DNA from: a virus
DNA length: 64,000 nucleotides
Reading direction: 5' to 3' (one strand)
IMG/VR virus record: IMGVR_UViG_3300018494_000126
In this document: piece by piece, positions 1 through 64,000 of the stretch
Layout of the letters: the number at the start of each line of letters is the position of its first letter
Numbering within the stretch: position 1 is the first letter of the stretch
Notes under the pieces: model-generated
Databases searched by the model: none
Told to the model about the DNA's origin: nothing
The model's input: the letters and a program-made list of their open reading frames with translations, nothing else
Program-made: the position numbers and the translations under genes

Positions 1-123
1 AAAATTGTTGAAAAAACAATTAGAAAGGTATTCCCAGATGACGATGAATCCACACTTTATATTGTTAAATTAAAAGGGGTTAGGGCATATATACAATTAT
101 ACGAACATGAAATGCAAAAATAG
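1..123 (+). CDS. hypothetical protein, C-terminal fragment (open from window edge)
   Basis: Frame 1 open from nt 1 to TAG at 121-123; translates KIVEKTIRKVFPDDDESTLYIVKLKGVRAYIQLYEHEMQK. Confidence 0.3.
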   Translation, partial: KIVEKTIRKVFPDDDESTLYIVKLKGVRAYIQLYEHEMQK

Positions 124-149
124 ATTGCTATATTGAATAAAATAAGTAA

Positions 150-188
150 AAAGCATTTGAAGAATAAATCTTCAGATGCTTTTTTTAT
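150..188 (+). terminator. rho-independent terminator
   Basis: Stem AAAGCATTTGAAG / CTTCAGATGCTTT (one G-U) followed by TTTTTTATT. Confidence 0.5.
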
Positions 189-234
189 TGGAAGAGAAGG
201 ATTCATGGGATAAAATCGGAATTTTAACAGGAAA

Positions 235-630
235 ATGGAGGTAGATGATATGAATATAACAAGAGAAAGTATTTTAGGAGTAGGACAAGATACAAGCTTG
301 GTTTATTTAGATTGGGATAGACCTAATACACCCAACACAAAAGATGGAATTGTAAAAGAAATTGATTCGGTTGAGTTTGAAATCAATCATAAAGGAATTG
401 AAAAGTTAGAACGTAATATTAATAGCAGCACAGAATATATTATGTGTTTTGTACACTTTGAAAAAGGAACAGAAAACTTAGATGGGATTTATATGTCTGT
501 ATGGGATGAAGACGCTCCTACAGATGATAGTATTGATACAAATATTCTAAATGAAGAAGAGAAGGCAGTTATTATTGATTATGCCTTAAAAGAATTAAGA
601 CAAGAACGTGAATGGGAATGGTTAAGATAA
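235..630 (+). CDS. hypothetical protein (acidic)
   Basis: 131-aa ORF preceded by GGAAAATGGAGG ribosome-binding site; no recognisable domain. Confidence 0.5.
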   Translation: MEVDDMNITRESILGVGQDTSLVYLDWDRPNTPNTKDGIVKEIDSVEFEINHKGIEKLERNINSSTEYIMCFVHFEKGTENLDGIYMSVWDEDAPTDDSIDTNILNEEEKAVIIDYALKELRQEREWEWLR

Positions 631-680
631 ATGCATGATGATATTCGTAATTTATTAAAGATATAATAAGCATGGAAATT

Positions 681-719
681 AAGCGTTTAAAGATTTAATC
701 TTTAGACGCTTTTTTATTT
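681..719 (+). terminator. rho-independent terminator
   Basis: Stem AAGCGTTTAAAG / CTTTAGACGCTT then TTTTTATTT; near-duplicate of the hairpin at 150-188. Confidence 0.5.
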
Positions 720-730
720 GGGCGGGTATT

Positions 731-1255
731 ATGAATTTTAGGTATCACAAATTAAGAGATAATAGCGATGCTACTACCAGTTATGATTTAGTTGGAGATT
801 TTCCTGTTAAATTTGATGATTTATTAAATTATATATGCAAAATCGAAAATTCGTTTCTTATTGAATTTTGTTCTTCAAATAAAAAATATGGTGGGTGGTT
901 AGGTAATCGCATAGAAATAAGGAAAAACACGGAAACGGGGGAATGGCGTATTGTGAACCAAAGTCCTAGTAATTGGTATGAATCAATTAAAAATTTACCA
1001 GTAATTAAATGTTGGGTAAATGGAGGTTGGGGACAAATAATGTATGTTGTTACTTTCGATGAAGAATTTTTTGTAGAAAAACAACCAACAATTACTGAAA
1101 TAAAAGAAGTAATACAGTCTATTCTATATAGAATTAACACTGCAAATAAACAACTGGGAGACGGTGTTAATCATGATGCATTTGCTGATTTAAAATTAGC
1201 TATTGCTGCATTAGAGAAACAAATTGAATTAATTGAAAAAGGGGGAAGAACATGA
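731..1255 (+). CDS. hypothetical protein
   Basis: 174-aa ORF; no recognisable motif. Confidence 0.5.
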   Translation: MNFRYHKLRDNSDATTSYDLVGDFPVKFDDLLNYICKIENSFLIEFCSSNKKYGGWLGNRIEIRKNTETGEWRIVNQSPSNWYESIKNLPVIKCWVNGGWGQIMYVVTFDEEFFVEKQPTITEIKEVIQSILYRINTANKQLGDGVNHDAFADLKLAIAALEKQIELIEKGGRT

Positions 1256-1515
1256 TTGTCATAAATTCATGCGGTACGAAAATGGTTTCAACTTTAAATT
1301 TTGAAATTGTAAGAAATCAATTTATGCCTGATTCCTATAATATTTATCATAAAGATGTGGGTATAATGGAAGAATATTTGTCGGAAAAAGCAGCAATAGA
1401 AGTATTAAATATGATTAGTGAAGCTTATCGAGATTGTTGTACGACCAATTTGCCCGAATATATGATTTTTATATTGCCAGATAAGTATAATTATAGTCTT
1501 AATTCAATTAAGTAA
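1252..1515 (+). CDS. hypothetical protein
   Basis: 87-aa ORF overlapping the upstream stop (ATGA), operon-like packing. Confidence 0.4.
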   Translation: MIVINSCGTKMVSTLNFEIVRNQFMPDSYNIYHKDVGIMEEYLSEKAAIEVLNMISEAYRDCCTTNLPEYMIFILPDKYNYSLNSIK

Positions 1516-1528
1516 AAGGAGAATTAGA

Positions 1529-1795
1529 GTGGCTGATTGTAGAAAATGTAAACACAATTATAAACCATCAACTTGTGAACCAAAATGTAATATGATGTGT
1601 GATGGCGCTTCAGATTTTGAGCCCATTACTAATTTTGAAGTTATACAGAGAATGTCAACAGAAGAATTGGCAGACTGGCTTTGTGGTATAGACCTTTATT
1701 GGGATGATGGAGAAAGTGTTATAAATTTTGGAGATGTACATATACATGATAGTTATGATTCTATTTTAAATTGGTTATGTAGTGAAACTGAATAA
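1529..1795 (+). CDS. hypothetical Cys-rich protein
   Basis: 88 aa; CRKCKH...CEPKCNMMCDG cysteine cluster; AGGAGAATTAGAGTG ribosome-binding site. Confidence 0.45.
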   Translation: MADCRKCKHNYKPSTCEPKCNMMCDGASDFEPITNFEVIQRMSTEELADWLCGIDLYWDDGESVINFGDVHIHDSYDSILNWLCSETE

Positions 1796-1832
1796 TTTAA
1801 TAATTTACTATTAGAAAGGAGAATTAAAAAAT

Positions 1833-2042
1833 ATGAACGAAAGAAAAGTAACAACAACAATTGAAGTAACAAAGATTTATAGGGATGTTCCTGAGTGTTT
1901 TGAATTAAACAAAAGCGCCATTGGGGATATGCAGAAAGAAATTATAAAACGAGAATTGGATGCTGATAACGTAAACATGGTCAAAGTGCAAGAGTTTCAG
2001 TTACAGGGATTAAGAGACCAAATGAATAGTGAGGGAAACTAA
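1833..2042 (+). CDS. hypothetical protein
   Basis: 69-aa ORF with GAAAGGAGAA ribosome-binding site. Confidence 0.4.
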   Translation: MNERKVTTTIEVTKIYRDVPECFELNKSAIGDMQKEIIKRELDADNVNMVKVQEFQLQGLRDQMNSEGN

Positions 2043-2233
2043 TGATATTAGATAATAAAATAGTACAAGCATATCAAGATAACCATATTGACCTACGAGC
2101 AGCCAAAGACGAGGGTAATATAGAAGATATTAATTATTGCAAAGGGTTTGAGGATGCTTTGGAATTTGTTTTAAATTTATTTGGTTTTGACATGGAAGAA
2201 GTTAGGCAAAGACCTATAAACAAGAGAGGGTAA
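2042..2233 (+). CDS. hypothetical protein
   Basis: 63-aa ORF, start overlaps previous stop. Confidence 0.4.
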   Translation: MILDNKIVQAYQDNHIDLRAAKDEGNIEDINYCKGFEDALEFVLNLFGFDMEEVRQRPINKRG

Positions 2234-2234
2234 T

Positions 2235-2756
2235 ATGAAATATTATATTGCGGATACTCATTTCGGTCATGAAAACATTATACGTTTAAGCAATAGACCA
2301 TTTCAAACGGTTGAGGAAATGGATAATGTAATGATTGCAAAATGGAATGAAAAAATTACAGAAAATGATGATGTATATATTTTAGGGGATTTTTCTTATA
2401 AAGGAAAAGACCCTATTTTTTATTTGTCACAATTGAAGGGACGGAAATATTTAATTATTGGCAACCATGATACCAAATTATTAAAAAATCCAGACCATAG
2501 ACAATATTTTGAAGAAATAAATTCTATTTTAATGGTGGATGATGGAGGCACGCAAATCTGTTGTTGTCATTATCCAATGGTAGAATGGAACGGTTATTAT
2601 CGTAACGTGTTACATTTCTATGGTCATGTTCATAACACTTTTCATAATGCTACAACTCAATATGCAGCTCAGATGCCCAGAGCTTTTAATGTTGGAGCAG
2701 ATATAATAGGATTTACGCCCAGAACTTTAAAAGAAATATTGGAAGGGAGATATTAA
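2235..2756 (+). CDS. metallophosphoesterase (calcineurin-like)
   Basis: N-terminal DTHFGH, then GDFSYKG and GNHD metal-binding motifs typical of the calcineurin-like phosphoesterase fold. Confidence 0.75.
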   Translation: MKYYIADTHFGHENIIRLSNRPFQTVEEMDNVMIAKWNEKITENDDVYILGDFSYKGKDPIFYLSQLKGRKYLIIGNHDTKLLKNPDHRQYFEEINSILMVDDGGTQICCCHYPMVEWNGYYRNVLHFYGHVHNTFHNATTQYAAQMPRAFNVGADIIGFTPRTLKEILEGRY

Positions 2757-2911
2757 ATGAGTACAGAATTCATTTGTATAGCGTGCGGTATTTGTGCTTT
2801 ATGGCTAATAGTTTGGCTGTATGACGTATATGACAGACGTAAAAGTTAATGAATACGTTTGTTTTAATAAAAAAGTAAACCAATAATATTTGCTTAGAAA
2901 GGAGGATAAAT

Positions 2912-3196
2912 ATGAGAGCTTTTGATTTAGGACAGTTGTATGTTACACGAGGTATAGCCACAGTAATGGAAGAAGGTAATTCTGATTTTAAAAGAGATTT
3001 GTCACAGGCTTTAACACAATATAAAGCATGTGATTGGGGAATTACCTGTACAGATGACCAGCAGTTGAACAACGAAGCAGTCTTAAACGGAGATGATAGA
3101 ATATTAGCAGTTTATCCTACCTGTCGCGGTAATATTTGGATAATTACTGAATGGGACAGAAGTGTTACCACAATATTATTTCCTAATGAATATTAG
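2912..3196 (+). CDS. hypothetical protein
   Basis: 94-aa ORF with AGGAGGATAAATATG ribosome-binding site. Confidence 0.45.
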   Translation: MRAFDLGQLYVTRGIATVMEEGNSDFKRDLSQALTQYKACDWGITCTDDQQLNNEAVLNGDDRILAVYPTCRGNIWIITEWDRSVTTILFPNEY

Positions 3197-3211
3197 AAAA
3201 CGGGAGGATAA

Positions 3212-3724
3212 ATGACAGAACAGCAGAAAGAACTCGTTGTTAATCATCATAATTTAATTTATTTTGTGATTAACAATATGCATTTACCAGAAGAAGAATA
3301 TTATGATATTGTAGCCATTGCTTTGTGTGAAGCAGCAATTAAATATGATGATAGCAAAGGGAAATTTTCTACTTTTGCTGTAAACATGTGTCAGAATGTA
3401 GTTAAAAATCATATTAAGAGTATGTATGGTACAAAAAAACGAGGTGTTTCAGTTTTATTACCTACAGGTGGAGAAATTGATAACTCATCAGTTGTTAAAG
3501 GTAAACATGCTTCTGAATATGATTTTACATCCGATATTTGTGCACGAGAATTTTTAGATTACTTTGTTCAACACAAATTAACAGAACGCGAACAGAAAGT
3601 ATTGACCTATGTATTAAACAGTGTCCCGTATCGTACCATTGGAGAAAAAATGAATATTAGTACAGGCACTGTGGTAAATACGTTAAAATCTGTGCAACGG
3701 AAATATGTACGATGCTGTGCTTAA
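3212..3724 (+). CDS. sigma-70 family RNA polymerase sigma factor (phage-encoded)
   Basis: Region 2 hallmark GKFSTFA; C-terminal region-4-like HTH (YRTIGEKMNISTGTV). Confidence 0.8.
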   Translation: MTEQQKELVVNHHNLIYFVINNMHLPEEEYYDIVAIALCEAAIKYDDSKGKFSTFAVNMCQNVVKNHIKSMYGTKKRGVSVLLPTGGEIDNSSVVKGKHASEYDFTSDICAREFLDYFVQHKLTEREQKVLTYVLNSVPYRTIGEKMNISTGTVVNTLKSVQRKYVRCCA

Positions 3725-3735
3725 TCTAGAAAGGA

Positions 3736-4011
3736 GTGGTAAAGATGAATAATGTAAGACGAAAGGCGATAGATGGGGTAAAAAGGGCGCTTCAGCCGTT
3801 ATTAATAGAATTGTCTATTATTTTAAGTGAAGTTACCGATTTATTTACAGAGGAAGAAGAAGCATTAGAGAATATTCCTGAAAATTTACAGGACACGGAA
3901 AGATATGAACAAACAGAAAACGCAGTAGATTGTTTAGAGATAGTAATTGATACAATTAGTGAATTCTTAGACGCGGACTTAATTGATACTTTAACAGAAG
4001 CTCAAGGCTAA
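3736..4011 (+). CDS. hypothetical acidic protein
   Basis: 91 aa, strongly acidic C-terminal half (EEEEALENIPENLQDTE...). Confidence 0.45.
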   Translation: MVKMNNVRRKAIDGVKRALQPLLIELSIILSEVTDLFTEEEEALENIPENLQDTERYEQTENAVDCLEIVIDTISEFLDADLIDTLTEAQG

Positions 4012-4019
4012 TTAAGGAG

Positions 4020-4259
4020 GTGTTGACAATGAATAAAAAGTTTGTATATTATAGTTATAAAAATCAAGATGGGTTATTATTGTTTATTCCTCTATCTTTA
4101 ATGTGTTTATTATGTAAAGATGGAATTATTGGATTCATTCTTTGTTGGATTATATATGCTGGGTATTGCTGTTTTAATAATTATGAATTATCACAAGACC
4201 CTTATATACAAGAGATAAGAAAAATTGATGCACAGAACCAACAGAGAAAGGGGAAATAA
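4020..4259 (+). CDS. small membrane protein
   Basis: 79 aa with two hydrophobic segments. Confidence 0.4.
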   Translation: MLTMNKKFVYYSYKNQDGLLLFIPLSLMCLLCKDGIIGFILCWIIYAGYCCFNNYELSQDPYIQEIRKIDAQNQQRKGK

Positions 4260-4262
4260 CCT

Positions 4263-5300
4263 ATGAATGGTAGATTTGAAACTCAATTATGTTATCAGGA
4301 TAAAATTGATAAAAAATTAGAAAGTCTGCCTCAATATGTAAAAGATTATTGTTATTCTTTTTCTTATGGTGCTCAAATTAAAACTGCTCATAAATATATT
4401 GGAATAATTGAGAACTTTTATAAAAGTATAAAAGAAGATTCAACCACAGTGACACCAGAAGAAGCAGCACAGAATGTAGCACGTTATATGGTTGCTAAAA
4501 AGACCAAAACGGTTATACAAAATGGTGTTGCTAAAGTTACTCCCACATCAATTTTTTATCAACAGTTAATTTATACTGTATTAAAAAACTTTATGGGGTA
4601 TTTATACTCAAATAAGTTAATCGAAATTAATCCAATAACAGAAATTAAACGTCCAAAAGGAGAAGATAAGGTACAACGGCCTGAGATTACTCCTGATGAA
4701 TTGCAACAAATGTTGGGCGCTGTATTATTTGGGGCTGGTTCTACACGAGCTCGTAAAATTCAGAATAAATGGAAATCAAGAGATTTCTTGATTTTATTAT
4801 TATTTATTTTGACTGGTATGCGTCGTAGTGCGTTAAGCGAAATTAATGTAGAAGATATTAATTTGGAAACGGGAGAATTAACAGTTATTGATAAGGGGCG
4901 AAAAACCCATGTTTATCAAATCAGTTCCATTATGCAATATGTAAATGATTGGTTATATGATAGAGAAGAACTGTTGCGTGAATGGGGTGTTCAGCTGGAT
5001 GCGTTATTTATTTCTCGACAAAAAGCGCGATTATCAACAGATAGTATAGCAGAAATTGTTCATAAATACTCAGAAGCGGTTTTAGGCGAAGGGATTTCAC
5101 CGCATAAAATACGTTATGCATTTGTAACTAATATTATAAAGGAAACTGGAGATATAGAATTTGCACGACGAGCGGTAGGTCATTCTAATATTAGTACTAC
5201 CCAGCGTTATGTAGTTATGAATGATTCTGATGTAAAACAGCGTTCGGCCGATATCATTGTTAAACAAATTCATGATGGTTTTGTCATGGCTAAAGATTAA
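4263..5300 (+). CDS. tyrosine recombinase / integrase (XerC/D-like)
   Basis: Box I TGMRRSAL; box II HKIRYAFVT...GHSNISTTQRYV (R-H-R-Y catalytic signature). Confidence 0.85.
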   Translation: MNGRFETQLCYQDKIDKKLESLPQYVKDYCYSFSYGAQIKTAHKYIGIIENFYKSIKEDSTTVTPEEAAQNVARYMVAKKTKTVIQNGVAKVTPTSIFYQQLIYTVLKNFMGYLYSNKLIEINPITEIKRPKGEDKVQRPEITPDELQQMLGAVLFGAGSTRARKIQNKWKSRDFLILLLFILTGMRRSALSEINVEDINLETGELTVIDKGRKTHVYQISSIMQYVNDWLYDREELLREWGVQLDALFISRQKARLSTDSIAEIVHKYSEAVLGEGISPHKIRYAFVTNIIKETGDIEFARRAVGHSNISTTQRYVVMNDSDVKQRSADIIVKQIHDGFVMAKD

Positions 5301-5367
5301 AAAATATGCTACAATAACAACTAATAGGTAGACTTGAAGCAAGAAAACTAAAGAAGGGAGGAGTTTT

Positions 5368-6300
5368 ATGTACAACGCGGAACGGAAGCAATTATTTATA
5401 CAGTATTTAACTGATTATGATATTCATTATTCTATTAATGTTGTCCATTTTTTAGAAACATTGGAAGAGTTAGAAGTGCAATATGATAAAGATGTATGTT
5501 GTTTTACACAAGATGAAGTCAGAACTATTTATGAAATAGATTTATTAAAAAATAAAACATATGCTACATTGGTTGTTTATTTTTATTTGTTGCGTAAATA
5601 TGGTTTATGGTGTTTAGATATGGAATTTACCACACCAGACAGCGGTTTAATAACGATGCCATTTGCTACGCTTAAAGAAATAAAAGGCCCAGCAGATTAT
5701 ATTACACCAGAAGAATTAACAGAAGCTGCCACAACAGGGTTTCTAAATAAAATAGACCGATTTGTAGTACGCTGTATTTATGAAGGTTTCACTGTTCAAC
5801 AAATTGCTGAATTAACCAAAGATAGTTTACATATTGAAACTAAAGAATTGGTATTGGCAGATGGAACATGTTTAACTATTTCGGATGATTTAGTGGCGTT
5901 AACGCAGGAAGCAATTGCCGAAAAATATTTTCGCAGAGGCCCTACTAAAACAACTCCGCCGATGGATTTCTTATTAGAGGAAAATGAATTTATTGTTCGG
6001 TTTCCTATTACTATGTCTTACAATGAACAATTATTAGACCCAGAATTTAGACATACGAAAATCAAATGGAGGTTATATAATTACGCAAAGCAACAGAAAT
6101 TTGTTATTAAAACCATAGAATTAAAAGATAGTGGTATGATTTGGTCTTTACTGACAGAATCAGAGCGAATAAAGGTGTCTTTATCTCTAGAGAGTAGATA
6201 TAAACATCCTCAAATTCAAAGAATTTTAAATAGATATGGCAGAGGACATTGGAAACCATACCAAGTATTTCGTAAATTAAAAGAATATGACGTTGTATAG
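5368..6300 (+). CDS. hypothetical protein (no recombinase catalytic motifs)
   Basis: 310-aa ORF directly downstream of the recombinase; no RHRY residues. Confidence 0.5.
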   Translation: MYNAERKQLFIQYLTDYDIHYSINVVHFLETLEELEVQYDKDVCCFTQDEVRTIYEIDLLKNKTYATLVVYFYLLRKYGLWCLDMEFTTPDSGLITMPFATLKEIKGPADYITPEELTEAATTGFLNKIDRFVVRCIYEGFTVQQIAELTKDSLHIETKELVLADGTCLTISDDLVALTQEAIAEKYFRRGPTKTTPPMDFLLEENEFIVRFPITMSYNEQLLDPEFRHTKIKWRLYNYAKQQKFVIKTIELKDSGMIWSLLTESERIKVSLSLESRYKHPQIQRILNRYGRGHWKPYQVFRKLKEYDVV

Positions 6301-6366
6301 TAGAGAATAATCAATAAAAAGGCTTGATAGAAATATCCAGTCTTTTTTATGTGAAAGGGAAAACCA

Positions 6367-6663
6367 ATGCAAGACAATTTTGAAATCTTTTTTGAAGAAC
6401 TAAATAAGGTAATTGATAATCAGGGGCGCGTTATTTATTGCATAGAAAACCCCTCCTTTTCTCATTCGGAATTAATTAAACCATTAGATATTTCCACTTA
6501 TTCTTTAGACAAACCTGTATGGGTTATTACTTTGTATAATGGAGAAATAGAAATTAACTGGGAGGTTTTACAAACACTTGTGTTTAGTAAAATTGAAGAA
6601 AATGGTTCAAGAAGTTATAAATTAATGTTAAACGATACAACCTCTGTATACTTTATCTTCTAA
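6367..6663 (+). CDS. hypothetical protein
   Basis: 98-aa ORF. Confidence 0.4.
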   Translation: MQDNFEIFFEELNKVIDNQGRVIYCIENPSFSHSELIKPLDISTYSLDKPVWVITLYNGEIEINWEVLQTLVFSKIEENGSRSYKLMLNDTTSVYFIF

Positions 6664-6671
6664 ATTATTTT

Positions 6672-6700
6672 TGAACAACTACTAAAAAAAAATGTATAAT
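6672..6700 (+). promoter_or_regulatory. sigma70-type promoter (TGAACA, 17 bp spacer, TGTATAAT)
   Basis: TTGAACAACTACTAAAAAAAAATGTATAATGG upstream of second sigma gene; extended -10. Confidence 0.5.
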
Positions 6701-6714
6701 GGAGATAAAGTGAT

Positions 6715-7224
6715 ATGATACAACCACAAAAGTTATCCAGTCAACAACGGAAAATGGTTGAGGATAATCACGAACTTATTTATCGTTTCTTGAAACACTA
6801 TGGCTTATCGGAAGATGAGTATTATGATGTTGCTGCTTTGGGTTTATGCAGAGCTGGGCTATATTATCAGGAAAATAAAGGAATGAAATTTTCTACTTTT
6901 GCTTTCCAATTAATGAAACAAACTTGGAGTAAAGTATTAGACAAATCTCAATCTGATTCATTTTATATTTCTTTTCAATTGTCTGAAAATGATTCGCTAA
7001 TTTATTCCCAACAAACAATATGTGAATATAGTGATGTAATTAATTGTATGGCTTTGTTTCAGTTTTTAACTAATATTAACAACAGAAACCATAAAAAAGC
7101 CCTGTTTCTATTAGCAGAAGGTAAAACACGTTCGGTGGTAGCCGACGAATGTGGATTAACACCAAACGCAATTTCTTTTATGAGACGATACTATAAGCAA
7201 CAATATTTACAATTACAATCATAG
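6715..7224 (+). CDS. sigma-70 family sigma factor (paralog of 3212-3724)
   Basis: Region 2 motif GMKFSTFAF; C-terminal HTH; shares YYD...A.LC pattern with the first sigma. Confidence 0.75.
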   Translation: MIQPQKLSSQQRKMVEDNHELIYRFLKHYGLSEDEYYDVAALGLCRAGLYYQENKGMKFSTFAFQLMKQTWSKVLDKSQSDSFYISFQLSENDSLIYSQQTICEYSDVINCMALFQFLTNINNRNHKKALFLLAEGKTRSVVADECGLTPNAISFMRRYYKQQYLQLQS

Positions 7225-7239
7225 AGAGAAGGTGAAAAA

Positions 7240-7431
7240 GTGAAGCGAATTTTAAGTAATATATATAAAGTAATTATATTTTTAGCAATTTATATATGTT
7301 TATATGCGCTTATAGGGACTTTTTTGAATTTTATGTATTCATGTTTTCCAATACCGACAGTAATATGTACGATTATTGGAACTTTGGTGATTACTTATTA
7401 TTTAATTACCGATGAAAAACCGCTTGTTTAA
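7240..7431 (+). CDS. small membrane protein
   Basis: 63 aa with two TM-like hydrophobic stretches. Confidence 0.4.
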   Translation: MKRILSNIYKVIIFLAIYICLYALIGTFLNFMYSCFPIPTVICTIIGTLVITYYLITDEKPLV

Positions 7432-7443
7432 CAGGAGGTAATA

Positions 7444-7653
7444 ATGAAGAATACGCTTTTACAATTTATTGAAAAAACTTTATCCACTTTCGCCGTAATT
7501 ATATTACTGATAGCGATGGCAACGTGGTTATTTGGTAGCATAATTATGGTTGGTTATGGTTTTGCGGGATATTGGTGGCTATCGGTAATAGGATTATTAC
7601 TATTTTCTGGATGGTTGGCGTTTATAGACTTAGATATATGGAATAATAGTTAG
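7444..7653 (+). CDS. small membrane protein
   Basis: 69 aa with two TM-like stretches; GGAGGTAATAATG ribosome-binding site. Confidence 0.45.
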   Translation: MKNTLLQFIEKTLSTFAVIILLIAMATWLFGSIIMVGYGFAGYWWLSVIGLLLFSGWLAFIDLDIWNNS

Positions 7654-7669
7654 GTCAAAGGAGAAAAAC

Positions 7670-7984
7670 ATGACGGATTTTTTACTAGAAGAGATACCTA
7701 AACACCGCAAAAAGAAACAGTCCACTGTTTCAAAATCAAAATCAAAAGCAAAACATAAACACACATATAAGGATTGTTTATTGGTACATGAGAGCACACA
7801 TAAACCTTATAAAGCATTATATTGTGCTGATTGTGGTAAAATTTATGATTTTAAATTCTTTATAAGCGAAATAACTACCGATGGTTTACATCGGATTTTA
7901 GACGATGATGAAGTATATGCTAAATATGATGACCTACCACAATTTTTAGTTCATGATGTTTGGCAAAAATATGTAGCTATTTAA
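7670..7984 (+). CDS. basic zinc-finger-like protein
   Basis: Lys-rich N-terminus (KHRKKKQSTVSKSKSKAKHKH) and CADCGK motif. Confidence 0.45.
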   Translation: MTDFLLEEIPKHRKKKQSTVSKSKSKAKHKHTYKDCLLVHESTHKPYKALYCADCGKIYDFKFFISEITTDGLHRILDDDEVYAKYDDLPQFLVHDVWQKYVAI

Positions 7985-7999
7985 TTATTTATTATGAAT

Positions 8000-8088
8000 A
8001 AACAGGCCAAATCTATCTGCTAATGTACGAAGAAAAAACTAAACCTAAACCTAAAATTTACATAATTTATATTAGATTTGGCCTGTTT
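8000..8088. repeat. 15-bp inverted repeat with 59-nt loop (AAACAGGCCAAATCT / AGATTTGGCCTGTTT)
   Basis: Perfect complementarity read directly; loop contains the tandem AAACCTAAACCTAAA. Confidence 0.4.
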
Positions 8089-8100
8089 TAGAGGGAAAAA

Positions 8101-8307
8101 ATGAACGTTTTAGAGCAAAATGAGATGAAAAATATCGCAAAAGGTATGTCAGAAGAGGATAAAATCTACATTTTAAAAACTATATCAAATGAGATAATAA
8201 TTCAGGAGCTTTTGCGTAGATTAAACACAATGACTGGTATGTTAGCCGATATTACGGCTATTGTAAACCATAAAAAAATAACGGAGGACGAGGTATATGA
8301 ATCTTGA
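8101..8307 (+). CDS. hypothetical protein
   Basis: 68-aa ORF. Confidence 0.35.
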   Translation: MNVLEQNEMKNIAKGMSEEDKIYILKTISNEIIIQELLRRLNTMTGMLADITAIVNHKKITEDEVYES

Positions 8308-8881
8308 TACTCTACAGTTTTCGCAACATGCAAAACAGCGTTATGCGGAACGTATTATGAATAAACAAGACCAAACAGAAGTGGCCATTTTTCTATTCGA
8401 ACAAGACGACAAAATTAAAAACGATATTCGTAAAATGATAGAATATGGTGAACTGATTTATTCAGGAAAACCTACATCTGATATATTTAATAAACAGTTG
8501 GTCGATATTTATTTAAACGGAACATGGGTAATTATTGTAGACCCAAATAAAAATAATGTTATTACTTTATATAGTATTGATTTAGGCTTAGGTAAAGATT
8601 TTAATGACGAATACATTGAAAAATTGAAAGAGAAATTAGACCAAGCCAAACAAAAATTCGCTGAGAGTCAAGAAAGCGTAAATATTGAAAAAGAAACATA
8701 TAAATCTTTAATCCTAGATAATGATGCAGCCATTGCTGATTACAAATCCATTATCAAATCTTTGCAAGAACAGAATCAAGCATATCAAGAAGTTATCGAT
8801 ACCCTAGATACTAATACACAACTTTCTGAAAAAACAGTTCGTGACATAGTAGCCATTATGATTGGAAAGAAAATTTTCTAA
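8297..8881 (+). CDS. coiled-coil protein
   Basis: 194 aa; C-terminal half has a heptad-rich K/E/Q composition. Confidence 0.5.
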   Translation: MNLDTLQFSQHAKQRYAERIMNKQDQTEVAIFLFEQDDKIKNDIRKMIEYGELIYSGKPTSDIFNKQLVDIYLNGTWVIIVDPNKNNVITLYSIDLGLGKDFNDEYIEKLKEKLDQAKQKFAESQESVNIEKETYKSLILDNDAAIADYKSIIKSLQEQNQAYQEVIDTLDTNTQLSEKTVRDIVAIMIGKKIF

Positions 8882-8914
8882 TTACTAAAACGCAAAGCAA
8901 CTACTAAATTAAAA

Positions 8915-8943
8915 TGAACAACAGCCAAAAAAATTTGTATAAT
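8915..8943 (+). promoter_or_regulatory. sigma70-type promoter (TGAACA, 17 bp spacer, TGTATAAT)
   Basis: AAAATGAACAACAGCCAAAAAAATTTGTATAATG; consensus extended -10. Confidence 0.55.
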
Positions 8944-8972
8944 GTAATAAACGGCGACAGGAAAGGAAGTGA

Positions 8973-9197
8973 TTGTTTGGGAGTATGATTGTCGAAGTAA
9001 TCAATCAAAAATGTATAAAATGCGAGTGTGATTTAACACCAGAACAAGCAACGCAGACCATTATATATGGAAATTATGAAGCAAAATTAGGCGTTTGCCC
9101 TTGTTGTGGAACAACAAATACAATTGCTCACATTATAGATAAAAACATATATGTAAATACTGACGAACGTTATTACATATATAATTCTTATTCATAA
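8973..9197 (+). CDS. zinc-ribbon protein
   Basis: CIKCEC ... CPCCG motifs. Confidence 0.4.
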   Translation: MFGSMIVEVINQKCIKCECDLTPEQATQTIIYGNYEAKLGVCPCCGTTNTIAHIIDKNIYVNTDERYYIYNSYS

Positions 9198-9212
9198 CGA
9201 AAGGGATAAACA

Positions 9213-9539
9213 ATGCAAGTTCAACAGATGTATGTGGCTACCGATGGTAGCATGTTTAATAATCCAGATGAGTGTGTAAGATACGAAAAAACATTAAAAC
9301 CTGTAGATTATGAAGAAAAACAGAGACGTTTTGATGCTCTTCAGTACCAACTGGACAAAATTAATGCGGCAACTTATCGTTTGCATCAGGATATGTCACA
9401 GTTTGAAGCAGATTATGAGGGCTGTGTTTTATTTATTAACGAAGACACTTGTTGCATTGAAGAAATGTCAATGGATGAATTTGATTGGTGCTCATGTGAT
9501 GAGTGCGAATCTTGTATGACATGTATGATGAATCAGTAA
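9213..9539 (+). CDS. Cys-rich hypothetical protein
   Basis: C-terminal CCIEEMSMDEFDWCSCDECESCMTCM. Confidence 0.45.
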   Translation: MQVQQMYVATDGSMFNNPDECVRYEKTLKPVDYEEKQRRFDALQYQLDKINAATYRLHQDMSQFEADYEGCVLFINEDTCCIEEMSMDEFDWCSCDECESCMTCMMNQ

Positions 9540-9553
9540 AAAGGAGAAGAAAC

Positions 9554-10432
9554 ATGAGTGACACAACAAACACAAATTTAAAAGAGGCTAAAGCCGTTGC
9601 TTATAGTGCTGGTTTATTAAGCGAAATGGTTTTAGAAGAAAAGAAAGATGACGAAGGCCGTGACATTATTGAAGGTTATTTGACTGTAAAGACCAGCGAT
9701 GTAAATTTTGTAAAGTATAAAGCAAAGGCTAATAAACTTACACAGGATGGAAAAGAAAATTCAATTTACAAAGGTTTACAGACATGTAAAGAAGAATATA
9801 AAACTATTAAAGAAGTTGGTGAAGCAGAAGCTACCCAGTTAATTGTTAAAGGAAAAATTAATGCTTACACTGGTCGTAATGGAGATGTAGTAAACTTCCA
9901 GAGCAATTTCTTTAATAGAGCAAATAGACCTTTAACTACAGAAGATATGAAATCAGAGTTTGAAGTAGAAGTCTATATTAAATCTCTTGTTCCAGAAGTA
10001 GATACAGAGGGTGTTGAAACAGGGGCAGTAATTGTGCATGGATGGATGCCTACATATAACGGAATTGAACCTATTGCTTTAAAAGCACCTGCGACAGACG
10101 GAATTGCAGATGCAGTAATGGATAGTTATGAAGCTGGACAGACTGTATTATTTACAGGCGAGATTATTAATAATCGTATTGAACATATTAAAGAAATTCC
10201 TATGAAGATTGGTAAGCCAAAGGTAGAAATTACTTATGATTATAAGAATGATATGTTAATTACTGGTGCTTCAGAACCTTATGAAGATGAAAACGCATAT
10301 GATAAGGACACAGTAGCCTTAGCTATTAATGTCCGTAATGAGAAGATGGCTCAGAGACAGAATCAGACTGTAACTCCAGCACCACAGTCACGCCCATCTG
10401 CTCAGTCTAAAGGCCGTTCTTTGGGTTTCTAA
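9554..10432 (+). CDS. hypothetical protein (possible ssDNA-binding or annealing partner of the adjacent ATPase)
   Basis: ATG at 9554 with AAAGGAGAAGAAAC ribosome-binding site (the track's earlier TTG start is less likely); position next to the AAA_24-like ATPase. Confidence 0.45.
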   Translation: MSDTTNTNLKEAKAVAYSAGLLSEMVLEEKKDDEGRDIIEGYLTVKTSDVNFVKYKAKANKLTQDGKENSIYKGLQTCKEEYKTIKEVGEAEATQLIVKGKINAYTGRNGDVVNFQSNFFNRANRPLTTEDMKSEFEVEVYIKSLVPEVDTEGVETGAVIVHGWMPTYNGIEPIALKAPATDGIADAVMDSYEAGQTVLFTGEIINNRIEHIKEIPMKIGKPKVEITYDYKNDMLITGASEPYEDENAYDKDTVALAINVRNEKMAQRQNQTVTPAPQSRPSAQSKGRSLGF

Positions 10433-10494
10433 ACGAAGCCCGAAGCGGATTGAGTTACAACAATTTTGATTTTTAAAGATAAAGGAGAAGAAAA

Positions 10495-11490
10495 ATGGCA
10501 TCTTTAGATATTTTTGCGCCCCAGTATTCCACAGTTGCTAAAGGATTAGCAGGCAAAGTTTTACTTGTATACGGGGGTAATAATCTTGGAAAGACAAAAC
10601 AGGCAACGCGTATGGAAAAGCCGTTTTATTTACCATTTGAGGCTGGATTAAATGCTATTCCTAACGTTCCATTTTGTCCGATTACTAAATGGTCAGATTT
10701 TATCAAGATTAATAAGCAGTTAACTGACCCTACAACAGTAGAAAAAGCGAGAGAAATGTATTCTACAATTATTTTTGATTCAATTGAGCCAGCGGCCAAT
10801 TATTGTCAGGAATATATTTGTCAGAAATATGGAGAAGAATCTATTGCTTCAGGCAGAGGCGGTTATGGACTATGGAAAGAATACGCTACAGAATTTTGGA
10901 AACAGATTAACAAACTGGTTGGTGCTGGATATTGTGTATATTTTATTGCTCATGCACAATCAGACCCAAATACAGGCTTTATTTCTCCAAAGGCAGATAA
11001 GCGTAGTTTATCCCCAATCTTAGATAATACAGATTTATGCATCTACGTAGAATCTAATGGCGTGGATGAAGATGGACGTATTATTAAATCATCTGGTTAT
11101 TTAGCGGAGACAGATAGATTCTTTGCAAGAAGTAGATTTGATTATTTACCTTCCACTTATATGCCCGAGTTTACAGCAGAAAATTTAGAAAAGTTGATTG
11201 TAGATGCTATTGAGACACAGGAAAAAGCAGAAGGTATTACCGCTGTAACTTATGCAGAACAGAAAGCGCAGCGCACAGTCGAGAAAAAATCCTACGATGA
11301 ATTAATGGATGAAATGCAGATTCTAGGAGAAAAATTGGCTGAAGCAGGCTATTTGGATGATTTACAGAGAATTGTTGCTGATAATTTAGGTAGTGGTAAA
11401 AAAGCTTCTGATTTGAAAAAAGGTCAGGAACAGCAGATTGAAACCATTATTTATGATATTGAATCATTTATTGCAGAAATGAAACTGTAA
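10495..11490 (+). CDS. AAA_24 / Sak4-like RecA-fold ATPase
   Basis: N-terminal Walker A VLLVYGGNNLGKT; size and context typical of phage AAA_24 ATPases. Confidence 0.6.
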   Translation: MASLDIFAPQYSTVAKGLAGKVLLVYGGNNLGKTKQATRMEKPFYLPFEAGLNAIPNVPFCPITKWSDFIKINKQLTDPTTVEKAREMYSTIIFDSIEPAANYCQEYICQKYGEESIASGRGGYGLWKEYATEFWKQINKLVGAGYCVYFIAHAQSDPNTGFISPKADKRSLSPILDNTDLCIYVESNGVDEDGRIIKSSGYLAETDRFFARSRFDYLPSTYMPEFTAENLEKLIVDAIETQEKAEGITAVTYAEQKAQRTVEKKSYDELMDEMQILGEKLAEAGYLDDLQRIVADNLGSGKKASDLKKGQEQQIETIIYDIESFIAEMKL

Positions 11491-11507
11491 TTAAAGGAAC
11501 TTAACCA

Positions 11508-12089
11508 ATGGCGAACAAACGTAAGTGTGCCTTATGTGGCGAATATATAGAAGCTACGGATAATTTAATGCCGTATAAAACACGTTATGTGCACACTACG
11601 TGTTTTAACGCCAGCATGAAAGCCTTAGCATCTAATAAACAAGAACAATTAGCAGAAAAGGCAAAGTCAAAAAAACGCCAAACTGTTAAAGCACCAAAGG
11701 AAATTGCAAAACCTATAAGCGAAGAAGAATATAAAGCAAAACAAAAATTCTTTGATTATATGTCGAGCGTGTTAGAGGTGGAGCAATTAGGTGCAAAATT
11801 TTATACATTAAGTGCTAGGTATGTAGAGCAATACAATTCTTCTTGGGAAGAAATGTATAATATATTTTATTGGCATCTGGACATAATGCAAAACGAACCA
11901 GTAGGTGATTGTATAGGTCTATTTCCTTACATATTAGATGAGGGAAGACAATTCTATACAGCGCTCAAAACAATAGAAGAGCAAAATAGGGAAATACAAG
12001 TTAATAACTTTTATCACGAAAAAGTGATAAAAATTAACCCTCACAAGAAGAAAAATATTAAACAGATGAATATCGAAGATATAGTCTAG
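11508..12089 (+). CDS. zinc-finger protein (possible helicase loader or replication organiser)
   Basis: N-terminal CALCGEYIE...HTTCF; Lys-rich linker; immediately upstream of the DnaB-like gene. Confidence 0.45.
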   Translation: MANKRKCALCGEYIEATDNLMPYKTRYVHTTCFNASMKALASNKQEQLAEKAKSKKRQTVKAPKEIAKPISEEEYKAKQKFFDYMSSVLEVEQLGAKFYTLSARYVEQYNSSWEEMYNIFYWHLDIMQNEPVGDCIGLFPYILDEGRQFYTALKTIEEQNREIQVNNFYHEKVIKINPHKKKNIKQMNIEDIV

Positions 12090-12104
12090 AAAGGTGGTTC
12101 GTGA

Positions 12105-13730
12105 ATGAACGAACAACTGGTATGTAAACGTAGTTATTTGGCTATATTTGGCTCAATCATGCAAGACCCTAGCTTGCTAAGTGATATAGATAGACCGTTA
12201 GACCGTAGTGATTTTAACACTGAGCCGTTTTATGAAATTCTATTTGTCTCCATGTATAATTTATTTATGCAAGGGTGTGAACATATAGACGAATTTACTA
12301 TAGATTCTTATTTAAGTCAGTATCAAAATCAATATAATATATTCCAAAATAACAAGGGGTTGGAATATTTAACTTCTGCTCGTAGCATGGTGGATATTGG
12401 AAACTATGACTACTTCTATCATAGATTAAAAAAATATAGCCTGTTGCGTTATTACGCAAATAAAGGTTATGATACCAATCTAATATTTAATGCAACTCTA
12501 ACCAATCCTTCCGAGGTTGAAACAGAACAAATCAAATTCGATAATTATACAGAAGAAAGTATTATTGAACAAATAGAAAATGATTTGGTTTTAACTCCTA
12601 AGATGAAATATTGTACCAATACATTAACTGTAGATGTACAAGCAGGAGATAAACTGAGTGAGTTGGTTGAAGAGTTATGTGAAACACCTGATGTTGGAGT
12701 GCCATTAACTTCTAGTGGTTTGAATACCGCGTGTAGAGGAATGCGTTTAGGTAAATTCTATTTACGCTCAGGTACTACTGGTTCGTCTAAGTCCAGACAG
12801 GCTATTATGGATGTATGTAATATTAGTGTTCCTTATCATTGGAATGTAAAAAGCAAACAATGGGAATACACTGGTTTTGAATGTCCAGCCTTATTTATTT
12901 CAACAGAAATGAGCGAAGATGAATGTCAAACAATTATTTTGGCAACCATTAGCGGTGTTAACGAAGAACATATTTTATATGGAGATTATGAAGCTGGTGA
13001 GTATGAACGAGTCCAGCAAGCAATTCAATACATACAATCAAGTCCTTTGTACATTTGTGTATGTACAGATTTTAGTATCTCAGATATAGAAAACATTATC
13101 AAACGTTATCATAATACATATAGTGTAAACTATGTATTCTTTGATTATCTTCATAGTTCCCTACGATTAATAACAGAAGTTGGTGCTAAGTCAAGTATGA
13201 GAATGCAGGAATATCAGTTACTCAGTATTTTCAGTACACGATTAAAAGCATTGGCAGAACAATTAAATATTTTCATTATGTCTTCTACGCAGTTAAATTA
13301 TGAAGCAATGGAAGCGAAATATAAAGACCAAAACTGTTTACAAGGTAGTAAGCAGATTGCGAATAAGATTGATGTTGGTATTATTTCTATGCGGCCAACG
13401 CAATCAGAATTGAAAAAGATAGAAAACATTACTAAGAAAATAGTTAATTGTCCACAAATTAATATGATGCATTGGGTATATAAAGTGCGTCGAGGAAAAT
13501 TAACACGTATTATTATTTTTTCGCATATTGATTTAGGTTGTATGCGAGAAAAAACGGTGTTTGTAACGGATTTTGATTTTAATTTGATTAATGTTGATTT
13601 TACTAAGATTGAATGTATGGATAAAGTAATAGAAGCTAATAGCCATATTATGAAAGAAGAAGACTTTGAACAACAAAACACTTCTTCAGAAGAGACAGAA
13701 ACTAAAACTGCAACTAAGTTCGATTGGTAG
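12105..13730 (+). CDS. DnaB-like replicative DNA helicase
   Basis: DnaB-type N-terminal domain; ALFISTEMSEDE matches the DnaB LFFSLEMS motif; degenerate P-loop GTTGSSKS. Confidence 0.65.
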   Translation: MNEQLVCKRSYLAIFGSIMQDPSLLSDIDRPLDRSDFNTEPFYEILFVSMYNLFMQGCEHIDEFTIDSYLSQYQNQYNIFQNNKGLEYLTSARSMVDIGNYDYFYHRLKKYSLLRYYANKGYDTNLIFNATLTNPSEVETEQIKFDNYTEESIIEQIENDLVLTPKMKYCTNTLTVDVQAGDKLSELVEELCETPDVGVPLTSSGLNTACRGMRLGKFYLRSGTTGSSKSRQAIMDVCNISVPYHWNVKSKQWEYTGFECPALFISTEMSEDECQTIILATISGVNEEHILYGDYEAGEYERVQQAIQYIQSSPLYICVCTDFSISDIENIIKRYHNTYSVNYVFFDYLHSSLRLITEVGAKSSMRMQEYQLLSIFSTRLKALAEQLNIFIMSSTQLNYEAMEAKYKDQNCLQGSKQIANKIDVGIISMRPTQSELKKIENITKKIVNCPQINMMHWVYKVRRGKLTRIIIFSHIDLGCMREKTVFVTDFDFNLINVDFTKIECMDKVIEANSHIMKEEDFEQQNTSSEETETKTATKFDW

Positions 13731-13742
13731 GGGGAATGAGTA

Positions 13743-14900
13743 ATGTATTTAAATAAAGATGCGATACTACAAACCCTTACCAAAGAACATATTATTACAA
13801 TTTGTCGTGAGTTAGGGTGTCCTGATTATAAAACTGATAACCAAGATAATTTATGGTTCAGTACTAAATTGTGCCACAACGGAGATTCACCGTACAAATT
13901 GGCTTATTATCATGAACCTAATGATAATGTACCAGATTCAAAAGGAAGAATGTTTCATTGTTATACCTGTGGAGACAGTTTTAGCCCGATTGAGCTGGTG
14001 ATTCGTGGAAATAGAAACCAAGGTAAAACTATCACATGGTATAAGGCTCTATTATATATAGCAAATATTGTGGGATATGCAGATTACCAAGGAGAAACAA
14101 AATCTGAATCCAGTTCTACAATTACTGATTTTGAATGGATTGAAAGATTAAAAGCAGCACAAAAAAAACCAAAAGCCATCCCAATTTTAAATGAAATAAA
14201 TGAAAATATTTTAGAAATGTTTTGTTATGTGCCACATGAAGAATGGTTGAATGACAATATTTCTAGAGAAGCATTGAGTAGATATGAGATTGGATATTAT
14301 GGATTAACTAATCAGATTATCATACCACATAGGGATAAAGACAACCGATTGATTGGAATACGTGGACGGTTTTTGGATGAAAAAGATATAGAACAGTTTA
14401 ATGGAAAATACATGCCTTTAATGTTTGAAAATAACTTTTTAAGTCATAGTTTGGGAAGTAATTTATACGGAATCAACGTTACAAAAGAGCGTATACAACA
14501 GACCAAGAAATGTCTTCTCTTAGAAAGTGAAAAGTCATGTATGCAGAACTATAGTTATTTTGGAGATAGTTCATATGCAGTTAGTGTATGCGGTTCAAAT
14601 ATTACACTGACACAATGTAAATTATTAATAGACGTGCTCGGAGTTGAAGAGGTTATTATTGGTTTTGACAAGGAATATGAAAAACATGACAGCTTTGAAG
14701 CCGAGAGTTATTATCATAAATTACTAAAAAAGGTAAGTCCATTAGTGCCTTATGTCAAAATAAGTTTATTAATGGATAGACAAAATTTATTACGACGAAA
14801 AGATTCTCCTACAGATAGGGGAAAAGACGTATTATTACAATTATTGGATGATAAAATAGTTATTACTCCAGAAGATTTAAAAGTTTTGCACCGTTCATAA
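13743..14900 (+). CDS. DnaG-like DNA primase
   Basis: N-terminal CHC2 zinc finger (CHNGDSPYKLAYY...HCYTCGDSFSPIELV) and Toprim-like EV..GFDKE region. Confidence 0.7.
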   Translation: MYLNKDAILQTLTKEHIITICRELGCPDYKTDNQDNLWFSTKLCHNGDSPYKLAYYHEPNDNVPDSKGRMFHCYTCGDSFSPIELVIRGNRNQGKTITWYKALLYIANIVGYADYQGETKSESSSTITDFEWIERLKAAQKKPKAIPILNEINENILEMFCYVPHEEWLNDNISREALSRYEIGYYGLTNQIIIPHRDKDNRLIGIRGRFLDEKDIEQFNGKYMPLMFENNFLSHSLGSNLYGINVTKERIQQTKKCLLLESEKSCMQNYSYFGDSSYAVSVCGSNITLTQCKLLIDVLGVEEVIIGFDKEYEKHDSFEAESYYHKLLKKVSPLVPYVKISLLMDRQNLLRRKDSPTDRGKDVLLQLLDDKIVITPEDLKVLHRS

Positions 14901-14910
14901 ACTGTAAAGG

Positions 14911-15909
14911 ATGGTCAAAATGGAATCATTGTTAACTAAAATAAGACCAGTCACTGAAGCAGATAGACAAACTCTTAAAATGGCGAGTTATACGAAACTG
15001 GATACATATAAAAAATGTGCTATGCAGTACTATTATAAATATGTAGAAAAAAAGTTCTCTTTTGAATCCAGTTTGGCAACGGAACTTGGTTCAATTTGTC
15101 ATTATGTATTAGAGCAAAAAGGGAAAATGCTGAACAGTGATGGGGGTAAAGTAGACTATGAACGACTTTCCGATTATTTAATTAATGGTGTAACTGAATT
15201 AGATGAAAAAACCACGCAACCGTTGTCTGGAGTGAACACTCTCAAAAAGAAATATATGGAAGACTGGTATGCTCCTGACAACGCAAGTGGAAAAACCTAT
15301 GAAGATAAGATGAAGATTTTTGATGAGGTTTTACATCATGAAATGGAAACAGATGATTGGATGCCAATATTATTTGAACATCCTTTTGAATTTGTATATG
15401 ATAATCGGATTATTATTCATGGTTATATAGATAGAATTGATAAAAAAGTAGTAGACGGAGAAACATATTATAGAACCACAGACTATAAAACATCTAAAAA
15501 ATTATATTCAAGTAGTGACGTAGCTACTTCATTACAATTTGGAATATATGCTTTAGCTATCTTATTAGAATTTGGTGTTTTACCAATTGAATCATTATAT
15601 AGATTTATTCTAATTAATGACCAACAACATGCTTTAACTAAAGGTTGGGAAAAACGTTTGGTAAAAGCGTTGGATAAATTATTAAACGGAATCGACCAAT
15701 GTGGTTCTTCTCATATCTGGAAACCAAGTCCAACACCTTTGTGTGCATGGTGTTCTTATTCAAAAACAAACACTGGTGCACAAAAATACAACAATCTGTG
15801 TGAATACCATTCACTTTGGACTCCCACAAACAAAACTTTTGAAGTAAATAAATCTTATGAAGAAAAGCCGATAGAAGAACAAACGGCAAAACGAAAAATT
15901 GTTTTTTAA
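14911..15909 (+). CDS. PD-(D/E)XK nuclease, Cas4/RecB-like with C-terminal Cys cluster
   Basis: GYIDRIDKK...DYKTSKK (RecB motifs II/III) and C-terminal C..CAWCSYS...C Fe-S-like cysteines. Confidence 0.7.
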   Translation: MVKMESLLTKIRPVTEADRQTLKMASYTKLDTYKKCAMQYYYKYVEKKFSFESSLATELGSICHYVLEQKGKMLNSDGGKVDYERLSDYLINGVTELDEKTTQPLSGVNTLKKKYMEDWYAPDNASGKTYEDKMKIFDEVLHHEMETDDWMPILFEHPFEFVYDNRIIIHGYIDRIDKKVVDGETYYRTTDYKTSKKLYSSSDVATSLQFGIYALAILLEFGVLPIESLYRFILINDQQHALTKGWEKRLVKALDKLLNGIDQCGSSHIWKPSPTPLCAWCSYSKTNTGAQKYNNLCEYHSLWTPTNKTFEVNKSYEEKPIEEQTAKRKIVF

Positions 15910-15924
15910 ATTACTAAAATAAAA

Positions 15925-15953
15925 TGAACATACTAAATTAAAAATTGTATAAT
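15925..15953 (+). promoter_or_regulatory. sigma70-type promoter (TGAACA, 17 bp spacer, TGTATAAT)
   Basis: AAAATGAACATACTAAATTAAAAATTGTATAATG upstream of tRNA-Gln. Confidence 0.55.
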
Positions 15954-16082
15954 GTAAATGTAAGATGTATGAGACAGAAAGTTTTGGCACATCTTAAATA
16001 CCTCCTTTCTTTAATTCATTTCTTTAAACTTTATATAAGTTATGTTAGGGTTGCGGCTAACAATAAAAAACGCAAATAATTT

Positions 16083-16154
16083 TCCCCTTTATCCAAGCGG
16101 TTAAGGAACTCGGCTTTGACCCGAGGAGCGCTGGTTCGAATCCAGCAAGGGGAG
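16083..16154 (+). tRNA. tRNA-Gln (anticodon TTG)
   Basis: Manual fold: acceptor TCCCCTT/AAGGGGA, D-loop with GG, anticodon stem CTCGG/CCGAG, loop CTTTGAC, T-arm GCTGG-TTCGAAT-CCAGC, discriminator G. Confidence 0.8.
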
Positions 16155-16219
16155 TAAGGAATTGTATTCCATATTATTAACTATTAATCATTAAATTTTA
16201 TTAAAAAGGAGAACGAGCT

Positions 16220-16858
16220 ATGACAAAAGAGACAATGACAATTCATTCGGCTTTAGCTAGTTTAAAAGTATTGGATTCTAGAATTATTAATGCGATTGAT
16301 AAGAATTCATACGTAACACAGGTTAAAAATAATGTTCAGCAGATTAGCGGTGTACCATTGGCTGAGAAAAAAGAGCAGATGAAGGCTGGATTTGAATCTG
16401 TTACAGATTTAATTCGTAGAAGAGCAGCTCTTAAAAAAGCAATTGTTCTTTCTAACGCAAAGACAATCGTAACAATTGGTGGAGTGGAATATACGGTGGC
16501 TGAGGCTATTGAAATGAAAAACCATGGCATCGAATTTGACACAATCTTGTTAGCAGAATTACAGAGACAGTACATGTCAGCACAGGCTACTATTATGAAA
16601 CATAATGAATCACTGGATAAGAAAGCTGATGATTATGTTACTGGTATGCTTGGTAACAAAGAGGGTCGTACAAATGTAGACGAGTTTGACAAGGCTCGTA
16701 AAACATATATTGAGGCCAATACTGCGGTATTAGTTGACCCGATTGACGTACATAAGCAGATTGAGTTATTAACACAGAAAATTGATAATTTTACAGCAGA
16801 AGTTGATAGTGCTTTATCTGTCAGCAATGCTCTGACTATTATCGAAATTGAATATTAA
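16220..16858 (+). CDS. hypothetical protein
   Basis: 212-aa ORF with AAAGGAGAACGAGCTATG ribosome-binding site. Confidence 0.5.
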   Translation: MTKETMTIHSALASLKVLDSRIINAIDKNSYVTQVKNNVQQISGVPLAEKKEQMKAGFESVTDLIRRRAALKKAIVLSNAKTIVTIGGVEYTVAEAIEMKNHGIEFDTILLAELQRQYMSAQATIMKHNESLDKKADDYVTGMLGNKEGRTNVDEFDKARKTYIEANTAVLVDPIDVHKQIELLTQKIDNFTAEVDSALSVSNALTIIEIEY

Positions 16859-17325
16859 ATGTAATTAATCATATTCCTTGCTTATCGAAAATCTTAAATT
16901 ACAAACCATGGTTCTTTTGTGGGTGCAGAATCATGTAAAAAACAAAACAAACCCTCTCTAAAAATTATTCAAGTAAATTTACTTCTACAGAGGAACGTAA
17001 GTTTAATAGAAGATTTGGGCTGATATTAATGACCAAAACAACAGATTATTTGGTTAAATAGAGAGCGCTTAACATCTATTTAAATCTAATGGTGAGACTG
17101 TAAAGTTTAAAATTTAACTTTTATAGTTTAAAGAGTAACGATAAAAGCTTATTTCTATCAAAGTTTAATTACCTATTCGTAGGTATTTAACGCTTAAATC
17201 GTAACGTTTTTTCAAATCCATGGCTTAGGTTATAAGTATGTTTGTATTAGACTTTAGATTAGACACATGGCTGATAAGTAGGGAATATATCATTTGAACA
17301 TAAAGAAAAATAGAAAGCGGTAAAT

Positions 17326-17963
17326 ATGAAAACGCAAATACAGAAAATTTCATTAGATTGGACTGAAATAAAAAATCAATGTCGTCACACAACAAATCAA
17401 GAAGATACATCTATTCCAGCCACTCGTGAGTTTATTAAAAAAATCCTTATTTCAGAACATTCGCCAATTCGTCTTGGAAAAATAAAATGGAGTTGGGACG
17501 GTATTAAATCTTGGATTTCTGTGCATTTTGCAAGACATTGGCTAGGGTGGGAAAATGGGTTTCTACTCAAAGAAGCGATAGAACAGGAATAGATAGAGAC
17601 GCGGCGCGACAAGATACATTAGTAAATATGGATATAGAAGCCAATTTACAGGCACTAATTAATGTATCAAGATACCGTCTATGTAGACAAGCTTCTGATG
17701 AAACGCGACATTATATGGAAGATTTGAAAAAAGTAATTAAACAAGCGGGTGAAGAAGAATTGGCAAATGTGTTAGTACCCAATTGTATATATAGAGCAGG
17801 ATGCTCAGAATTTTCTTGTTGTGGCCATATAGCTGAATTTATTAATTGGGCGAAAGAGAATAATAAGACGATTAATTGGTTAGATATTCAATCCAGATAT
17901 GATGTATATAATGAATTCTTTCATGCAAAAGAATTTTCACATATAGATGAACTAGAGGAGTAA
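17326..17963 (+). pseudogene. ThyX-like (flavin-dependent thymidylate synthase) remnant, frame-disrupted
   Basis: SEHSPIR and ...SVHFARHW resemble ThyX GHESPFEH and ARQWFRHR, but the RHR motif is lost and the reading frame switches near 17560; two overlapping ORFs in different frames. Confidence 0.35.
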
Positions 17964-17967
17964 CATT

Positions 17968-18132
17968 ATGAATCCCGCATTGATTATTTTAGTACTTTTA
18001 GGAGTATTTATTATATGGCTTTTATTAGCTGGAATATATAAACCATTTGGAACTTTTGTGGCACGTATTTGGAATTATGCCATGGAAGCTATGAGCGAAG
18101 AAACAGAAGAGGAGAAAAAAGATGAAAGGTAA
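17968..18132 (+). CDS. small membrane protein overlapping the SPFH gene start
   Basis: 54 aa (MNPALIILVLLGVFIIWLLLAG...) with AGGAGTAACATTATG ribosome-binding site; stop overlaps the SPFH start. Confidence 0.35.
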   Translation: MNPALIILVLLGVFIIWLLLAGIYKPFGTFVARIWNYAMEAMSEETEEEKKDER

Positions 18133-19042
18133 AATTGGTGGTATTAGTCTAGGTGTAATTTTCATCGGTATTATCATTATGTTGTTATTATGTATCGAAA
18201 AAGTGCCAGCGGGTTATGTTGGTGTAATTTACAGTGTAGCAAACGGTGTAACTGATGAAACGTTAACACAGGGATGGCACATCGTGTCTCCTACTAAAAA
18301 AGTAATTAATTATTCAATTGGTATTGAGCAGAGTTATTTAACTTCAGAAGATAAGGGTGATTCAAAGAAAGATGAAAGTTTTAATATCCCAACTTCTGAT
18401 GGTAAAACAGTAAGGGTAAATCTTGAATTTTCTTATAAGTTTGATGCAGAAAAAGTAACAGATACTTTCATTCAGTTCAAGGGGCGTTCTGGAGAAGAAG
18501 TAAAAGATATTTTTATCAAACCAAAGATTGTGGCATGGACACAGGAGGTATCTGCTAAATACCCAGTAACAGATATTTTTGGCGACCAGCGTACAGCAAT
18601 TAATGCAGAATTAGACAGTTATTTAAAAGAGAAATTTGCACCTTATGGAATTATTATTGACACTGTGAACTTTACAGATATTTCTGTAGATGAAGAAACT
18701 GCTGCCGCTATTCAGAAAAAAGTAACAGCACAGCAGGAATTGGAACTTGCTAATATTGAAGCACAGACAGCTAAGATTCAGGCTCAGAAAGAGAAAGAAG
18801 TTGCTTTAATTGAAGCAGGAAAGAATAAGGAGACCGCCGCTATTGAAGCAGAGCGAAAAATCATTGCGGCACAGGCAGAAGCGGATGCAATTTTAATTGC
18901 CGCAGAAGCAGAAGCTGAAGCAAATCAAAAGATTGCAGAAAGTTTAACTCCTGAATTGATTGAAAAAATTATGTATGATAAGTGGAATGGTAGTGTTCCA
19001 CAGGTTCAGAGTAATGCAACTCCTATTGTATCTCTAAACTAA
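18122..19042 (+). CDS. SPFH / band-7 (HflK/C, stomatin-like) membrane protein
   Basis: N-terminal TM segment, PAGYVGV..SV SPFH core, C-terminal Ala/Glu-rich band-7 tail (AAIEAERKIIAAQAEADAILIAAEAEAEANQKIAE). Confidence 0.8.
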   Translation: MKGKIGGISLGVIFIGIIIMLLLCIEKVPAGYVGVIYSVANGVTDETLTQGWHIVSPTKKVINYSIGIEQSYLTSEDKGDSKKDESFNIPTSDGKTVRVNLEFSYKFDAEKVTDTFIQFKGRSGEEVKDIFIKPKIVAWTQEVSAKYPVTDIFGDQRTAINAELDSYLKEKFAPYGIIIDTVNFTDISVDEETAAAIQKKVTAQQELELANIEAQTAKIQAQKEKEVALIEAGKNKETAAIEAERKIIAAQAEADAILIAAEAEAEANQKIAESLTPELIEKIMYDKWNGSVPQVQSNATPIVSLN

Positions 19043-19068
19043 ACATAATAATATAGAAACAATATAGA

Positions 19069-19131
19069 AATAGGCTTGATAAAGAAGATGAATATCGGTA
19101 TTTATTTAAGCCTATTTTTTTACTCTATAAA
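19069..19131 (+). terminator. putative rho-independent terminator
   Basis: ATAGGCTTG ... AAGCCTAT stem followed by TTTTTTT; long loop. Confidence 0.4.
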
Positions 19132-19146
19132 TAAAGAGGTAATAGC

Positions 19147-21609
19147 ATGAGTTATTTTAGTATACACAACCACACAGACCGAGATAGTAATTTGCGTATA
19201 CGTGATTCAATTAACAAGGTATCAGATATTATCCAATATGCACATGATATAGGTTTAAAAGGAATTTGCCTAACAGGACATGAATCAGTCACTTCTAGCT
19301 TATCGGCAATAGAATATTTCTATAGCCATAAAGATAATCCAGAATGGGTAGATTTTAAAATAGGTTTGGGAAATGAAATCTATTTATGCACTCGTGATGT
19401 AACACCAGAAAATAAGAAAGGACAGAAATATCCGCACTTTATATTACTGGCTTTAGATTCTTTTGGACATAAGGGTATTAGAGAATTAAGTACACAATCA
19501 TGGTTAAACAATGCTTTTATGAATGTTATGATGCGTGTACCAACATATTATGACGAATTAGAAACTATGTTGGAGACATATAAAGGTCATATTATCGGTT
19601 CTTCTGCTTGCTTGGGAGGTATTTTACCTGCCAAAATATTGGAATTTGAAGCCACAAAAGACCCCGAATTATGGGGCGCATGTATTAGTTGGGTTGAATA
19701 TATGAATGAAATTTTTGGACAAGGTTATTTCTTTTTGGAATTACAACCTTCGCCTAAAATGGAACAGATTATAGTTAATCAATATCTAATTCGCTTATCT
19801 GAAATCACAAACACGCCTTATATTATCAGCACGGATTCCCATTACTTAAAGAAAGAAGATAGAAAATTCCACAAAATCTTTTTAGAAAGTCAGGACGGAG
19901 ATAGAGAAGTTGATGATTTTTATGAAACAACTTATGTGATGACTTCGGAAGAAATTCATGACTTTATGGATGCTTATATAGGGAAAGAAGCGGTACAAAG
20001 AGGTCTGGATAATACTTTATTGATTTATGATATGGTGCAAATATATGACCTGCGCAAACCGATGCGTATTCCGTATGTACCATTTAATTCATCTGAACCA
20101 GACCCATCTTTATTCAAAAAATATCAACCATTGATTCCTCATTTGGATTATTTCTTCCTTTCTGAATATGAGCCAGATAGACATTTGTGTAGAGAAATCG
20201 TGAATGAACTGGAAAGAAAGCCAAAAGAACTTTGCAACACAGAAACTTATGAGGCAATTGCAGAATGTTTGGATTCATTAATTATTGCTTCGGATAAGAT
20301 GAAAGTACGTTGGTCGGCCTATTTATTAGATGTTAAAGATATTGTAGAACTCTTATGGGAAGTATCATTAGTAGGATGTGGCCGAGGTTCTGGTGTAGGA
20401 TTTATTCTAAATTATATATTAAATATTACACAGATTAACCCTTTAAAAGAAAAAACGAAAACATTTCACTGGAGATTTTTAAATCCCGAACGTGCGTCGC
20501 CATTAGATATTGATGTAGATATTGAGGGTTCTAAACGAGAAGCGGTTATGCGAAAATTCCGTGACACTTATGGTGCAGATAGAATTAGTAAAGTTATGAC
20601 GTTATCTACCGAAAAACCACGTAGTGCTATTTTAACCAGTGCTAGAGGATTGGGTATAGATAATGATACGGCACAGTATATATCTTCATTAATTGTAGCA
20701 GATAGAGGACAATTACGTTCCTTTAAACAGATGTATTTTGGAGATGAAGATAACCGCCCTGTAATGGAATTTGTTCGTGAAATGGAAAGATACCCTGAAT
20801 TATGGGAGTGTGCACAGAAGTTTGAAGGTTTGGTAAATGGGGTAGGTTCTCATGCTGGGGGCATTATTTTAACAGATGAACCATTTACAGAAGTAGCAGC
20901 ACAGATGAAAACCAATTCAGGAGATATTATTACTCAATTTGATTTACATGAATGTGAAAAATTATCATTAATTAAATTCGACTGTCTGTCTGTAGAAGCA
21001 CTCGACAAGATTCATGCTTGTATGAATTTACTATTAGAGGATGGTGTTATTGAGTGGCAAGGAACTCTCAAAGATACTTATGAAAAGTATTTAGGTATAT
21101 ATACTTTAGAACGTGATGCAGAAGAAATGTGGAAATTACTGTGGGAACATAAAGTATTAAGCTTTTTCCAGATGGAGAAGGCTTCGGGGATTCAAGCCAT
21201 TTCGTTATCAAAACCACATTCAGTAGATGATTTAGCAGCTTTAAACTCAGTTATGAGACTTATGGCACAAGAAAAGGGTGGGGAAGCACCGCTTGAGAAG
21301 TATGCTAGATTTAAAAATGATATTAATTTATGGTATCAGGAAATGTCTAGTATGGGACTTACAGAGGAAGAACAAGATATATTAAAGGATATTTTAGGTA
21401 TTTCCTATGGTATTTGTGAAGCGCAGGAATACTTATTTCTGTTAGTTATGCATCCTAAGATTGGTGGTTTTTCATTAGCATGGGCAGACAAGTTGAGAAA
21501 ATCTGTAGCGAAGAAGTCTCCAAAAGATTTTGAAATATTACAGCAGGAATTTTTACAAAACGCAAAAGAAAAACAATTATCAAATAAATTAATTCGTTAT
21601 GTGTGGTTT
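19147..21609 (+). CDS. dnaE: DNA polymerase III alpha (DnaE-type), exon 1
   Basis: N-terminal PHP domain (HNHTDRDS...); last residues align to E. coli DnaE ...KQRSVF...IFDLVEKF just upstream of GYGFNKSH; exon end approximate. Confidence 0.8.
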
Positions 21610-21933
21610 GTATTAATTTTCATGCAACGTGGGTAAACAAACCTGCTCACGTAAAATTCGGTGAACGTATGCAAAAACGGTGTGTAACATTTTTGTTATG
21701 CTAACGGTGAAAGCCTAAGTCGTAAGATAAGGTAATACCGTGCCAAGCCTTATACATAAGGAAGGTGTAACGACTATTACGTACATCTGAGATTAGCACA
21801 GATGGAAGTGCCGAATAGAGTATTTTACTCTAAAGATATAGTCTAATCCCTATAGAAATACCGAGAAATCGGGGGTATAAATGATGGATTTAATCGTTCT
21901 CATTGTCTTGCTTACAGTTTATTGGGATTGCAG
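21610..21933 (+). mobile_element. group I intron in dnaE (no ORF)
   Basis: Untranslatable ~320-nt gap inside a conserved DnaE motif. Contains the group I S-element-like AAGATATAGTC preceded by GACTA, and a 5' motif (GTAAAATTCGGTGAAC) shared with the nrdD intron. Boundaries approximate: U before 5' site, G at 21933. Confidence 0.6.
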
Positions 21934-23310
21934 GAACTGAATTTATGTTATAAATATGGTTCAATCTATTGGTCTGCGGCCAATTTGGTTGTAGATTCTG
22001 GGTCATATAATGAAGATGCAAACGATGGAACTAACTATGGAAAAATGTCTACGGCTATTGCTTCAATTAAACAGAGTGGTACAGAAGTAGCTTTACCACT
22101 TATTAATGAAGCGGATTTTGGTTTTAAAGTGGATAAACAAAATAATCGTATCTTATTCAGTCTTAAAGCAATCAATGGAATCGGAACAGAAGCAGTACAA
22201 ACAATTCTAGAGCACCGACCATATAATTCATTTCAAGATTTCTGTGACAAACTTATCGTCACCAAATTACTCACAAATGCACAAATGATTAAGTTAATCA
22301 AAGGCGGTAGTTTTACCGAACTACACAATACAGACCGTACTAAAACTATGCGGTTATATTTAGAAAATTATGTGTTTAAACCATGTGATAATCTCACCAT
22401 GTCTCAAATGGGTAAAATGGTTGAAATGAAAATGATTCCTGATGAGTTTGACATTATTATACGTATTCTGAACTTTAAAGATTATGTTTTACATCCAGAT
22501 GGGTTAGATAGATTATATGTAAACCCAGATAAAAAAGTTCCGAAGTGCGGTTATCATGACAGATATTTTCTATTAGATAGCAATTCTCAATCATTTTTCG
22601 TGGCTAATTTCTCCGAAGATGCAGTAATTGAAGTGAAGAATTCGTATTATGTTATCTCTGAAAAGAACTTCTTGAAAGAAGTCGAAACCAAATTAAAAAC
22701 GTTTAGAGATTGGATGAGTAAAGAAGAAACACTAAACTTATACAATCAAAAACTATTTAATGAATTATGGGAGAAACACGCTTCTGGTACAGTACCTCAT
22801 TGGAATATGGAAGCATTAAGCTATTATGATGCGGAACATGAGTTAGACGGGGTAGATGAAAAGCATTATGGAATTGTCAATTACTTTGATTTACCAGAAG
22901 AACCAGAACCTTATGAGTGGTACACCCGTCGTATTAACGGAGAACCACGAGCGTTTCCTAAATATAAAATTAGCCGTTTGGCTGGAACAGTATTAGCGAA
23001 TGATAATAATCATCATTCATTTACTTTATTGACTAGATATGGAGTAGTAACAGTAAAAACAAATAAGGGAGCTTATGCTTATTATAACAAAACCATATCT
23101 CAGGTATCAGAAGAGAATGGTAAAAAGAAAAGATTGGAAGAAAGTTGGTTAAAACGAGGAACGCTTTTATTATGTCATGGTATGAGAATGGGAGACCAAT
23201 TCTTCTTAAAAGTGTATAACGATTCGATTTTTAATCACACCATTAACAAAATTGTAGAAGTTACGGATGAAAAGGAATTAATTGTACAAGCAGAGCGACT
23301 TCAAATCTAG
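21934..23310 (+). CDS. dnaE: DNA polymerase III alpha (DnaE-type), exon 2
   Basis: ...SIYWSAANLVVD... aligns to GYGFNKSHSAAYALV; (HhH)2 / OB-fold-like C-terminal region; same reading frame modulo 3 as exon 1. Confidence 0.75.
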   Translation, partial: ELNLCYKYGSIYWSAANLVVDSGSYNEDANDGTNYGKMSTAIASIKQSGTEVALPLINEADFGFKVDKQNNRILFSLKAINGIGTEAVQTILEHRPYNSFQDFCDKLIVTKLLTNAQMIKLIKGGSFTELHNTDRTKTMRLYLENYVFKPCDNLTMSQMGKMVEMKMIPDEFDIIIRILNFKDYVLHPDGLDRLYVNPDKKVPKCGYHDRYFLLDSNSQSFFVANFSEDAVIEVKNSYYVISEKNFLKEVETKLKTFRDWMSKEETLNLYNQKLFNELWEKHASGTVPHWNMEALSYYDAEHELDGVDEKHYGIVNYFDLPEEPEPYEWYTRRINGEPRAFPKYKISRLAGTVLANDNNHHSFTLLTRYGVVTVKTNKGAYAYYNKTISQVSEENGKKKRLEESWLKRGTLLLCHGMRMGDQFFLKVYNDSIFNHTINKIVEVTDEKELIVQAERLQI

Positions 23311-23416
23311 TCATAGATAATAACGTATAACGAGCTGAGAGAGAAATAAGCCGTTTAAATATTTTAGACGACTATTTCTCCACTTATGCTCTTAAACATA
23401 GAAATAGGGACAAAAT

Positions 23417-25693
23417 ATGAGCAAAAACATACAGAATATGGACGAAGATAAAATTAAAATAACGTGTTCCATTGAAGATATTATTTATTATAAAAACGAC
23501 TGGGGCATTATAAAATGTAGCGTAGATGATATAATTTCGGGAAAATTATCAAATAAAATCATAGTTTTAAAGGGTACGATGATTCAGCCCAAAATAGGTA
23601 ATAAATATATCGTAACTGCCATATATGCTCCAGACCCAAAATTCGGAGAACAATATGAAATTAAAACAATTATCAATGCACTAAGTTTAAGTGTAGATGA
23701 TAAAGACGGTCAGCAAAAATTTCTGTCAACCATTTTTACTCCTAATCAAGTAGACAGTATGTATCAAGCATTGGACAATCCATTTGAGACTTTGAAAAAA
23801 GGCGATGTCGCTTCTCTTGTGAAAATTAATGGTTGTGGTTTACACAGAGCAGGAGAATGGGTAGATAGATTTAATATGCATTATCATTTGGCTAATATTT
23901 ATATTGAGTTAGAAGATTTTAATTTAACTCAGCTTATGATTCAGAAACTATTAGCCAAATATAAATCACCCGAAATTGTAATTGAGACAGTGAAACATAA
24001 CCCATACACATTAATGCAAATAGATGGAGTAGGATGGTCTACTGCTGATAAATTTGCATTAGAGGGCGGTATCAATCCTTATGGAGTAGAACGTGTAATA
24101 GCTTATATTAAATATTATCTTAATTCAATGGGGGAAAATGGTTATTCATGGGTTACCCCAGATGAATTATTTGGTGCTTTATTAGAAACTCTTGGCGAAG
24201 AAGTCGCGGATGAAACAGTAGTAAAAGCTATCCACGATTTATACAATCAGGGTATTGTATATTACAACAACGATAAAACAAAAATTGGTTTAAGCAAATA
24301 TTATAATGTAGAACAGAACATAGCAAAAGAATTGCTTCGATTGAGAGATGCGACTCCCATTACTTCATACACAGATTGGCGCGAAGATGTTAAACAATTA
24401 GAAATAGCACAAGGTTGGAATTATACAGAAGAACAGTTAAATGGTATTCAGACTACATTAGAAAATAATGTGTGTATTGTATATGGAGAGGCTGGTTGTG
24501 GTAAAACATCTTTAGTGAGTGCAATGTTGAAAGCGCTACCTAATTATTCATTTGCACAAACAAGTTTAGCGGGACGAGCAGCGGCTAGAATGAGTGAAGT
24601 TACTGGAGCAGAGGGCTACACCATTCATCGTTTGTTGGGATATCCTTGTACAGAGGAAATAAATAAAGATGGTTTCGCATTTCATGATGAAAATCCTTTA
24701 TCTCATCAAATCATTATTGTAGATGAAATTTCGATGATAGACGCTTTTCTTTTTTATGATTTAATTCGTGCAATACGAGATGGGGCTAAGTTAATTATGC
24801 TAGGGGATATTGCGCAGTTGGAATCTATCGGGTGTGGAAATGTTGCTTATGATATGATTAATTCTGGTTCTATTCCTGTGGTTCATTTACAAGAAATTCA
24901 TAGACAGGCCGCAGATAGTGCTATTATTACCGAAAGTAGAAAGATTCGTCATGGATACCAGATTATTAATAAAGGCTGGGTAGGAACTCAAACCCTTGGT
25001 AAATTACAGGATTTAACTATTACTTGTTATAATGATAGAAGTAATACTTTTTATAATATTATGCAGAGCGTGCAAAAACGTTTAGATGAAAAGAAAAACA
25101 TCATGGATATTCAAGTAATTGTTCCTGTTAAAGATAAAGGACAAGCTTGTACATATGTATTAAATAATGCGATTCAGGAGTTATATAATCCAGCAAGTAA
25201 ATATAGAGCAGAGTACACTTATATCCAACGTGGTAAACCAGTTATTTTACGTGAGGGTGATAAGGTAATAAATACAAAAAATAATTATAAAACTACACCA
25301 AATATTTTCAATGGCAGTATTGGTATGATTCGTAAAATTACCAAAGATGAGTTTGATGATGAACAAATTGCCATTATTGATTTTGTTGGTATAGGAGAAG
25401 TTGTTGTATCTGGTGGTGATTTGTCTAGTATTGAGCCAGCATATGCAATTACAGTACATAAAATGCAAGGTTCACAATGTGATTATTGTATTTTGGGCGT
25501 GGATTTTTCAGGTTATAGTTTATTAACTAGAGAACTGTTATATACAGGTATTACTAGAGCAAAGAAACATACAGAAGTAATAGCGGAAAGTAATGCTTTA
25601 CGTATGGCATGTTCAAAAGAGGGTGTTTCTAAGAAGCAAACTTATTTAAAAGAATGTTTGTATGAATTAGAACATCCAAAATTAGATTTTTAA
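23417..25693 (+). CDS. RecD-like SF1 DNA helicase
   Basis: Walker A VYGEAGCGKTS, Walker B IIVDEISMID, C-terminal AITVHKMQGSQ (RecD/TraA motif). Confidence 0.8.
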   Translation: MSKNIQNMDEDKIKITCSIEDIIYYKNDWGIIKCSVDDIISGKLSNKIIVLKGTMIQPKIGNKYIVTAIYAPDPKFGEQYEIKTIINALSLSVDDKDGQQKFLSTIFTPNQVDSMYQALDNPFETLKKGDVASLVKINGCGLHRAGEWVDRFNMHYHLANIYIELEDFNLTQLMIQKLLAKYKSPEIVIETVKHNPYTLMQIDGVGWSTADKFALEGGINPYGVERVIAYIKYYLNSMGENGYSWVTPDELFGALLETLGEEVADETVVKAIHDLYNQGIVYYNNDKTKIGLSKYYNVEQNIAKELLRLRDATPITSYTDWREDVKQLEIAQGWNYTEEQLNGIQTTLENNVCIVYGEAGCGKTSLVSAMLKALPNYSFAQTSLAGRAAARMSEVTGAEGYTIHRLLGYPCTEEINKDGFAFHDENPLSHQIIIVDEISMIDAFLFYDLIRAIRDGAKLIMLGDIAQLESIGCGNVAYDMINSGSIPVVHLQEIHRQAADSAIITESRKIRHGYQIINKGWVGTQTLGKLQDLTITCYNDRSNTFYNIMQSVQKRLDEKKNIMDIQVIVPVKDKGQACTYVLNNAIQELYNPASKYRAEYTYIQRGKPVILREGDKVINTKNNYKTTPNIFNGSIGMIRKITKDEFDDEQIAIIDFVGIGEVVVSGGDLSSIEPAYAITVHKMQGSQCDYCILGVDFSGYSLLTRELLYTGITRAKKHTEVIAESNALRMACSKEGVSKKQTYLKECLYELEHPKLDF

Positions 25694-25695
25694 AA

Positions 25696-25724
25696 TGAAC
25701 ATGTCCTGACAAAAATTGTATAAT
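25696..25724 (+). promoter_or_regulatory. sigma70-type promoter (TGAACA, 17 bp spacer, TGTATAAT)
   Basis: TAAAATGAACATGTCCTGACAAAAATTGTATAATG. Confidence 0.55.
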
Positions 25725-25749
25725 GAAAATGAAAGGACGGGAAAACAAT

Positions 25750-26385
25750 ATGTCTTATTATTTATCCAAATATAAGGGGCAATATAGATTGCTCGCTCCT
25801 TATGATTTGCAGACAAATGATTTTCCACGAGAACCTGACGGTAGTTTATGTACTTCAGATGTATATATTAAATGTACAAATAAATGTCAAATATTTTATT
25901 ACGGTAAAGGAATATTAGAATTTTATTGTCCGTCGTTAGGACGTGGTAGAAATATAATAAGAGCAATCAAAGCCGATGGGTTAATAGATAATATATTATC
26001 TGTTCGAGAATCTGATGAAGAAGTCATAATTCAATTCTATGATAAGAACTTTTCAAAACTCGTATCTTATTTTCAACCGCTGACAAGTGGTGCTTCAATC
26101 AGTCCATTTTCCATTAAAAATTTACCAAAAACTAAATACACAATACCAGAGGAAGATTTGCAAAAATATAACGCAATTGTTGAACCATCTGGATTATCCT
26201 ACTTAGCATTAGGACATTTATGTAAGGAATTTATTAATTCTTTAGCCACTAAAAAACGTCCAAAAGAAGTAATTGTTGCCGATATGCGACAGCGTGGACT
26301 CAAGGGTAAAGATTATATTCATAGTGTCGGTTTGTGGGATAAATATCTAAAATTTGTCACGAAGAAAGTGGGTGAATTACCATAA
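25750..26385 (+). CDS. hypothetical protein
   Basis: Start taken at the ATG at 25750 (MSYYLSKYKG...); the track ORF starts at 25723, which lies inside the -10 element. Confidence 0.45.
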   Translation: MSYYLSKYKGQYRLLAPYDLQTNDFPREPDGSLCTSDVYIKCTNKCQIFYYGKGILEFYCPSLGRGRNIIRAIKADGLIDNILSVRESDEEVIIQFYDKNFSKLVSYFQPLTSGASISPFSIKNLPKTKYTIPEEDLQKYNAIVEPSGLSYLALGHLCKEFINSLATKKRPKEVIVADMRQRGLKGKDYIHSVGLWDKYLKFVTKKVGELP

Positions 26386-26423
26386 AAACTTTTACGATTT
26401 ATACTGCTGGGGCATGTTCAGGA

Positions 26424-26828
26424 GTGACGGAACAAGAAAGTCGTTCATGGAGAGAATACGCTCAACAGTATTTTAAAAATTTACAGTGTGAAGCATCTGA
26501 TATGGTGGAAGTACGAGTAATTAATATTAATGATTATTATTCAGTAGAAGAACAGCGACATCAATCTGAACGTGAAATTATGGAATTCTGTTTATATCAG
26601 GCTTGTCACGCAGATTTAATTCTATTTAATGGTCACAATAGTCTAAATTCATTAGGAACTATGGGAGAACTTACAGCGGCTAAATTATGCCATATTCCCA
26701 TTGTTTGTTTTAATGAATTTGATGACACCATTTATCCATGGGAACAGGAATATAGTTGGGTAACTTTTGATTCCCAACAACATGCAATGGAGTGGATTTA
26801 TAGCCATTTTATTCAAAATTATAACTAG
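26424..26828 (+). CDS. nucleoside 2-deoxyribosyltransferase (NDT/Rcl) family protein
   Basis: GTMGELTAAKL..IPIV matches the NDT D-GT-ElG motif. The in-frame upstream extension encodes TFTIYTAGAC (NDT N-terminal IYLAG motif) but has no ATG/GTG/TTG back to the stop at 26373. Confidence 0.55.
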   Translation: MTEQESRSWREYAQQYFKNLQCEASDMVEVRVININDYYSVEEQRHQSEREIMEFCLYQACHADLILFNGHNSLNSLGTMGELTAAKLCHIPIVCFNEFDDTIYPWEQEYSWVTFDSQQHAMEWIYSHFIQNYN

Positions 26829-26840
26829 AGGAGTAACTGA

Positions 26841-28043
26841 ATGAGGATTATTAAAAAAGATGGCACATTAGAAGATTATAATGAACAAAAAATAATTAAT
26901 GCTTGTAATAAAGCTGCTAGACGAGCAATGGTAGAATTAAATGCTAATGATTATCAGTTGATTTGTAACGCCGTCTGGGAAAAACTCGTTGAAAATGATT
27001 TAGAAGAAACTGAAATTTATGAAATGCATAATATCGTTGAAGCCGTATTGGAAGAATTATATCCAATAGTGGGGAAAATGTATAAAGAATATAGAAATTA
27101 TAAAAAAGACTTTGTTCATATGATGGATAAAGTATACGCCAGAAGTCAAGCAATTAGATACATTGGTGATAAGAGTAATGCTAATACTGATTCTGCTTTG
27201 GTGGCAACAAAGAGAAGTTTAATTTATAACGAACTGAGCAGTGAATTATATAAGAAGTTTTTCTTAACACTTGATGAAAAGCAAGCAATGAAAGATGGGT
27301 ACATCTATATCCATGATAGGAGTGCTAGACTTGATTCCTTTAATTGCTGTTTGATGCGTGTAGGCCATATTATGCATAACGGTTTTGAAATGGGGAACGT
27401 TTGGTATAACGAGCCTAATTCACTTGATACTGCATTCGATGTTATGGGAGATATTATCCTTTCAACAGCTGCACAGCAATACGGAGGGTTTACTGTACCA
27501 GAAGTTGATAAGATTTTAGCACCTTATGCAGAGAAGTCTTATAGAAAATATATTGAAGAATATAGAAAAGTTGAAAATGATGTATTAAGTCAAGTGTCTT
27601 GGAATGGTCGAGTTAAAGACGAAGGAGCTATAAAATATGCTCTTGATAAAGTCAGAAGAGACTTTGAACAAGGTTGGCAAGGCATTGAATATAAGTTAAA
27701 TACAGTTGGTTCTTCTAGGGGCGATTACCCATTCGTTACCATGACTATAGGATTAGCAACAGATATATTTGGCAAAATGGCCGCTATTACTTTACTCCAA
27801 GTACATAGTGAGGGCCAAGGTAAGAAAGGATTTAAGCGTCCTGTTTTATTCCCTAAGATTGTATTCTTATATGATAAAGAACTTCACGGAGATGGTTCTG
27901 AACAGTATCCAAATGCAGATGTATTTAATGCAGGAATTGATTGTAGTAGTAAAACCATGTATCCTGATTGGTTATCTTTAACTGGTAATGGATATGTACC
28001 TGAAATGTATAAGAAATATAAAAGAGTGATTAGTCCAATGGGT
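26841..28043 (+). CDS. nrdD: anaerobic ribonucleoside-triphosphate reductase NrdD, exon 1
   Basis: N-terminal ATP-cone (MRIIKKDGTLEDYNEQKIINA), class III RNR core, ends ...YKRVISPMG. Confidence 0.8.
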
Positions 28044-28943
28044 TAATATGATAGCTCATGTAAAACTCGGTGAACTTATATATATAAGGTGTCAATTCAA
28101 CGAATAGTAACCATAGGAAATGATGGCTAATGAATTGGCTAACAGGGGAAGTCATTATTATGATAATCCTGTGCTAATATTCAACGTATTCACTTTTAAA
28201 GAAGGTGAATTTTATATAGAAACAATAATTATAAATAAAGAAATTCAAGGTTTTGAGAGATATCGAATCAACATTAACGGTGTGATTTATGATACTAAAC
28301 GAAACAAAGAAATTGGTCAGTGGATAGATACCGTTGGGTATTACCAATGTGTTTTAAGAGATTCAAATGGTAAGAAATGTTATAAACGTGTACATAGGTT
28401 GGTCGCCAATACGTTTATTCCTAATCCAAATAATCTACCACAAGTCAATCATAAAGATGGAAATAAGTTAAATAATAATATAGATAACTTAGAGTGGTGT
28501 ACAAATAGTGATAACACCCAACATGGTTATGATAACAAATTATATAAATATAAGTCAAGATGTCATGCGATAAACGTCTATTATAAGAAAAATGGTAAAT
28601 ATTTTAAAACTTATAAATCTATAAGAAGTATGTGTGAAGATTTACATATTAATAGAAAGACAGTAACCATGATATTAAAAGATGAAAAATTAACTAATAA
28701 TTATGATTATTTATTTGAATACGTTGAAGAAAGTCAAGAGACTATCGAAAGCATAGCATAAGAGAAAAACTTATGCGAAGAAGCGAGTAGAGTACATATA
28801 AGGTGAAAGTCCTTATGTGGAAGTGCCGAGCATCTATTATTTGGTAATAGAATAATAGATGAAGATATAGTCCAAACTGCGAAAGCAGTTAGTGTCGTGC
28901 ATTCCTTTCTCCATGGTATGAAAGAGGTGGAATGCATCCTGCG
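28044..28943 (+). mobile_element. group I intron in nrdD carrying an HNH homing endonuclease ORF
   Basis: 5' end CATGTAAAACTCGGTGAACTTAT is homologous to the dnaE intron 5' end; 3' part has GGAAGTGCCGAG and the S-like AAGATATAGTCC; interrupts an otherwise continuous NrdD; boundaries approximate. Confidence 0.6.
28120..28761 (+). CDS. HNH homing endonuclease (intron-encoded)
   Basis: VHRLVANTF...NHKDGNKLNNNIDNLEWCT..NTQHG HNH_3-type motif plus NUMOD-like regions; lies inside the nrdD intron. Confidence 0.8.
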   Translation: MMANELANRGSHYYDNPVLIFNVFTFKEGEFYIETIIINKEIQGFERYRININGVIYDTKRNKEIGQWIDTVGYYQCVLRDSNGKKCYKRVHRLVANTFIPNPNNLPQVNHKDGNKLNNNIDNLEWCTNSDNTQHGYDNKLYKYKSRCHAINVYYKKNGKYFKTYKSIRSMCEDLHINRKTVTMILKDEKLTNNYDYLFEYVEESQETIESIA

Positions 28944-29852
28944 GATGAGGATGACAAGCCAGTATTTGAAGGAAGATGTAATTTAGGTGTTGTATCGCTT
29001 AATTTACCGATGATTTTAGCAAAATCAAGACAAGAATCAAAAGACTTTTTTGAAGTATTGGAACATTATCTTGAACTTATCAGAGGATTACATAAGCGTA
29101 CTTATGATTATATTGGAGAACTTCGAGCGAGTGTAAATCCTATTGCTTTCTGTGAGGGTGGTTTATATGGTGGTAATTTAAAACCAGAAGAGAAGATTAA
29201 GTCAATTCTTCCTCCTATGACAATTAGTTATGGTATTACTGCTCTAAACGAATTACAGAGATTATATAATGGTAACTCTATTAGAGAAGATGGACAATTT
29301 GCTTTAGAAGTAATGCAGTATATTCAGAACTATGTAGATAGAATTAAAGAAGAAGATAATATTCTATATGCAATATATGGAACGCCTGCTGAGAGCCTTT
29401 GTGGTTTACAAGTAGAACAGTTCCGTAAAATGTATGGGATTATCGAAAATGTGTCAGATAAGCCTTATGTAAGTAATAGTTTTCACTGTCATGTATCTGA
29501 AGAAATGTCACCTATTGAAAAACAAGATAAAGAAGAAAGATTTTGGGATTATTTCAATGGTGGAAAAATTCAGTATGTCAGATATAACTTAGGTTATAAC
29601 AAGGAAGCAATTAAAACTCTCGTGCTTAGAGCTATGGATAAAGGGTTTTATGAGGGGGTAAATCTTGCAATGTGTTATTGTGAAGATTGTGGCTATCAGC
29701 AAGTGGAAATGGATGTCTGCCCTAAATGTGGAAGTTCCATGATTACGAAAATTGACCGTATGAATGGCTATTTAGGATTCACTAGAGTACATGGTGATAC
29801 ACGTTATAACGAAGCAAAGAATGCGGAAATCGCGGATAGAGTGAGTATGTAA
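28944..29852 (+). CDS. nrdD: anaerobic ribonucleotide reductase NrdD, exon 2
   Basis: GRCNLGVVSLNLP motif, Zn-ribbon CEDCG...CPKCG, C-terminal RMNGYLG glycyl-radical-like motif; exon start approximate. Confidence 0.75.
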   Translation, partial: DEDDKPVFEGRCNLGVVSLNLPMILAKSRQESKDFFEVLEHYLELIRGLHKRTYDYIGELRASVNPIAFCEGGLYGGNLKPEEKIKSILPPMTISYGITALNELQRLYNGNSIREDGQFALEVMQYIQNYVDRIKEEDNILYAIYGTPAESLCGLQVEQFRKMYGIIENVSDKPYVSNSFHCHVSEEMSPIEKQDKEERFWDYFNGGKIQYVRYNLGYNKEAIKTLVLRAMDKGFYEGVNLAMCYCEDCGYQQVEMDVCPKCGSSMITKIDRMNGYLGFTRVHGDTRYNEAKNAEIADRVSM

Positions 29853-29902
29853 GGGGGCATCCCCTTACTACTCTAATCAAACAGATAAGGAGAACAAACA
29901 AT

Positions 29903-30415
29903 ATGAATACAGATATATTATATTTTGCAAAGGTGCGACCTGATGCAATTATTCCAACTAAAAATGAAGAAGATGCAGGCTATGATTTATACGCTAATTT
30001 TCCGCAGGAATGTATTTATATAGAATCTGGACAAACAGTAATGATTCCTACTGGTATAGCAACAGCATTTAGTGATGATTATGTGTTTATTTTAAAAGAA
30101 CGTGGTTCAACAGGAACGAAAGGAATGTCACAGATGGCTGGAGTAATTGATTCTGGTTATCGTGGAGAAATTGTTGCCCCTATTACCAATTTGGGCAAAC
30201 GCGATATTATCATTTCCAAATTATCTAGAGAAGAACATATACACAAATATGGGCTATATTATTCAGATTGTCTTTTCTATCCTTATTCTAAAGCAATTGC
30301 TCAAGGCATCTTATTTAAACTCCCAAAGCTCAATACAGAAGAAATTAGTTATGATGAATTATCCAAAATTCCATCTCTTAGAGGTGTGGGTAAATTGGGT
30401 AGTAGCGGAAAGTAA
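29903..30415 (+). CDS. dut: dUTP diphosphatase
   Basis: dUTPase motifs AGYDL, ERGSTG, GVIDSGYRGE. Confidence 0.85.
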   Translation: MNTDILYFAKVRPDAIIPTKNEEDAGYDLYANFPQECIYIESGQTVMIPTGIATAFSDDYVFILKERGSTGTKGMSQMAGVIDSGYRGEIVAPITNLGKRDIIISKLSREEHIHKYGLYYSDCLFYPYSKAIAQGILFKLPKLNTEEISYDELSKIPSLRGVGKLGSSGK

Positions 30416-30426
30416 TGAGATAGGAT

Positions 30427-30642
30427 GTGAAGAATATGAACAATTATGATTGGATAAATATTAAGTCGTGTGACGATAGAATAGCCGACTATATCACAAT
30501 GAAAATGGAAATGCAACTACAAAGATGTGATGGTTGCATGGTATGCAGTGGAGAACGTTGTGATATTTATACCAGCACAGCAGAAGAAATGCAACTGGGT
30601 AAATATTTAATTAATCAAGAAGTGGGAAATTATTATGAATGA
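30427..30642 (+). CDS. hypothetical Cys-containing protein
   Basis: 71 aa, CDGCMVCSGERC. Confidence 0.35.
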   Translation: MKNMNNYDWINIKSCDDRIADYITMKMEMQLQRCDGCMVCSGERCDIYTSTAEEMQLGKYLINQEVGNYYE

Positions 30643-30850
30643 TGTATTGGCGGCAAAAGTTTTAATGTCACATCTTCCAGAAATAACCGATGGAGCATAT
30701 AAAACTGCAATTGAGATTGCTATTGAAACTTTATTTCAAGACGCTTTGTATTGGTATAACGAATTAGATAAAGATAAGATGAAACCTTGGGAATATTTAG
30801 GATTAACACCCGAAGAATATGACTATTGGGTGTACGGAATTAAGGGGTAA
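30635..30850 (+). CDS. hypothetical protein
   Basis: 71 aa, start overlaps previous stop. Confidence 0.35.
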   Translation: MNDVLAAKVLMSHLPEITDGAYKTAIEIAIETLFQDALYWYNELDKDKMKPWEYLGLTPEEYDYWVYGIKG

Positions 30851-31099
30851 TAAAAGATGTATTTTATGAAAATTATGAATGGATTATGTGCCGTAATTTG
30901 GGCTTATGAAATATTGAGAAGTATTTGTTGTTGGATAAAGGGAATTAATATACATCCTAGTACACATATATGCGCTGCGTTGATATGTGTAGTGTATTTT
31001 ATTAATTATTATATATATTGGGGAAATAAATAAAGAAAAATCAACCCCAAACAATGATATAACAATATCGATTCTATTATGGTTTTGAGGTGATAGAGA

Positions 31100-31288
31100 A
31101 TGGTTTGGTTTGGAGATAGAAAGAAAATAGAAGAGGCATATAAAGAGTGGTTAAAAGAAAATCCACAAGTAGCAGATTGCCCGTTTAATGTCATCTCTTT
31201 TATGGTTGGAGAAGGATTAGTTAAGAGCAGAACAGAGACGGATTTCTATGAGAGAGGTAAAGCGAATGACATTCGAGACAACATTTAA
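31100..31288 (+). CDS. hypothetical protein
   Basis: 62-aa ORF. Confidence 0.3.
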   Translation: MVWFGDRKKIEEAYKEWLKENPQVADCPFNVISFMVGEGLVKSRTETDFYERGKANDIRDNI

Positions 31289-31499
31289 TGTACCTGCACA
31301 GTTAATTATGAATGGAAAAACAATTGATGTTATGGTACAAACGGTATCTACAAGAGATGAAGAAACTCCAATAGTTCATGAAGAAAAATATAAGGACAGT
31401 AATGGGAAGGTGTTTGTAGAATCACACATTATAGGTAAGAACATTCAAACTGTAACAACATTTAAATGTGTGAAGATAGAGAATAAAAGGGTGTTTTAG
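31248..31499 (+). CDS. hypothetical protein
   Basis: 83-aa ORF. Confidence 0.4.
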   Translation: MREVKRMTFETTFNVPAQLIMNGKTIDVMVQTVSTRDEETPIVHEEKYKDSNGKVFVESHIIGKNIQTVTTFKCVKIENKRVF

Positions 31500-31534
31500 T
31501 CATGAAATTTTCATTTTATCAGGAGGAGAAGAAA

Positions 31535-31912
31535 ATGATATATACAAGTTATTTTGCAAAATTAAAATCATTACCAGATAACATTGTACCAATCTCAATT
31601 TGTGGCAAAGCACCTGATTGGTATAAGGGATTGCAGTATAAGAAGTTAGCACCAAAGTATGACTTTTTTATGAAATGGAAAGAGAATCATGATAACGACT
31701 ACTATATTAAATGCTTTAATGAGCAAGTGTTAGATAAGCTGAACGCAACGGATGTTGTTTTAGATTTTTCAAGATTATCGTATGACTACAATATTGGTGA
31801 GAAAGATGTGTGTCTGATTTGTTATGAAAAACCTTCTGATTTCTGTCATAGACATTTGGTAGCTGATTGGTTGAACGAGAATGGTTTTAAGTGCGAGGAG
31901 TGGATTGGATAA
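31535..31912 (+). CDS. DUF488 family protein
   Basis: C-terminal CLICYEKPSDFCHRHLVADWL matches the DUF488 CxEk...CHR signature; start taken at the ATG after AGGAGGAG. Confidence 0.6.
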   Translation: MIYTSYFAKLKSLPDNIVPISICGKAPDWYKGLQYKKLAPKYDFFMKWKENHDNDYYIKCFNEQVLDKLNATDVVLDFSRLSYDYNIGEKDVCLICYEKPSDFCHRHLVADWLNENGFKCEEWIG

Positions 31913-31933
31913 AACAACTCTTTTATTGAGAAA

Positions 31934-32116
31934 ATGGAGGTAGAAATGAAGAAAATCAAACAGTTTTTATGCGGATTAACAAATCATAAATTCAAAAGTA
32001 ATGATACAGATTGTAAATATGATGATGTAAATAAGACATGTACTATTACAGAAACTTGTTGTAAGTGTGGTAAGAAATTTTCATTTACTGCACCGTCAAA
32101 GAACTTTGGCATTTAA
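31934..32116 (+). CDS. small zinc-ribbon protein
   Basis: 60 aa, C..C ... CCKCGKK. Confidence 0.35.
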   Translation: MEVEMKKIKQFLCGLTNHKFKSNDTDCKYDDVNKTCTITETCCKCGKKFSFTAPSKNFGI

Positions 32117-32129
32117 TGAGGTGACCTAT

Positions 32130-32381
32130 ATGAATACAGAAAGAATGATTAATGAATTAAGAAGATTAGCAGAAAAACATAAAAACGATAGAGTAGGAAC
32201 TTGTGAAAACAATTGGTCTGTCATGTGTCATGACGTGGCTAATAGGCTTGAAGAATTGAACAATGTTGTTAGTAAGTTATACGACATTGAAAAACAAGGT
32301 TATGTTTTAACTTTGGATGAAGAAAAAGATGGAGTTTCAGTGGAAACGTTATTGCCAATTAAGGATATATTAGGATACTAA
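32130..32381 (+). CDS. hypothetical protein
   Basis: In-frame ATG with upstream GAGGTGA; the track's earlier start overlaps the previous ORF. Confidence 0.4.
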   Translation: MNTERMINELRRLAEKHKNDRVGTCENNWSVMCHDVANRLEELNNVVSKLYDIEKQGYVLTLDEEKDGVSVETLLPIKDILGY

Positions 32382-32632
32382 AGAGTATTTTAGATAGAAA
32401 ACAGCAATAGAATTTTGCTTTTATTGGAGAAATGATGAGTGATAAGAATTATGAATTATATAAAAAATATAGAGTAGATATTTTTAATACGATTTGGGAT
32501 TCTTTGATGAATTATATAAGTGACCCCACCGACGAAGTAATAGTAAACGAAAAACTTAAAATCCATCAACATCTTAAAGAGTTAGGATTTGATTTAAAAG
32601 AATCAAACTAATATTTGATTTTGGAGTAAGCT

Positions 32633-32890
32633 ATGAAATTAAAAGAAGCATTGGAAATAGGAATAGATTGTGGACTTGAAACTGCAAGAGAATGTATTAG
32701 GAATGTTGACCTTCATGCAGGAATGTTTTTTTCTTGGGATATGATATCTATGGAATTAGATGATTTATACACAGAGGCAGAAGAACTTGTATCTGAAACA
32801 AATTTTACAATGGATGATAGTGCTAAAGTTATCTTGGATTGGTTAAATATTGAAGATGATGGAATAGATACAAGAGACTTACCGCTATAA
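32633..32890 (+). CDS. hypothetical acidic protein
   Basis: 85-aa ORF. Confidence 0.4.
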   Translation: MKLKEALEIGIDCGLETARECIRNVDLHAGMFFSWDMISMELDDLYTEAEELVSETNFTMDDSAKVILDWLNIEDDGIDTRDLPL

Positions 32891-33304
32891 AATTAACGTT
32901 TGGTCAGGAGAAGGGATTGATGTGATGACGCTTGAAGATATTAGAAACGACACAGAGCATGATAGTTATATCTGCAATTATATAAATAAAGATGGAGAAG
33001 CTGATTGGATTATATTGTCTAAACATCAAATTTTGAATTGTGAATGGGCACAATTTTATTTTAATGGCGGGTATAAAGAAACTAGATAAAATAAATCTTT
33101 GATAAGGAGGATAATTATGACACCATATGAAATAGTTGACAATTTAGATTGTCTTGCAGACGAATTAGATGAGCTTAGTTACGGTGGTTATTATGAAGAT
33201 TTGGTTGCCGCTATGAGTTTAATATGTGAAACATTTAGCATCGAAAAGAAACAATTTAGAGCACTTAATAGTAAATAAAAACAAAGTTTGATAGGAGATA
33301 AAGT

Positions 33305-34093
33305 ATGGCATATATAAAAGAATATTGGGAAAACAAAGACCAAAGAGCACAGAGAGCAAGAAAACATACTACTGAAATGCAGAAATTACACGGAGATAAA
33401 ATTACACAATCCATCAAGAATACTAAAATTTATGATACTGATTTTATATGTAACGGAGATATTGTAAACGAATTAGAAGAACCTACAAAAATCATAGTTG
33501 CAGATGCGGATACGGTTATGGCATCCGGTAAATACTCAGATGGTAAAACTGCATTACTAAATTTTTCATCATACAAGAATCCTGGTGGTATGTTTCTTAA
33601 TGGTAGTAAAGCGCAGGAAGAATGTTTGTGTCATGATTCTTACTTATATAATGTTCTATCTCAGTTTGTTAAAGATTTTTATGATTGGAATAATCAGCAT
33701 AAGAACAAAGCGTTATATTTGAATCGTGGTTTATATACCCCGAATATTGTATTTCAATATGATGGGTCTGAAATCTATCGTGACGTAATTACATGTGCAG
33801 CTCCCAACAAATCAGCGGCGCAAAAGTATCAGAATGTTTCTGATACAGAGAATACAAAAGTTTTAAAATCAAGAATTAAATTTGTACTTGATATTGCAAA
33901 GGATAATGAAGTGGAAGTACTTATCTTAGGGGCATATGGTTGTGGTGTGTTCGGACAGAATCCTGTAGAAGTCGCAATGATTTTTAAGGAGTGTTTAGAA
34001 ACAACGTATAAGAATTGTTTTAGAAAAGTTGTATTCGCAATTCCAAGTGGTAGAGATGGTAATTTAGAAGCTTTTAAATCGGTATTTGAGTAA
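33305..34093 (+). CDS. microbial PARG-like macrodomain protein (DUF2263/TIGR02452 type)
   Basis: LLNFSSYKNPGGMFLNGSKAQEECLCHDSYLY matches the bacterial PARG signature NFA.AKNPGGGFL.GA.AQEE...S.LY (GGG-X6-8-QEE). Confidence 0.7.
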   Translation: MAYIKEYWENKDQRAQRARKHTTEMQKLHGDKITQSIKNTKIYDTDFICNGDIVNELEEPTKIIVADADTVMASGKYSDGKTALLNFSSYKNPGGMFLNGSKAQEECLCHDSYLYNVLSQFVKDFYDWNNQHKNKALYLNRGLYTPNIVFQYDGSEIYRDVITCAAPNKSAAQKYQNVSDTENTKVLKSRIKFVLDIAKDNEVEVLILGAYGCGVFGQNPVEVAMIFKECLETTYKNCFRKVVFAIPSGRDGNLEAFKSVFE

Positions 34094-34490
34094 ATAAAAT
34101 AACACTTTGGTTGGGAAAATGGAGGTAAAAATATGATTACACCACCACCCTTAAAAATTAATATTGAAGATAATAACGATATAAAAAGAGAAGAAGTTGA
34201 TGAAGCAATATTAGAAGAAATAAATAAGATATTAGAGATACTGCCAGAATATATTGGCGTTTAGTTCTTCTAAATAAAAACAGAACTTGATTTTGAATTG
34301 AGGTGATTTTTGTGGGAGTAAAAGTAACAATAGAAAGAAGAGCAGATGGTTATGATTGTTGGGGTAGAACAGAATATGAAGATTTTTATGTTGTAACAAA
34401 TGATAAAGGAAAGGTTGTTTATAATTCCAAGTACGACCCAACTAATTTAATTAAGGAATTGACAAATAATAAAGAGGATTAACAAGAAAT

Positions 34491-34862
34491 ATGGATTATA
34501 AGATTCTATTTTTGATAGGTATGATTTTCTGTCATATAGTTGATGATTATTACTTACAAGGTTGTTTAGCGGCTATGAAACAAAAAGAGTGGTGGGAGAA
34601 TACAAAACCTTTATATAAGCACGATTACATAATGGCATTATTCATGCATAGTTTTAGTTGGGCATTTAGTATTACATTACTTCCTACCTTGTATTTAATC
34701 TTATATGGCGGAAACTGGAGCATATCACTTTTTATTGTAAATGTCATAGCGCATATGTTTATAGATGATTTAAAGGCAAATCAGAAGAAAATAAATTTAG
34801 TTACAGACCAAAGTCTACATCTGCTACAGATAGTGGGAACATGGCTCTGTTATATGTACTAG
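34491..34862 (+). CDS. membrane protein (DUF3307-like)
   Basis: HIVDDYYLQG motif plus three or four hydrophobic helices. Confidence 0.45.
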   Translation: MDYKILFLIGMIFCHIVDDYYLQGCLAAMKQKEWWENTKPLYKHDYIMALFMHSFSWAFSITLLPTLYLILYGGNWSISLFIVNVIAHMFIDDLKANQKKINLVTDQSLHLLQIVGTWLCYMY

Positions 34863-34866
34863 CAGA

Positions 34867-35367
34867 TTGGAGAAAAAGATGAATTTATTTAAAAAGAAAA
34901 AAGCAAAATATCATAAATTGGATAGAGGATTGTTGGCCGAAGCTATAACAATCTATTCTAACAATATTGATTTAAAATCGGTATGTAATTGTGTATCACA
35001 TGTTAATGAGGCCATTCGTTTGAATGATGTTCTTGTGCTAAAAATACCTTATCTCCACCATCATCTTGGTGCTTATTCCCATTTTTATAGTATGGAAGTT
35101 AAAACATATGTGGAAGGAATTCAGATGGCAGAATACCAATTTGAATTAGATATGGGACTTGATAGTAGAATTTATAGACGATGGGATTGCAGTAATAAAA
35201 AAATTATTCATTATATGCCTAACCAGTTTATTGATTTAATGAATGATTGGAGTAATAAAGTGGTTACAGAATTTCATACGAAACAGACACAAAAAATGTC
35301 GGCCCAAGAAAAAGCTGCACAACAAGTTTACAGTAATGAAGAAAAGGTGTTGGATAAATATAGATAA
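34867..35367 (+). CDS. hypothetical protein
   Basis: 166-aa ORF. Confidence 0.45.
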   Translation: MEKKMNLFKKKKAKYHKLDRGLLAEAITIYSNNIDLKSVCNCVSHVNEAIRLNDVLVLKIPYLHHHLGAYSHFYSMEVKTYVEGIQMAEYQFELDMGLDSRIYRRWDCSNKKIIHYMPNQFIDLMNDWSNKVVTEFHTKQTQKMSAQEKAAQQVYSNEEKVLDKYR

Positions 35368-35380
35368 GAGGTGATATTAC

Positions 35381-35752
35381 ATGCAGTTAAGTGATGAAGT
35401 AATTAAAATATTAGAATATTTAGGAAGTAAAATTGGATTAACAATTGATTGGACGGGTGAGAATGTTCTTCCTTATATTACCCAATTAGCTGAAAAATTT
35501 ATTAAGTGGGAAGTAGGAACTTCTATGGCTTGGATAATTATAGCGTGTGTAATCATGGTTGTTTCTTTGGTAATTACAATCTGTATACATATTTGGGGTG
35601 ATTGGTATGGTATGGAGTGGGGATTGTTCTGTGTGGTCATGTTTTTTATGCTTGGCGTATGTGGTATGCAAATCTTTGACATTATCGAATGTAATACATT
35701 TCCTGAAAAAGCGATATACGATTATATACAATTACAATTGAGGAATTCATAA
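35381..35752 (+). CDS. membrane protein
   Basis: Two long hydrophobic segments. Confidence 0.45.
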   Translation: MQLSDEVIKILEYLGSKIGLTIDWTGENVLPYITQLAEKFIKWEVGTSMAWIIIACVIMVVSLVITICIHIWGDWYGMEWGLFCVVMFFMLGVCGMQIFDIIECNTFPEKAIYDYIQLQLRNS

Positions 35753-36109
35753 ATGAAAAAATATATTACATTATTTTTATTATTATTGATACATCTTTGT
35801 ATTTTAGCAGGTTGTACTAAATGCATTAACACAGAATATAAAGAAGTGGAAGTCAATATTATTGATGAATATTACAAACCTAGTTACACAACGGTTCAAT
35901 ATAATGTCACGTTAAAAATGCCAATGACTAAATCTCATCCTGCTGTATATCGTATCACTGTTGAATATGACGGTATCAATTATGTAATGAGTGGTAGTTC
36001 AACTTATAATAAATATAAAGATAAGGTTGGAGAAGTGTGTACAGGTAGTTTGGAAGTTCGTAGTTATGATGATGGCACGAAAAAATATCGAATTGTTTCA
36101 TTAAAATAG
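35753..36109 (+). CDS. lipoprotein
   Basis: Signal peptide with lipobox LAGC (MKKYITLFLLLLIHLCILAGCTK). Confidence 0.55.
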   Translation: MKKYITLFLLLLIHLCILAGCTKCINTEYKEVEVNIIDEYYKPSYTTVQYNVTLKMPMTKSHPAVYRITVEYDGINYVMSGSSTYNKYKDKVGEVCTGSLEVRSYDDGTKKYRIVSLK

Positions 36110-36361
36110 GAGAAATAAATGGTTTTAAAATATAATACAGAGGGTAAAAACACAACAGTGGAAAGACTTTATGAAAATGATAATTGGGTAGTTGATAAAT
36201 TAGGGGATAGTATTAGAATTTCATATTTTGAAAATAACCATTTTGTAGATGAATTAATAATTGTAAAAGAAGTATTTGAGGAGAATTAAATGTATATATT
36301 CGTTATTTTATCTCCGATGTGTATACGGCTATTTACAAGAATTTGTCGGTAGTAAACGAAA

Positions 36362-36781
36362 ATGAAAGTAGGTGTGGATATGATATTTGAATTTTATGTT
36401 CTCAATTATCATGTGAATAAACACAGAGTAGAAATGTTTAATATATTTGATAATTATCATGTACAAAAACATACTGAGAAAGCGGTAAAAAAATATTTAC
36501 GCAATCCCAAAAATTTTACGTATAAATCTTATCATCCATATGAAAAAACCTTTGAAGGTTTTGAAGCTCTTGTAAAAGAAATTGATTCAATAATCTGTTG
36601 GCAAGAATTTTCAAGAGTTGAATATGAATGTAGCGCAGGATACGCTTTTGAAACTGATTGTAACAAATTACAAAAAATAGATTGCTATTATCAAGCCCAT
36701 GCAAACATTAGAACTATTACATATGAAGTTATACGTCAATATAAACAGCAATTAAAGGAGAATAAGAAAAATGTACAGTAA
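36362..36781 (+). CDS. hypothetical protein
   Basis: 139-aa ORF. Confidence 0.4.
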   Translation: MKVGVDMIFEFYVLNYHVNKHRVEMFNIFDNYHVQKHTEKAVKKYLRNPKNFTYKSYHPYEKTFEGFEALVKEIDSIICWQEFSRVEYECSAGYAFETDCNKLQKIDCYYQAHANIRTITYEVIRQYKQQLKENKKNVQ

Positions 36782-37049
36782 AAAATATCGTTTAGATAGA
36801 ATAGAAGAATTTAATCGTCCTAACCCGTTATATCTTGATTTGGCTGGATGTACATGTTATTTGGCTTATTTCAATGTGGGTGAAAGAGGTTGGTTTTTAT
36901 ATCAGACTAATAACTGTTTAGATGACATGCATAGAATACATACTTCTACAGTTTGTGATGTGGTTTATTTAGACAACTGGCCTGCTAATCAAATAGTAGT
37001 AACCACTAAGAACACAAAATTCACTTTTACACAGATTGTGGAGGAATAA
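36771..37049 (+). CDS. hypothetical protein
   Basis: 92-aa ORF overlapping the upstream stop. Confidence 0.4.
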   Translation: MYSKKYRLDRIEEFNRPNPLYLDLAGCTCYLAYFNVGERGWFLYQTNNCLDDMHRIHTSTVCDVVYLDNWPANQIVVTTKNTKFTFTQIVEE

Positions 37050-37397
37050 ATGGTAAGAGTATATACAGAAGAATGGAATGGTTTTCAATTCAGAGCACCC
37101 ACATATTTAGATGGTCATTTTGAACCGTTTAAATTTGATTTGATTAAATGGGAAGACCATATACCACATGAAGTTACAGATTTTTATACTGGCGAAAAAC
37201 GAATAAGCTACAGACATTGTTTCACTATAGCAACTTTAACTTGGAATTCAAAAGAATACGGATTTGAATTTGAGAGTTGTGGTTTACGTTATTTAGAGCA
37301 TCGAGTTGACGGATTAGAAGAATTTATATTGGATTTTTGCGAAATGATGAAACAGTCGTTAAGAGGGACGGAGGATTATATTTATGAAAAAAATTAA
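37050..37397 (+). CDS. hypothetical protein
   Basis: 115-aa ORF. Confidence 0.4.
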   Translation: MVRVYTEEWNGFQFRAPTYLDGHFEPFKFDLIKWEDHIPHEVTDFYTGEKRISYRHCFTIATLTWNSKEYGFEFESCGLRYLEHRVDGLEEFILDFCEMMKQSLRGTEDYIYEKN

Positions 37398-37779
37398 TAA
37401 TAAAACAATTGGTTGGTATCTATTACGTTGGGGCGGGTTCTTACTTTATATGATTTGCTCAGGTGTAGTACTAAGTCGTACAGATATAGTAACATATGCT
37501 TATGCTGTTGGGGCGGGCATCGGAACTCTATTTTTTGGTATGAGTGAAATAATTGAAGATAGAAAAATGAGGATAAAAAACATGAATCTAACAGCAGAAC
37601 AGGCGCGCGCAATACAAAATGATAACAAGCGTTTTTATTATTGTTTCAATTCAGAAGATGGACTAGAAGAATTAGGTATTATAATTGGTGTCAATCATCC
37701 TTTATATGAAGAACTTAATAAAAAAATTGATTGTTATAATTATAGAGGAAAGAAAAATGAAAAAACGAGACAGATATAA
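37384..37779 (+). CDS. membrane protein
   Basis: N-terminal TM segments. Confidence 0.4.
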   Translation: MKKINNKTIGWYLLRWGGFLLYMICSGVVLSRTDIVTYAYAVGAGIGTLFFGMSEIIEDRKMRIKNMNLTAEQARAIQNDNKRFYYCFNSEDGLEELGIIIGVNHPLYEELNKKIDCYNYRGKKNEKTRQI

Positions 37780-37856
37780 ACTCTTGAACCACGCTAAAGA
37801 AGATTATTCACAACGGGTTTGGTTTAATGTCTATACACAGAAAAGAGGTGATTATT

Positions 37857-38624
37857 ATGTCTATTTGGGTAACGGGAGATATACATGGTAACCCCGTTAG
37901 ATTTAGTACAGATAATTTTTATGAACAAAAGGGGTTTAGCGGCAATAAAGATGAAAATGTAGTCATTATTCTTGGTGATTTTGGAATTATATGGCACAGA
38001 GAAGAAACCAGACAGGAAAAATATTTGTTAGATTGGTTAGAAGAAAAACCGTTTACCACTATTTTTGTAGATGGTAATCATGACAATATCCCTCGTTTAG
38101 ACACATTCCCAATTAAAGAATGGAATGGGGGATTGGTTAATGAACTACGTCCTCACGTTTTACGATTAAGAAGAGGGGAAATATTTACAATAGAAGATAA
38201 AAAATTCTTTGCTTTTGGCGGTGCAAGTTCTCACGATATTTCAGACGGTATTCTTGATTATGAAGATGAAGATTGGAGAGATAAAGCAAAGGCATTAGAT
38301 AAGCAAGGTAAATATATGTATCAAATTAAAGGATTGTCTTGGTGGGAGCACGAACTTCCTTCAGAAGAAGAAATGCAGAATGGGTGGAATAATTTAAGAA
38401 AACATAATTATAAGGTTGATTATATTATTACACATAGCCCTTCTGCTAGTGTAATTGCACTATTGGGTCATGGTTTATATAACCAAGATATATTAACTAC
38501 ATATTTAGAGGAAGTGCGACAAAAGACAGAGTTTAATAAACACCTATGTGGACATATGCATATTAATTATGTTGTAAACGATAAAGATATTCTTCTATAT
38601 GAACAGATTAGTAGAATTAATTAA
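37857..38624 (+). CDS. Ser/Thr-phosphatase-like metallophosphoesterase (second paralog)
   Basis: GDIHG, GDFGIIW, GNHD motifs (PP-lambda-like); start taken at the ATG after AGAGGTG. Confidence 0.75.
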   Translation: MSIWVTGDIHGNPVRFSTDNFYEQKGFSGNKDENVVIILGDFGIIWHREETRQEKYLLDWLEEKPFTTIFVDGNHDNIPRLDTFPIKEWNGGLVNELRPHVLRLRRGEIFTIEDKKFFAFGGASSHDISDGILDYEDEDWRDKAKALDKQGKYMYQIKGLSWWEHELPSEEEMQNGWNNLRKHNYKVDYIITHSPSASVIALLGHGLYNQDILTTYLEEVRQKTEFNKHLCGHMHINYVVNDKDILLYEQISRIN

Positions 38625-38633
38625 TATATTGCC

Positions 38634-38816
38634 TTGGAGGTACAGATGACACCTAGTAAATGTAATATGGCATATCATAGATATTGCCGCAAAGCTTCAT
38701 TAGGCTATTGTAACGCTAGTGAGATAGAATTAGAACATTGTCCATATTTACAAGCAATTAAAGAAATTGCACGATTGTCAATCCAAATACCTGATAAAGA
38801 GGAGGAAATTAGATGA
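38634..38816 (+). CDS. Cys-rich small protein
   Basis: CNMAYHRYC...CNASEIELEHC. Confidence 0.35.
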   Translation: MEVQMTPSKCNMAYHRYCRKASLGYCNASEIELEHCPYLQAIKEIARLSIQIPDKEEEIR

Positions 38817-39358
38817 ATTCATTAAGATTTGTACAACAACGAATACATTCTCCCAATTATACTTATCAATTGACTGATGATTATAATATACATTCATTAC
38901 CCTTTTTTGAAATGGCACAGAATTTTTTACCGAACAAAGTGATTACAAGGTATCAAGATACTCATGAGATAATTGTTACAGTACCTGAAGGAGAAATGAT
39001 GAATGAAGTAGGAGAACTGCTTCATCTTACCAATTATAATATTCATCTCAAATATGACCCCGATGCAGATTTTGAGTATGTAACTTCTGAACGCATTACA
39101 CATGATGGTACAGCAACATTTGTTATTTATCTTTATTCTAAAGTTCTGAATAATATCTTATTTGGTCAAACTCATGACCGCACAAAAATTCCAGAAGATT
39201 TTTATAACAATATAAATGATTATAAGATTGAGATTGTTCATGGCGATTTTGTACAGATAACTGAACATGGCGCTTTTGGCGATACAACTAAACCTTGGCT
39301 ACATGCACGCGATACGGTATTATTACCCGTTATTTGGAATTGTTACAAGATAAAATAA
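38813..39358 (+). CDS. hypothetical protein
   Basis: 181-aa ORF. Confidence 0.5.
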   Translation: MNSLRFVQQRIHSPNYTYQLTDDYNIHSLPFFEMAQNFLPNKVITRYQDTHEIIVTVPEGEMMNEVGELLHLTNYNIHLKYDPDADFEYVTSERITHDGTATFVIYLYSKVLNNILFGQTHDRTKIPEDFYNNINDYKIEIVHGDFVQITEHGAFGDTTKPWLHARDTVLLPVIWNCYKIK

Positions 39359-39409
39359 TTCTAAATTTAACTAAGTGCAAAATAAAATTGAAGCAACTAC
39401 AAAAAAATA

Positions 39410-39439
39410 TTGCACAACATAGAAATAAAATTGTATAAT
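39410..39439 (+). promoter_or_regulatory. sigma70-type promoter (TTGCAC, 18 bp spacer, TGTATAAT)
   Basis: ATTGCACAACATAGAAATAAAATTGTATAATG upstream of the Crh-like gene. Confidence 0.5.
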
Positions 39440-39485
39440 GTAGTCGAATGAACTACTAAACTATGTTGAGAGAGGAGAACAAATT

Positions 39486-39734
39486 ATGAAAAATACAGTT
39501 ACTTTATATTTAAACAAAATTTCTGATATTCAGGAATTTGCTAATATTATTACTTCTTTTGCAGAAAAAGCTTTTATTACTCGTAATGGTAAAACTTTTG
39601 ATGCTAAATCAATTTTAGGTGTTATTTTATTAGGTGGTAAAGAGCCAGTAGAAGTAACATTAGATTCTGACGATGAGACAGTATTAGAAAGATTTAACTC
39701 ACAGTTACAGCCATTTTTCTATAAGGAGAAATAA
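39486..39734 (+). CDS. HPr/Crh-like phosphocarrier-fold protein (Gln at the His15 position, Ser46 region conserved)
   Basis: NGKTFDAKSILGVILLGGKEPVEVTLDSDDE aligns to HPr [33 protein letters not shown]; N-terminal ISDIQEFA corresponds to Crh GLQARPA, not HPr GIHARPA. Confidence 0.6.
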   Translation: MKNTVTLYLNKISDIQEFANIITSFAEKAFITRNGKTFDAKSILGVILLGGKEPVEVTLDSDDETVLERFNSQLQPFFYKEK

Positions 39735-39735
39735 G

Positions 39736-40281
39736 ATGAAAAAAATATTTTGTGTAATGGGAAGAAGCAGTAGTGGGAAGTCCACCTTGTCAAAAGAAGC
39801 AGCTAAACAGTTAGGTTTAACCATTCTTACTTCTTATACCACACGACCTCCTAGACCAGCCGAACTGGACGGTGAAACAGACCATATTTTTATTACCGAA
39901 GATGAAGTAGATAAATATCGAGATGATATTATGGCATACACCGTTATTAATGGTTATCAATATTTTTGTACATACTCTCAATTAATGGAGTGCGATATCT
40001 ACATTATTGACCCTAATGGTTATTACGAACTTAGTGAGAAAACAAAAGAATTAGATATTGAATTAATACCTATTTATATCACAGTAAGTAAAACTAAAGG
40101 AATTGAACGGGCTAAAAAAAGAAAAGATAATATTGATTCTTACTTACAACGCTATGAATCAGAAAACCAGCAATTTACCGAATTTGAAAAAAGTAACTTG
40201 ATTTGGTACAGGATTTTAAATCATGGCACTTTAGAAGAAGGAGTAGAACGTCTGGTACGAATTATTGATAAGGAGAGGTAA
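39736..40281 (+). CDS. guanylate-kinase-like P-loop kinase
   Basis: Walker A GRSSSGKST plus the SYTTRPPRPAE..G.DHIFI guanylate kinase signature; start overlaps the stop of the Crh-like gene. Confidence 0.7.
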   Translation: MKKIFCVMGRSSSGKSTLSKEAAKQLGLTILTSYTTRPPRPAELDGETDHIFITEDEVDKYRDDIMAYTVINGYQYFCTYSQLMECDIYIIDPNGYYELSEKTKELDIELIPIYITVSKTKGIERAKKRKDNIDSYLQRYESENQQFTEFEKSNLIWYRILNHGTLEEGVERLVRIIDKER

Positions 40282-40283
40282 CT

Positions 40284-40622
40284 ATGAGTAAAGGAACAAA
40301 TGAAAGTGGTACATGTGTTTCATGTGGTTATTACACAAAAACCGATTATTTAAGTCCAAAATGTGCGAATTGTCGCATGATGATAGGTTATAAAGGTGAC
40401 AATGATAATTATGAACCCCAACCAGAATCTGATAGATGGTATGCACCCTATATACCAACAGAAGCGGGATATTATGATATTACGTATTTAAACATTAATA
40501 CACAAGATATATCATATGGCACTCTATATTGGGGTGATGAGGGATGGGCATATTCAGAATTTGATGCGACTCCACTACCCGACCATATAATCATACGTAG
40601 TTTTCAAATAAAAAAAGAGTAA
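40284..40622 (+). CDS. hypothetical protein
   Basis: 112 aa, N-terminal CVSCG...C.NC. Confidence 0.45.
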   Translation: MSKGTNESGTCVSCGYYTKTDYLSPKCANCRMMIGYKGDNDNYEPQPESDRWYAPYIPTEAGYYDITYLNINTQDISYGTLYWGDEGWAYSEFDATPLPDHIIIRSFQIKKE

Positions 40623-40646
40623 ATTTATGTATCAAAGGAGGCCTGA

Positions 40647-41357
40647 ATGAGCATAAGTAGATATTTACCAACACTTCAATTAAATGAAAAAATGTATAAA
40701 ATATTGAATATTATTCTTCTTCAGGTGTTCTGGATACAATTAATTTTACGTTTTGTATTTACTCCTGTAGATATTTTACCGCATATTTCTACTTATCCGA
40801 TAGTGCAAACACGAACAGTAGAACAGTTACCGACTTTACAGGAGCTTAAACAAGTTCAAGCACAGAAAAAAATTCAAGAGTTTAATGAGTTAATTACATC
40901 ACTAGAATCAATTAAAGAATATGATAGACAAGCATATATTTTAGCATATAAAAAAGCATATCGAGACTATGATGAGTATGTTATGCCGTTTCATTCTGTC
41001 TATGATGAATATACAGATGAAGAGATTGAGTTATTCCAAAGAGCGGTAGAGACAGAAACACATGACGGCGATTTTGATTCTAAAGTTAATGTGGCCAATG
41101 TTATATTAAATAGAGTTGCTAATACAGAATTTTCGGATATTAATGGCTCTTTGAGTAAAGTTATCACTCGTAAGAATCAGTTTGCTTATCATCGTACTGA
41201 AATCGATTATTCTACAGTGTTAGCAATTGAATATGCTTTTTTATTTGAAGATACTACTGATGGTGCTTTATGGTTTGATACTGGTTTAAATAGTTGGGCT
41301 AAACGTAATAGAACATTTGTGTTTAAAGATGATATAGGACATGTGTTTTATAAATAG
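40647..41357 (+). CDS. SleB/CwlJ-like cell wall hydrolase domain protein
   Basis: C-terminal VANVILNRV...KNQF motif of the Hydrolase_2 (SleB) family; N-terminal TM segment. Confidence 0.65.
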   Translation: MSISRYLPTLQLNEKMYKILNIILLQVFWIQLILRFVFTPVDILPHISTYPIVQTRTVEQLPTLQELKQVQAQKKIQEFNELITSLESIKEYDRQAYILAYKKAYRDYDEYVMPFHSVYDEYTDEEIELFQRAVETETHDGDFDSKVNVANVILNRVANTEFSDINGSLSKVITRKNQFAYHRTEIDYSTVLAIEYAFLFEDTTDGALWFDTGLNSWAKRNRTFVFKDDIGHVFYK

Positions 41358-41562
41358 GAGTGTGATAGATATACAACGCATATTAAAGAGTAAGGAAGTA
41401 AAAGAATATTTAGGTATTGCTTCTGATAAAACACTATATAAATTATTAAATACGAAGGGGTTTCCTCAATTTAAGATTGGAAGAGATTATTATATCCCAG
41501 AAGATGATTTAATAGATTGGATAAGTAAAAATGCTAAAATGAATACGAAGATAATAATTTAG
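41341..41562 (+). CDS. xis: excisionase/AlpA-like HTH DNA-binding protein
   Basis: KEVKEYLGIASDKTLYKLLNTKGFPQFKIGRDYYIPEDDLIDWI matches the excisionase-family HTH_17 pattern. Confidence 0.6.
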   Translation: MCFINRSVIDIQRILKSKEVKEYLGIASDKTLYKLLNTKGFPQFKIGRDYYIPEDDLIDWISKNAKMNTKIII

Positions 41563-41590
41563 GGAAGATTGCATATCTTCCCTATTTTTA
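41562..41590 (+). terminator. rho-independent terminator
   Basis: GGGAAGAT-TGCAT-ATCTTCCC followed by TATTTTTA. Confidence 0.5.
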
Positions 41591-41591
41591 A

Positions 41592-41664
41592 AGCTGATGA
41601 CGGGAATCGAACCCGTGACCTCTTCACTACCAATGAAGTGCGCTACCGACTGTGCCACATCAGC
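41592..41664 (-). tRNA. tRNA-Thr (anticodon GGT)
   Basis: Reverse-complement folds as acceptor GCTGATG/CATCAGC, D-loop AGTCGGTA, anticodon stem CTTCA/TGAAG, loop TTGGTAG, T-arm ACGGG-TTCGATT-CCCGT; one A-C mismatch in D-stem. Confidence 0.75.
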
Positions 41665-41679
41665 ATATTAAGTTTCTAG

Positions 41680-41701
41680 TCTGTGTAAAAATCTGTGTAA
41701 A
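41680..41701 (+). repeat. tandem direct repeats ATCTGTGTAAA (attP arm-type-site candidates)
   Basis: GTCTGTGTAAAAATCTGTGTAAA read directly; same motif recurs at 41899-41931. Confidence 0.5.
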
Positions 41702-41865
41702 TTTTTTGAAAGAGGCTTCAAAGCCAGTGTTTATAGGCGTTTCAAAAATATAACAATAGCACTACCAATGCGTAAGACAATTTTTTAATATCTTATCAAA
41801 AAGTCTCGAAAGTGCCGTGTTTTCGGCGTTTTCGGGGCTTTTTATATTTTTCTCAATTATGTATT

Positions 41866-41931
41866 TTTAGGTATTTATAGGTATTCTTAGGTATCCTAAT
41901 CTGTGTAAAATTATGGAAAATCTGTGTAAAA
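41866..41931 (+). repeat. phased direct repeats (3x TAGGTAT at 10-bp spacing, 2x ATCTGTGTAAAA) upstream of the integrase
   Basis: TTTTTAGGTATTTATAGGTATTCTTAGGTATCCTAATCTGTGTAAAATTATGGAAAATCTGTGTAAAA. Confidence 0.5.
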
Positions 41932-41993
41932 TTGTTGAGTAATTTTTTGCCATATGTTATCCTTATATAAAGCACAAATAAGGAGGGATTCTT

Positions 41994-43391
41994 ATGGCTA
42001 AAAGAAAAAACGGAGAAGGTAATTGGGGTACTCGTACAATTAATGGTGTTCAATATAAATACTATAGAAAGTATTATGATTGGAAAGATGATTATCACAC
42101 ATTCTATGGTAAAACAGAAAAAGAAATTAATCAAAAGAGAGAACAGTTTGAATTAGTAAATAAGGATAAGCATAAATTCGATGCTAAGAATGTTAAGCAG
42201 GAAACATTCTATCATTATTGCAAGCATTGGATAGAAGATATAAAACCTAATGATGGTTCAGATACAAAACAAGTAACTATTGATTCGTATGCAGATATGT
42301 TAGACAATCGAATTAAAGATACATTTCTGGGTAATACTCAAATTGCTTCATTAAGCGAAGATATTTTCCAAGATTATATAGATGATTATTGTGTAAAGCA
42401 AAAAGAATATTCGAGAGGTACAATTAAAAGAACGCAATCGTTATTAAATCAGATTTGCGAGTATATGTATGAAACAGATAAGTATGCTCCATGTAATTAT
42501 ATGGAAGACATCATCATTCCTTCTGAAAAGAACGTAAAAACCAAAAGGCGTAAAGTACCATTCTTAGAAGAATCAGATATGTTAAAACTCTATGATGAGT
42601 TTCAAAAAATGCATAGTACTGGTAGAAACAAATATGGACTAAATGCTCATATGGTTATATTTATCATGTATACTGGTTTGCGTATATCTGAGGCTCTTGC
42701 ACTTAAATGGAAGGATGTTAATTTAGACCTAAACATCATTACAATAACGCACGTTATTGCAAAAATAAGAAATCCAAAGGGTGATAAACCCAAACATATT
42801 TATGTAGATACAGATGGTACTAAAACATATTCTAGCGAGCGCAGCATTCCATTATCAGACATTGCTTTATTAATTCTTAAAGGTTTATGGAAAAACCAAG
42901 ACCCTAATTATTATGTTTTCACTGAGGATGGGGTTACAATTAGCAATCATAGTAATGTTACACGCACTTTAAACCTTATGCAAAAGAATGCAAATTGCAA
43001 GATAAAGAAAAGTGGATTACATTCTTTAAGACACACATTTGGTTCTTATTTGATACTTAAAGGCGTTGATATTAAGACTGTCAGTGAGTTATTAGGACAC
43101 TCTAGTATAGAAATTACGTTAAATATATATGTTCATATTATTAATGCTCAAAAAGCATCTGCTATCAAATTATTTAACAATGTTCAAAAGCAAGTAAATA
43201 CTACTCCTATAGGAGTAGTAGAATCATTGAGCAAAATGGGTATTTCACTAATAGAGATAGAAGAAGGAATGCTTGGCTATATTGAAAATGGAAAACTTGT
43301 TAAGCTTCCTATAAATAAAACTCTTGCAATTAATGATATTATAATTAACAATATAGACATATATAATGAATATTACAAAAGCGAGGAATAG
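41994..43391 (+). CDS. int: tyrosine integrase (large phage-type, N-terminal arm-binding domain)
   Basis: Box I YTGLRISEALAL; box II LHSLRHTFGSYL...LLGHSSIEITLNIYVH. Confidence 0.85.
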   Translation: MAKRKNGEGNWGTRTINGVQYKYYRKYYDWKDDYHTFYGKTEKEINQKREQFELVNKDKHKFDAKNVKQETFYHYCKHWIEDIKPNDGSDTKQVTIDSYADMLDNRIKDTFLGNTQIASLSEDIFQDYIDDYCVKQKEYSRGTIKRTQSLLNQICEYMYETDKYAPCNYMEDIIIPSEKNVKTKRRKVPFLEESDMLKLYDEFQKMHSTGRNKYGLNAHMVIFIMYTGLRISEALALKWKDVNLDLNIITITHVIAKIRNPKGDKPKHIYVDTDGTKTYSSERSIPLSDIALLILKGLWKNQDPNYYVFTEDGVTISNHSNVTRTLNLMQKNANCKIKKSGLHSLRHTFGSYLILKGVDIKTVSELLGHSSIEITLNIYVHIINAQKASAIKLFNNVQKQVNTTPIGVVESLSKMGISLIEIEEGMLGYIENGKLVKLPINKTLAINDIIINNIDIYNEYYKSEE

Positions 43392-43544
43392 TATGAAACT
43401 CACAATAATTAGAATAGAAGAGAATATAGTGACTTGTGAACTGGAAGATGGACAACTGTTAGATGTGGCCCGTAAATGGTTTGCCTCAAATATCACAACA
43501 GGTGATGTAATGGATATAGATGTGACAAAAGTGGAGGGTAAATA

Positions 43545-44252
43545 ATGGCTCGCATCAAAGAAACTAAAATGAAAGAAATACAACACATAGCAATTGGTAT
43601 GTTGCACGTAGACCCAGTACCAGTTGGTTCATTTGGTGATTTATTTGTGTCACATCCATTCTTTACAACTTCTGCCTTATTTAGCGCAAATAATGGACAA
43701 ATGTTTAATCTGTTTGAAGATGAAAATTCTTTTTATGAATATAAAAAAGAAATGGAGCAAGTAATCAAAAGTAGACCTGATGTATTCAGTCTCGCCATGT
43801 TCATTACAACTCCATATAAACTTACTTTCTTTAAATATATTCATGACTATTTATCTGAAAAAGATTTTGGTGAATTGCTGTCAGAGCTATATGTACAAAT
43901 GGAAGTGATTTGTGATGAAACAAATGTTACTCGTCGTGAATTATTAGGATGGTTTAAAAAAGCCAAAAAAGAATATTTAATGGACGAAGACGAATTACGG
44001 TTCTTAGAAAACTTGGATGAAGAAGTAACTATTTATAGAGGAGTTCGTGACCCTAAATATAAAAATGGTTTCTCTTGGACAACAAACTATAATACAGCCA
44101 AATGGTTTGCTGAAAGATATCAAATGGGCACACCAATTATATTAAAGGGTAAAGTACAAAAAGATGCTATATTATGCTATTTAAACGCGCGTAATGAGCA
44201 TGAAATCGTCGTAAATCCTAAAAAGGTAAATTATATCGTCCTCGATTTTTAA
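43545..44252 (+). CDS. hypothetical protein
   Basis: 235-aa ORF with AGTGGAGGGTAAATAATG ribosome-binding site; no recognised motif. Confidence 0.5.
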   Translation: MARIKETKMKEIQHIAIGMLHVDPVPVGSFGDLFVSHPFFTTSALFSANNGQMFNLFEDENSFYEYKKEMEQVIKSRPDVFSLAMFITTPYKLTFFKYIHDYLSEKDFGELLSELYVQMEVICDETNVTRRELLGWFKKAKKEYLMDEDELRFLENLDEEVTIYRGVRDPKYKNGFSWTTNYNTAKWFAERYQMGTPIILKGKVQKDAILCYLNARNEHEIVVNPKKVNYIVLDF

Positions 44253-44271
44253 TGGATAAAAGCATACTTTT

Positions 44272-44310
44272 AACGCCTATGATTATGTAATTGTAGGCGT
44301 TATTTTTATT
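44272..44310 (+). terminator. rho-independent terminator
   Basis: AACGCCTAT...GTAGGCGTT stem then ATTTTTATT. Confidence 0.5.
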
Positions 44311-44446
44311 ACTAAGCAGAAGTTTAACGGCACTTTCAGAGTGGAAAACGATTGATATTAACTACAAATTTACAACAGTTAGTACAAATTGGGTTAGCAT
44401 AGGAACTTACCCTGAATTAATTAATTGTAAAGAAGCATATGTAAAT

Positions 44447-44650
44447 ATGAGTAATTATCATCATTTATTATTTAATAATGGAACTTCTGCTAGCGCTTCA
44501 ATTTTTACTATGAGTACACAAAATGACTCGAGATATTTTGCTGAATCACAAGCAAAAATACACTTCGATACTGGTCTGGTAGAAGCAAGACAAACAACTA
44601 AAGGTGATGATACTGGTTATAGAACATTTATTGCAATTTATTACCGATAA
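44447..44650 (+). CDS. hypothetical protein
   Basis: 67-aa ORF. Confidence 0.3.
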   Translation: MSNYHHLLFNNGTSASASIFTMSTQNDSRYFAESQAKIHFDTGLVEARQTTKGDDTGYRTFIAIYYR

Positions 44651-44678
44651 ATAATTATTGTTTAATTTCGACAGTTTA

Positions 44679-44942
44679 TCAGTCTGTTGTTTTTGTATAT
44701 CTTAAAACAACAATAAATTCACCAGACATTTTAGATTTCATCATAAGTTTGTATCTTGCAAATGAAATATACGGAACACAAAGATTCTCCTCATCAAAAT
44801 AACTTGGAAGTGGATTTGCTACCGTACCACTTGCTGCCGTTTTTATAATTGTTCCCGCAATTGATATTACATTTTCAATATTTAACGCCGATACATCATT
44901 GTGTTCTTCATTTGACCCACTTCCTGTGGAAGTACCAGTCAA
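44679..44942 (-). CDS. hypothetical protein
   Basis: 87-aa ORF on minus strand. Confidence 0.35.
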   Translation of the reverse strand: MTGTSTGSGSNEEHNDVSALNIENVISIAGTIIKTAASGTVANPLPSYFDEENLCVPYISFARYKLMMKSKMSGEFIVVLRYTKTTD

Positions 44943-45085
44943 AACTATTTCATATAATGGTTTTCCTAAGAATGTACCGATTTTTTGTTCTGTTGAATTT
45001 AAAGAAGTAATGTTTTGTAAACTTCTGCATATTCGACTCGATTTATATGCATACTAAATGCAAATCGTGCAAAGGAGATAATGAA

Positions 45086-45754
45086 ATGAACGCTTCTTAT
45101 ATAACCACTATACGGTTTCAAACTTTACAAATCCCAGTAAAAATGATGAAAGTTAACTGTGATAATAGTATTGAATTAAATCAATTATGTAAAGATTCTA
45201 AGGAAAGAGTGAGATACCATAAATATTGTCCTTCATGTAAGAAAGAAATTACAAACGAAGATATTGTAAAAGGTTATCAATATGCGAAAGATAAATATGT
45301 TGTATTGGAACAAACTGAAATTGATTCAATTACTACCGAACAGGATAAACAATTAACTGTAAGTTATTTTTGCAAATCTAAAGAAATAGGAGATTTATTA
45401 ATTTATAAATCTTATTATTTAGTACCTGATATGCAATCTGAAGAAAGATATGATTTATTTAGAAAGGCATTAATTGCGAATAAAGTGATAGCCATAGCTG
45501 AAATGGTTTTAGGTAATCAACAGAGATTAATTGCTTTATTTCCAAATAAAAGATGTATTGTAGCAACAATTCTATTTTACGAAAATGAAATCAACGAACT
45601 CCCATTGATTGCGTCACACAAACATCATAGACATGAGTTAGCAACTTTACAAACCCTGATTTCCACTTATACACATGAATTTGATTGGTCAACTCATTAT
45701 GATAAATATCAAACCAAATTGCGTAATTTAATTCAAAAAAAGATAAAACAATAA
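45086..45754 (+). CDS. ku: Ku-like DNA end-binding protein (bacterial NHEJ Ku / Mu Gam family)
   Basis: IPVKMMKV...RVRYHKYCPSCKKEITNEDIVKGYQYAKDKYVVLEQTE and KSYYLVPD...IAIAEMVLGNQQRLIALF align along the length of B. subtilis YkoV (IPIKLY...IKYEKVCTNCEK..DEIVKGYEYVKGKYVVL, RSYFVGPG...IGIANMTIRSKQQLAIL); start taken at the ATG after AAAGGAG. Confidence 0.8.
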   Translation: MNASYITTIRFQTLQIPVKMMKVNCDNSIELNQLCKDSKERVRYHKYCPSCKKEITNEDIVKGYQYAKDKYVVLEQTEIDSITTEQDKQLTVSYFCKSKEIGDLLIYKSYYLVPDMQSEERYDLFRKALIANKVIAIAEMVLGNQQRLIALFPNKRCIVATILFYENEINELPLIASHKHHRHELATLQTLISTYTHEFDWSTHYDKYQTKLRNLIQKKIKQ

Positions 45755-45762
45755 TCCGTTTG

Positions 45763-45800
45763 CGTAAAAAAATAGGGAGACATATAGTCTCCCTAATTAC
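45763..45800. terminator. bidirectional terminator between convergent arms
   Basis: AGGGAGAC-ATAT-GTCTCCCT flanked by A-run and T-run; sits where plus-strand and minus-strand transcription converge. Confidence 0.55.
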
Positions 45801-45991
45801 ATAATTTTATTTAATATTAATTGGAACATGAAAGTATTATCAGGCGTATATAATGTTACCTTTCCAGAGTTCAAATCATAAAATGATTCAATGATTTGTG
45901 GGCTTGTATTTCTGATTTCCATAATATAATCTTGCGCTTTTACCGCACCTTGATGTGTTTGAATATACTCTTTAATTTCTATATCAGTCAT
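45797..45991 (-). CDS. hypothetical protein
   Basis: 64-aa ORF. Confidence 0.35.
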   Translation of the reverse strand: MTDIEIKEYIQTHQGAVKAQDYIMEIRNTSPQIIESFYDLNSGKVTLYTPDNTFMFQLILNKIM

Positions 45992-45992
45992 T

Positions 45993-46535
45993 TTAGTCTT
46001 TTATTTGTAGATTACGCATTACGGGTTCAATATCATGCTTTACAAACGAGTTACCCCCATGTGTAATATATCTATCATATAATCCCCAAAATGTATCTGC
46101 TTCAAAACGTTCCCATTCTCCAAGGTCTTTATATTTACGATAATAACCTAAGATTTTATCTTTTAATTTGGCCATCTCGGTGGCATCTATTTTAGCTTCC
46201 ATGTCACTTAAACGTACTACCACTTCACGTATAGTGGATGTTAATTCTTTAATATCGTCACGAATCATTTCATCGTGACGAATTGATTGTTTTGTATCTT
46301 CTTCGTGTTTATTATGTAAAGCAGTTAAATCTTGGATTGTCTGCATTAATAACTCATGGTCTTCATCTTTCTTACTTACCCACTTCACTGGTTTTTTAAT
46401 AATTTTAGAAAATTTACCAATAATTTCATACACAGCAATACAAAAAGCCATTAAAATAAAAATACTCAAGATAATATTGCCAAAATCTTGAGCTAAAAAT
46501 TCTTTAACTGTATTAATAAAATTCATTGTGTTCAT
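45993..46535 (-). CDS. membrane-anchored coiled-coil protein (lysis-associated?)
   Basis: N-terminal TM segment FGNIILSIFILMAFCIAVY then coiled-coil; directly downstream of the endolysin. Confidence 0.45.
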   Translation of the reverse strand: MNTMNFINTVKEFLAQDFGNIILSIFILMAFCIAVYEIIGKFSKIIKKPVKWVSKKDEDHELLMQTIQDLTALHNKHEEDTKQSIRHDEMIRDDIKELTSTIREVVVRLSDMEAKIDATEMAKLKDKILGYYRKYKDLGEWERFEADTFWGLYDRYITHGGNSFVKHDIEPVMRNLQIKD

Positions 46536-46570
46536 TTAATAATTTACCATTTCATATCTTATGCCTTTCT

Positions 46571-48019
46571 TTATAGTCCGTGTATATATTCAGCAGACAC
46601 CCAACCGCCTATTGAATCATATACCGTGTAATACCATCCTTTTTTCTCCTTTAACAGAGGAATAATAGTATTCCTCGGTATGTTCCCTATATCTGCATAA
46701 TTAGTTCCTGCGCCTTTACGTATATTTAATATATTTGCATTCACAATACCTCGTGTTGACTGAATATAAGTAGCAGATACCCATTGGTTTATACCAATCC
46801 TGTAAAATCCGTCTTGATAATTTGAAATGTCTACTTCATCACCATTGTAGAGTTTCCCCTTTATATCTCCATTAGGTTTATTACGAACATTAAGAGTTGT
46901 ATCCACTCGTACAATATTTTTGATTACTGGAGAGGAAGATAAAGTGGAAGTGTTATAAAGAATATTTAAGTCTACAGAGCCTTGAATACCAGAAACTTGA
47001 CCTGAACTTGTGTATTGATACCCTTCAATTGGAGTGCCAATATTCGGTTTACTGCTTTCTTCTGGATTTTCTGCAAATTGCATAGGTGAATATCCCTTTT
47101 TATATCTAGCAATCCACTCTACATTACACTTTAAACTGGATTTATATGGTTTAATATACGAATTCCAGAAAGATAACCCTGTGTAAAGTCCGAATTTATA
47201 ACCAGCCTTTTCAATTACTTCTTGATAAGCATTAATCATATCAATAAGTAACTGACCCAACCCTTTCTGACAATTATCTTCAACGTCCATATAAATCACT
47301 GTAGATTTTGGCATATTAAACTGTTTTAAGTATTTAACCACAATAGAAGCATCAGACCGTGATTTAGCAACTGATGTGGCGTATGAATAATTATAAACCC
47401 CAATGATAGGTAAATTTACTTTGTTAAAACCTTTCAAGTGAGTTTCAAACAGTTTATCTAAATTCAAATCCTTACGAATGATTTTTAGAATTGCAAACTG
47501 TACACCATCATTTTTAACTGCTTGATAGTCAGTTATTTTATTATAACCAGAAACATCAACGCCCTTAATAGTGGATGGGGTAGGAGTGTTTTCTACATAT
47601 CTCAAATGGTAAGTCCATTTATAACTTGGAGTATAAAAACTTCGGCAACAAATCTCTTTTCCCGTCTGGTCACCAACTTGCCCGTTCTTAATAGTTCCTT
47701 TTTCATTCAAACTAGCATGTACAATGTTATTTGCATCCGTACACATTACTACATGTTTTCCTGCTGTTAAGAAAATATCCCCACGCTTCCGAGCCTCATT
47801 AACTCCAATTTCTTTAAAACCACAATCAATCAACTGTTTATATAAAGTCCTTGTTGTGCTTAAAGGATTTACTTTAAATCCAGCTTTTGACAAGGCTGTA
47901 CCTACAAGAGAAGAGCAATCATAATCAGGAGAGCCATTTCTATTATCTTGAGCATAGCCGTGGCTATTATCAGCAGCAATTTGCTCCATAAATTGTACCG
48001 CTTTTTCTATCTTTGACAT
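46571..48019 (-). CDS. multi-domain endolysin: NlpC/P60-CHAP-like peptidase + GH25 muramidase + 2x SH3b
   Basis: GYAQDNRNGSPDYDCSSLV (Cys peptidase), GVDVSGYNKITDYQAVKNDGVQFAILKI (GH25), two C-terminal SH3b-like repeats (...GWVSAEYI). Confidence 0.85.
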   Translation of the reverse strand: MSKIEKAVQFMEQIAADNSHGYAQDNRNGSPDYDCSSLVGTALSKAGFKVNPLSTTRTLYKQLIDCGFKEIGVNEARKRGDIFLTAGKHVVMCTDANNIVHASLNEKGTIKNGQVGDQTGKEICCRSFYTPSYKWTYHLRYVENTPTPSTIKGVDVSGYNKITDYQAVKNDGVQFAILKIIRKDLNLDKLFETHLKGFNKVNLPIIGVYNYSYATSVAKSRSDASIVVKYLKQFNMPKSTVIYMDVEDNCQKGLGQLLIDMINAYQEVIEKAGYKFGLYTGLSFWNSYIKPYKSSLKCNVEWIARYKKGYSPMQFAENPEESSKPNIGTPIEGYQYTSSGQVSGIQGSVDLNILYNTSTLSSSPVIKNIVRVDTTLNVRNKPNGDIKGKLYNGDEVDISNYQDGFYRIGINQWVSATYIQSTRGIVNANILNIRKGAGTNYADIGNIPRNTIIPLLKEKKGWYYTVYDSIGGWVSAEYIHGL

Positions 48020-48063
48020 AATTGTTCCTCCTTTTTTAATAATAGAAGAGAGTAGGGGTTAAC

Positions 48064-48876
48064 CTACTCTCCATAATATTTTTCTTTATATTCTTTAAAT
48101 TTCATATCCATTACATAATCGCAAATTACATACACATCATCCATAAATGGGTATTCAGATGGAAGATAAGCATGACCATCACCAAGATTGCCCCAATTTG
48201 CATTCCAGCTGTTCTTAATGCGCCAATAGAATTTACCATCAATTTCACACCAGCCATCAATTACGATTGCGTGTCCACCTTGATTTTCTTGACCTTTTAC
48301 ATAATGGATAATACCGTTTTCATCAGGTGTATAGAAACATTCATAAACAGGAACACCAATTAAAACCGCCTTAGTTTCCATAATCGCAACTTGAATTTCT
48401 TTACGATTTCTACAAGTATAAAAACTACTGATTTTAAATGGTTCTGCTTTTTCAAGTAATTCTTTTTTACGAGATAAAAATTCATTCTTTGAACCGAAAT
48501 AAGTGTTAGGATATTTCATTTCTCCCCAAACAACAGAACCTTCACGCCCCTTTTTACAACATGAACGTAAATACATACCTTCAAAATCTTCGCCATCAAT
48601 ACGATTCGCATATGTAAATGATGGACAAAATGGAACAGTAATTTCAGACTGTTCTTTATCTTTTTCTTGTAAAAATCTAATATAATTATAGGCCGAAGCG
48701 CAGCACTGAGAACTATTTTCTTGGTCATATGTAAATCCTGCATCTGGTGTAAAATATTCTTTTGGAATTTCATATGCCCTCATAGGAACTGCATCACCAA
48801 AGCGATAATCTCTTGAGTCATATGGAGACTGCAAAAGTTTTAAGTGCTGACCATATTTCTCTTTATAATCAATCAT
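48064..48876 (-). CDS. papain-like (C1-type) cysteine peptidase
   Basis: SSQCCASAYNY (catalytic Cys region) and C-terminal IKNSWNANWGNLGDGHAY (papain NSWG..WG..GY motif). Confidence 0.6.
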   Translation of the reverse strand: MIDYKEKYGQHLKLLQSPYDSRDYRFGDAVPMRAYEIPKEYFTPDAGFTYDQENSSQCCASAYNYIRFLQEKDKEQSEITVPFCPSFTYANRIDGEDFEGMYLRSCCKKGREGSVVWGEMKYPNTYFGSKNEFLSRKKELLEKAEPFKISSFYTCRNRKEIQVAIMETKAVLIGVPVYECFYTPDENGIIHYVKGQENQGGHAIVIDGWCEIDGKFYWRIKNSWNANWGNLGDGHAYLPSEYPFMDDVYVICDYVMDMKFKEYKEKYYGE

Positions 48877-48887
48877 AAAGACACCTC

Positions 48888-49217
48888 TTATTTTAAAAGT
48901 CTTTCCTTAATTTCATCCACAGAAATAGATTTTGCTTTACCTCTCACAGCAGTAGAAGCCACTTTTTCTTTATCATCTACTACAGTCACACCACCGAGTT
49001 CTTCTAACAAAATAACGATAAAGTTGGTAAATAAGTTTACAGCTTCTTTTGAAACACCATTTTTCACCAACTCAATAATTACTGCAAATACAGCAATGAG
49101 GGCAGATAAAATAGCAGCATCTGTACCTTCTTTGGTAGCAAGTGTCGCTAAAATACTAGAGATAGCACCAAGGGCGATAAGTAATTCAGATTTGTATTTT
49201 TTAATTAATTCTTTCAT
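48888..49217 (-). CDS. putative holin
   Basis: 109 aa, two or three TM segments, charged C-terminal tail, located between lysin/peptidase and membrane proteins. Confidence 0.5.
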   Translation of the reverse strand: MKELIKKYKSELLIALGAISSILATLATKEGTDAAILSALIAVFAVIIELVKNGVSKEAVNLFTNFIVILLEELGGVTVVDDKEKVASTAVRGKAKSISVDEIKERLLK

Positions 49218-49231
49218 AATTTTTCTCCTTT

Positions 49232-49720
49232 TTATCCTACGGATTCTTCATCCGATTCTACAATTGGTTTTGTTACTGCATATGTGCGTTTAATACGTTC
49301 CATTTCTATTTCATTTTTCTTTTGGGCATTTGTCTCAAAAAATGCCTTTAGCATATAGCCTAGACCTATAGCTACAATCTCAGTAATTATAGCAATACCA
49401 AGTGTTTCAGCAATTTGGTCTTTACCAAGAAAAGCTAGTACAAAACAAAATTGCACATCAATCAATGAAACAGTAAGAATAATATCCACCCATTTTTTTG
49501 TATATTGCTTAACTTTCTTTCTATCTTTTTCAGAAAGATTATCATCAACTAAATCAACGTCCAACACATCTGTCTTATCATCAATATTAATAATCGTAGC
49601 ATCAGGTCTGATAAAATGAGTAGAACCGTAAGCAACTTGTTTACGACAAAACCAATTCTTTATTTTGTTCCAAATTTTCTTTATCCAAGACATAAGTTCA
49701 CCTCCTAAAGAACAGTGCAT
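49232..49720 (-). CDS. membrane protein (lysis cassette)
   Basis: Central TM segments; position in lysis cassette. Confidence 0.45.
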   Translation of the reverse strand: MHCSLGGELMSWIKKIWNKIKNWFCRKQVAYGSTHFIRPDATIINIDDKTDVLDVDLVDDNLSEKDRKKVKQYTKKWVDIILTVSLIDVQFCFVLAFLGKDQIAETLGIAIITEIVAIGLGYMLKAFFETNAQKKNEIEMERIKRTYAVTKPIVESDEESVG

Positions 49721-50172
49721 TTACGTTTTGGCATTTTCCATATTAAATTACCCCATATGTAATATCGTGGTTGTGAACCTTTATGTAACCAGTAATAACA
49801 TATAGCGTCGTGGCAAAATACAACTATAAACCCAAAGAAGAACCAAATAATTGAGAACGGTAGACATATCTTGCCATTAAAATAATTAAATGGAAGAGTG
49901 GAATAGTCCCACATGTTTAGATGTAAGTAGTAATAATCCAATGTACCGAATACCATTTCAATACATGTGGTCATTAAACTAATCAAAAAACACTGTAGGG
50001 TTAAATCCATCTTCCATGAAAAACGGTCATTAAGTAGACCGCCGCATACAAAAATTATTCCTCCCGCCAAGGCCATTAGACGGAAGGAATAACCTCTATA
50101 AAATATTTCTATAAATGTATAGGCAGAAGAGCCTATTAAAAATAATAATAATAATTCTAATTTGTTTTTCAT
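49705..50172 (-). CDS. polytopic membrane protein
   Basis: Four or five hydrophobic helices. Confidence 0.45.
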   Translation of the reverse strand: MKNKLELLLLFLIGSSAYTFIEIFYRGYSFRLMALAGGIIFVCGGLLNDRFSWKMDLTLQCFLISLMTTCIEMVFGTLDYYYLHLNMWDYSTLPFNYFNGKICLPFSIIWFFFGFIVVFCHDAICYYWLHKGSQPRYYIWGNLIWKMPKRKCTVL

Positions 50173-50246
50173 AAAGCTCTCCTTTATGTTTACTTATTAT
50201 TTAGCAGTTTACATATACCTTTTATCATCAAAAACATCATACTTAT

Positions 50247-50561
50247 ATGAACAGAAGTTTACAGAATCTAATGATGTTTGATACTGAAAACTTTATTGAA
50301 ATAAAAAATATTGCTTCTGGTGGAATAACTGGAACGTACACTGTGCCAGATAATACTGTTGGAATGTTAAAAGTTTATGCCAGTTTGTCGGCAAATACAT
50401 CTTTTTATGTAAATATTAACGGTTACTCAGTTAAAAAAATACAGACTGGTGAAAATAGTTTCTGGATACATGACTTAATCCCATTAGTTGTTCACAGTGG
50501 AGATGTTATTGACTACAAAGCACCAGCCGCATTTACGCTTCATTTATTACCGAGAAAATAG
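50247..50561 (+). CDS. small beta-rich protein, TYTVP-family paralog (antisense to late operon)
   Basis: GITGTYTVPDNTVGMLKV shared with 53010 and 54067 ORFs; no obvious ribosome-binding site. Confidence 0.45.
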   Translation: MNRSLQNLMMFDTENFIEIKNIASGGITGTYTVPDNTVGMLKVYASLSANTSFYVNINGYSVKKIQTGENSFWIHDLIPLVVHSGDVIDYKAPAAFTLHLLPRK

Positions 50562-50576
50562 ATAACTTCTGAAAAT

Positions 50577-51077
50577 TTACCTTAATCCAATTTTATAAAC
50601 AGTGCTACTAGATTCAAAATTATTTGTTTTTACAACATCACCAGCCTTGCAACGTATTGGTGAGAATGTAAGTGAAATACCTTCTCCAACTAAAGCATTA
50701 ACGACGTAAGTGTTAATGCTTACTTGTTGATTTTTTGTACTCTTATTCATATAAGTCCTTATATAACAATCTTCTGTAAGTGTAACGGTTGTATTTGTTC
50801 CGTCTATAATTTTTTCACGATTAGCAAAGTCTGGTGCTAAACTTCTGTTCAAATCACTAACTACCGTTGCATCAGCAGCATATCCAGTTTCAGTTACGTT
50901 TGTACTGGTAGTAATTCCTTTAACAGAACCTAAATTAGTTTCCAAATTGTTATTTGCATCTTCACCATCACCAAATAGAATATCTTTTGCCTTAGTGATA
51001 AATGAATACCATTTCCAGCCCGTAGCTGTTTTTTGTCTATATTTCTTTCCATCTACGCTTGTTTCATTAATAGCCAT
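50577..51077 (-). CDS. small tail-associated protein, same paralog family
   Basis: N-terminal VDGKKYRQKTATGWKWYSF; C-terminal VNALVGEGIS similar to INAVVGDTIS of the 53353 ORF. Confidence 0.5.
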   Translation of the reverse strand: MAINETSVDGKKYRQKTATGWKWYSFITKAKDILFGDGEDANNNLETNLGSVKGITTSTNVTETGYAADATVVSDLNRSLAPDFANREKIIDGTNTTVTLTEDCYIRTYMNKSTKNQQVSINTYVVNALVGEGISLTFSPIRCKAGDVVKTNNFESSSTVYKIGLR

Positions 51078-51110
51078 AAGATGTTCTCCTTTCTAAATTA
51101 AAAGAAGCCA

Positions 51111-51611
51111 TTAAGTAAATTCCTCAATGGCTTCATAAATATCGTTCTCACAAATTAAAGTGAGTGTTTTGTTATCTACATCAACACTGCAATTACTATC
51201 ATTAATAACAGCAATAGTAGAATCTAATGTAGCTTCTTCTAATTTTAATACATATTTATCAATTGGGTAACCCCCACCTAACCAAAATTCTCCCTCTGCT
51301 ATATTATCAGGAGGAATCAATTCTCTAAAAAAATGTGGATTTGTTTTAGTCTTTTTTGCTACATGGTTTTGTAATGTAGAAACTCTATTTTCAATTGCAT
51401 TTAAAAAGCAAGCAAATAGACCACTAATACCTTCTTGATTATTAATGTAATTAGAAGCGCGTGTATATTGACCAAGTGATATATATTTCTGAAACTGGTT
51501 CATAATATCAATTTGGTCAATTGTGACATCCTGAAAAAAGATATTGTTATCTATTTTATCAGGATAGAATGAATCTGGGGAACATAACATTATTAAATAC
51601 CCCCAATCCAC
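51111..51611 (-). CDS. hypothetical late protein
   Basis: 166-aa ORF in late operon. Confidence 0.5.
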   Translation of the reverse strand: MDWGYLIMLCSPDSFYPDKIDNNIFFQDVTIDQIDIMNQFQKYISLGQYTRASNYINNQEGISGLFACFLNAIENRVSTLQNHVAKKTKTNPHFFRELIPPDNIAEGEFWLGGGYPIDKYVLKLEEATLDSTIAVINDSNCSVDVDNKTLTLICENDIYEAIEEFT

Positions 51612-51922
51612 ACATCATTTTCATTTGCTATCGGCTCATCTGCGCCAGAATGCACACATTGTTGAGCAGCTCTTGCAAAAATTTGAGTATTATGAACTTC
51701 TTCTTCAATAGTTCTAAACCATTCACTACCAACCGCTCGATTAATAAGACGGTCGCTATTTTCTCGTTCAAGTTTAGCGGCCTCTCCAAATTTTCCAGCC
51801 TGACGTAGTGATTCAATTTCATTCACTAAAGCGGCTACTTCATCAGTAACATCCTGAAAATTATGCAAAGTAATTAAACCTTTAGCGGGAAAGTTGGCAT
51901 ATTCATATTGATAACTTGCCAT
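51593..51922 (-). CDS. hypothetical late protein (XkdW-like size and position)
   Basis: 109-aa ORF following the tail protein. Confidence 0.45.
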   Translation of the reverse strand: MASYQYEYANFPAKGLITLHNFQDVTDEVAALVNEIESLRQAGKFGEAAKLERENSDRLINRAVGSEWFRTIEEEVHNTQIFARAAQQCVHSGADEPIANENDVWIGGI

Positions 51923-51952
51923 CTCTAACTCCTTTCTAGTGGATTAATTCGC

Positions 51953-52828
51953 TTACATAACACTTGCGTAATAATCTGCCAATACTTCTGACTGATATTC
52001 TTCAGGAATTAATACACCATATGTAATAGCTTCAACTTCTTCTTTAGAAGCAAGACTTCTAATATAAATTCGTAAGTCGCGGAAATAAGTTACATGGTAC
52101 ATTACCCATGTATAAGCAGCTGTAGAAATCAAAGCCATATCTTCATCACTAAAATAACGGCAGTGAACGCTTTCATCTGCAATATGCCAAGGCGTTCCTT
52201 TTTCAAACATACCTTGTACAGATACAGAACCCATAACGCTTAACTGGTCATTAGTTGTTAATGAGAATCTATGAGTTGTTCCATCTGTTAAAGTAACATC
52301 AACACCATCTGCAATAATTGCTTGCTGTGTGTTATTCATTTCTGCGACTTTACGTTCAATAACAGAAGAGAGTGGTTCGTTGTAAACAAATACTGCTGTA
52401 AATGTCTGAGATGCACCAATCTTACCCTCTGTAGGAATAGCGGGTGTCCATTCAACAAACTCATAATTTTCATTCGCAACAGGAGTTGGGATAATGAGTT
52501 CTGAATAATTTTCTACAACCTGAGAAGTATTTCCTTTTAAATTACCACCATTACCAGCAGAAAACGAAACAGTAATAGGTGGTTCAACATAGAAACTACC
52601 ATCTAAAGATAATTGATAAGAACGTTCATTAAGAACTTTATATAAAGTGGTGGCATTATGATATTTGTCACCACCAACTTTCGCATTTTGATTTACATCT
52701 AAAAAACAGTCAAAACCATTTAAGTTAGGTTCGACTTCTTTATTAAAAGTTAATGTGACGATTGCACCTGAAACACTAGCGATGGCTTCATGTACACAAT
52801 CTTCATTCAAAAATTTAACATAAGTCAT
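51953..52828 (-). CDS. tail protein with Listeria-Bacteroides-type repeat
   Basis: NENYEFVEWTPAIPTEGKIGASQTFTAVF resembles the Flg_new/InlB B-repeat. Confidence 0.55.
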   Translation of the reverse strand: MTYVKFLNEDCVHEAIASVSGAIVTLTFNKEVEPNLNGFDCFLDVNQNAKVGGDKYHNATTLYKVLNERSYQLSLDGSFYVEPPITVSFSAGNGGNLKGNTSQVVENYSELIIPTPVANENYEFVEWTPAIPTEGKIGASQTFTAVFVYNEPLSSVIERKVAEMNNTQQAIIADGVDVTLTDGTTHRFSLTTNDQLSVMGSVSVQGMFEKGTPWHIADESVHCRYFSDEDMALISTAAYTWVMYHVTYFRDLRIYIRSLASKEEVEAITYGVLIPEEYQSEVLADYYASVM

Positions 52829-53009
52829 AATTCTTTTTTTCCTTTCTAAAAGAATAGTGCGGGTATTAAACCCGCGTTTGGTGTTTATAAAAAATGTTGT
52901 GAGTTAACAAAATAGAATAATATACGTCAGAAGTTTAGGCGGTCTAACATTCGGTTATGACAGTACAAGTGAAAAATATGGCTATTACAAAAAGGAGGCT
53001 GACACAGAT

Positions 53010-53330
53010 GTGTTTGTCCCTTTTAAGTCAAGTGAATGTGAAACAGTAATCTCATATGTGCAAGGCGGCGATAATAAGTCTACAGAAAAAACATACACCG
53101 TTCCATCAGACGGTACATTAAATATTATCGGCATGTTAATACCTGCTGCATATACAATTTGTAAAGTTAATGATATTCAACAGAACATACATACAACATC
53201 TAATACATATTGCAGATTACAAGGAACAATATCAGTGAAAAAAGACGATGTTGTATATATAAAATATGGAAATGGAACAACAACAGGCAGTACTTGTTGT
53301 TGTGTTTCTGCATATTTTATAGCTGATTAA
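53010..53330 (+). CDS. small beta-rich protein, TYTVP-family paralog
   Basis: KTYTVPSDGTLNIIGML; AAAGGAGG ribosome-binding site upstream; GTG start. Confidence 0.45.
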   Translation: MFVPFKSSECETVISYVQGGDNKSTEKTYTVPSDGTLNIIGMLIPAAYTICKVNDIQQNIHTTSNTYCRLQGTISVKKDDVVYIKYGNGTTTGSTCCCVSAYFIAD

Positions 53331-53352
53331 ATGTTCTTTGTTAGTAATTGGT

Positions 53353-53841
53353 TTACTTTGACACTGAGTTCATCCATGTGGCTAAATCATTTATAATTGT
53401 GGTTTCTTCGTTTGTAATTAAATAAACCCTTAATGCTTGCTTGGGATAACCTTTTGTACTAGGTGTTTTGGCAGAAATGGTATCACCAACAACTGCATTT
53501 ATCATAAACGACTTTGTTTTATATGCACCTTGTTTAATAAACGCAACAGCATATGTTCCAAGCGCAGTTTCGTTATGAACGATTTGCCCTTCTGAATATG
53601 TACCACCCTCGCCACTATAACTTGACACCTTTCCGATAAGTGCCAAAGTACAGTCTTTTTTTACTGTTAAAACTTTATTTGTGGAATCCATAGAAAGGTA
53701 CTCATCAAATAATTCTCCCTTTATCACTTCTGATGATAATGTGGCAACATGTATAGTATCTGAAGGACTTGTTTCCATTCCACTGAATAATAACAATTCA
53801 TCACTACCACCATTAAATTTTTTCCATTCAGACCAGCCCAT
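53353..53841 (-). CDS. small tail-associated protein, same paralog family
   Basis: GWSEWKKFNGGSDELLLF N-terminus; KVLTVKKDCTLALIG resembles the TYTVPSDGTLNIIG motif. Confidence 0.5.
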   Translation of the reverse strand: MGWSEWKKFNGGSDELLLFSGMETSPSDTIHVATLSSEVIKGELFDEYLSMDSTNKVLTVKKDCTLALIGKVSSYSGEGGTYSEGQIVHNETALGTYAVAFIKQGAYKTKSFMINAVVGDTISAKTPSTKGYPKQALRVYLITNEETTIINDLATWMNSVSK

Positions 53842-53843
53842 AT

Positions 53844-54128
53844 TTACACCCCACTTTCTTCGGTGTAAACAGAGTAATATAATTCACCGTCTGTTACTTG
53901 GAACTTAACTTGTCCATTTGCTAAACTTCTGAAAGAGTTTTTATGGTTTTTCCGTAAAATAACAATTTTATGCAGAAGTTTAGGTGGATTTTCATTTAAA
54001 ACTGTAGACGGTAAAAAGCAGGTATCAACAGATGGTGGAGAAACATGGTCAAATTTTAGCGGTGGGTTGGATTTACTATGGACGAATCCTAACCCGACAA
54101 GTGCATTTAATGCACAAACATTGTCCAT
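53844..54128 (-). CDS. doubtful ORF overlapping the open upstream frame of 54067(+)
   Basis: 94 aa; overlaps a plus-strand open frame that encodes family-like sequence, so one of the two is probably not expressed. Confidence 0.25.
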   Translation of the reverse strand: MDNVCALNALVGLGFVHSKSNPPLKFDHVSPPSVDTCFLPSTVLNENPPKLLHKIVILRKNHKNSFRSLANGQVKFQVTDGELYYSVYTEESGV

Positions 54129-54426
54129 AGATTTAAGTGGTTATGAAAGCGTGGTTATACAGGCAAAAGGCTGGAACGCAACAGAAACATATACACCATT
54201 AAAAACACTTATACCAAAAGACGGTAAACCTTATGCAATATGTGGTAATCAAGCAAATTATACCGAAAAGGGAGAAATCAGCGAGAGTTTTGGAATGTAT
54301 GTACGATTGGTAACAGTTAATGATGATGGAATTACATTTACAACTGCACATACAAGTTTATCTAATACAAATAATCAAGCCTGTATACCACTTGAAATTT
54401 ACGGTTGCGGTATAAGTTTGGAGTAA
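54067..54426 (+). CDS. small beta-rich protein, paralog (start uncertain)
   Basis: TETYTPLKTLIP motif. In-frame upstream ~190 nt is open with no ATG/GTG and encodes VDGKKQVSTDGGETWSNFSGGLDLLW, similar to N-termini of the 50577 and 53353 ORFs. Confidence 0.4.
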   Translation: MDLLWTNPNPTSAFNAQTLSIDLSGYESVVIQAKGWNATETYTPLKTLIPKDGKPYAICGNQANYTEKGEISESFGMYVRLVTVNDDGITFTTAHTSLSNTNNQACIPLEIYGCGISLE

Positions 54427-54526
54427 ACTAACATGATAACTTTAACATTATTATTTATATGGTTTTTCTGTATGAGCATTATTGAGTATGGAGATTGCAG
54501 ATAAACTGCCAACTATTTTCGCACGG

Positions 54527-54808
54527 TTAATTTAATTGGTTAATACCTTTTGCAATATAAACAATACATTTATTAATCGAACTTGTAGAAGACCACCTTT
54601 GATACGATGCGGTTATTGTTAAAATTCCTGTACTTGCATTATAAGTTTTACTATACGTCACAGTTGTATTAGATGAACTATTTGGGGTTTGGTCTGACGT
54701 AGGCTCATATATTAAATTGTCAACAGTCAAATTCATATAATCAGCATAATATGGACTAATATCAAGGTCTATTTGTTTTGCAGATGTTCTTTGTATAGAT
54801 GAAAACAC
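54527..54808 (-). CDS. small beta-rich protein, paralog (GTG start)
   Basis: KTYNASTGILTITASY resembles the TYTVP motif; frame open upstream to a stop with no ATG. Confidence 0.4.
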   Translation of the reverse strand: MFSSIQRTSAKQIDLDISPYYADYMNLTVDNLIYEPTSDQTPNSSSNTTVTYSKTYNASTGILTITASYQRWSSTSSINKCIVYIAKGINQLN

Positions 54809-54969
54809 TATGCTATATATACCACTAAAAGGGGTTACTGTATCAGCACCGCTTGGAATATAACCCCAATTTCCTTCCGAATCTTGTGCAAATGTAAGTC
54901 CGCCTAAACTTCTGTAAAAATATTCATGATTTCTTACACAAACACATTAAACTTAACTTTCGATTTGTA

Positions 54970-55033
54970 TCATATTAAAAACACACAATATATAGTGAAC
55001 ACAATCCCTAATAAACACTATATATTGTGTGTG
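54970..55033 (-). terminator. rho-independent terminator after tail-fiber gene
   Basis: Perfect 17-bp inverted repeat ACACACAATATATAGTG / CACTATATATTGTGTGT followed on the minus strand by TTTTAATATG. Confidence 0.55.
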
Positions 55034-55089
55034 ATATTGTTTAAAACTATCCTTTCATTGCCATTTTACTGACGAGGGTTATGCTATTG

Positions 55090-56493
55090 TTAAATAAATC
55101 TATAACTTGCTGCAACCGCACTCTTGTTTTTGATAGTTAAATTACCATTACTTGATACACCTAACTCAAAATATATAGCATGGGTTATATTTGTCCTATC
55201 ATCATCCATTCCTGCAAGTTGTGTTACATAAACTGTTGTTGGATTATCATAATTCGCTTTTACAAATAACAAGAATGAGAATGTTGAACTTTTACTACCT
55301 AAATGTCCGTCCAACTGTAATAATTTACCATAAAAATGACTTTCTCCTTGTGCTAAACTCCAATCAGTTTCTTTTGTTGCATTGGCATTAATAACATTGT
55401 CATACTTAATAGTAGTTGCACTATTAATCTGTTGAGCAATTTTGCTACTGCTCCAAGTTGAAGATGTCTTTGTTGAAGTATCATCAATTCTGCCCCAATT
55501 ACTCTCAGGTATTAAAGTCATTTCACTTTCTTCAGCAGGTAAGCTTGTAACCAGTTCCGCAGCGCTATTTCCCTCAACTTTAATGGTTGCCCACTGTCTA
55601 ATTTCAAGATAGTAATAACCATCAGTAGGATAATAATAAAATTTCTGAATCTTATAATTAGGGTCAACTCCATTATACAGAGTATAATCTGTTGCGCTGT
55701 GTGTAGTCCAATCACCATAACTATATCTAACCAATTTCGCAGATTTATATGTACCATCATTAGTCATACCAGTAATTTCAACTTTTCCACCATATTGGTC
55801 TGAAACTATAATAGGTTGGCACGTTGCGGAACTACCTAATTTAAGTTTAAGCCATTTTGTTGAATCTGTTGCATTGTTAAGAAGTTTTACAGCATCTTTC
55901 TTTGTGGCAACCTTATTATCCACATAATCAACCACATCATCACTAACACCACTATCCACGCCCTCATTAGTATGGAAAGCCTTGATGATATATAAAACTC
56001 TCAATGATTTTGGTTGTACTGTATCAGCGTTGCCGTAAATAGGGTTGGATTTGGAAGCGTCAAATGCTACATCAGTAACTGTTGTGGGGTTTCCACCATA
56101 AAGAGCATTAAAAGTTGTACCTTTATAAAAAGCACCTTCTACGTTTTGAGCACCACCTACGTCCATATCTAAGTAACCAGTAATATTAGGCAATCCTGCT
56201 TCAACATATTCACCACTTGTATCAGAACCTTCAAGGAAACGTCCATCACAAAGGTTAGGTACATTGAATGTGCCATCTGAACCACCATAGGTATATCCGA
56301 TAATATCAAATAACTCAGGATAATCTGTTGTTTTATAACTAGCACCATCTGCGAGTAAATAACCTCTTGGAACATTGTCTTTTGTACCTAAATACGGTGT
56401 GATACAACCAATGTGCAAAGTAGAAAAGTTCTTATCGCCTACCGCACCGATTTTAACGCCATTTCGTATAATGAATCCACGTTTATTTTCCAT
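55090..56493 (-). CDS. tail fiber protein
   Basis: Gly/Thr/Asn-rich beta-type composition; shares a ~100-aa module (YGDW...YYYPTDGYYYL...ELVTSLPAEESEMTLIPES) with the 56646 ORF. Confidence 0.65.
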   Translation of the reverse strand: MENKRGFIIRNGVKIGAVGDKNFSTLHIGCITPYLGTKDNVPRGYLLADGASYKTTDYPELFDIIGYTYGGSDGTFNVPNLCDGRFLEGSDTSGEYVEAGLPNITGYLDMDVGGAQNVEGAFYKGTTFNALYGGNPTTVTDVAFDASKSNPIYGNADTVQPKSLRVLYIIKAFHTNEGVDSGVSDDVVDYVDNKVATKKDAVKLLNNATDSTKWLKLKLGSSATCQPIIVSDQYGGKVEITGMTNDGTYKSAKLVRYSYGDWTTHSATDYTLYNGVDPNYKIQKFYYYPTDGYYYLEIRQWATIKVEGNSAAELVTSLPAEESEMTLIPESNWGRIDDTSTKTSSTWSSSKIAQQINSATTIKYDNVINANATKETDWSLAQGESHFYGKLLQLDGHLGSKSSTFSFLLFVKANYDNPTTVYVTQLAGMDDDRTNITHAIYFELGVSSNGNLTIKNKSAVAASYRFI

Positions 56494-56645
56494 AATTTTC
56501 TTTCACCTCTTTCTTAATTTTCTGGGATTGTTGTCAACCCCATTGTCCGAGGTTGTATATTAAAAGTCCCCTTGCAACCGATTAAGGTTACAAGGGGTTT
56601 GTATTGTTTATTGTTTGTTCTCTTGTTAGAGTGGTTATGTTATTG

Positions 56646-59258
56646 TTAAAACTGTAATACATACCAACTATATTCGTCACCAGCAGCTGTAACAGTAATT
56701 GTATCTACATTTTGTGATTTATGTTTTGCAGTTACGCTAAATTGACCAATATTAGTTCTTCCTAATTCAATCAATAGTGGTTCAGTATTGAAGTTAGATA
56801 ATAACATATAACAACCTGCTTGTGATGCATACTCACTTGAGTAGATAATCGTAAGTTTACCACCAGTGCTTATGTCTATACTTCGACTACCACGATACTG
56901 TGTCTTTGAGCCGACAATATCGTTAGTAGTAGCATTACTATAAACTGGTGACGAAACAAAAGTAACACCCTCTGGAGCAGTAGAGGTCATATCAGATATT
57001 GTAACTACATTATTAGGGCTTGTATCTTTAGGGACAGAGCCAAGAACAGATATTGAGAATGGTGCAAATCCCGCAACTCTTAAATATAAAGTTTTACCAT
57101 CATCAGACCAAGCCCAACCATTTAAAGTATATCCTCTATGGGTGCTACTACCAAAATAAACTGGTTCTGACTTCGGAGTAGAGAACATATACTTTCCAGC
57201 ATAAGGAACATTAAGTTCTAATCCACCAACTCCATTCCCACCTGATGTAATAGTTACATATTTAAAAGATGTATTACTACCAGGCTGATTAAATTGTTTG
57301 ATGTTAATTTTATCAAACTTGTCTTTAAGCATCTGACTTTCAAAAGAACTATAAACATAATCTTTAACAGGAGTACCTGCTGTTCCATCAATGGTAATTG
57401 CTCTTGTATCTATCTCAATGATTGCTTTTCCGTAGCTTGGTATGTGAACCCAAATATCATTATTTGCATCTGCTATAATATAAGCACTATACTCTGCAAC
57501 TAATTCAGATTCATATACGGTTCTTTCTCTTAAAATATAGGAACTTGTATATCTATATCTATTATCTCTAAATAAAGCTGAAAAATATTGCACTGTAGCG
57601 GTAGAGTCTGCCCTACTTGCAGTAAGTTTAATATTACAACCTATTCCTCCTGTTATGGCAGAACAAATTTTGTACCATTTTTCTGTTGATGCACCAGTAT
57701 TGTCAAATGTCTTAACTTGTCTGTTAGCTGTTTGTGCTGCAAGGTCACTTTTAGTAGTAAACACACTTTCAGGTATCAAAGTCATTGCACTTTCTTCAGC
57801 AGGTAAGCTTGTAACTAACTCAGGAGCAGTTGCCAAACCTGTCATAGTGAAGGAAGCATAATTATAAAACTTCAAATAGTAATATTCATCGGTAGGATAA
57901 TAATATAACTCTCCTATTTTTGTATGTACTACAGATGGAACTTGTGTTGCATCATATGAACTCCAATCGCCATAACTAAGTCTAACAACTTTTACTGTTT
58001 TATAATCTGGATTAGAGACAGACTTACTTGCACCAAGAATTTCTATTTTTCCACCATATATATCAGCAACAGAAATTGCAGTTACACTTGGCTTGAATTT
58101 AACATATTTTACATTACCAGATTGAGTATCAAAACTATAAGTAACAGCATTTTTTATCTTATTTGCTGAAAATGTGCTTGTTGTAGAAGTAAGGTCTGTA
58201 TCATCAATAAGATTTTCTACATCACTCTTTAATTCCTCAATAACTTCATATGTTGAAATTTCAGAATCACCGTGATTTGTGTCAAGGCCACTCAATAGAG
58301 CACCTGATTCATTAGTTGTAATAATGTAATCAACATCTGATTCTACAGTACCATCTGTTTCCATCTGTTTATATTCTTCAAATGTACACTCAACAAATTT
58401 CTTCTCGTATCCCTCTAAAGAAGTATCTACATATTCAGTGAGTGCGTCATTTCCATCTGTAATAGTCTGAGTGACTTCCTCAAACTTAGTGTTTATCTTA
58501 CTGCTTGACCAAGTTTTATCCTCAAAAATTTCTTCATCAGTATCATCAATTTTATTATCTGTGTACTGTTGAAGAGAAGTAGTAAGGTCATTATCTACAT
58601 ATTCTCTTAATTCATCGTTTTTGTCTGTGTAGTCTTGGATTACTTCTTCAAACTTTGCTTTTACAGTCTTGTTTGCAATTGCATAATCAGTATCAGCTAA
58701 TTCAGTGTCGACACGTAATGCATTGATATAAAACCAACCATAGACCTCGACATCTTGTTTCTTATAATAAGTTTCATTAGGGTCAAAAGTAGTACCATCG
58801 CCGAGTAAAACTACTTCTAAATATTCCCCATCACGAAGAATATAATATGTTCCTGTTGATGTTTCTGTACACACAGTTTCAACATAATTAATAGTATTTG
58901 ACAATCTTGATTCGTAGAAATAACCTTTCTTAAATCCAGTCGTCAAATCATCTTCACCAACATACTGTACAACCTTGCCCTTATATCTATCATCGTCAGC
59001 AGAAGTAGTAGGGTCTGAAATCTGAAAGTCAGAACCAAAGATAAGTTCTTTCCAATATCCCATTTCAGAAATTTCATTTGTATCAAGCCATTGGAAGTAT
59101 TTCTGTTCGCTGTCTACCCATCCAATAGCTCCGTTTTGTAAATTTGCGATAGGCTCGGAAGCCATTGTCGCTATATCAGGGAATGACAAAATACCGTCAC
59201 CACCTAAAGTTAAAATCTGATTATTCAGATTAATATATCTAACTTTTTTATCAGCCAT
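56646..59258 (-). CDS. large tail fiber / receptor-binding protein
   Basis: 870 aa; acidic repeat-like middle; contains the same YGDW...YYYPTDEYYYL...ELVTSLPAEESAMTLIPES module. Confidence 0.7.
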   Translation of the reverse strand: MADKKVRYINLNNQILTLGGDGILSFPDIATMASEPIANLQNGAIGWVDSEQKYFQWLDTNEISEMGYWKELIFGSDFQISDPTTSADDDRYKGKVVQYVGEDDLTTGFKKGYFYESRLSNTINYVETVCTETSTGTYYILRDGEYLEVVLLGDGTTFDPNETYYKKQDVEVYGWFYINALRVDTELADTDYAIANKTVKAKFEEVIQDYTDKNDELREYVDNDLTTSLQQYTDNKIDDTDEEIFEDKTWSSSKINTKFEEVTQTITDGNDALTEYVDTSLEGYEKKFVECTFEEYKQMETDGTVESDVDYIITTNESGALLSGLDTNHGDSEISTYEVIEELKSDVENLIDDTDLTSTTSTFSANKIKNAVTYSFDTQSGNVKYVKFKPSVTAISVADIYGGKIEILGASKSVSNPDYKTVKVVRLSYGDWSSYDATQVPSVVHTKIGELYYYPTDEYYYLKFYNYASFTMTGLATAPELVTSLPAEESAMTLIPESVFTTKSDLAAQTANRQVKTFDNTGASTEKWYKICSAITGGIGCNIKLTASRADSTATVQYFSALFRDNRYRYTSSYILRERTVYESELVAEYSAYIIADANNDIWVHIPSYGKAIIEIDTRAITIDGTAGTPVKDYVYSSFESQMLKDKFDKINIKQFNQPGSNTSFKYVTITSGGNGVGGLELNVPYAGKYMFSTPKSEPVYFGSSTHRGYTLNGWAWSDDGKTLYLRVAGFAPFSISVLGSVPKDTSPNNVVTISDMTSTAPEGVTFVSSPVYSNATTNDIVGSKTQYRGSRSIDISTGGKLTIIYSSEYASQAGCYMLLSNFNTEPLLIELGRTNIGQFSVTAKHKSQNVDTITVTAAGDEYSWYVLQF

Positions 59259-59275
59259 TTCTGACTCCTTTCCAA

Positions 59276-60262
59276 TTAAGTTTCAAATATATTTATTGTT
59301 TGTGTTGACTCATTATATTCAATAGAATCCATAGTCAGCTTATTCAAATACAATGTTTCACTTGGCTCATCGTATTCGCATTGTTTAATATCTCCATTAC
59401 CAATAACCAATTCCATAGTTCCATCTGGTAGGAGAGTGAAAGCCAAGTTTTCATCAGAACTTACGTCTACTAAACACCTGTAAAGAGAGTGACTTTCCAC
59501 ATACATTTCACCCATAACCAATGGGATACCAGCTTGATATGGTTGGTGCTGTTTTTCAATCTCATTACTTACTTTTTCAGAAGACCAAACCTCAGAATTA
59601 GAAATACCATCATCGTTAATTTGTACTTCTGTTGAACCTAGATAACCACTAAATACCCAACCAAGATTTCCTTCATCATCTACAGTACCGTAAATATACT
59701 TTGTTTTTTGGTTTCCAAAATCTTCATCGTTCTCAACTGTTACGAAGTCATTAACAACAGCTCCAGTAATAGTATCAAGCGAAGCCCTGTCAGGATAATA
59801 ACCTCGATACGTCAATTCTCCACGTACTGATTTCAAGGCATTATATACACCTTTAGCAGTTATTGGATTTTCAGATTCCTCAGAAAGTTCATCATCAAGG
59901 TTTTCACCAATAACCAACTTCTTCTGAAGTGTATTAATTTGACCAGTAATAATACGGTTTTCAACTGGATTTTGCGAAGTATCGGATAACACGTTATCAA
60001 CATCAATCTGACTTTCAAACGGTCTAAAATCATCATCAGTCAAACCAGTACTCATAGTGCCATCAGGTAATTGATGTTTTGAGAACACGTAATATTTATT
60101 CTCTGTTTCAACAAATACTTTCATGCCGAGATAACGACAAGAAACAGGGTATTGTGTTAATACTTCTTCAATAGTGTTTGCAGTAGCACGAGAGTCAAGA
60201 CTATATGGGGCTCTAAGGCTAAGTGGGGCAGACACTTGACTTCCGACTAAAAACTTTGCCAT
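59276..60262 (-). CDS. tail/baseplate-associated protein
   Basis: 328-aa ORF in tail operon. Confidence 0.5.
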   Translation of the reverse strand: MAKFLVGSQVSAPLSLRAPYSLDSRATANTIEEVLTQYPVSCRYLGMKVFVETENKYYVFSKHQLPDGTMSTGLTDDDFRPFESQIDVDNVLSDTSQNPVENRIITGQINTLQKKLVIGENLDDELSEESENPITAKGVYNALKSVRGELTYRGYYPDRASLDTITGAVVNDFVTVENDEDFGNQKTKYIYGTVDDEGNLGWVFSGYLGSTEVQINDDGISNSEVWSSEKVSNEIEKQHQPYQAGIPLVMGEMYVESHSLYRCLVDVSSDENLAFTLLPDGTMELVIGNGDIKQCEYDEPSETLYLNKLTMDSIEYNESTQTINIFET

Positions 60263-60276
60263 TATCTCACCCCCAT

Positions 60277-60747
60277 TTATTCTTCAACAACACTAATAAT
60301 ATTGTTCGCGTTCATTTTCTTTAAAACATTATTCTTCATGTGTTCTGCCTGCTCCGCATAGCCCAAAATTGATTGTTCATAACGTTTAATCATATCATTG
60401 TGCTGATTCATAATCTGAACATTGCTCATTTGCAATTCTTCGCATTTCTTAATAAGTCTGTCATTATTATCACGAAGCATCTGAAGTTGAGTTTCATGTT
60501 CCACGTCAGCAGTATTAGATTTAATTGCCGCAGCTTCAGCATTTTCTTTCATTTCTTTGATTGCGTCACATAACGAATCATATTTATTTTCTAATACATC
60601 TTTTTCAGATTTTATTTTATTTAATTCTGTAACGATATTCTTCATATTTTCATATAAAGAAGCAATCGTTTCATTTGTTCTATTTAATTCCTCGGTAAGA
60701 GTGGCGACACTCGTTTCCAAGGAGTTAATTTTCTTTCCATCAAACAT
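60277..60747 (-). CDS. coiled-coil protein
   Basis: 156 aa, heptad-rich E/K/N composition. Confidence 0.5.
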   Translation of the reverse strand: MFDGKKINSLETSVATLTEELNRTNETIASLYENMKNIVTELNKIKSEKDVLENKYDSLCDAIKEMKENAEAAAIKSNTADVEHETQLQMLRDNNDRLIKKCEELQMSNVQIMNQHNDMIKRYEQSILGYAEQAEHMKNNVLKKMNANNIISVVEE

Positions 60748-60760
60748 TTGTCATTTCCTC

Positions 60761-61600
60761 CTACCAACTGAATTTAATTTCAAAGTTATCTAATATGGCC
60801 TCGGTTTTTGCTACATAAACATAGTAATCGACCATATTGCCGTCCAAACATTCTATCTGTAATTCTTGAACATCATAATTAGTAATTAACTCAATCTGAT
60901 TCAACACATCAAGAACACTTTTAAGTTGTCCATAGTTTTTGGGATAAGCAAATACTGGACGTAATAAAATGTCGTTGGATGTATAAGCCAGAGTAACCGC
61001 ACTCTTAGGTTTGATTACTTTCTGTCCACTAATAATATCTGCTTCTTCTAAAGTGGTAACAGTAGTATCAACATAGCTTGCATACATAGGGTATACAAAA
61101 TTCCATTTGATAGATTTGCTACTTATTAAACCTTCAAGGTCAGTCGCTTTTACAGTTATAGTCTGTGTATCGCTAATAGATAATTCACCATTATGTTCCC
61201 AAGGGCTAGTAGTAATACTCGTTGTAAATTCGGCAATAGATGGGGTAGAAGTGATTTCTACTTTTTTAATATCGTAACTCTGTTTAATTGCTTCAATATC
61301 CAATGTTATATCTTTTACTTCACCGATTTCATATGTACCGCTTTCTGCGAGAGAAGAAGTAAATTTAATAGATGGTGGAAATTTAGCTACTAAAATTTGT
61401 TCTAAAACATCTGCACATTCTACAGATTCGAACTTTGTGCCAGACTTTAAAGCACCGACTTCAACGCTAGTAGTAAAATCACAAGTTTTTGAACCAATAC
61501 GTTCTCCGTCAAGAGCAAGATAAAATGAACCATCTTCATTTTCTTCAAGAGTCATATGTGAAATCATTTCAATTTCTGCATTTGATAATCCATTGGGCAC
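60761..61600 (-). CDS. tail/baseplate-associated protein
   Basis: 279-aa ORF in tail operon. Confidence 0.5.
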   Translation of the reverse strand: MPNGLSNAEIEMISHMTLEENEDGSFYLALDGERIGSKTCDFTTSVEVGALKSGTKFESVECADVLEQILVAKFPPSIKFTSSLAESGTYEIGEVKDITLDIEAIKQSYDIKKVEITSTPSIAEFTTSITTSPWEHNGELSISDTQTITVKATDLEGLISSKSIKWNFVYPMYASYVDTTVTTLEEADIISGQKVIKPKSAVTLAYTSNDILLRPVFAYPKNYGQLKSVLDVLNQIELITNYDVQELQIECLDGNMVDYYVYVAKTEAILDNFEIKFSW

Positions 61601-61778
61601 TGGAATATTAAGAATGGTATTGTCATTACAACGGAATACAATACACCTAGTATCACCGTCATATGTAGCAGTGGATACACCAGTAGCAACACCTTTTATT
61701 TTTTTTAAAAGTAAACTATATGTAATAATGTCGATGATGATGCACCGCCTTTCTTTAGTATTTTATATATTATTTTAT

Positions 61779-63182
61779 TCACATAATAAAAGAGTCATTA
61801 ATTAACGACTCTTTGTTTCTACCCAATATTTTTTGTTGTTCTTCCACAGGAATTTTTAAAAAATCTTCATAATACATCCACACTAAGGGAGTACCATCAG
61901 CAAGTTTTCCACAAAAATTATGTTTACCATTACACACACCAGATATAGTAGATTTGCTTTGTATATTGTAATATAACGCACCATCTTTAATTGCATTAAA
62001 TATTTTACCAGTGGTAATACAAATAACTTTTTTGTTATGTGTGTTGGCATTGAAAACAATTTCTTCTCCGTTTTCTATTTTATTTAGATAGTCTTTATAA
62101 AACATCCATTGAAGAGGAGTTCCATCTTGTAATTTTCCAGCAGAAAAATTATTTCCTTTGCAAACTTTAAGTATGCGTCCATGCCAATTTTCATGATTAA
62201 AGTATTTAGCAGCGCTCAACGCACTATCAAATATTTGATTTGTGGTAATACAAATGACTGTTCTTTGTTTTTTTAATTCATTACACCAATCCCAATATCT
62301 TTCCAAATCTTCTTCGGTCATATCTTTATATTCAGAATAATATAAAAAATGTTTTCCTTTATGACTTCTCAATTTTTTATTACAACAACCATAAATTCCA
62401 CCATGATATATATCACCTAAATCAATCATAAATTCGTTTGCAGTTTTAATTTCTTTTGTATCTAAACAAATAATTTCAGAACTGGCAAGAAGTTCTCCGT
62501 CGTATTTCTTTAATTTAACTAATGCATCCCCTAGCCATTTTTCATAATCAGACCTAGTGCAATAACCTTTATTTTTAACTCCAAAATTTTCACGATGCCA
62601 TTTATGAAAAGAATCATGACACGCTGAACATATTGCCAATGCTTGTGTTTGGTCTGTTCTATATTCTGGAAATCCCGCATATCCAAATAAATGATGTACA
62701 TCTGTTGCCGATTTACCACAACATTGACAAATATATTTATCTCTAGCCATTACAGATTTTACAAAATCCTTGTATTCTGGGTAATTTCTTTCATTTATTC
62801 TTTCTTCTCGCGTTTTATACGATTTCCAGTTCCAATGATTTTCACCGCTATTTAACACTTTTGGTGCACAATTTTGACAATATATTTTCCCTTCATGATT
62901 TTGTCTAGTATAAGCACCATATGTTAAATCATAATTTTTATTACAACAATCGCATTGCACATTTACACGTACTTCACTATTAGGTAATAAATCACTTGTT
63001 TTAACTTTTATTTTTGTGCCCCATTTTACATAAGATTTACCACTTTTATTTGTAAATTCTGGAATTTCATATCCTAAATTTTGATAATGAATCAAATTTG
63101 AACTATTTATTCCAGCTTCAACTTCTTTTGTAATTAATCCCATTATTATTCCTCGTATTTCCTCGTATTTAGATATAATCAA
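61779..63182 (-). CDS. free-standing HNH endonuclease with tandem DNA-binding repeats
   Basis: HNH motif CQCCGKSATDVHHLFGYAG...ICSACHDSFH; two tandem ~45-aa repeats (VICITT.QIF...GKL.DGTPL.WM.Y.D.L). Confidence 0.75.
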   Translation of the reverse strand: MIISKYEEIRGIIMGLITKEVEAGINSSNLIHYQNLGYEIPEFTNKSGKSYVKWGTKIKVKTSDLLPNSEVRVNVQCDCCNKNYDLTYGAYTRQNHEGKIYCQNCAPKVLNSGENHWNWKSYKTREERINERNYPEYKDFVKSVMARDKYICQCCGKSATDVHHLFGYAGFPEYRTDQTQALAICSACHDSFHKWHRENFGVKNKGYCTRSDYEKWLGDALVKLKKYDGELLASSEIICLDTKEIKTANEFMIDLGDIYHGGIYGCCNKKLRSHKGKHFLYYSEYKDMTEEDLERYWDWCNELKKQRTVICITTNQIFDSALSAAKYFNHENWHGRILKVCKGNNFSAGKLQDGTPLQWMFYKDYLNKIENGEEIVFNANTHNKKVICITTGKIFNAIKDGALYYNIQSKSTISGVCNGKHNFCGKLADGTPLVWMYYEDFLKIPVEEQQKILGRNKESLINDSFIM

Positions 63183-63266
63183 AAGAGGGACGGTAGATAC
63201 GAGGCACTACCATTCATAAGGTTTGCAAGTCCTTTATTATCCCTCTTTATTATTTTCTTGTATTCA

Positions 63267-63521
63267 TTAACTTAATTTTTTCCATCCAAAACTGAATAGT
63301 TCATATATCAATAAATCGCCCCCATCATTACCAACCACGGCAATAGAACCAATTGGAGCAACATGATTAAACTGTTCAAATTCGCCAGTTCCTTGCTTTT
63401 CAGTAGTTGGAAGATACTGAATTTCGTCTTCAGTATCTAATACAAATTCCATAATTGTAGCGTTCATCTTTTCGCCAAATTTGGAACACAGTACAGCCAT
63501 AACACTACCTCCTTTTTGCAT
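63267..63521 (-). CDS. hypothetical protein
   Basis: 84-aa ORF immediately downstream (on minus strand) of the integrase. Confidence 0.4.
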   Translation of the reverse strand: MQKGGSVMAVLCSKFGEKMNATIMEFVLDTEDEIQYLPTTEKQGTGEFEQFNHVAPIGSIAVVGNDGGDLLIYELFSFGWKKLS

Positions 63522-63552
63522 TAAAAAAGAGAGTCCGAAAACTCTCTTTTAG
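63520..63552 (-). terminator. rho-independent terminator (minus strand) after the integrase
   Basis: AAGAGAGT-CCGAAA-ACTCTCTT hairpin, T-run on the minus strand. Confidence 0.5.
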
Positions 63553-63558
63553 GTTTAT

Positions 63559-64000
63559 TAAGCTGCATATATATTATGTGCCATAATTGTTTTACTAATA
63601 GGGTTATCCAGATAATGCTTCTGCGTAGTCGCAAAGCTTTCGTGTCCTAATAATTGCTGGATAACGGCTGGTTCTACACCTTTTTTATTAAGGTCGGTAG
63701 CAAACCAACGTCTAAAACAATGCACAGTAATTTGCGGTAAATTGGCACGTTTACCTACTGTTTTAATTATCTGTTGTACGGATTCTTTTCTAAGCTGATA
63801 ATGAGGAGAGTGAGAAGAGCAGAAGATATAATTACTAGAACCGTGAGAAGGGTCTTCTATATATTCTAATAAATGTTTCTTACAACGTGTACTGAATGGT
63901 ACGATACGGTCTTTGCCGCCTTTCCCATGAATTAATATAGTTCTCTGTTCCCAATCTATTTCATCTATACGAATTTTTGGGACTTCACTTACTCGAAGAC
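63559..64000 (-). CDS. tyrosine recombinase/integrase, C-terminal part (continues beyond window)
   Basis: Reverse-strand translation ends ...HCFRRWFATDLNKKGVEPAVIQQLLGHESFATTQKHYLDNPISKTIMAHNIYAA*; classic HxxR ... LLGH ... Y box II. Confidence 0.8.

Follow-up and report, generated by a model that had tools for sequence, protein, structure and literature searches.

A short group I intron without an endonuclease gene predicted to interrupt the finger motif of a phage DnaE-type polymerase gene

The DNA analyzed here is a 64,000-nt stretch of a viral record in IMG/VR (IMGVR_UViG_3300018494_000126), henceforth the window. It contains two ORFs, 19147–21636 (829 aa) and 21922–23310 (462 aa), which lie on the + strand in the same frame and raise the question of whether they encode two proteins, the remains of a broken gene, or the two halves of a single polymerase. 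An initial annotation had proposed the last of these, a phage DnaE gene split by a group I intron without an ORF. We arrive at the same reading, and give a probability of about 0.9 to the conclusion that 19147–23310 is one DnaE-type (Pol III alpha, YorL-like) replicative polymerase gene interrupted by a 249-nt group I intron that lacks an endonuclease gene (21635–21883), the splicing itself being predicted from the sequence.

A probable single polymerase gene in two exons

Pfam places PHP, DNA_pol3_alpha, and DNA_pol3_finger (PF02811, PF07733, and PF17657) in the first ORF and HHH_6 (PF14579) in the second, and this succession of PHP, Pol III alpha core, finger, and HhH modules, along with a GYGFNKSH-type motif, identifies the product as a member of the DnaE/Pol III alpha family. 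A megablast search with 19147–23310 against INPHARED phages returned no match and thus no close sequenced relative in that collection; the best matches among cultured phages were phages of Geobacillus, Leuconostoc, Enterococcus, and Bacillus. The gene is organized as follows:

19147..21634, + strand: dnaE exon 1, 829 codons plus T, the first base of a Tyr codon
21635..21883, + strand: group I intron without an ORF and without P2 (Rfam RF00028, homologue alignment, orthologous introns, covariation)
21884..23310, + strand: dnaE exon 2, opening with AT, which completes the Tyr codon, followed by GFNRSHCLAYSL, and running through the stop codon

Exon 1 aligns without a gap to uninterrupted homologues as far as ...QRG, and the intron falls within the Tyr codon of G-Y-G-F-N, dividing it as T|AT. 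Exon 2, which comprises the HhH domain and the C-terminal region, begins at 21884 and not at the TTG at 21922, where the initial annotation had started the second half: bases 21884–21921 code for conserved residues, and the 12 conserved codons GFNRSHCLAYSL (21886–21921) lie upstream of any start codon. Removal of the intron restores the uninterrupted conserved frame; the predicted joint is GGG-T|AT-GGA, with CAACGTGGGT joined to ATGGATTTAAT, and the protein would read ...IFMQRG-Y-GFNRSHCLAYS.... This predicted junction (...IFMQRGYGFNRSHCLAYSLLGLQELNLCYKYG) is identical in P0001, the closest uninterrupted homologue (76% identity), while P0002 differs from the window at one residue over the same stretch, and 25 of the 27 contiguous homologues keep the G-Y pair unchanged. 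The spliced protein also gives a contiguous alignment to Thermus aquaticus Pol III alpha (PDB 2HPI, residues 726–923), with ...YGFNKSH... matched. Contiguous alignment to DnaE proteins therefore bears out the location inside the GYGFN(K/R)SH motif that had been read from the letters.

Gene callers list two proteins in related phages, and the TTG at 21922 is in principle a possible start, so that the two ORFs might be translated into distinct subunits, which would then form the polymerase with no splicing of RNA. Such a split gene is extremely unlikely: the conserved codons GFNRSHCLAYSL would be lost, a division at 21922 would fall inside the finger motif of the active site, and a complete ribozyme with covariation lies exactly between the halves.

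Intron boundaries and family assignment

The 5′ splice site was placed after U21634 and the 3′ splice site after G21883 on the basis of the homologue alignment and orthologous introns. At 249 nt the intron is shorter than the untranslatable spacer of ~320 nt described initially; the spacer's lack of coding capacity was described correctly, as the exon reading frame meets stops within the intron and no + strand ORF lies inside 21635–21883, the longest overlapping ORF being one of 33 aa that starts in exon 1. An in-frame UAA stop (21634–21636) spans the 5′ splice site. An intein is ruled out by the stops in the exon frame and by the lack of a Hint domain in the Pfam search.

The Rfam model Intron_gpI (RF00028; gathering score 50) matches 21643–21865 with 62.5 bits (E 1.8e-13, model positions 1–253), and this match above the gathering score, together with the covariation described later, supports the group I assignment. 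We did not accept the P2 and P3 that Rfam itself proposes: its P2 relies on the guide sequence, which changes with the target site while the partner stays invariant, and its P3 is mismatched and overlaps a hairpin that shows covariation, a forced alignment having put P3 elsewhere. Because Rfam misassigns P2 and P3, its score rests mainly on P4–P9. Compared with shuffled sequences, the intron's predicted fold has greater stability (z = −3.1), and it contains a P1 whose pair at the junction is U.G. A search of a limited literature collection turned up no published account of such an intron in a phage DnaE gene.

Helices and covariation

The elements occur in the order P1, P3, P3.1, P3.2, P4, P5, P6, P7, P7.2, P3′, P8, P7′, P9, with G21883 as the final base:

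21628..21651, + strand: P1, exon CGUGGGU (21628–21634) with internal guide sequence GCUCACG (21645–21651), in MFE and centroid folds
21657..21663, + strand: P3 5′ strand UUCGGUG, pairing with UGCCGAA (21809–21815)
21666..21701, + strand: two hairpins between P3 and J3/4, provisionally P3.1 (21666–21679, GCAA loop) and P3.2 (21682–21701), from covariation
21704..21766, + strand: P4-P5-P6 domain, from the Rfam alignment, the fold, and covariation in P4 and P6
21704–21709 with 21736–21741, + strand: P4
21713–21716 with 21730–21733, + strand: P5, plus a GUAA-capped extension
21743–21765, + strand: P6 and P6a
21772..21776, + strand: P7 5′ strand GACUA, the guanosine-binding helix, identical to the Rfam consensus and in pseudoknot with P3
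21784..21804, + strand: P7.2-type hairpin CAUCUG...CAGAUG between P7 and P3′, from covariation
21809..21815, + strand: P3 3′ strand UGCCGAA, directly upstream of P8 as P3′ should be, from covariation of partner columns
21817..21831, + strand: minimal P8 hairpin AGAGUA-UUU-UACUCU, 15 nt, the position of the endonuclease gene in orthologues
21839..21843, + strand: P7 3′ strand UAGUC, within the AAGATATAGTC element (21833–21843; J8/7-P7′), pairing with GACUA, from covariation of partner columns
21848..21883, + strand: P9 (21848–21850 with 21873–21875), P9a (21861–21864 with 21869–21872, GAAA loop), and the 3′ tail GUAUAAAUG with terminal G, from covariation

The two motifs quoted in the initial annotation, GACTA and AAGATATAGTC, are present and correspond to P7 and J8/7-P7′. 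P1 contains the wobble pair U21634.G21645 at the 5′ splice site, and the terminal G21883 and the next exon bases AU are invariant in five orthologous introns.

Compensatory changes back the P3–P9 core with its P3/P7 pseudoknot. Across five orthologous dnaE-site introns, 95.4% of the cells in 62 pairs are paired and 28 pairs show compensatory change; across ten family members, the values are 96.9% and 14 pairs. Sliding the partners, which served as the control, left 36–40% paired for the orthologue set and 28–45% over both sets. Two of the orthologues used, L123 and L125, score only 19.3 and 31.4 bits with Rfam (E ≤ 1). Within P1, a synonymous change of exon GGG to GGC is matched by a change of the guide from GCUCAC to GGUCAC, and two of seven pairs show compensatory change among orthologues with every cell paired. 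P3 exhibits Y:R covariation, five versus five sequences across ten family members, and compensatory change in 4/7 pairs among dnaE-site orthologues, with more in the Enterocloster phage introns. Compensatory pairs in P3.1 and P3.2 number 4/5 and 4/7 at the family level and 2/5 and 6/8 among orthologues; P3.1 is counted among optional group I pairings (PMC3873408). The P7.2-type hairpin (4/6 pairs among orthologues, all cells paired) and P9a (4/4 pairs among orthologues) are similarly supported, and family member L066 carries a double compensatory change, GAGCA/UGCUC, in P7.

The window intron is without P2 and P7.1, and its P5 is short, an architecture that may call for a protein helper for efficient folding. 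As to the pair of hairpins, P7.1 and P7.2, that marks subgroup IA2, the window intron has one (21784–21804) and other family members appear to have two. By eye, only a weak P10 can be drawn between the 3′ exon and the guide region, consisting of GG/CC and UU/AA with mismatches. The loss of the endonuclease gene, P2, and P7.1, the reduced P5, and this weak P10 are what would be seen if the intron were a decayed relic that no longer splices, leaving dnaE a pseudogene or a source of the 829-aa fragment only. Functional group I introns of about 200–250 nt are known, however, and all core helices are intact here, the window keeping its pairing where orthologues vary. Moreover, P1 fits the exon codon present in this very genome (GGG-U with GCUCAC), both exons remain open throughout and are conserved at 76% identity to full-length homologues, and no second replicative polymerase is evident within the window. 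We consider decay very improbable and retain the reading of a splicing-competent intron.

Alleles at the same dnaE nucleotide

The same insertion point, G|Y in codon phase 1, is occupied in the window, in four metagenomic relatives, in L119, and in Enterocloster phages CB473P2 and CB473P3, where the intron is unannotated. Orthologous introns are found at the identical dnaE nucleotide even where DnaE identity is only 36%. The related alleles include:

L124: intron of 1204 nt, with a 305-aa NUMOD4/HNH/I-HmuI-like ORF in a P8 of 926 nt
L119: intron of 825 nt, with a 195-aa HNH ORF and a P8 of 591 nt
L123: intron of 345 nt, no ORF, leftover sequence in a P8 of 70 nt
L125: intron of 314 nt, no ORF, leftover sequence in a P8 of 86 nt
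L127: intron-free, uninterrupted GGT|TAT, site ATGCAGCGTGGT/TATGGATTTAAT

NUMOD4/HNH_3 proteins are encoded in P8 of the dnaE-site introns L124, L119, and L031, and P8 of L124 is built on the same stem base as that of the window intron, AGAGU...ACUCU. Nearby, Staphylococcus phages PT94 and PG-2021_68 have an intron 17 nt downstream, at P|H, and in L027 there is an insertion after F-S-I that adjoins a GIY-YIG-like ORF, a site that is only partly mapped. The family shares a layout in which P3 stands directly upstream of the two extra hairpins P3.1 and P3.2. At its gathering score Rfam detects one of ten family loci, finding nothing on nine related loci, and because it misses most of the intron family, the split DnaE genes of cultured phages are annotated as separate hypothetical proteins. 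In phage DnaE-type polymerases, the finger motif G-Y-(G/S)-F-x-x-x-H is likely, in our judgment, to be a previously undescribed hotspot for group I intron homing; insertion points within ~17 nt number at least two, probably three, and several stages of the homing cycle are kept at the first of them.

The intron in nrdD

A second intron of the same family is found in the window:

28044..28892, + strand: group I intron, 849 nt, in nrdD at SPMG|CRAFL (NRDD profile continuity, motifs)

A search of the nrdD spacer with Rfam at E ≤ 1 found nothing, as the large ORF insert defeats the model; this intron was therefore mapped by hand and by continuity of the Pfam NRDD profile, which covers positions 2–262 in exon 1 and 264–560 in exon 2. 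It has P1 (AUGGGU/GCUCAU), P3, P4, P7, and J8/7 motifs and an HNH_3/NUMOD ORF listed at 28120–28761, and L082 carries an intron without an ORF at the same nrdD site. Motif scans of the window recovered these two family members only. A third candidate, at 12076 (AAGATATAGTC), was rejected, being the end of a coding ORF with a match count as chance expects. A blastn search of the intron's 5′ 73 nt against phages gave no match at E ≤ 1, the query being too short to inform.

As the initial annotation had noticed, the 5′ ends of the dnaE and nrdD introns are alike: CACGTAAAATTCGGTGAACGTAT of the dnaE intron recurs at 28057–28079 with three mismatches (0/100 shuffles gave two matches), and the similarity extends to 31/39 bases. 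The inference of active homing drawn from this pair is weak. The shared 5′ block (GUAAAAYUCGGUGAAC, a hairpin, and GGUGU) occurs in dozens of IMG/VR introns at many insertion sites and is a family signature. Across four core blocks, the dnaE intron shares 74% identity with its dnaE-site counterpart in L119 and only 40% with the nrdD intron of its own genome; this ranking comes from block-wise local comparison, a cheap-gap ranking having been dropped as biased to long sequences. The endonuclease gene also sits in different loops, P8 at the dnaE site versus the P6 region in the window's nrdD intron, and the dnaE intron has no endonuclease. The same facts bear on whether the dnaE intron arose from the nrdD intron by transposition within this genome, e.g., by reverse splicing, so that the two would be a recently spread pair. 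Reverse splicing requires only 4–6 complementary bases (PMC3984707), both 5′ exons end in UGGGU, the guides are GCUCAC and GCUCAU, and the 5′ blocks are similar; yet that similarity is family-wide, and core identity and endonuclease location set the two introns apart. With orthologues at the identical dnaE nucleotide in phages of distant DnaE, and with nrdD-site introns elsewhere (L082 and others) that resemble the window's nrdD copy, we hold such a transposition to be very unlikely.

Proposed splicing and history

We infer the following course. In the pre-mRNA, P1 would arise by pairing of exon CGUGGGU with the intron's guide, a free guanosine docked in P7 would attack after U21634, and the released exon end would attack after the terminal G21883. 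The exons would then be joined as GGG-T|AT-GGA to encode a 1304-aa polymerase with the GYGFNRSH motif intact, whereas translation of unspliced RNA would stop at the UAA and yield the 829-aa fragment, in which the HhH domain, the C-terminus, and some of the fingers would be missing. Most likely, the ancestor was an intron with an I-HmuI-like HNH endonuclease in P8 that invaded the conserved site by homing and then lost the gene. With no intron-encoded endonuclease in 21635–21883, the window intron is incapable of homing unaided; its presence in the gene may deny related endonucleases their recognition site. Past homing would be better evidenced by the endonuclease-carrying, decayed, minimal, and intron-free alleles at the identical nucleotide in related phages than by the dnaE/nrdD pair.

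Implications

The evidence for the window intron is good, but as a selfish element it is an ordinary representative of a known type, and the current understanding of group I introns is unchanged by these results. For annotation, both ORFs should be merged as one 1304-aa polymerase, and the same is due in Enterocloster phages CB473P2 and CB473P3 as well as Staphylococcus phages PT94 and PG-2021_68, whose gene pieces carry no annotation or are listed as hypothetical. The intron-free, HNH-carrying, decayed, and minimal alleles at one nucleotide form a compact natural series for endonuclease gain and loss, and the 249-nt intron offers a small ribozyme of natural origin with helices already backed by covariation. 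In this family, most relatives escape the standard Rfam model, which also misplaces P2 and P3.

Comparison with known systems

The DNA polymerase genes of Bacillus phages SPO1 and Bastille contain group I introns that carry I-HmuI and I-BasI, both HNH endonucleases (references in PMC3984707). As in these phages, a conserved motif of a replicative polymerase is the site of a group I intron that has P7.x peripheral helices, and orthologues of the window intron carry NUMOD4/HNH_3/I-HmuI-like endonucleases; the P4–P7 core shows about 79% similarity to that of the Bastille intron over 66 nt. The window gene, however, belongs to family C (DnaE/Pol III alpha, YorL-like) whereas theirs belong to family A, and the window copy, which carries two hairpins between P3 and P4, lacks both P2 and an endonuclease gene. 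The td, nrdB, and nrdD (sunY) introns of T4 (PMC3984707) likewise include endonuclease-free or defective copies beside mobile ones, and an nrdD intron is also present in the window, but the host gene and the peripheral architecture of the dnaE intron differ from those in T4.

In the gut "Jug" jumbo phages, group I introns split terL, nrdD, and DNA polymerase genes (PMC12880540), and here too essential genes of gut phages are broken up by short group I introns and by HNH or other endonucleases. Those phages are ~360–400 kb in size and have Bacteroides or Phocaeicola as predicted hosts, in contrast to the ~160-kb contigs of the window's closest relatives, and the text consulted describes no intron site in the DnaE motif for them. 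Finally, the DnaE inteins of cyanobacteria and Thiomargarita (PMC4853749, PMC4760082) are also selfish splicing elements in a conserved part of dnaE; unlike these elements, which are translated in frame and spliced at the protein level, the insert in the window is an RNA ribozyme with stops in the exon frame.

A Group I Intron Divides the DnaE-Type Polymerase Gene

The polymerase gene at 19147-23310 (+) encodes a DnaE-type (Pol III alpha, YorL-like) protein in two ORFs that share a reading frame:

19147-21636, +, dnaE ORF 1, 829 aa, with PHP, DNA_pol3_alpha, and DNA_pol3_finger domains
21922-23310, +, dnaE ORF 2, 462 aa, with HHH_6 in the frame running into it

The ORF listing contains no ORF within the spacer between them. 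A search of the entire window with Rfam at gathering thresholds returned three matches, namely Intron_gpI at 21643-21865 (+; 62.5 bits, E 1.8e-13, against a gathering score of 50 bits) and two tRNA genes (63 and 65.5 bits):

16083-16154, +, tRNA gene
41592-41664, -, tRNA gene

The elements quoted in the initial annotation are present, GACTA being the 5' strand of P7 and AAGATATAGTC comprising J8/7 and the 3' strand of P7. A third, exact copy of AAGATATAGTC at 12076-12086 sits at the end of a 193-aa coding ORF and was rejected as a chance match.

The homologue is uninterrupted in Geobacillus phage GR1 and Leuconostoc phage phiLM33_01, and both copies align across the gap without a break (...QFGY-SFSLPH...), as do 25 IMG/VR relatives, and the G-Y pair at the junction is invariant in 25 of these 27 contiguous homologues. 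Only one pair of sites jointly places U before the 5' site and G before the 3' site and restores G-Y, with the 5' site after U21634 and the 3' site after G21883. This puts the predicted intron at 21635-21883 (249 nt), where it divides the Tyr codon T|AT, with exon 2 starting at 21884. The predicted spliced DnaE has 1304 aa and reads ...IFMQRG-Y-GFNRSHCLAYSLLGLQELNLCYKYG... across the junction. Its closest full-length homologue in a collection of 5.8 billion proteins (P0001, 76% identity) encodes this string exactly and without interruption, and a second close homologue (P0002) differs by one residue. The spliced product also aligns unbroken with Thermus aquaticus Pol III alpha (PDB 2HPI residues 726-923), with YGFNKSHAAAYSLL matched. 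The spacer had been correctly recognized as a group I intron, but the second part of the gene had been started too late, at 21922; the TTG at this position is preceded by 12 conserved codons, so that start is an artefact of ORF listing. At the sequence level, we regard the position of the junction as established.

Comparative Support for the Intron Structure

The thermodynamic fold of the intron is more stable than those of shuffled sequences (z = -3.1), and in the predicted fold P1 pairs exon CGUGGGU with intron GCUCACG, placing a U21634.G21645 wobble at the cleavage site. The P2 and P3 aligned by Rfam were rejected as forced, since they contain mismatches and comparative data support another 5' layout consisting of P1, four A's, P3, two hairpins, J3/4 (UAA), and P4, with P3 formed by UUCGGUG and UGCCGAA at 21809-21815. 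Because P3.1 is already a named optional pairing of group I introns (PMC3873408), we consider this layout a variant rather than a new class.

Across the six best-aligned helices of ten family members from IMG/VR, 96.9% of cells are paired versus 28-45% with slid partners, compensatory change is found in 14 pairs, and a Y:R pair in P3 divides the members five versus five. In five introns that share exactly this dnaE position, 62 pairs spanning P1, P3, P3.1, P3.2, P4-P7, P7.2, and P9 are 95.4% paired versus 36-40% when slid, and 28 pairs show compensatory change. By this covariation, the predicted helices can be considered established. In P1, GGG as the Gly codon goes with the guide GCUCAC and GGC with the guide GGUCAC, and such covariation of exon and guide points to selection for splicing.

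Among ten loci tested with RF00028, the window dnaE intron alone passed the gathering score; the orthologous ORF-less introns of related contigs L125 and L123 reached 31.4 and 19.3 bits. At the gathering score the model catches only the compact window intron, and its P2/P3 alignment is wrong for this family. Its poor sensitivity to the dnaE/nrdD intron family is a modest additional point.

Alleles at the dnaE Site

Truncated homologues, sharing 77-81% identity with exon 1, run as far as ...IFMQRG, beyond which they continue into this same intron sequence. From their contigs and other loci we assembled a series of alleles at the identical nucleotide.

Table. States of the dnaE site in the window and in related contigs
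L124: 1204 nt; 305-aa NUMOD4/HNH_3/I-HmuI-like ORF within P8
L119: 825 nt; 195-aa HNH ORF in P8; DnaE only 36% identical
L123: 345 nt; ORF-less, leftover P8 of 70 nt
L125 and L126: 314 nt; ORF-less, leftover P8 of 86 nt
Window: 249 nt; ORF-less, 15-nt P8, stem base AGAGU...ACUCU as in L124
L127: intron-free, uninterrupted GGT|TAT; syntenic 163-kb contig

As read from these contigs, the distribution of states among relatives is established. The dnaE intron alone is unable to home; it may be retained because it disrupts the site recognized by related endonucleases. The closest relatives, L127 and L123, are contigs of ~163-164 kb sharing the gene order DnaB, PD-(D/E)XK nuclease, DnaE, and RecD2-like helicase, together with a YorF-like protein, which suggests that the window is part of a ~160 kb phage from a clade missing from INPHARED at the DNA level.

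Cultured phages carry insertions at or near the same point. The dnaE of Enterocloster phages CB473P3 (OP172757.1, 3299-3890, 592-nt insert) and CB473P2 (OP172756.1, 2644-4031, 1388-nt insert with an I-HmuI-annotated CDS) is interrupted at exactly this nucleotide (GGC-T|AT); these introns are unannotated and the DnaE pieces are labelled hypothetical proteins. Near residue 450, this dnaE has a second insertion with an I-HmuI-annotated CDS. In two Staphylococcus Sextaecvirus phages, a related, unannotated intron of ~940 nt with an HNH ORF is inserted between Pro and His codons, 17 nt further downstream than in the window:

PP212903.1, 3057-4000, PT94 intron
MZ417342.1, 3068-4009, PG-2021_68 intron

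An IMG/VR DnaE homologue (L027) diverges after F-S-I, from 6076, into sequence with a group I-like J3/4-P4 motif and a GIY-YIG-like ORF (MRDKFIYIYTNKINGHQYVG...), the 3' end lying beyond the locus; two more large gaps in this gene, near 2884-4144 and 4353-5588, suggest further insertions. The probable hotspot at this DnaE motif and the allele series at one nucleotide are modest additional points.

The nrdD Intron Is a Separate Resident

The window nrdD gene contains an intron of the same family:

26841-28043, nrdD exon 1, Pfam NRDD profile 2-262
28044-28892, nrdD group I intron, 849 nt, junction SPMG|CRAFL
28893-29852, nrdD exon 2, Pfam NRDD profile 264-560

Its P1 pairs AUGGGU with GCUCAU and its P3 CUCGGUG with UGCCGAG; Rfam gave no match to it even at E <= 1. 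It carries an HNH_3/NUMOD ORF (listed at 28120-28761) that spans P4-P6 and ends over J6/7-P7, and an ORF-less intron occupies the same nrdD site in another locus (L082).

The 5' similarity of the two introns, which the initial annotation took as the mark of a pair spread by active homing, is real and is better read as a family signature. Of 91 IMG/VR contigs with the 16-mer GTAAAAYTCGGTGAAC, over half show it in a complete intron setting at a wide range of sites; the others look like chance matches. Identity over four core blocks is 74% between the dnaE introns of the window and L119 versus 40% between the two window introns, and endonuclease genes lie in P8 of dnaE-site introns versus the P6 region of the nrdD intron. 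These core identities and different endonuclease loops argue against a recently spread pair, and each intron is therefore regarded as an independent occupant of its own site. Scanning the window for the family motifs gave no third member.

The loop AGGAAAUG is conserved in the second hairpin after P3 of many family members (window 28109-28122; L041, L059, L065, L082). In the window nrdD intron, the AUG of this loop supplies the first ATG of the ORF listed for the endonuclease, and ORF-less members retain the motif; a structural contact and a ribosome-binding site are candidate roles.

Splicing and Relation to Known Introns

By established group I chemistry, guanosine would attack at U21634 and the exons would then be ligated after G21883. 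Translation of unspliced dnaE RNA would end at the UAA that spans the 5' splice site. Both window introns have this stop (21634-21636 in dnaE, 28044-28046 in nrdD); the orthologous dnaE introns of L123, L124, and L125 have no stop at this point, their frames staying open for 12-31 codons.

In the literature searched, we found no earlier account of a phage DnaE-type polymerase gene interrupted by a group I intron. Phage genes for DNA polymerase, ribonucleotide reductase, and terminase are classic hosts of group I introns (PMC3984707), and gut jumbo phages carry many such introns, whose splicing is confirmed by metatranscriptomes (PMC12880540). The series of alleles at the dnaE site agrees with the stages of the homing cycle as reviewed previously (PMC3984707).

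Follow-up and report, generated by a model that had tools for sequence, protein, structure and literature searches.

The insert that divides the anaerobic ribonucleotide reductase gene nrdD in the window, i.e., the whole 64-kb stretch of phage DNA that was analysed, is very probably a mobile phage group I intron of the IA2 type, located between the codons for Gly401 and Cys402 of this class III enzyme. Judged from alignments with characterized NrdD proteins, the insertion point is the codon of the thiyl-radical cysteine. All features described below lie on the + strand.

Exon 1 (26841..28043) comprises 401 codons, encodes the ATP-cone (Pfam, 46.5 bits) and the N-terminal half of the NRDD core (153.5 bits, profile positions 2-262), ends with ..RVISPMG and has U28043 as its final base. 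In the unspliced RNA a TAA stop codon (28044-46) follows directly, and the first nrdD ORF covers 26841-28046 (401 aa). Exon 2 (28893..29852, 319 codons and a stop) begins at Cys402 (CRAFLSPWYERGG..), matches the NRDD profile with 210.3 bits at positions 264-560, and carries the Zn-ribbon (CEDCG..CPKCG) and the glycyl-radical motif DRMNGYLG. The second nrdD ORF was called at 28932-29852, and its frame stays open back to 28893. A preliminary description of the locus had noted separated nrdD halves, the first ending in ISPMG, which is borne out by the two ORFs and their complementary NRDD profile ranges; the spacer, which it had put at ~900 nt, is present and measures 849 nt (28044-28892).

When the exons were joined, a NrdD of 720 aa without a stop was obtained, over which the Pfam NRDD profile is continuous across the junction. 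This protein is Lachnospiraceae-like. Full-length (100%) alignments with more than 100 NrdD clusters lacking an interruption gave 86-91% identity, and identity to the product of the uninterrupted gene of the faecal phage MT835545 was 69%. The joined protein could be aligned through the junction with the solved NrdD structures PDB 9D3X and T4 1H78, whereby Cys402 was placed on T4 C290 (T4 SPMGCRSFLS) and DRMNGYLG on T4 RRTCGYLG. C290 and G580 are the established radical sites of T4 NrdD, which would make Cys402 the thiyl-radical residue.

Gene callers divide the locus into three ORFs of 401, 212 and 306 aa, and a GAGG-like sequence precedes the ATG at 28932. Both observations fit a free-standing HNH gene that has split nrdD into two polypeptides, which would reassemble without any splicing; NrdA of Aeromonas phage Aeh1, split by mobE, is a precedent for such genes in pieces. 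However, the 13 codons CRAFLSPWYERGG, including that of the catalytic Cys402, lie upstream of this ATG with no start before them, so that a two-piece enzyme would be without its thiyl-radical residue; a search for an independent start of exon 2 gave none that would keep Cys402. Moreover, the GAGG encodes the conserved ERGG and is found in intron-less homologs too, the HNH ORF is flanked by a complete group I fold, and a 326-nt version without ORF occurs at the identical nrdD site in the relative L027. A gene in pieces is thus considered extremely improbable, and a spliced gene is the preferred reading.

The boundaries of the IA2-like intron (28044..28892, 849 nt) were set by exon continuity, the P1 and P10 pairings and the terminal G, so that its first base is the one next to the U of the 5′ splice site and its last is G28892. 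P1 consists of 6/6 pairs between AUGGGU at the exon end (28038-43) and GCUCAU (28054-59), the internal guide, and its splice-site pair is U28043.G28054. P10, likewise with 6/6 pairs, joins AUGAUA (28048-53) to UGUCGU of exon 2 (28893-98). The guide covaries with the exon in ~6 other family members, including the dnaE intron of the window, Clostridium phage CS01, L003, L016 and L050.

P3 is formed by CUCGGUG (28066-28072) and UGCCGAG (28824-28830) and showed covariation in RNAalifold, where columns 44-49/340-345 contained C-G in 7 sequences and U-A in 4. In CS01 the helix reads CCACGUG/UGCGUGG with three compensated pairs, and the Rfam alignment assigns the equivalent helix as P3 in L029. Between P3 and P4 two family-specific hairpins are located: hpA (28075-79/28084-88) and hpB, whose inner stem (28111-14/28123-26) lies within an outer one (28093-98/28132-37) and is capped by the loop AGGAAAUG (28115-22), which is invariant. 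Their stems are retained with differing sequences in 8-9 family members, and the AGGAAAUG loop is conserved in members without ORF as well. A literature search for a named 'P3.1/P3.2' element gave nothing usable. P4 (28142-47/28167-72) was found in the minimum free energy (MFE) fold and in RNAalifold columns 126-131/161-166 with compensatory changes, and P5 (28152-55/28160-63) in the MFE fold. The P6 base (28173-75/28732-34) is followed by P6a, a perfect stem of 13 bp (28180-92/28716-28) at the base of the loop in which the endonuclease gene lies. Its arms constitute inverted repeat I6 and are 100% complementary across 523 nt; the P6a counterparts in L004, L006 and CS01 have wholly different yet complementary sequences.

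P7 (GACUA 28740-44/UAGUC 28868-72) was assigned from the invariant R/S sequences, whose core element AAGAUAUAGUC is present and does not vary across the family sample. As a pseudoknot, P7 does not appear in either the MFE or the RNAalifold fold. Neither P7 nor the G-binding site varies in the sample, so that their support comes from sequence and not from covariation. P7.1 (28756-62/28770-76) and P7.2 (28795-803/28811-19) are both retained with different sequences in L006, L027 and CS01. They are followed by P8 (28831-41/28851-61, 11 bp), J8/7 (AAGAUA, 28862-67) and the P9 hairpin ACUGC-GAAA-GCAGU (28876-89), which differs in sequence but is kept as a hairpin in L012, L006, L027 and CS01. The motifs GGAAGTGCCGAG and AAGATATAGTCC, reported previously from near the spacer end, could be located at 28819-28830 and 28862-28873. 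Comparison of a helix table across family members showed that each helix stays complementary despite different sequences; the entries for L007 P7.2 and L029 P8 were mismatched to their sequences and were left out. The idea that the insert lacks a group I fold is therefore not upheld, as P1, P10, P3-P9, P7.1/P7.2 and the terminal G are present.

When the ORF was deleted from the intron, an unconstrained MFE fold recovered P3, P4, P5, P6a, P7.1, P7.2, P8 and P9 (z = -7.06). RNAalifold on an unfitted MAFFT alignment gave P3, hpA, P4, P7.2 and P8, with 19/34 pairs compensated. An nhmmer profile built from five introns without ORF from other phages, none of them nrdD introns, matched 28057-28208 (E 7.7e-18) and 28721-28882 (E 3.9e-29) as well as the dnaE intron (E 3.7e-24), and gave no further match in the window at E<=1. 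The two introns are related members of one family, as proposed in the preliminary description. Family profiles without any window sequence also matched both intron halves, with E-values from 8e-18 to 9e-43. Most relatives were retrieved by a pattern in which the S element and a portion of the 3′ strand of P3 were fixed, and the sample is therefore biased towards these sequences.

A covariance-model search gave a divided result: a focused scan with Rfam RF00028 matched the 3′ half of the nrdD intron only (28.9 bits, E 3.9e-5), below the gathering threshold of 50. In whole-window Rfam scans, at gathering and at E<=0.1, the nrdD intron was not reported and the dnaE intron was the sole match. The gathering threshold of RF00028 was passed by compact members, namely L029 (89 bits), L016 (85 bits) and the dnaE intron (62.5 bits). 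The low score of the nrdD intron is attributed to the 523-nt P6a loop with its ORF and to the P3-P4 hairpins, both of which break the model; relatives without ORF that have P3-P4 hairpins (L027, L003, L050) likewise remained under gathering.

The ORF within the intron (28120..28761, 213 aa as the longest ORF) encodes a putative I-HmuI-like HNH homing endonuclease, and its final ~15 codons overlap P6a-3′, J6/7, P7-5′ and P7.1. It had been described as an HNH_3/NUMOD ORF, of which the HNH_3 domain was confirmed (38.2 bits, cutoff 24.8), whereas the NUMOD1 match was weak and under its cutoff (20.3 vs 22.8 bits). The ORF matched PHROG 59 'HNH endonuclease' with E 4e-42 and PDB 1U3E (I-HmuI) with E 2.4e-13 (aa 40-201 to 4-170), an alignment that reaches the C-terminal region at residue 170 of 174. 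The catalytic residues, namely His in (D/N)HKDG, Asn in NL(E/R)W and the Asn after it, are all identical in both proteins. Homology to I-HmuI starts at aa 40 of the ORF, and the upstream frame is closed in L012, a close relative. Just before the HNH domain no canonical start codon was found. The AUG in the AGGAAAUG loop was considered as a general endonuclease start and rejected as a family rule, since it opened only 3-30 codons in 10/11 distinct modules.

Based on these features the following pathway is proposed. nrdD and the intron would be transcribed as one pre-mRNA, from which, if left unspliced, only a truncated product of 401 aa could be made, as the TAA at 28044 would end translation. 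GCUCAU, the internal guide, would pair with the exon AUGGGU, and an exogenous G bound in P7 would attack after U28043. P10 would align exon 2, and the freed 3′-OH would attack after G28892. Ligation of GGU to UGU would then restore the finger loop ..SPMG-CRAF.. with the thiyl-radical cysteine. I-HmuI is a strand-specific nickase, and the predicted I-HmuI-like HNH protein would nick or cut an intron-less nrdD near the junction during co-infection; in intron-less alleles of the L064 type this junction reads ..CCGATGGGC|TGCCGTGC.. Repair from the intron-containing copy would spread the intron by homing.

The preliminary description had seen no NrdG activase near nrdD. This agrees with a scan for radical-SAM CxxxCxxC ORFs, which found none in the 64-kb window or in ~16 kb of adjoining sequence of the 131.5-kb source contig, ~80 kb in total, and which recovered NrdG as a control in T4, L012, L020, L027 and L034. 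Relatives with 87-91% identical NrdD all carry the order nrdD-nrdG-(x)-dut, and nrdG is missing between nrdD and dut of the window. This absence, unlike the situation in those relatives, fits a dead gene, i.e., an nrdD pseudogene with a relic intron that no longer splices, as do the absence of a radical-SAM ORF in ~80 kb and the Rfam score under gathering. However, both exons are intact, without frameshift or stop, and 86-91% identical to full-length homologs; all ribozyme helices are fully paired, including P6a with 13 bp, P8 with 11 bp and P7.2 with 9 bp; and the R/S sequences of the core do not deviate from the family. As for the low Rfam score, the P6a loop and the P3-P4 hairpins already account for it, and relatives without ORF but with these hairpins miss the threshold as well. 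In addition, many phages carry nrdD without nrdG (PMC3653736). A dead gene is therefore regarded as very unlikely compared to a spliced nrdD. Since no cognate nrdG is nearby, the spliced NrdD, if the enzyme is used, is presumably activated by a host NrdG of the Lachnospiraceae type.

The source contig is at least 131.5 kb long and carries the SPbeta-like markers YorF and MrpR. With Megablast the whole locus had no counterpart among 50,697 phage records, and the phage is thus not close to any genome deposited there.

Introns at the identical ATGGGT|TGT junction of nrdD were identified in L012, L006, L004 and L027. L012 is an unrelated IMG/VR phage, the NrdD of which is only ~25-30% identical to that of the window; its intron is 82% identical in the ribozyme and 87% in the HNH protein. 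The introns of L004 and L050 are each 75% identical to the window nrdD intron, and that of L004 encodes a different HNH family (PHROG 2081). The Gly401 codon is GGT in 5/5 intron-bearing alleles, GGC, GGC and GGA in the three intron-less alleles examined, and GGG in an allele (P0063) of which the ~88% identical NrdD carries an intein at the very same Gly/Cys junction. One intron family, as judged from these alignments, is found at one Gly/Cys site in very divergent phage nrdD genes. Within the phage lineage the intron was present in all 21 contigs read with an identical 401-aa exon-1 product and in all six places shown, and no presence/absence polymorphism was seen among them.

Tentatively, the Gly401/Cys402 junction can be seen as a homing hot-spot contested by at least three unrelated selfish cassettes, combined with a functional P3-P4 insertion, although this combined reading is held with low confidence. 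The cassettes, in gut Firmicutes phages and prophages, may be the I-HmuI-type intron, the same ribozyme with another HNH family, and a LAGLIDADG intein located at exactly the same phosphodiester. If so, one occupant cassette would shield the allele from the others. The P3-P4 insertion with its AGGAAAUG loop, which resembles a Shine-Dalgarno sequence plus AUG, may be a functional element or alternatively a leftover. If functional, it might link the binding of ribosomes to the folding of the ribozyme or to expression of the endonuclease, or provide a tertiary contact.

A second group I intron, without ORF, is located in dnaE (21635..21883; RF00028 match at 21643-21865) and is described here as context only. 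The spliced DnaE reads ..MQRG/YGFNRSH.. without a stop, and the uninterrupted homolog in L028 aligns through the junction. The preliminary description had found the same motif in both introns. The motifs are related but not identical, as CATGTAAAACTCGGTGAAC of the nrdD intron (28057-28075) and CACGTAAAATTCGGTGAAC of the dnaE intron (21649-21667) agree in 17/19 positions, and both differences are matched by partner changes, one in P1 and one in P3. P3 of the dnaE intron as given in the Rfam alignment (UUUUGUUA) was dropped in favour of AUUCGGUG/UGCCGAAU, since the latter strands covary in the family. AAGATATAGTC occurs exactly a third time at 12076, a site that was considered as a possible third intron and rejected: it lies in coding sequence at the 3′ end of an ordinary ORF, which has an AAA_24 gene and dnaB as neighbours, no other intron motifs were found around it, and the chance expectation for such a match is ~0.09 by a composition-based estimate.

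It had been suggested that the two introns reflect recent spread within the genome and that the dnaE copy without ORF is a derivative. Such recent copying, by ectopic transposition or reverse splicing and with loss of the ORF in dnaE, would fit the common family, the near-equal guides (GCUCAU vs GCUCAC) and the position of both introns after an exon ending in ..UGGGU, where reverse splicing into either site is possible in principle. However, the two introns share only ~57% identity over 218 aligned core positions, compared to 82%, 75% and 75% between the nrdD intron and those of L012, L004 and L050, and the closest relatives of the nrdD intron sit at the identical nrdD site in other phages. 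The architectures differ in hpB, the P5 receptor motif, the number of P7.x hairpins and P8/P9: the dnaE intron has no long hpB hairpin and one P7.x hairpin only. These comparisons speak against both suggestions, and recent intragenomic copying is regarded as very unlikely. Because of the low mutual identity and the differences in architecture, it is concluded from the comparison of the sequences that the nrdD and dnaE introns each represent their own site-specific lineage moving between phages.

For annotation this means one spliced gene, join(26841..28043,28893..29852), instead of two NrdD fragments and a stray HNH gene, a split-gene error that is made by public gene calls and also in the record of the cultured Clostridium phage CS01. 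The locus adds another clean case of a homing element on the most conserved, indispensable codon of an enzyme of an essential pathway. Existing knowledge of group I introns or ribonucleotide reductases is unchanged by it. The relatives supply empty, intron, ORF-less intron, other-endonuclease and intein alleles, and thereby a comparative set for the homing cycle.

In the 'Jug' jumbo gut phages nrdD is fragmented in 95/104 genomes, and the inserts commonly encode endonucleases or intein-splicing domains (Sci Adv 2026, PMC12880540). Unlike the window, in which nrdD has a single intron, these phages have genomes of 360-402 kb, belong to Bacteroides/Phocaeicola hosts and carry a multi-fragment nrdD. 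Another related system is that of the bnrdE/bnrdF genes of SPbeta-type prophages, which reportedly carry group I introns and an intein (Lazarevic et al.). Ribonucleotide reductase genes of temperate Firmicutes phages offer refuge to such introns and inteins, which cluster at a conserved cysteine codon. Comparably, the intein of P0063 occupies the Gly/Cys junction of the window; however, nrdE/F is a class Ib reductase and the enzyme of the window belongs to class III.

With the SPO1-type DNA polymerase introns of Herelleviridae the nrdD intron shares its type of endonuclease, which is a full-length homolog of I-HmuI, and an intron-like spacer in the DNA polymerase gene of Lactobacillus phage Semele is 71% identical to ribozyme positions 18-130 (P3, hpA, hpB, P4). 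In contrast to the window intron, the host gene of the SPO1-type introns is DNA polymerase and not nrdD. The Clostridium sporogenes phages CS01-CS35 combine nrdD as host gene with an intron of the family, including hpA, hpB with the AGGAAAUG loop, a P6a closing an HNH ORF, and P7.1/P7.2. No intron is annotated in their GenBank records, which show two CDSs for NrdD and one for HNH. Unlike the window intron, theirs occupies a third nrdD site, which corresponds to window residues 215/216 (..QQFG/GFT..), and in CS01 the P1 and P3 sequences differ and are compensated.

The nrdD (sunY) intron of T4, which encodes I-TevII, agrees with the window intron in host gene, ribozyme subgroup and layout: P1, no P2, GUAAAA and P3 are followed by P7.1/P7.2, GAGUAG.. 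and AAGAUAUAGUC. The internal guides are identical (GCUCAU), and core identity is ~45-55%. However, the T4 intron lies 118 codons further upstream than 401/402, at the counterpart of window residue ~284, and the T4 core has no hpA/hpB hairpins. The T4 endonuclease is of the GIY-YIG type (NC_000866 annotation) and encoded downstream of the ribozyme core, whereas that of the window is an HNH protein encoded in P6a, and in T4, unlike in the window phage, nrdG adjoins nrdD. The ribozyme architecture of the window nrdD intron is common to the T4 nrdD intron and the SPO1-like and Clostridium phage introns.

The nrdD gene is encoded in two pieces. The 5' ORF (26841-28046, 401 aa in the ORF listing) contains the ATP-cone and positions 2-262 of the Pfam NRDD profile, and the 3' frame, which is open at 28893-29852 and has its first ATG at 28932, covers positions 264-560. 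Thus, the two pieces abut exactly on the profile. When 26841-28043 and 28893-29852 were joined in silico, a protein of 720 aa with no internal stops (..KRVISPMG|CRAFLSPWYERGG..) was obtained, for which the predicted ligated-exon RNA junction is ..CCAATGGGT|TGTCGTGCA.. The faecal phage MT835545 carries an uninterrupted gene with 69% identity to the spliced NrdD across residues 3-717, and in a large protein database more than 100 uninterrupted NrdD clusters, some named Lachnospiraceae or Acetatifactor, were 86-91% identical to the spliced protein over 100% of its length. The halves are separated by a spacer, as stated in the preliminary description, but its length is 849 nt instead of the ∼900 nt given there.

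This spacer, which ends in G28892, is a group I intron. With Rfam at gathering, the dnaE intron alone (21643-21865, 62.5 bits) was identified in the window, and not the nrdD intron; a focused Rfam covariance scan, the check suggested in the preliminary description, matched the 3' portion of this spacer at 28.9 bits (E 3.9e-5), in agreement with the intron proposed there. The weak score is explained by the loop of P6a, a perfect inverted repeat of 13 bp (28180-92/28716-28) enclosing 523 nt that hold the HNH ORF. After removal of this loop, unconstrained MFE folding of the remaining 334-nt mini-intron resulted in P3, two extra hairpins, P4, P5, P6a, P7.1, P7.2, P8 and P9, with an energy 7 standard deviations lower than that of shuffled sequences. 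P7 is predicted as a pseudoknot between GACUA (28740-44) and UAGUC (28868-72), the invariant R and S elements. In P1, exon AUGGGU pairs with the guide GCUCAU, with a U.G wobble at the splice site, and in P10 AUGAUA pairs with UGUCGU of exon 2. All intron motifs named previously are present; the 19-mer common with the dnaE intron is, however, identical at 17 of 19 positions and not the same. The S-element 11-mer AAGATATAGTC occurs in a third exact copy at 12076-12086, where it is part of the 3'-terminal coding sequence of ORF 11508-12089, which precedes dnaB. Since other intron features are absent, a third intron at this position was rejected and the copy was judged a chance match.

Related introns were collected by scanning IMG/VR with a pattern for the P3'/S elements, which yielded 49 loci, and by blastn of cultured phages, which yielded 94 records from Bacillus, Clostridium, Staphylococcus, Lactobacillus, Enterococcus, Enterocloster and Escherichia phages. 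Compact family members passed Rfam gathering (89 bits for locus L029 and 85 bits for L016), and in their Rfam alignment UUCGGUG/UGCCGAA is P3, the same helix. From 11 sequences aligned with MAFFT in the ordinary way and without fitting to any structure, RNAalifold recovered P3, hpA (one of the extra hairpins), P4, P7.2 and P8, with double compensatory changes in 19 of 34 pairs. The P3 pair adjoining the retrieval pattern is C-G in seven sequences and U-A in four, and Clostridium phage CS01, retrieved by blastn and not by the pattern, has three further compensated pairs in its P3 (CCACGUG/UGCGUGG). The P6a stems closing the ORF loops in the window, L004, L006 and CS01 are wholly different in sequence and fully complementary. 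nhmmer profiles built without window sequence matched both halves of the spacer and the dnaE intron, with no further match elsewhere in the 64 kb. L016 (IMGVR_UViG_3300019763_000013, 2671-4318) has four RF00028 introns above gathering packed into 1.7 kb of a single strand, and therefore one gene is very heavily interrupted.

The two extra hairpins, hpA and hpB, are located between the P3 5' strand and P4 (28075-28137) and are supported by covariation. They occur in most family members (the window, L003, L004, L006, L012, L027, L050, CS01 and phage Semele) and, in this family comparison, are absent in L029 and in the T4 nrdD intron. The loop of hpB is an invariant 8 nt, AGGAAAUG, which is Shine-Dalgarno-like with an AUG and is kept even in ORF-less introns. 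Among 11 distinct family modules, this AUG opens just 3-30 codons in 10.

The HNH ORF (28120-28761, 213 aa) matches HNH_3 at 38.2 bits and, weakly, NUMOD1 at 20.3 bits, below the cutoff of 22.8. It is a full-length homolog of I-HmuI (PDB 1U3E, E 2.4e-13; residues 40-201 versus 4-170), in which the catalytic His and both Asn are kept. Its last ∼15 codons overlap P6a-3', J6/7 and P7-5' and extend into P7.1. The position of its start codon is uncertain. Gene callers place it at ATG 28123, whereas the I-HmuI homology starts only at residue 40; the frame upstream of the HNH is closed in L012. Downstream of an SD-like GAAGGTGA (28201-08), the in-frame codon at 28216 is ATA, and a canonical start codon is absent there.

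In an alignment with T4 NrdD, Cys402 of the window protein corresponds to T4 C290 in the common motif SPMGCR, which places the intron between the Gly401 and Cys402 codons. This residue carries the thiyl radical and lies at the finger-loop tip. At the same ATGGGT|TGT junction, a window-type intron is found in four IMG/VR phages (L012, L006, L004 and L027). The NrdD of L012 is only ∼25-30% identical to that of the window, compared with 87% for the HNH and 82% for the ribozyme; the HNH of the L006 intron is more distant than that of L012, and the L027 intron (326 nt) is ORF-less. In L004 (1643-2134) and L022, this nrdD junction is likewise occupied by the same ribozyme with an endonuclease of a different family, in L004 PHROG 2081 compared with PHROG 59 in the window and without similarity to the window ORF, which indicates that ORFs have been exchanged inside a single intron lineage. 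Conservation far above that of the host gene, combined with exchangeable ORFs, is the signature of homing and ORF shuffling. The Gly401 codon is GGT in all five intron-bearing alleles and supplies the U required for the P1 wobble; it is GGC, GGC and GGA in three intron-less alleles and GGG in an intein-bearing one. Two NrdD relatives, ∼88-91% identical to that of the window, contain inteins. In P0063 (L066:136-3375; ∼88% identical to the spliced window NrdD), a LAGLIDADG intein lies exactly between SPMG and CRAF, at the same phosphodiester as the window intron (28043/28893), and in P0021 a second intein type occupies the other active-site cysteine (..SFN|C..).

The dnaE intron (21635-21883; predicted spliced protein ..MQRG|YGFNRSH..) has an uninterrupted DnaE homolog aligning across its junction. 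It belongs to the same family as the nrdD intron, with ∼57% identity over 218 aligned positions, and several peripheral elements differ between the two. Because of this divergence, the recent intron spread within the genome that had been proposed is unsupported.

As noted before, nrdG is not visible near nrdD: an ORF motif scan for radical-SAM CxxxCxxC was negative in the 64-kb window and ∼16 kb of added flank, and recovered NrdG in the positive controls T4, L012, L020, L027 and L034. In three of three relatives (L062, L064 and L066; NrdD 87-91% identical) the order is nrdD-nrdG-(small ORFs)-dut, whereas in the window a gap of 50 nt without nrdG separates nrdD from dut (29852-29903). Therefore, nrdG was lost from this position. 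The presence of nrdD without nrdG is common among phages (PMC3653736), and it is plausible that the spliced NrdD would be activated by a host NrdG, since it is ∼87% identical to Lachnospiraceae-type NrdD. The window comes from contig Ga0224414_10001254 (JGI gut sample 3300029705), which is at least 131.5 kb long, and the window recurs in more than 20 assemblies. This contig has a replication module of AAA_24, DnaB, PD-(D/E)XK nuclease, DnaE, RecD2-type helicase, NrdD and dUTPase, together with integrases and the SPbeta-like markers YorF and MrpR. The YorF gene, that of an MrpR-like repressor and those of several tyrosine recombinases are located in 4263-6300 and in the source-contig flanks (L058/L059), which suggests that the phage is a large, temperate one of Firmicutes with a genome of about 130 kb. 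A near-threshold RAGATH-27 RNA match (RF03100; 67.7 versus gathering 76.1 bits, E 5e-7) lies on the plus strand at 16874-16957, shortly after a tRNA (16083-16154) and ORF 16220-16858.

The T4 nrdD (sunY) intron lies 118 codons upstream of the window intron, at a position matching window residue ∼284, and encodes the GIY-YIG enzyme I-TevII, whereas the endonuclease of the window intron is I-HmuI-type. The ribozymes are alike, with the same GCUCAUGUAAAA lead-in, P7.1/P7.2 and S element and ∼45-55% identity. In CS01-type Clostridium phages, a member of the window intron's family occupies a third site in nrdD, between window-equivalent residues 215/216. The CS01 GenBank record (PV788061.1, 1224-4099) lists an HNH endonuclease and two NrdD CDSs; this region is one nrdD split by the intron, an arrangement common to about 25 CS-series phage records found by blastn. 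Split nrdD is the commonest split RNR gene in phages (PMC3653736), and in Jug gut jumbo phages nrdD is fragmented in 95 of 104 genomes, with metatranscriptome reads in support of splicing (PMC12880540). The window element is therefore of an already known kind, with an insertion site that is new relative to T4 and an I-HmuI-type endonuclease.

Follow-up and report, generated by a model that had tools for sequence, protein, structure and literature searches.

The 64,000-nt window, the whole stretch of DNA analysed here, is part of a phage of ~131 kb. At positions 33305..34093 of its + strand lies an open reading frame of 262 amino acids (ATG start, TAA stop) whose product is a bacterial-type poly(ADP-ribose) glycohydrolase (PARG, DUF2263). 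A Shine-Dalgarno-like AGGAGA, read directly from the sequence, is found 6 bases 5' of the ATG (33293..33298, + strand). The assignment rests on profile HMMs, on matches to the sequences of solved structures and on the predicted fold. The protein scores 194.2 bits against TIGR02452 (E=3e-57, model positions 27-265 of 266), for which the cut-off is 50 bits, and 91.4 bits against PF10021, the Pfam family PARG_cat_microb (E=9e-26, cut-off 23.5 bits). The best sequence match among solved structures is the PARG from D. radiodurans (DrPARG, E=2e-26), and the PARG from T. curvata (TcPARG) is matched at E=2e-23. These family and PDB sequence scores place the match far above chance. The canonical eukaryote-type model PF05028 (PARG_cat) is absent from the Pfam matches at E<=1, and the MacroD/Poa1p-type model PF01661 (Macro) gives 14.8 bits, below its cut-off of 22, over the C-terminal part only. 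PHROGs holds no family for the protein, and PADLOC-DB, including its DarG and antitoxin models, gives no match at E<=0.01.

The AF2 model calculated from an alignment of 72 sequences reaches a pLDDT of 88.1 and a pTM of 0.88. Single-sequence AlphaFold yields a pLDDT of 40, and all structural results given here rest on the 72-sequence model. It shows an N-terminal helical extension, with a long helix at residues 11-39, and a macrodomain. In a Foldseek search against the PDB, ranks 1-13 are all occupied by TcPARG or DrPARG (E 1e-17 to 1e-13, TM 0.72-0.82); MacroD-type domains rank next with a TM of only 0.4-0.5. TcPARG (3SIG/3SIH/3SIJ) is the best structural match at E=1.6e-17, TM 0.80 and 29% identity. 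Both proteins share the N-terminal helical extension, the macrodomain, the QEE loop and the diphosphate loop, whereas TcPARG carries a GGG signature and is encoded on an actinobacterial chromosome, and the phage-encoded protein carries GGM. DrPARG (DRB0099, 5ZDA-5ZDG) superimposes with TM 0.75-0.82 at ~30% identity and, unlike the phage PARG, has no long N-terminal helix (AF2; PMC6445106). The initial annotation, made from the sequence alone, had proposed a microbial-type PARG macrodomain encoded by a phage, and HMMs, solved PARGs and predicted fold all bear out this identity.

The catalytic loop NPGGMFLNGSKAQEE spans residues 92-106 (33578..33622, + strand), as located by alignments to 3sig and the 5zd entries. 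It reads GGM-X7-QEE, with G94-G95-M96 followed after seven residues by Q104-E105-E106. The loop had initially been described as GGG-X6-8-QEE; the QEE and the spacing are intact, but the third glycine is Met96. E106 aligns with the catalytic residues Glu115 of TcPARG and Glu112 of DrPARG (numbering from the title of 3sij and from PMC6445106). The diphosphate-binding loop GAYGCGVF (residues 209-216; 33929..33952, + strand) aligns with GAWGCGVF of DrPARG. G94, G95, Q104, E105, E106, G209 and G212-Q218 belong to the 56 columns that are invariant in 72 homologues. Of the 132 homologues whose motif could be detected, every one keeps QEE and 130 keep GA[YFW]GCGVF. The third signature position varies between M, G, R, K, Q, C and A across ~130 relatives; most close relatives have Met, and carriers of the other residues still pass the family models. 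From its sequence, the phage PARG is predicted to be catalytically competent.

In TcPARG, the Arg268-Asp261 ion pair forms a ribose cap that enforces exo-only cleavage (residue numbering from PMC6445106). DrPARG Asp260 (FAVLD) aligns with Ser248 (FAIPS) of the phage PARG in a non-conserved column. Since the cap Asp of TcPARG corresponds, via DrPARG Asp260, to this Ser248, no obligate-exo cap is evident in the phage enzyme. The Arg268/Thr267 site falls outside the HMMER alignment, and by hand alignment the invariant Asn253 may correspond to it. The ribose cap is a feature of PARG subtypes and does not define the family.

The host of the phage is Gram-positive and probably belongs to the Lachnospiraceae. 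Contigs of 131-139 kb with this PARG encode DnaB, a split PolIII-alpha, a RecD2-like helicase, NrdD, dUTPase, endolysin and a tail fibre, and the presence of replication, lysis and tail genes on the same contigs confirms that the gene is carried by a phage. PARG is located within a + strand block (1 to ~45.9 kb) alongside replication and nucleotide-metabolism genes, and the lysis and tail genes are found on the - strand past the GC-skew switch. With this gene layout, the earlier placement of PARG in an early region is plausible. Megablast of the 32-36 kb interval against 50,697 phage records gave no match. Between 30 and 39 kb, promoter-like sites are less frequent than in shuffled sequence. 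Two terminator-like sites occur there, again fewer than in shuffles, one of them near PARG at 34242..34259. Many small ORFs around PARG have no detectable family.

A calcineurin-like metallophosphoesterase of the family MPE_A (PHROG 1649) is encoded at 37827..38624 on the + strand (Pfam Metallophos; phrog_1649, E=1e-32), 3.7 kb downstream of PARG with about ten small genes between. Its public gene call begins at 37857. MPE_A is a possible partner of PARG, with a weak link between the two. Upstream, at 31502..31912 on the + strand, lies a DUF488-N3a protein of the rhodanese-phosphatase superfamily (PF22751, 54 bits; phrog_2450; public gene call from 31535). We rejected it as a conserved partner, since just 2 other loci have it in the neighbourhood of PARG. 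Phosphoesterases, namely MPE_A and a second one at 2235..2756, are the only components of an RNA-repair cassette in the window; KptA, SIR2, RlaP, CCA-adding enzyme and ligase were not found in it by tblastn or Pfam. Over positions 41.5-121 kb of contig Ga0224414_10001254 (~80 kb), Pfam detects no ART, PARP, KptA, SIR2, Nudix or RNA ligase domain. With no transferase seen in the annotated ~80 kb of the ~131 kb, PARG appears to be an orphan eraser.

A different picture emerges from related phage and Lachnospiraceae loci, in which KptA/Tpt1, RlaP, CCA-adding enzyme, SIR2 and metallophosphoesterases are recurring neighbours of PARG. We compared 80 IMG/VR and 56 genome loci (136 in total) over +/-8 kb; the accessory genes were counted without a proper background control. 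KptA/Tpt1 (PF01885, 163 bits) sits 2-144 bp downstream of PARG in four loci (L109, L110, L112, L119), RlaP abuts PARG in two (L126, L131), and MPE_A follows after 4-7 bp in another two (L130, L143). Within 8 kb, MPE_A is found in 30 of the 80 viral and 6 of the 56 bacterial loci and, after dereplication at 75% identity, in 13 of 48 PARG clusters. Cassettes of the type KptA-RlaP-CCA-SIR2-(MPE_A)-PARG are present in L044, L057 and L033, and L010 contains an RNA-repair cassette, too. At least one of the KptA, RlaP, CCA, SIR2 or MPE genes lies within 8 kb in 23 of the 48 dereplicated clusters, and the remainder, about half, have none. Kinase-HD neighbours occur in 13 of the 80 viral loci, counted by the kinase half alone; the HD domain of CCA-adding enzymes was kept out of this count. 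A SUKH-like immunity neighbour in Oscillospiraceae loci was set aside (E=0.0045, not reaching the cut-off). The association of PARG with RNA-repair genes could partly reflect modular genome layout, because accessory genes cluster in phage genomes anyway. The PARG of the window is a relative of the cassette members and lies outside any complete cassette.

This arrangement resembles systems described in the literature. The DrPARG operon combines ligase, PARG and HD/kinase genes and is linked to nucleic-acid repair (PMC11833690). It echoes the RNA-repair neighbours of phage PARGs, although the PARG of the window has no adjoining ligase or kinase-HD gene. Iyer, Burroughs, Aravind et al. had already proposed, for phages, NAD+-dependent RNA-repair networks of KptA or sirtuin, 2H, calcineurin-like and HD phosphoesterases, RlaP/CCA nucleotidyltransferases and Macro domains (PMC7824862, PMC9503650). 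The related loci match these networks, as outlined there, with KptA-RlaP-CCA-SIR2-MPE_A-PARG, whereas the window holds the phosphoesterase part only. Both surveys treat Macro domains generically, and the passages retrieved from PMC9503650 mention neither PARG nor DUF2263. RlaP mends tRNA 3' ends (PMC12776372).

The PARG family as a whole comprises 7,842 clusters at 50% identity. By tblastn, the phage PARG is 45% identical to an ORF of the Lak-A1 megaphage and 36% identical to gp114 of Bacillus phage G. Matches in BFVD (E=4e-16 to 1e-11) include several annotated as 'Microbial-type PARG catalytic domain-containing protein'. Virus-borne PARGs are thus already catalogued, and the one described here adds one more. 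Phage G gp114, the Lak megaphages, an uncultured marine phage 'Gp114' and giant viruses (DUF2263 proteins of Bodo saltans virus, Orpheovirus, Pandoravirus and Marseillevirus) share its family and fold. In contrast to these, it belongs to a distinct GGM clade from gut Clostridia phages of ~100-200 kb, with at most 70% identity in IMG/VR. To our knowledge, none of the known virus-encoded microbial-type PARGs has been functionally characterised.

Characterised PARGs cleave three bonds: the ribose(1''-2')ribose bond of PAR, the 2'-O-ADP-ribose placed on RNA by RhsP2, and ADP-ribose at phosphate ends (PMC11833690). The RhsP2 mark is chemically identical to the ribose(1''-2')ribose bond of PAR. KptA/Tpt1-type enzymes make ADP-ribose esters at 5'- or 3'-phosphate ends of RNA or DNA. 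[quoted passage not shown] We infer, with a probability of about 0.5, that the phage PARG is an ADP-ribose eraser acting on nucleic acids, chiefly RNA, in RNA repair or counter-defence. The KptA, RlaP, CCA, SIR2 and phosphoesterase neighbours in related loci point to ADP-ribose on nucleic acids, above all RNA, rather than on protein or DNA bases. The macrodomain would bind an ADP-ribose unit, and E106, the second Glu of QEE, would hydrolyse the bond at C1'' of the distal ribose to release free ADP-ribose. PARG is most likely co-expressed with the replication and nucleotide-metabolism block. During infection it would strip ADP-ribose from nucleic acids, predominantly from RNA, either to reverse an ART-type attack by the host or to remove by-products of NAD-dependent RNA-end healing; MPE_A may follow on as an end- or ADPr-processing enzyme.

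A reversal of host ADP-ribosylation-based immunity, as suggested initially, is plausible. A narrower proposal, that PARGs of the GGM clade are dedicated to counter-defence against the 1''-2' ribose-ribose bond, either in 2'-O-ADPr marks left on RNA by an ART-type defence or toxin or in the 1''-2' gcADPR signal of TIR/Thoeris systems, is a long shot; if true, it would be the first enzymatic eraser of this kind in phages, as opposed to a sponge. Bacterial PARGs are widespread, and the erasure of toxin-made RNA ADP-ribosylation was shown only in 2025. A conserved PARG with intact catalytic residues across large gut phages would argue for nucleic-acid ADP-ribosylation as a battlefield between Clostridia and their phages, a reading to which the proximity of KptA/Tpt1, RlaP, CCA, sirtuin and phosphoesterase genes adds. 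The phage PARGs also represent a compact enzyme family for testing, with a natural GGM variant.

Other substrates have to be weighed against nucleic acids. PAR hydrolysis is the founding activity of the family, known from TcPARG, DrPARG and HaPARG, and also from a clostridial PARG whose partner in C. difficile CD160 is an active PARP (PMC5966428, PMC6445106). The phage enzyme might therefore perform classical PAR turnover, degrading PAR on proteins made by the host or by an unseen PARP-like enzyme of the phage, and may in this way blunt PARylation-based stress or defence responses. PARP-like ARTs are sometimes found on jumbo phages (PMC7824862). We consider this unlikely, as PARPs are rare in bacteria (PMC5966428), no PARP or ART domain is present in the ~80 kb of annotated phage sequence or adjoins PARG in any of the 136 clustered loci, and the conserved neighbours are RNA-end enzymes instead of PARPs. 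We give even less weight to a degradation of soluble ADPr molecules, by which the phage PARG would either silence the Thoeris immune signal 1''-2' gcADPR or detoxify by-products of KptA. The KptA products in question are ADPr-1'',2''-cyclic phosphate and ADPr-1''-phosphate. The 1''-2' ribose-ribose bond of gcADPR equals the PAR bond that PARGs cut (PMC11833690, PMC9503650). SIR2 and KptA genes recur near PARGs, and the metallophosphoesterase could handle phosphorylated ADPr products. Among 10 long PARG homologues checked, one (P0248) carries a fused YAcAr SLOG domain, and domains of this class are predicted to handle NAD/ADPr-derived ligands (PMC7824862); this is the only such fusion, one further homologue is a tandem PARG, and the others have no second domain. 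No PARG is known to act on gcADPR, and within the library searched no paper contains both terms. Two further points speak against soluble substrates: the anti-Thoeris proteins known to us are sponges, and Appr1p phosphatases are of the MacroD/Poa1 type and not of the PARG type.

Two further alternatives to the preferred reading are an action on base-linked ADP-ribose and a gene without a specific role. DarG/TARG1 macrodomains and the phage orphan mimics of DarG belong to the same superfamily, and the mimics are phage-borne ADP-ribose erasers serving counter-defence. Phage orphan antitoxins of DarG-like or NADAR type directed against DarTG are reported (PMC11825919, PMC11481870, PMC13309987), and the phage PARG might analogously remove DarT-like ADP-ribose from thymidine or guanosine bases of phage DNA. 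These antitoxins are, however, TARG1/DarG-type macrodomains, a different class acting on base-linked ADPr on DNA, or NADAR proteins, and not PARG-type. The phage PARG has neither a PADLOC match, DarG included, nor an ART-like neighbour in Pfam, and its Foldseek matches are PARGs. PARGs cleave O-glycosidic or phosphoester bonds and not the N-glycosidic bond to a base (PMC11833690), making this explanation highly improbable. Very unlikely, too, is that PARG is a passenger, a shuffled gene of Lachnospiraceae mobile elements that has no specific role in infection, or a non-catalytic ADPr binder. It would fit the very diverse contexts of PARG homologues and those in Lachnospiraceae MAGs and genomes, 55-67% identical, that lie beside integrase fragments and transposases (L007). 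On the other hand, the invariant columns point to strong purifying conservation that includes all catalytic residues, at least 24 contigs encode a protein identical to it, and relatives are present on 159 viral contigs in IMG/VR, most of them 90-200 kb in length.

The ORF at 33305..34093 (+) encodes 262 aa between an ATG start and a TAA stop, and the sequence places a ribosome-binding site, AGGAGA, six bases 5′ of the ATG. Its product matches TIGR02452 over nearly the entire model at 194.2 bits (E=3e-57; cut-off 50) and PF10021 (PARG_cat_microb) at 91.4 bits (cut-off 23.5), while the generic Macro model scores 14.8 bits, under its threshold of 22. The PDB sequences matched by phmmer are Deinococcus radiodurans PARG (DrPARG, E=2e-26) and Thermomonospora curvata PARG (TcPARG, E=2e-23), and no others. 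With these profile and PDB scores, a chance motif match does not account for the resemblance to microbial PARG. The two profile matches and the predicted fold show that the initial annotation of a microbial-type PARG (DUF2263) macrodomain was correct. The signature proposed with it, GGG-X6-8-QEE, holds for QEE and for the spacing but not for the third Gly, as the peptide NPGGMFLNGSKAQEE (residues 92-106, nt 33578..33622) reads GGM-X7-QEE. This third position is Met in most close relatives and G, R, K, Q, C or A in others, and is therefore simply variable in this branch.

AlphaFold on the single PARG sequence gave an unusable model (pLDDT 40); with a 72-sequence alignment then supplied, pLDDT rose to 88.1 with a pTM of 0.88. 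In this model, residues 11-39 form a long helix at the N-terminus, ahead of an alpha/beta macrodomain. In a Foldseek search against the PDB, ranks 1-13 are all TcPARG (3SIG/3SIH/3SIJ, E about 2e-17, TM 0.80) or DrPARG (5ZD*, TM 0.72-0.82), and MacroD-type domains follow with TM of about 0.4-0.5 only. Q104-E105-E106 aligns to the QEE of both enzymes. The second Glu is the residue changed in 3SIJ (E115A), and the DrPARG mutation E112A at this position abolishes activity (PMC6445106). The diphosphate loop GAYGCGVF (209-216) aligns to GAWGCGVF. Across the 72 homologues (62-80% identity), 56 columns are invariant, among them G94, G95, Q104, E105, E106 and G209-Q218. A difference is found at the "ribose cap" ion-pair Asp (Asp261 in TcPARG, Asp260 in DrPARG; numbering of PMC6445106), where the window PARG has a non-conserved Ser248; the alignment therefore gives no evident sign of an obligate exo-only cap.

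The family is large, with 7,842 50%-identity clusters at E<=1e-3 and 839 at the stricter E<=1e-30 among 1.84 billion representatives. Homologues are present in only 20 of the 50,697 phage genomes deposited. These are Lak megaphages (41-45% identity), Bacillus phage G (gp114, 36%), a pair of very large uncultured phages (595 and 642 kb) and a single record of 23 kb for a human-faecal phage. IMG/VR holds 159 viral contigs with a relative, of which we kept 80, mostly 90-200 kb in length and with a top identity of 70%. BFVD structures add members from giant viruses and "Gp114" from a marine phage, already named "Microbial-type PARG catalytic domain-containing protein". A virus-borne PARG is therefore not new in itself, and the window protein, which matches no PHROG family, is one more of an already catalogued kind. 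Two homologues differ in domain composition: P0248 (396 aa) is fused to a YAcAr (SLOG) domain, and P0121 (512 aa) has two PARG catalytic domains in tandem.

For the gene neighbourhoods, ORFs within 8 kb on either side of PARG were clustered from 80 viral and 56 genome or MAG loci, and cluster representatives were annotated by Pfam. The recurring neighbours across these 136 loci are RNA-repair and NAD/ADPr enzymes. KptA/Tpt1 (PF01885, 163 bits), an RNA 2′-phosphotransferase with ART fold, lies 2-144 bp 3′ of PARG in L109, L110, L112 and L119, and is also found in L131 and phage locus L044. RlaP (PF10127) adjoins PARG in L126 and L131, and an RlaP-like NTase (v15) occurs in 13 viral and 3 genome or MAG loci, in most of them directly 5′ of MPE_A, the metallophosphoesterase family of window 37827..38624. 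Of the viral loci 30/80 have MPE_A, as do 6/56 of the bacterial ones; in L130 and L143 it lies 4-7 bp downstream of PARG. Viral loci further contain a CCA-adding enzyme (13/80), a P-loop kinase-HD protein (13/80, corrected count) and SIR2 (8/80). Gene order varies (KptA-RlaP-CCA-SIR2-(MPE_A)-...-PARG; PARG-RlaP-MPE_A; MPE_A-DUF3307-PARG-kinase/HD), which argues against pure inherited synteny. After dereplication at 75% identity, one or more of KptA, RlaP, CCA and MPE lie within 8 kb of PARG in 23 of 48 PARG clusters, and MPE_A does so in 13 of 48. The association with these genes is real but partial; the counts are not set against a proper background, and accessory genes tend to group together in phage genomes in any case.

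Some of these loci merit separate description. PARG and KptA/Tpt1 form tight same-strand pairs at four loci from Acetatifactor/Lachnospiraceae MAGs (L109 8001-9400, L110 296-1739, L112 8001-9400, L119 8001-9454) and could be a writer-eraser pair for ADP-ribose at RNA ends. On L010, a 508 kb metagenomic contig that may derive from a megaphage or some other giant mobile element, SIR2, PARG, a small ORF, RlaP and two metallophosphoesterases follow consecutively (5627..11458). Close by are GmrSD, a PemK toxin and a number of DNA methylases, of which one contains an intein. In Oscillospiraceae/Clostridia MAGs (L133, L135, L136, L142), a conserved protein of ~213 aa lies 3-67 bp directly 5′ of PARG. 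Its SUKH-1/SMI1_KNR4 match is weak and sub-threshold (E=0.0045); if true, an immunity-protein family beside PARG would fit a toxin-immunity role.

Bacterial-type PARGs cut the ribose(1″-2′)ribose bond in PAR via the catalytic Glu of QEE (PMC8120803; PMC6445106). The S. coelicolor and D. radiodurans enzymes remove RhsP2-made 2′-O-ADP-ribose, which has the same linkage, from RNA, strip ADP-ribose off the 5′-phosphate ends that Tpt1/KptA-type enzymes make, and shield E. coli against RhsP2; the operon of DrPARG reads ligase-PARG-HD/kinase (PMC11833690). RlaP extends damaged tRNA 3′ ends by adding nucleotides (PMC12776372), and earlier work has proposed NAD-dependent RNA-repair networks in phages that combine KptA or sirtuins with phosphoesterases and Macro domains (PMC7824862; PMC9503650). 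From all of this we infer activity, substrate and role: most likely, the window PARG would take ADP-ribose off nucleic acids, chiefly RNA, during infection. The benefit would be counter-defence, directed at ART-type attack, or clean-up during RNA-end healing; the downstream metallophosphoesterase (37827..38624) may help.

Turnover of PAR on proteins is a rival role, but precomputed Pfam annotations, tiled over 41.5-121 kb of the parent contig (~131 kb), show no PARP; ART, KptA, SIR2, Nudix and RNA ligase were likewise absent from this range, within which the predicted PARG is an orphan eraser. The bond chemistry would also suit 1″-2′ gcADPR, and the YAcAr SLOG fusion of P0248 points in the same direction, to degradation of soluble ADPr-derived signals, but the literature searched holds no precedent for PARG acting on gcADPR. 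A DarG-like anti-DarT factor would belong to another macrodomain class than the PARGs recovered by Foldseek, and no PADLOC model matches the protein. That PARG is a passenger gene is contradicted by its strong conservation. The reversal of host immunity suggested initially is plausible but unproven, and erasure of nucleic-acid ADP-ribosylation tied to RNA repair is the better frame. The conceptual framework, like the virus-encoded members, is already in place. The finding is of modest interest, which would grow greatly should PARG prove to erase a defined host immune product.

Judged by its gene content, the window comes from a phage. Among the matches to PHROG and Pfam are a DnaB-like helicase, PolIII-alpha in two parts, a RecD2/Dda-like helicase, NrdD, dUTPase, a tyrosine integrase, tail-fibre proteins and a multi-domain endolysin (Amidase_5, GH25, SH3_3), whose domains indicate a Gram-positive host. 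G+C is about 32%. Up to about 45.9 kb the genes are on the + strand and beyond it on the - strand, coincident with a switch in GC skew. At least 24 metagenomic contigs, the longest of 131-139 kb, encode the identical PARG protein, and its closest cellular homologues (55-67% identity) are nearly all from Lachnospiraceae (C. symbiosum, Acetatifactor, Blautia, Fusicatenibacter). PARG lies among small + strand genes, 3′ of the replication and nucleotide-metabolism block, which makes "early/middle" timing plausible; promoter and terminator scans around it were uninformative. Annotated neighbours are a DUF3307 membrane protein (34491..34862), the MPE_A calcineurin-like metallophosphoesterase (phrog_1649), a guanylate-kinase-like protein (39736..40281) and a DUF488-N3a protein (31502..31912, +; "active DUF488-N3 subclade", rhodanese-phosphatase superfamily; phrog_2450), the last with weak matches to the PADLOC candidate-system models PDC-M45C and PDC-M19A. 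A second phosphoesterase (2235..2756, phrog_547) lies far upstream.

PolIII-alpha and NrdD are each split. A group I catalytic intron at 21643..21865 (+; Rfam RF00028, 62.5 bits, model matched full-length) exactly separates the PolIII-alpha halves, ORFs 19147..21636 and 21922..23310, with PHP/pol3_alpha/finger in the one half and HHH_6 in the other. The anaerobic ribonucleotide reductase NrdD is divided within 26841..29852 (+) into ATP-cone+NRDD (26841..28046) and NRDD (28932..29852) around an HNH_3 endonuclease ORF (28120..28761); the arrangement resembles the insertion of an intron or a homing endonuclease, but no Rfam intron reaches the gathering score there. Four genes for tyrosine recombinases (Phage_integrase), one of them MrpR-like, are present on the phage contig, at 4263..5300, 5368..6300, 41994..43391 and, past the window end, L154 5698..6705. 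With a Ku-like DNA-end-binding gene at 45047..45754 (phrog_4873), this load is unusual for a phage of ~131 kb. The tRNA genes are tRNA-Gln(TTG) at 16082..16155 (+) and tRNA-Thr(GGT) at 41592..41664 (-), the latter oriented against the genes around it and a short distance upstream of the 41994..43391 integrase.
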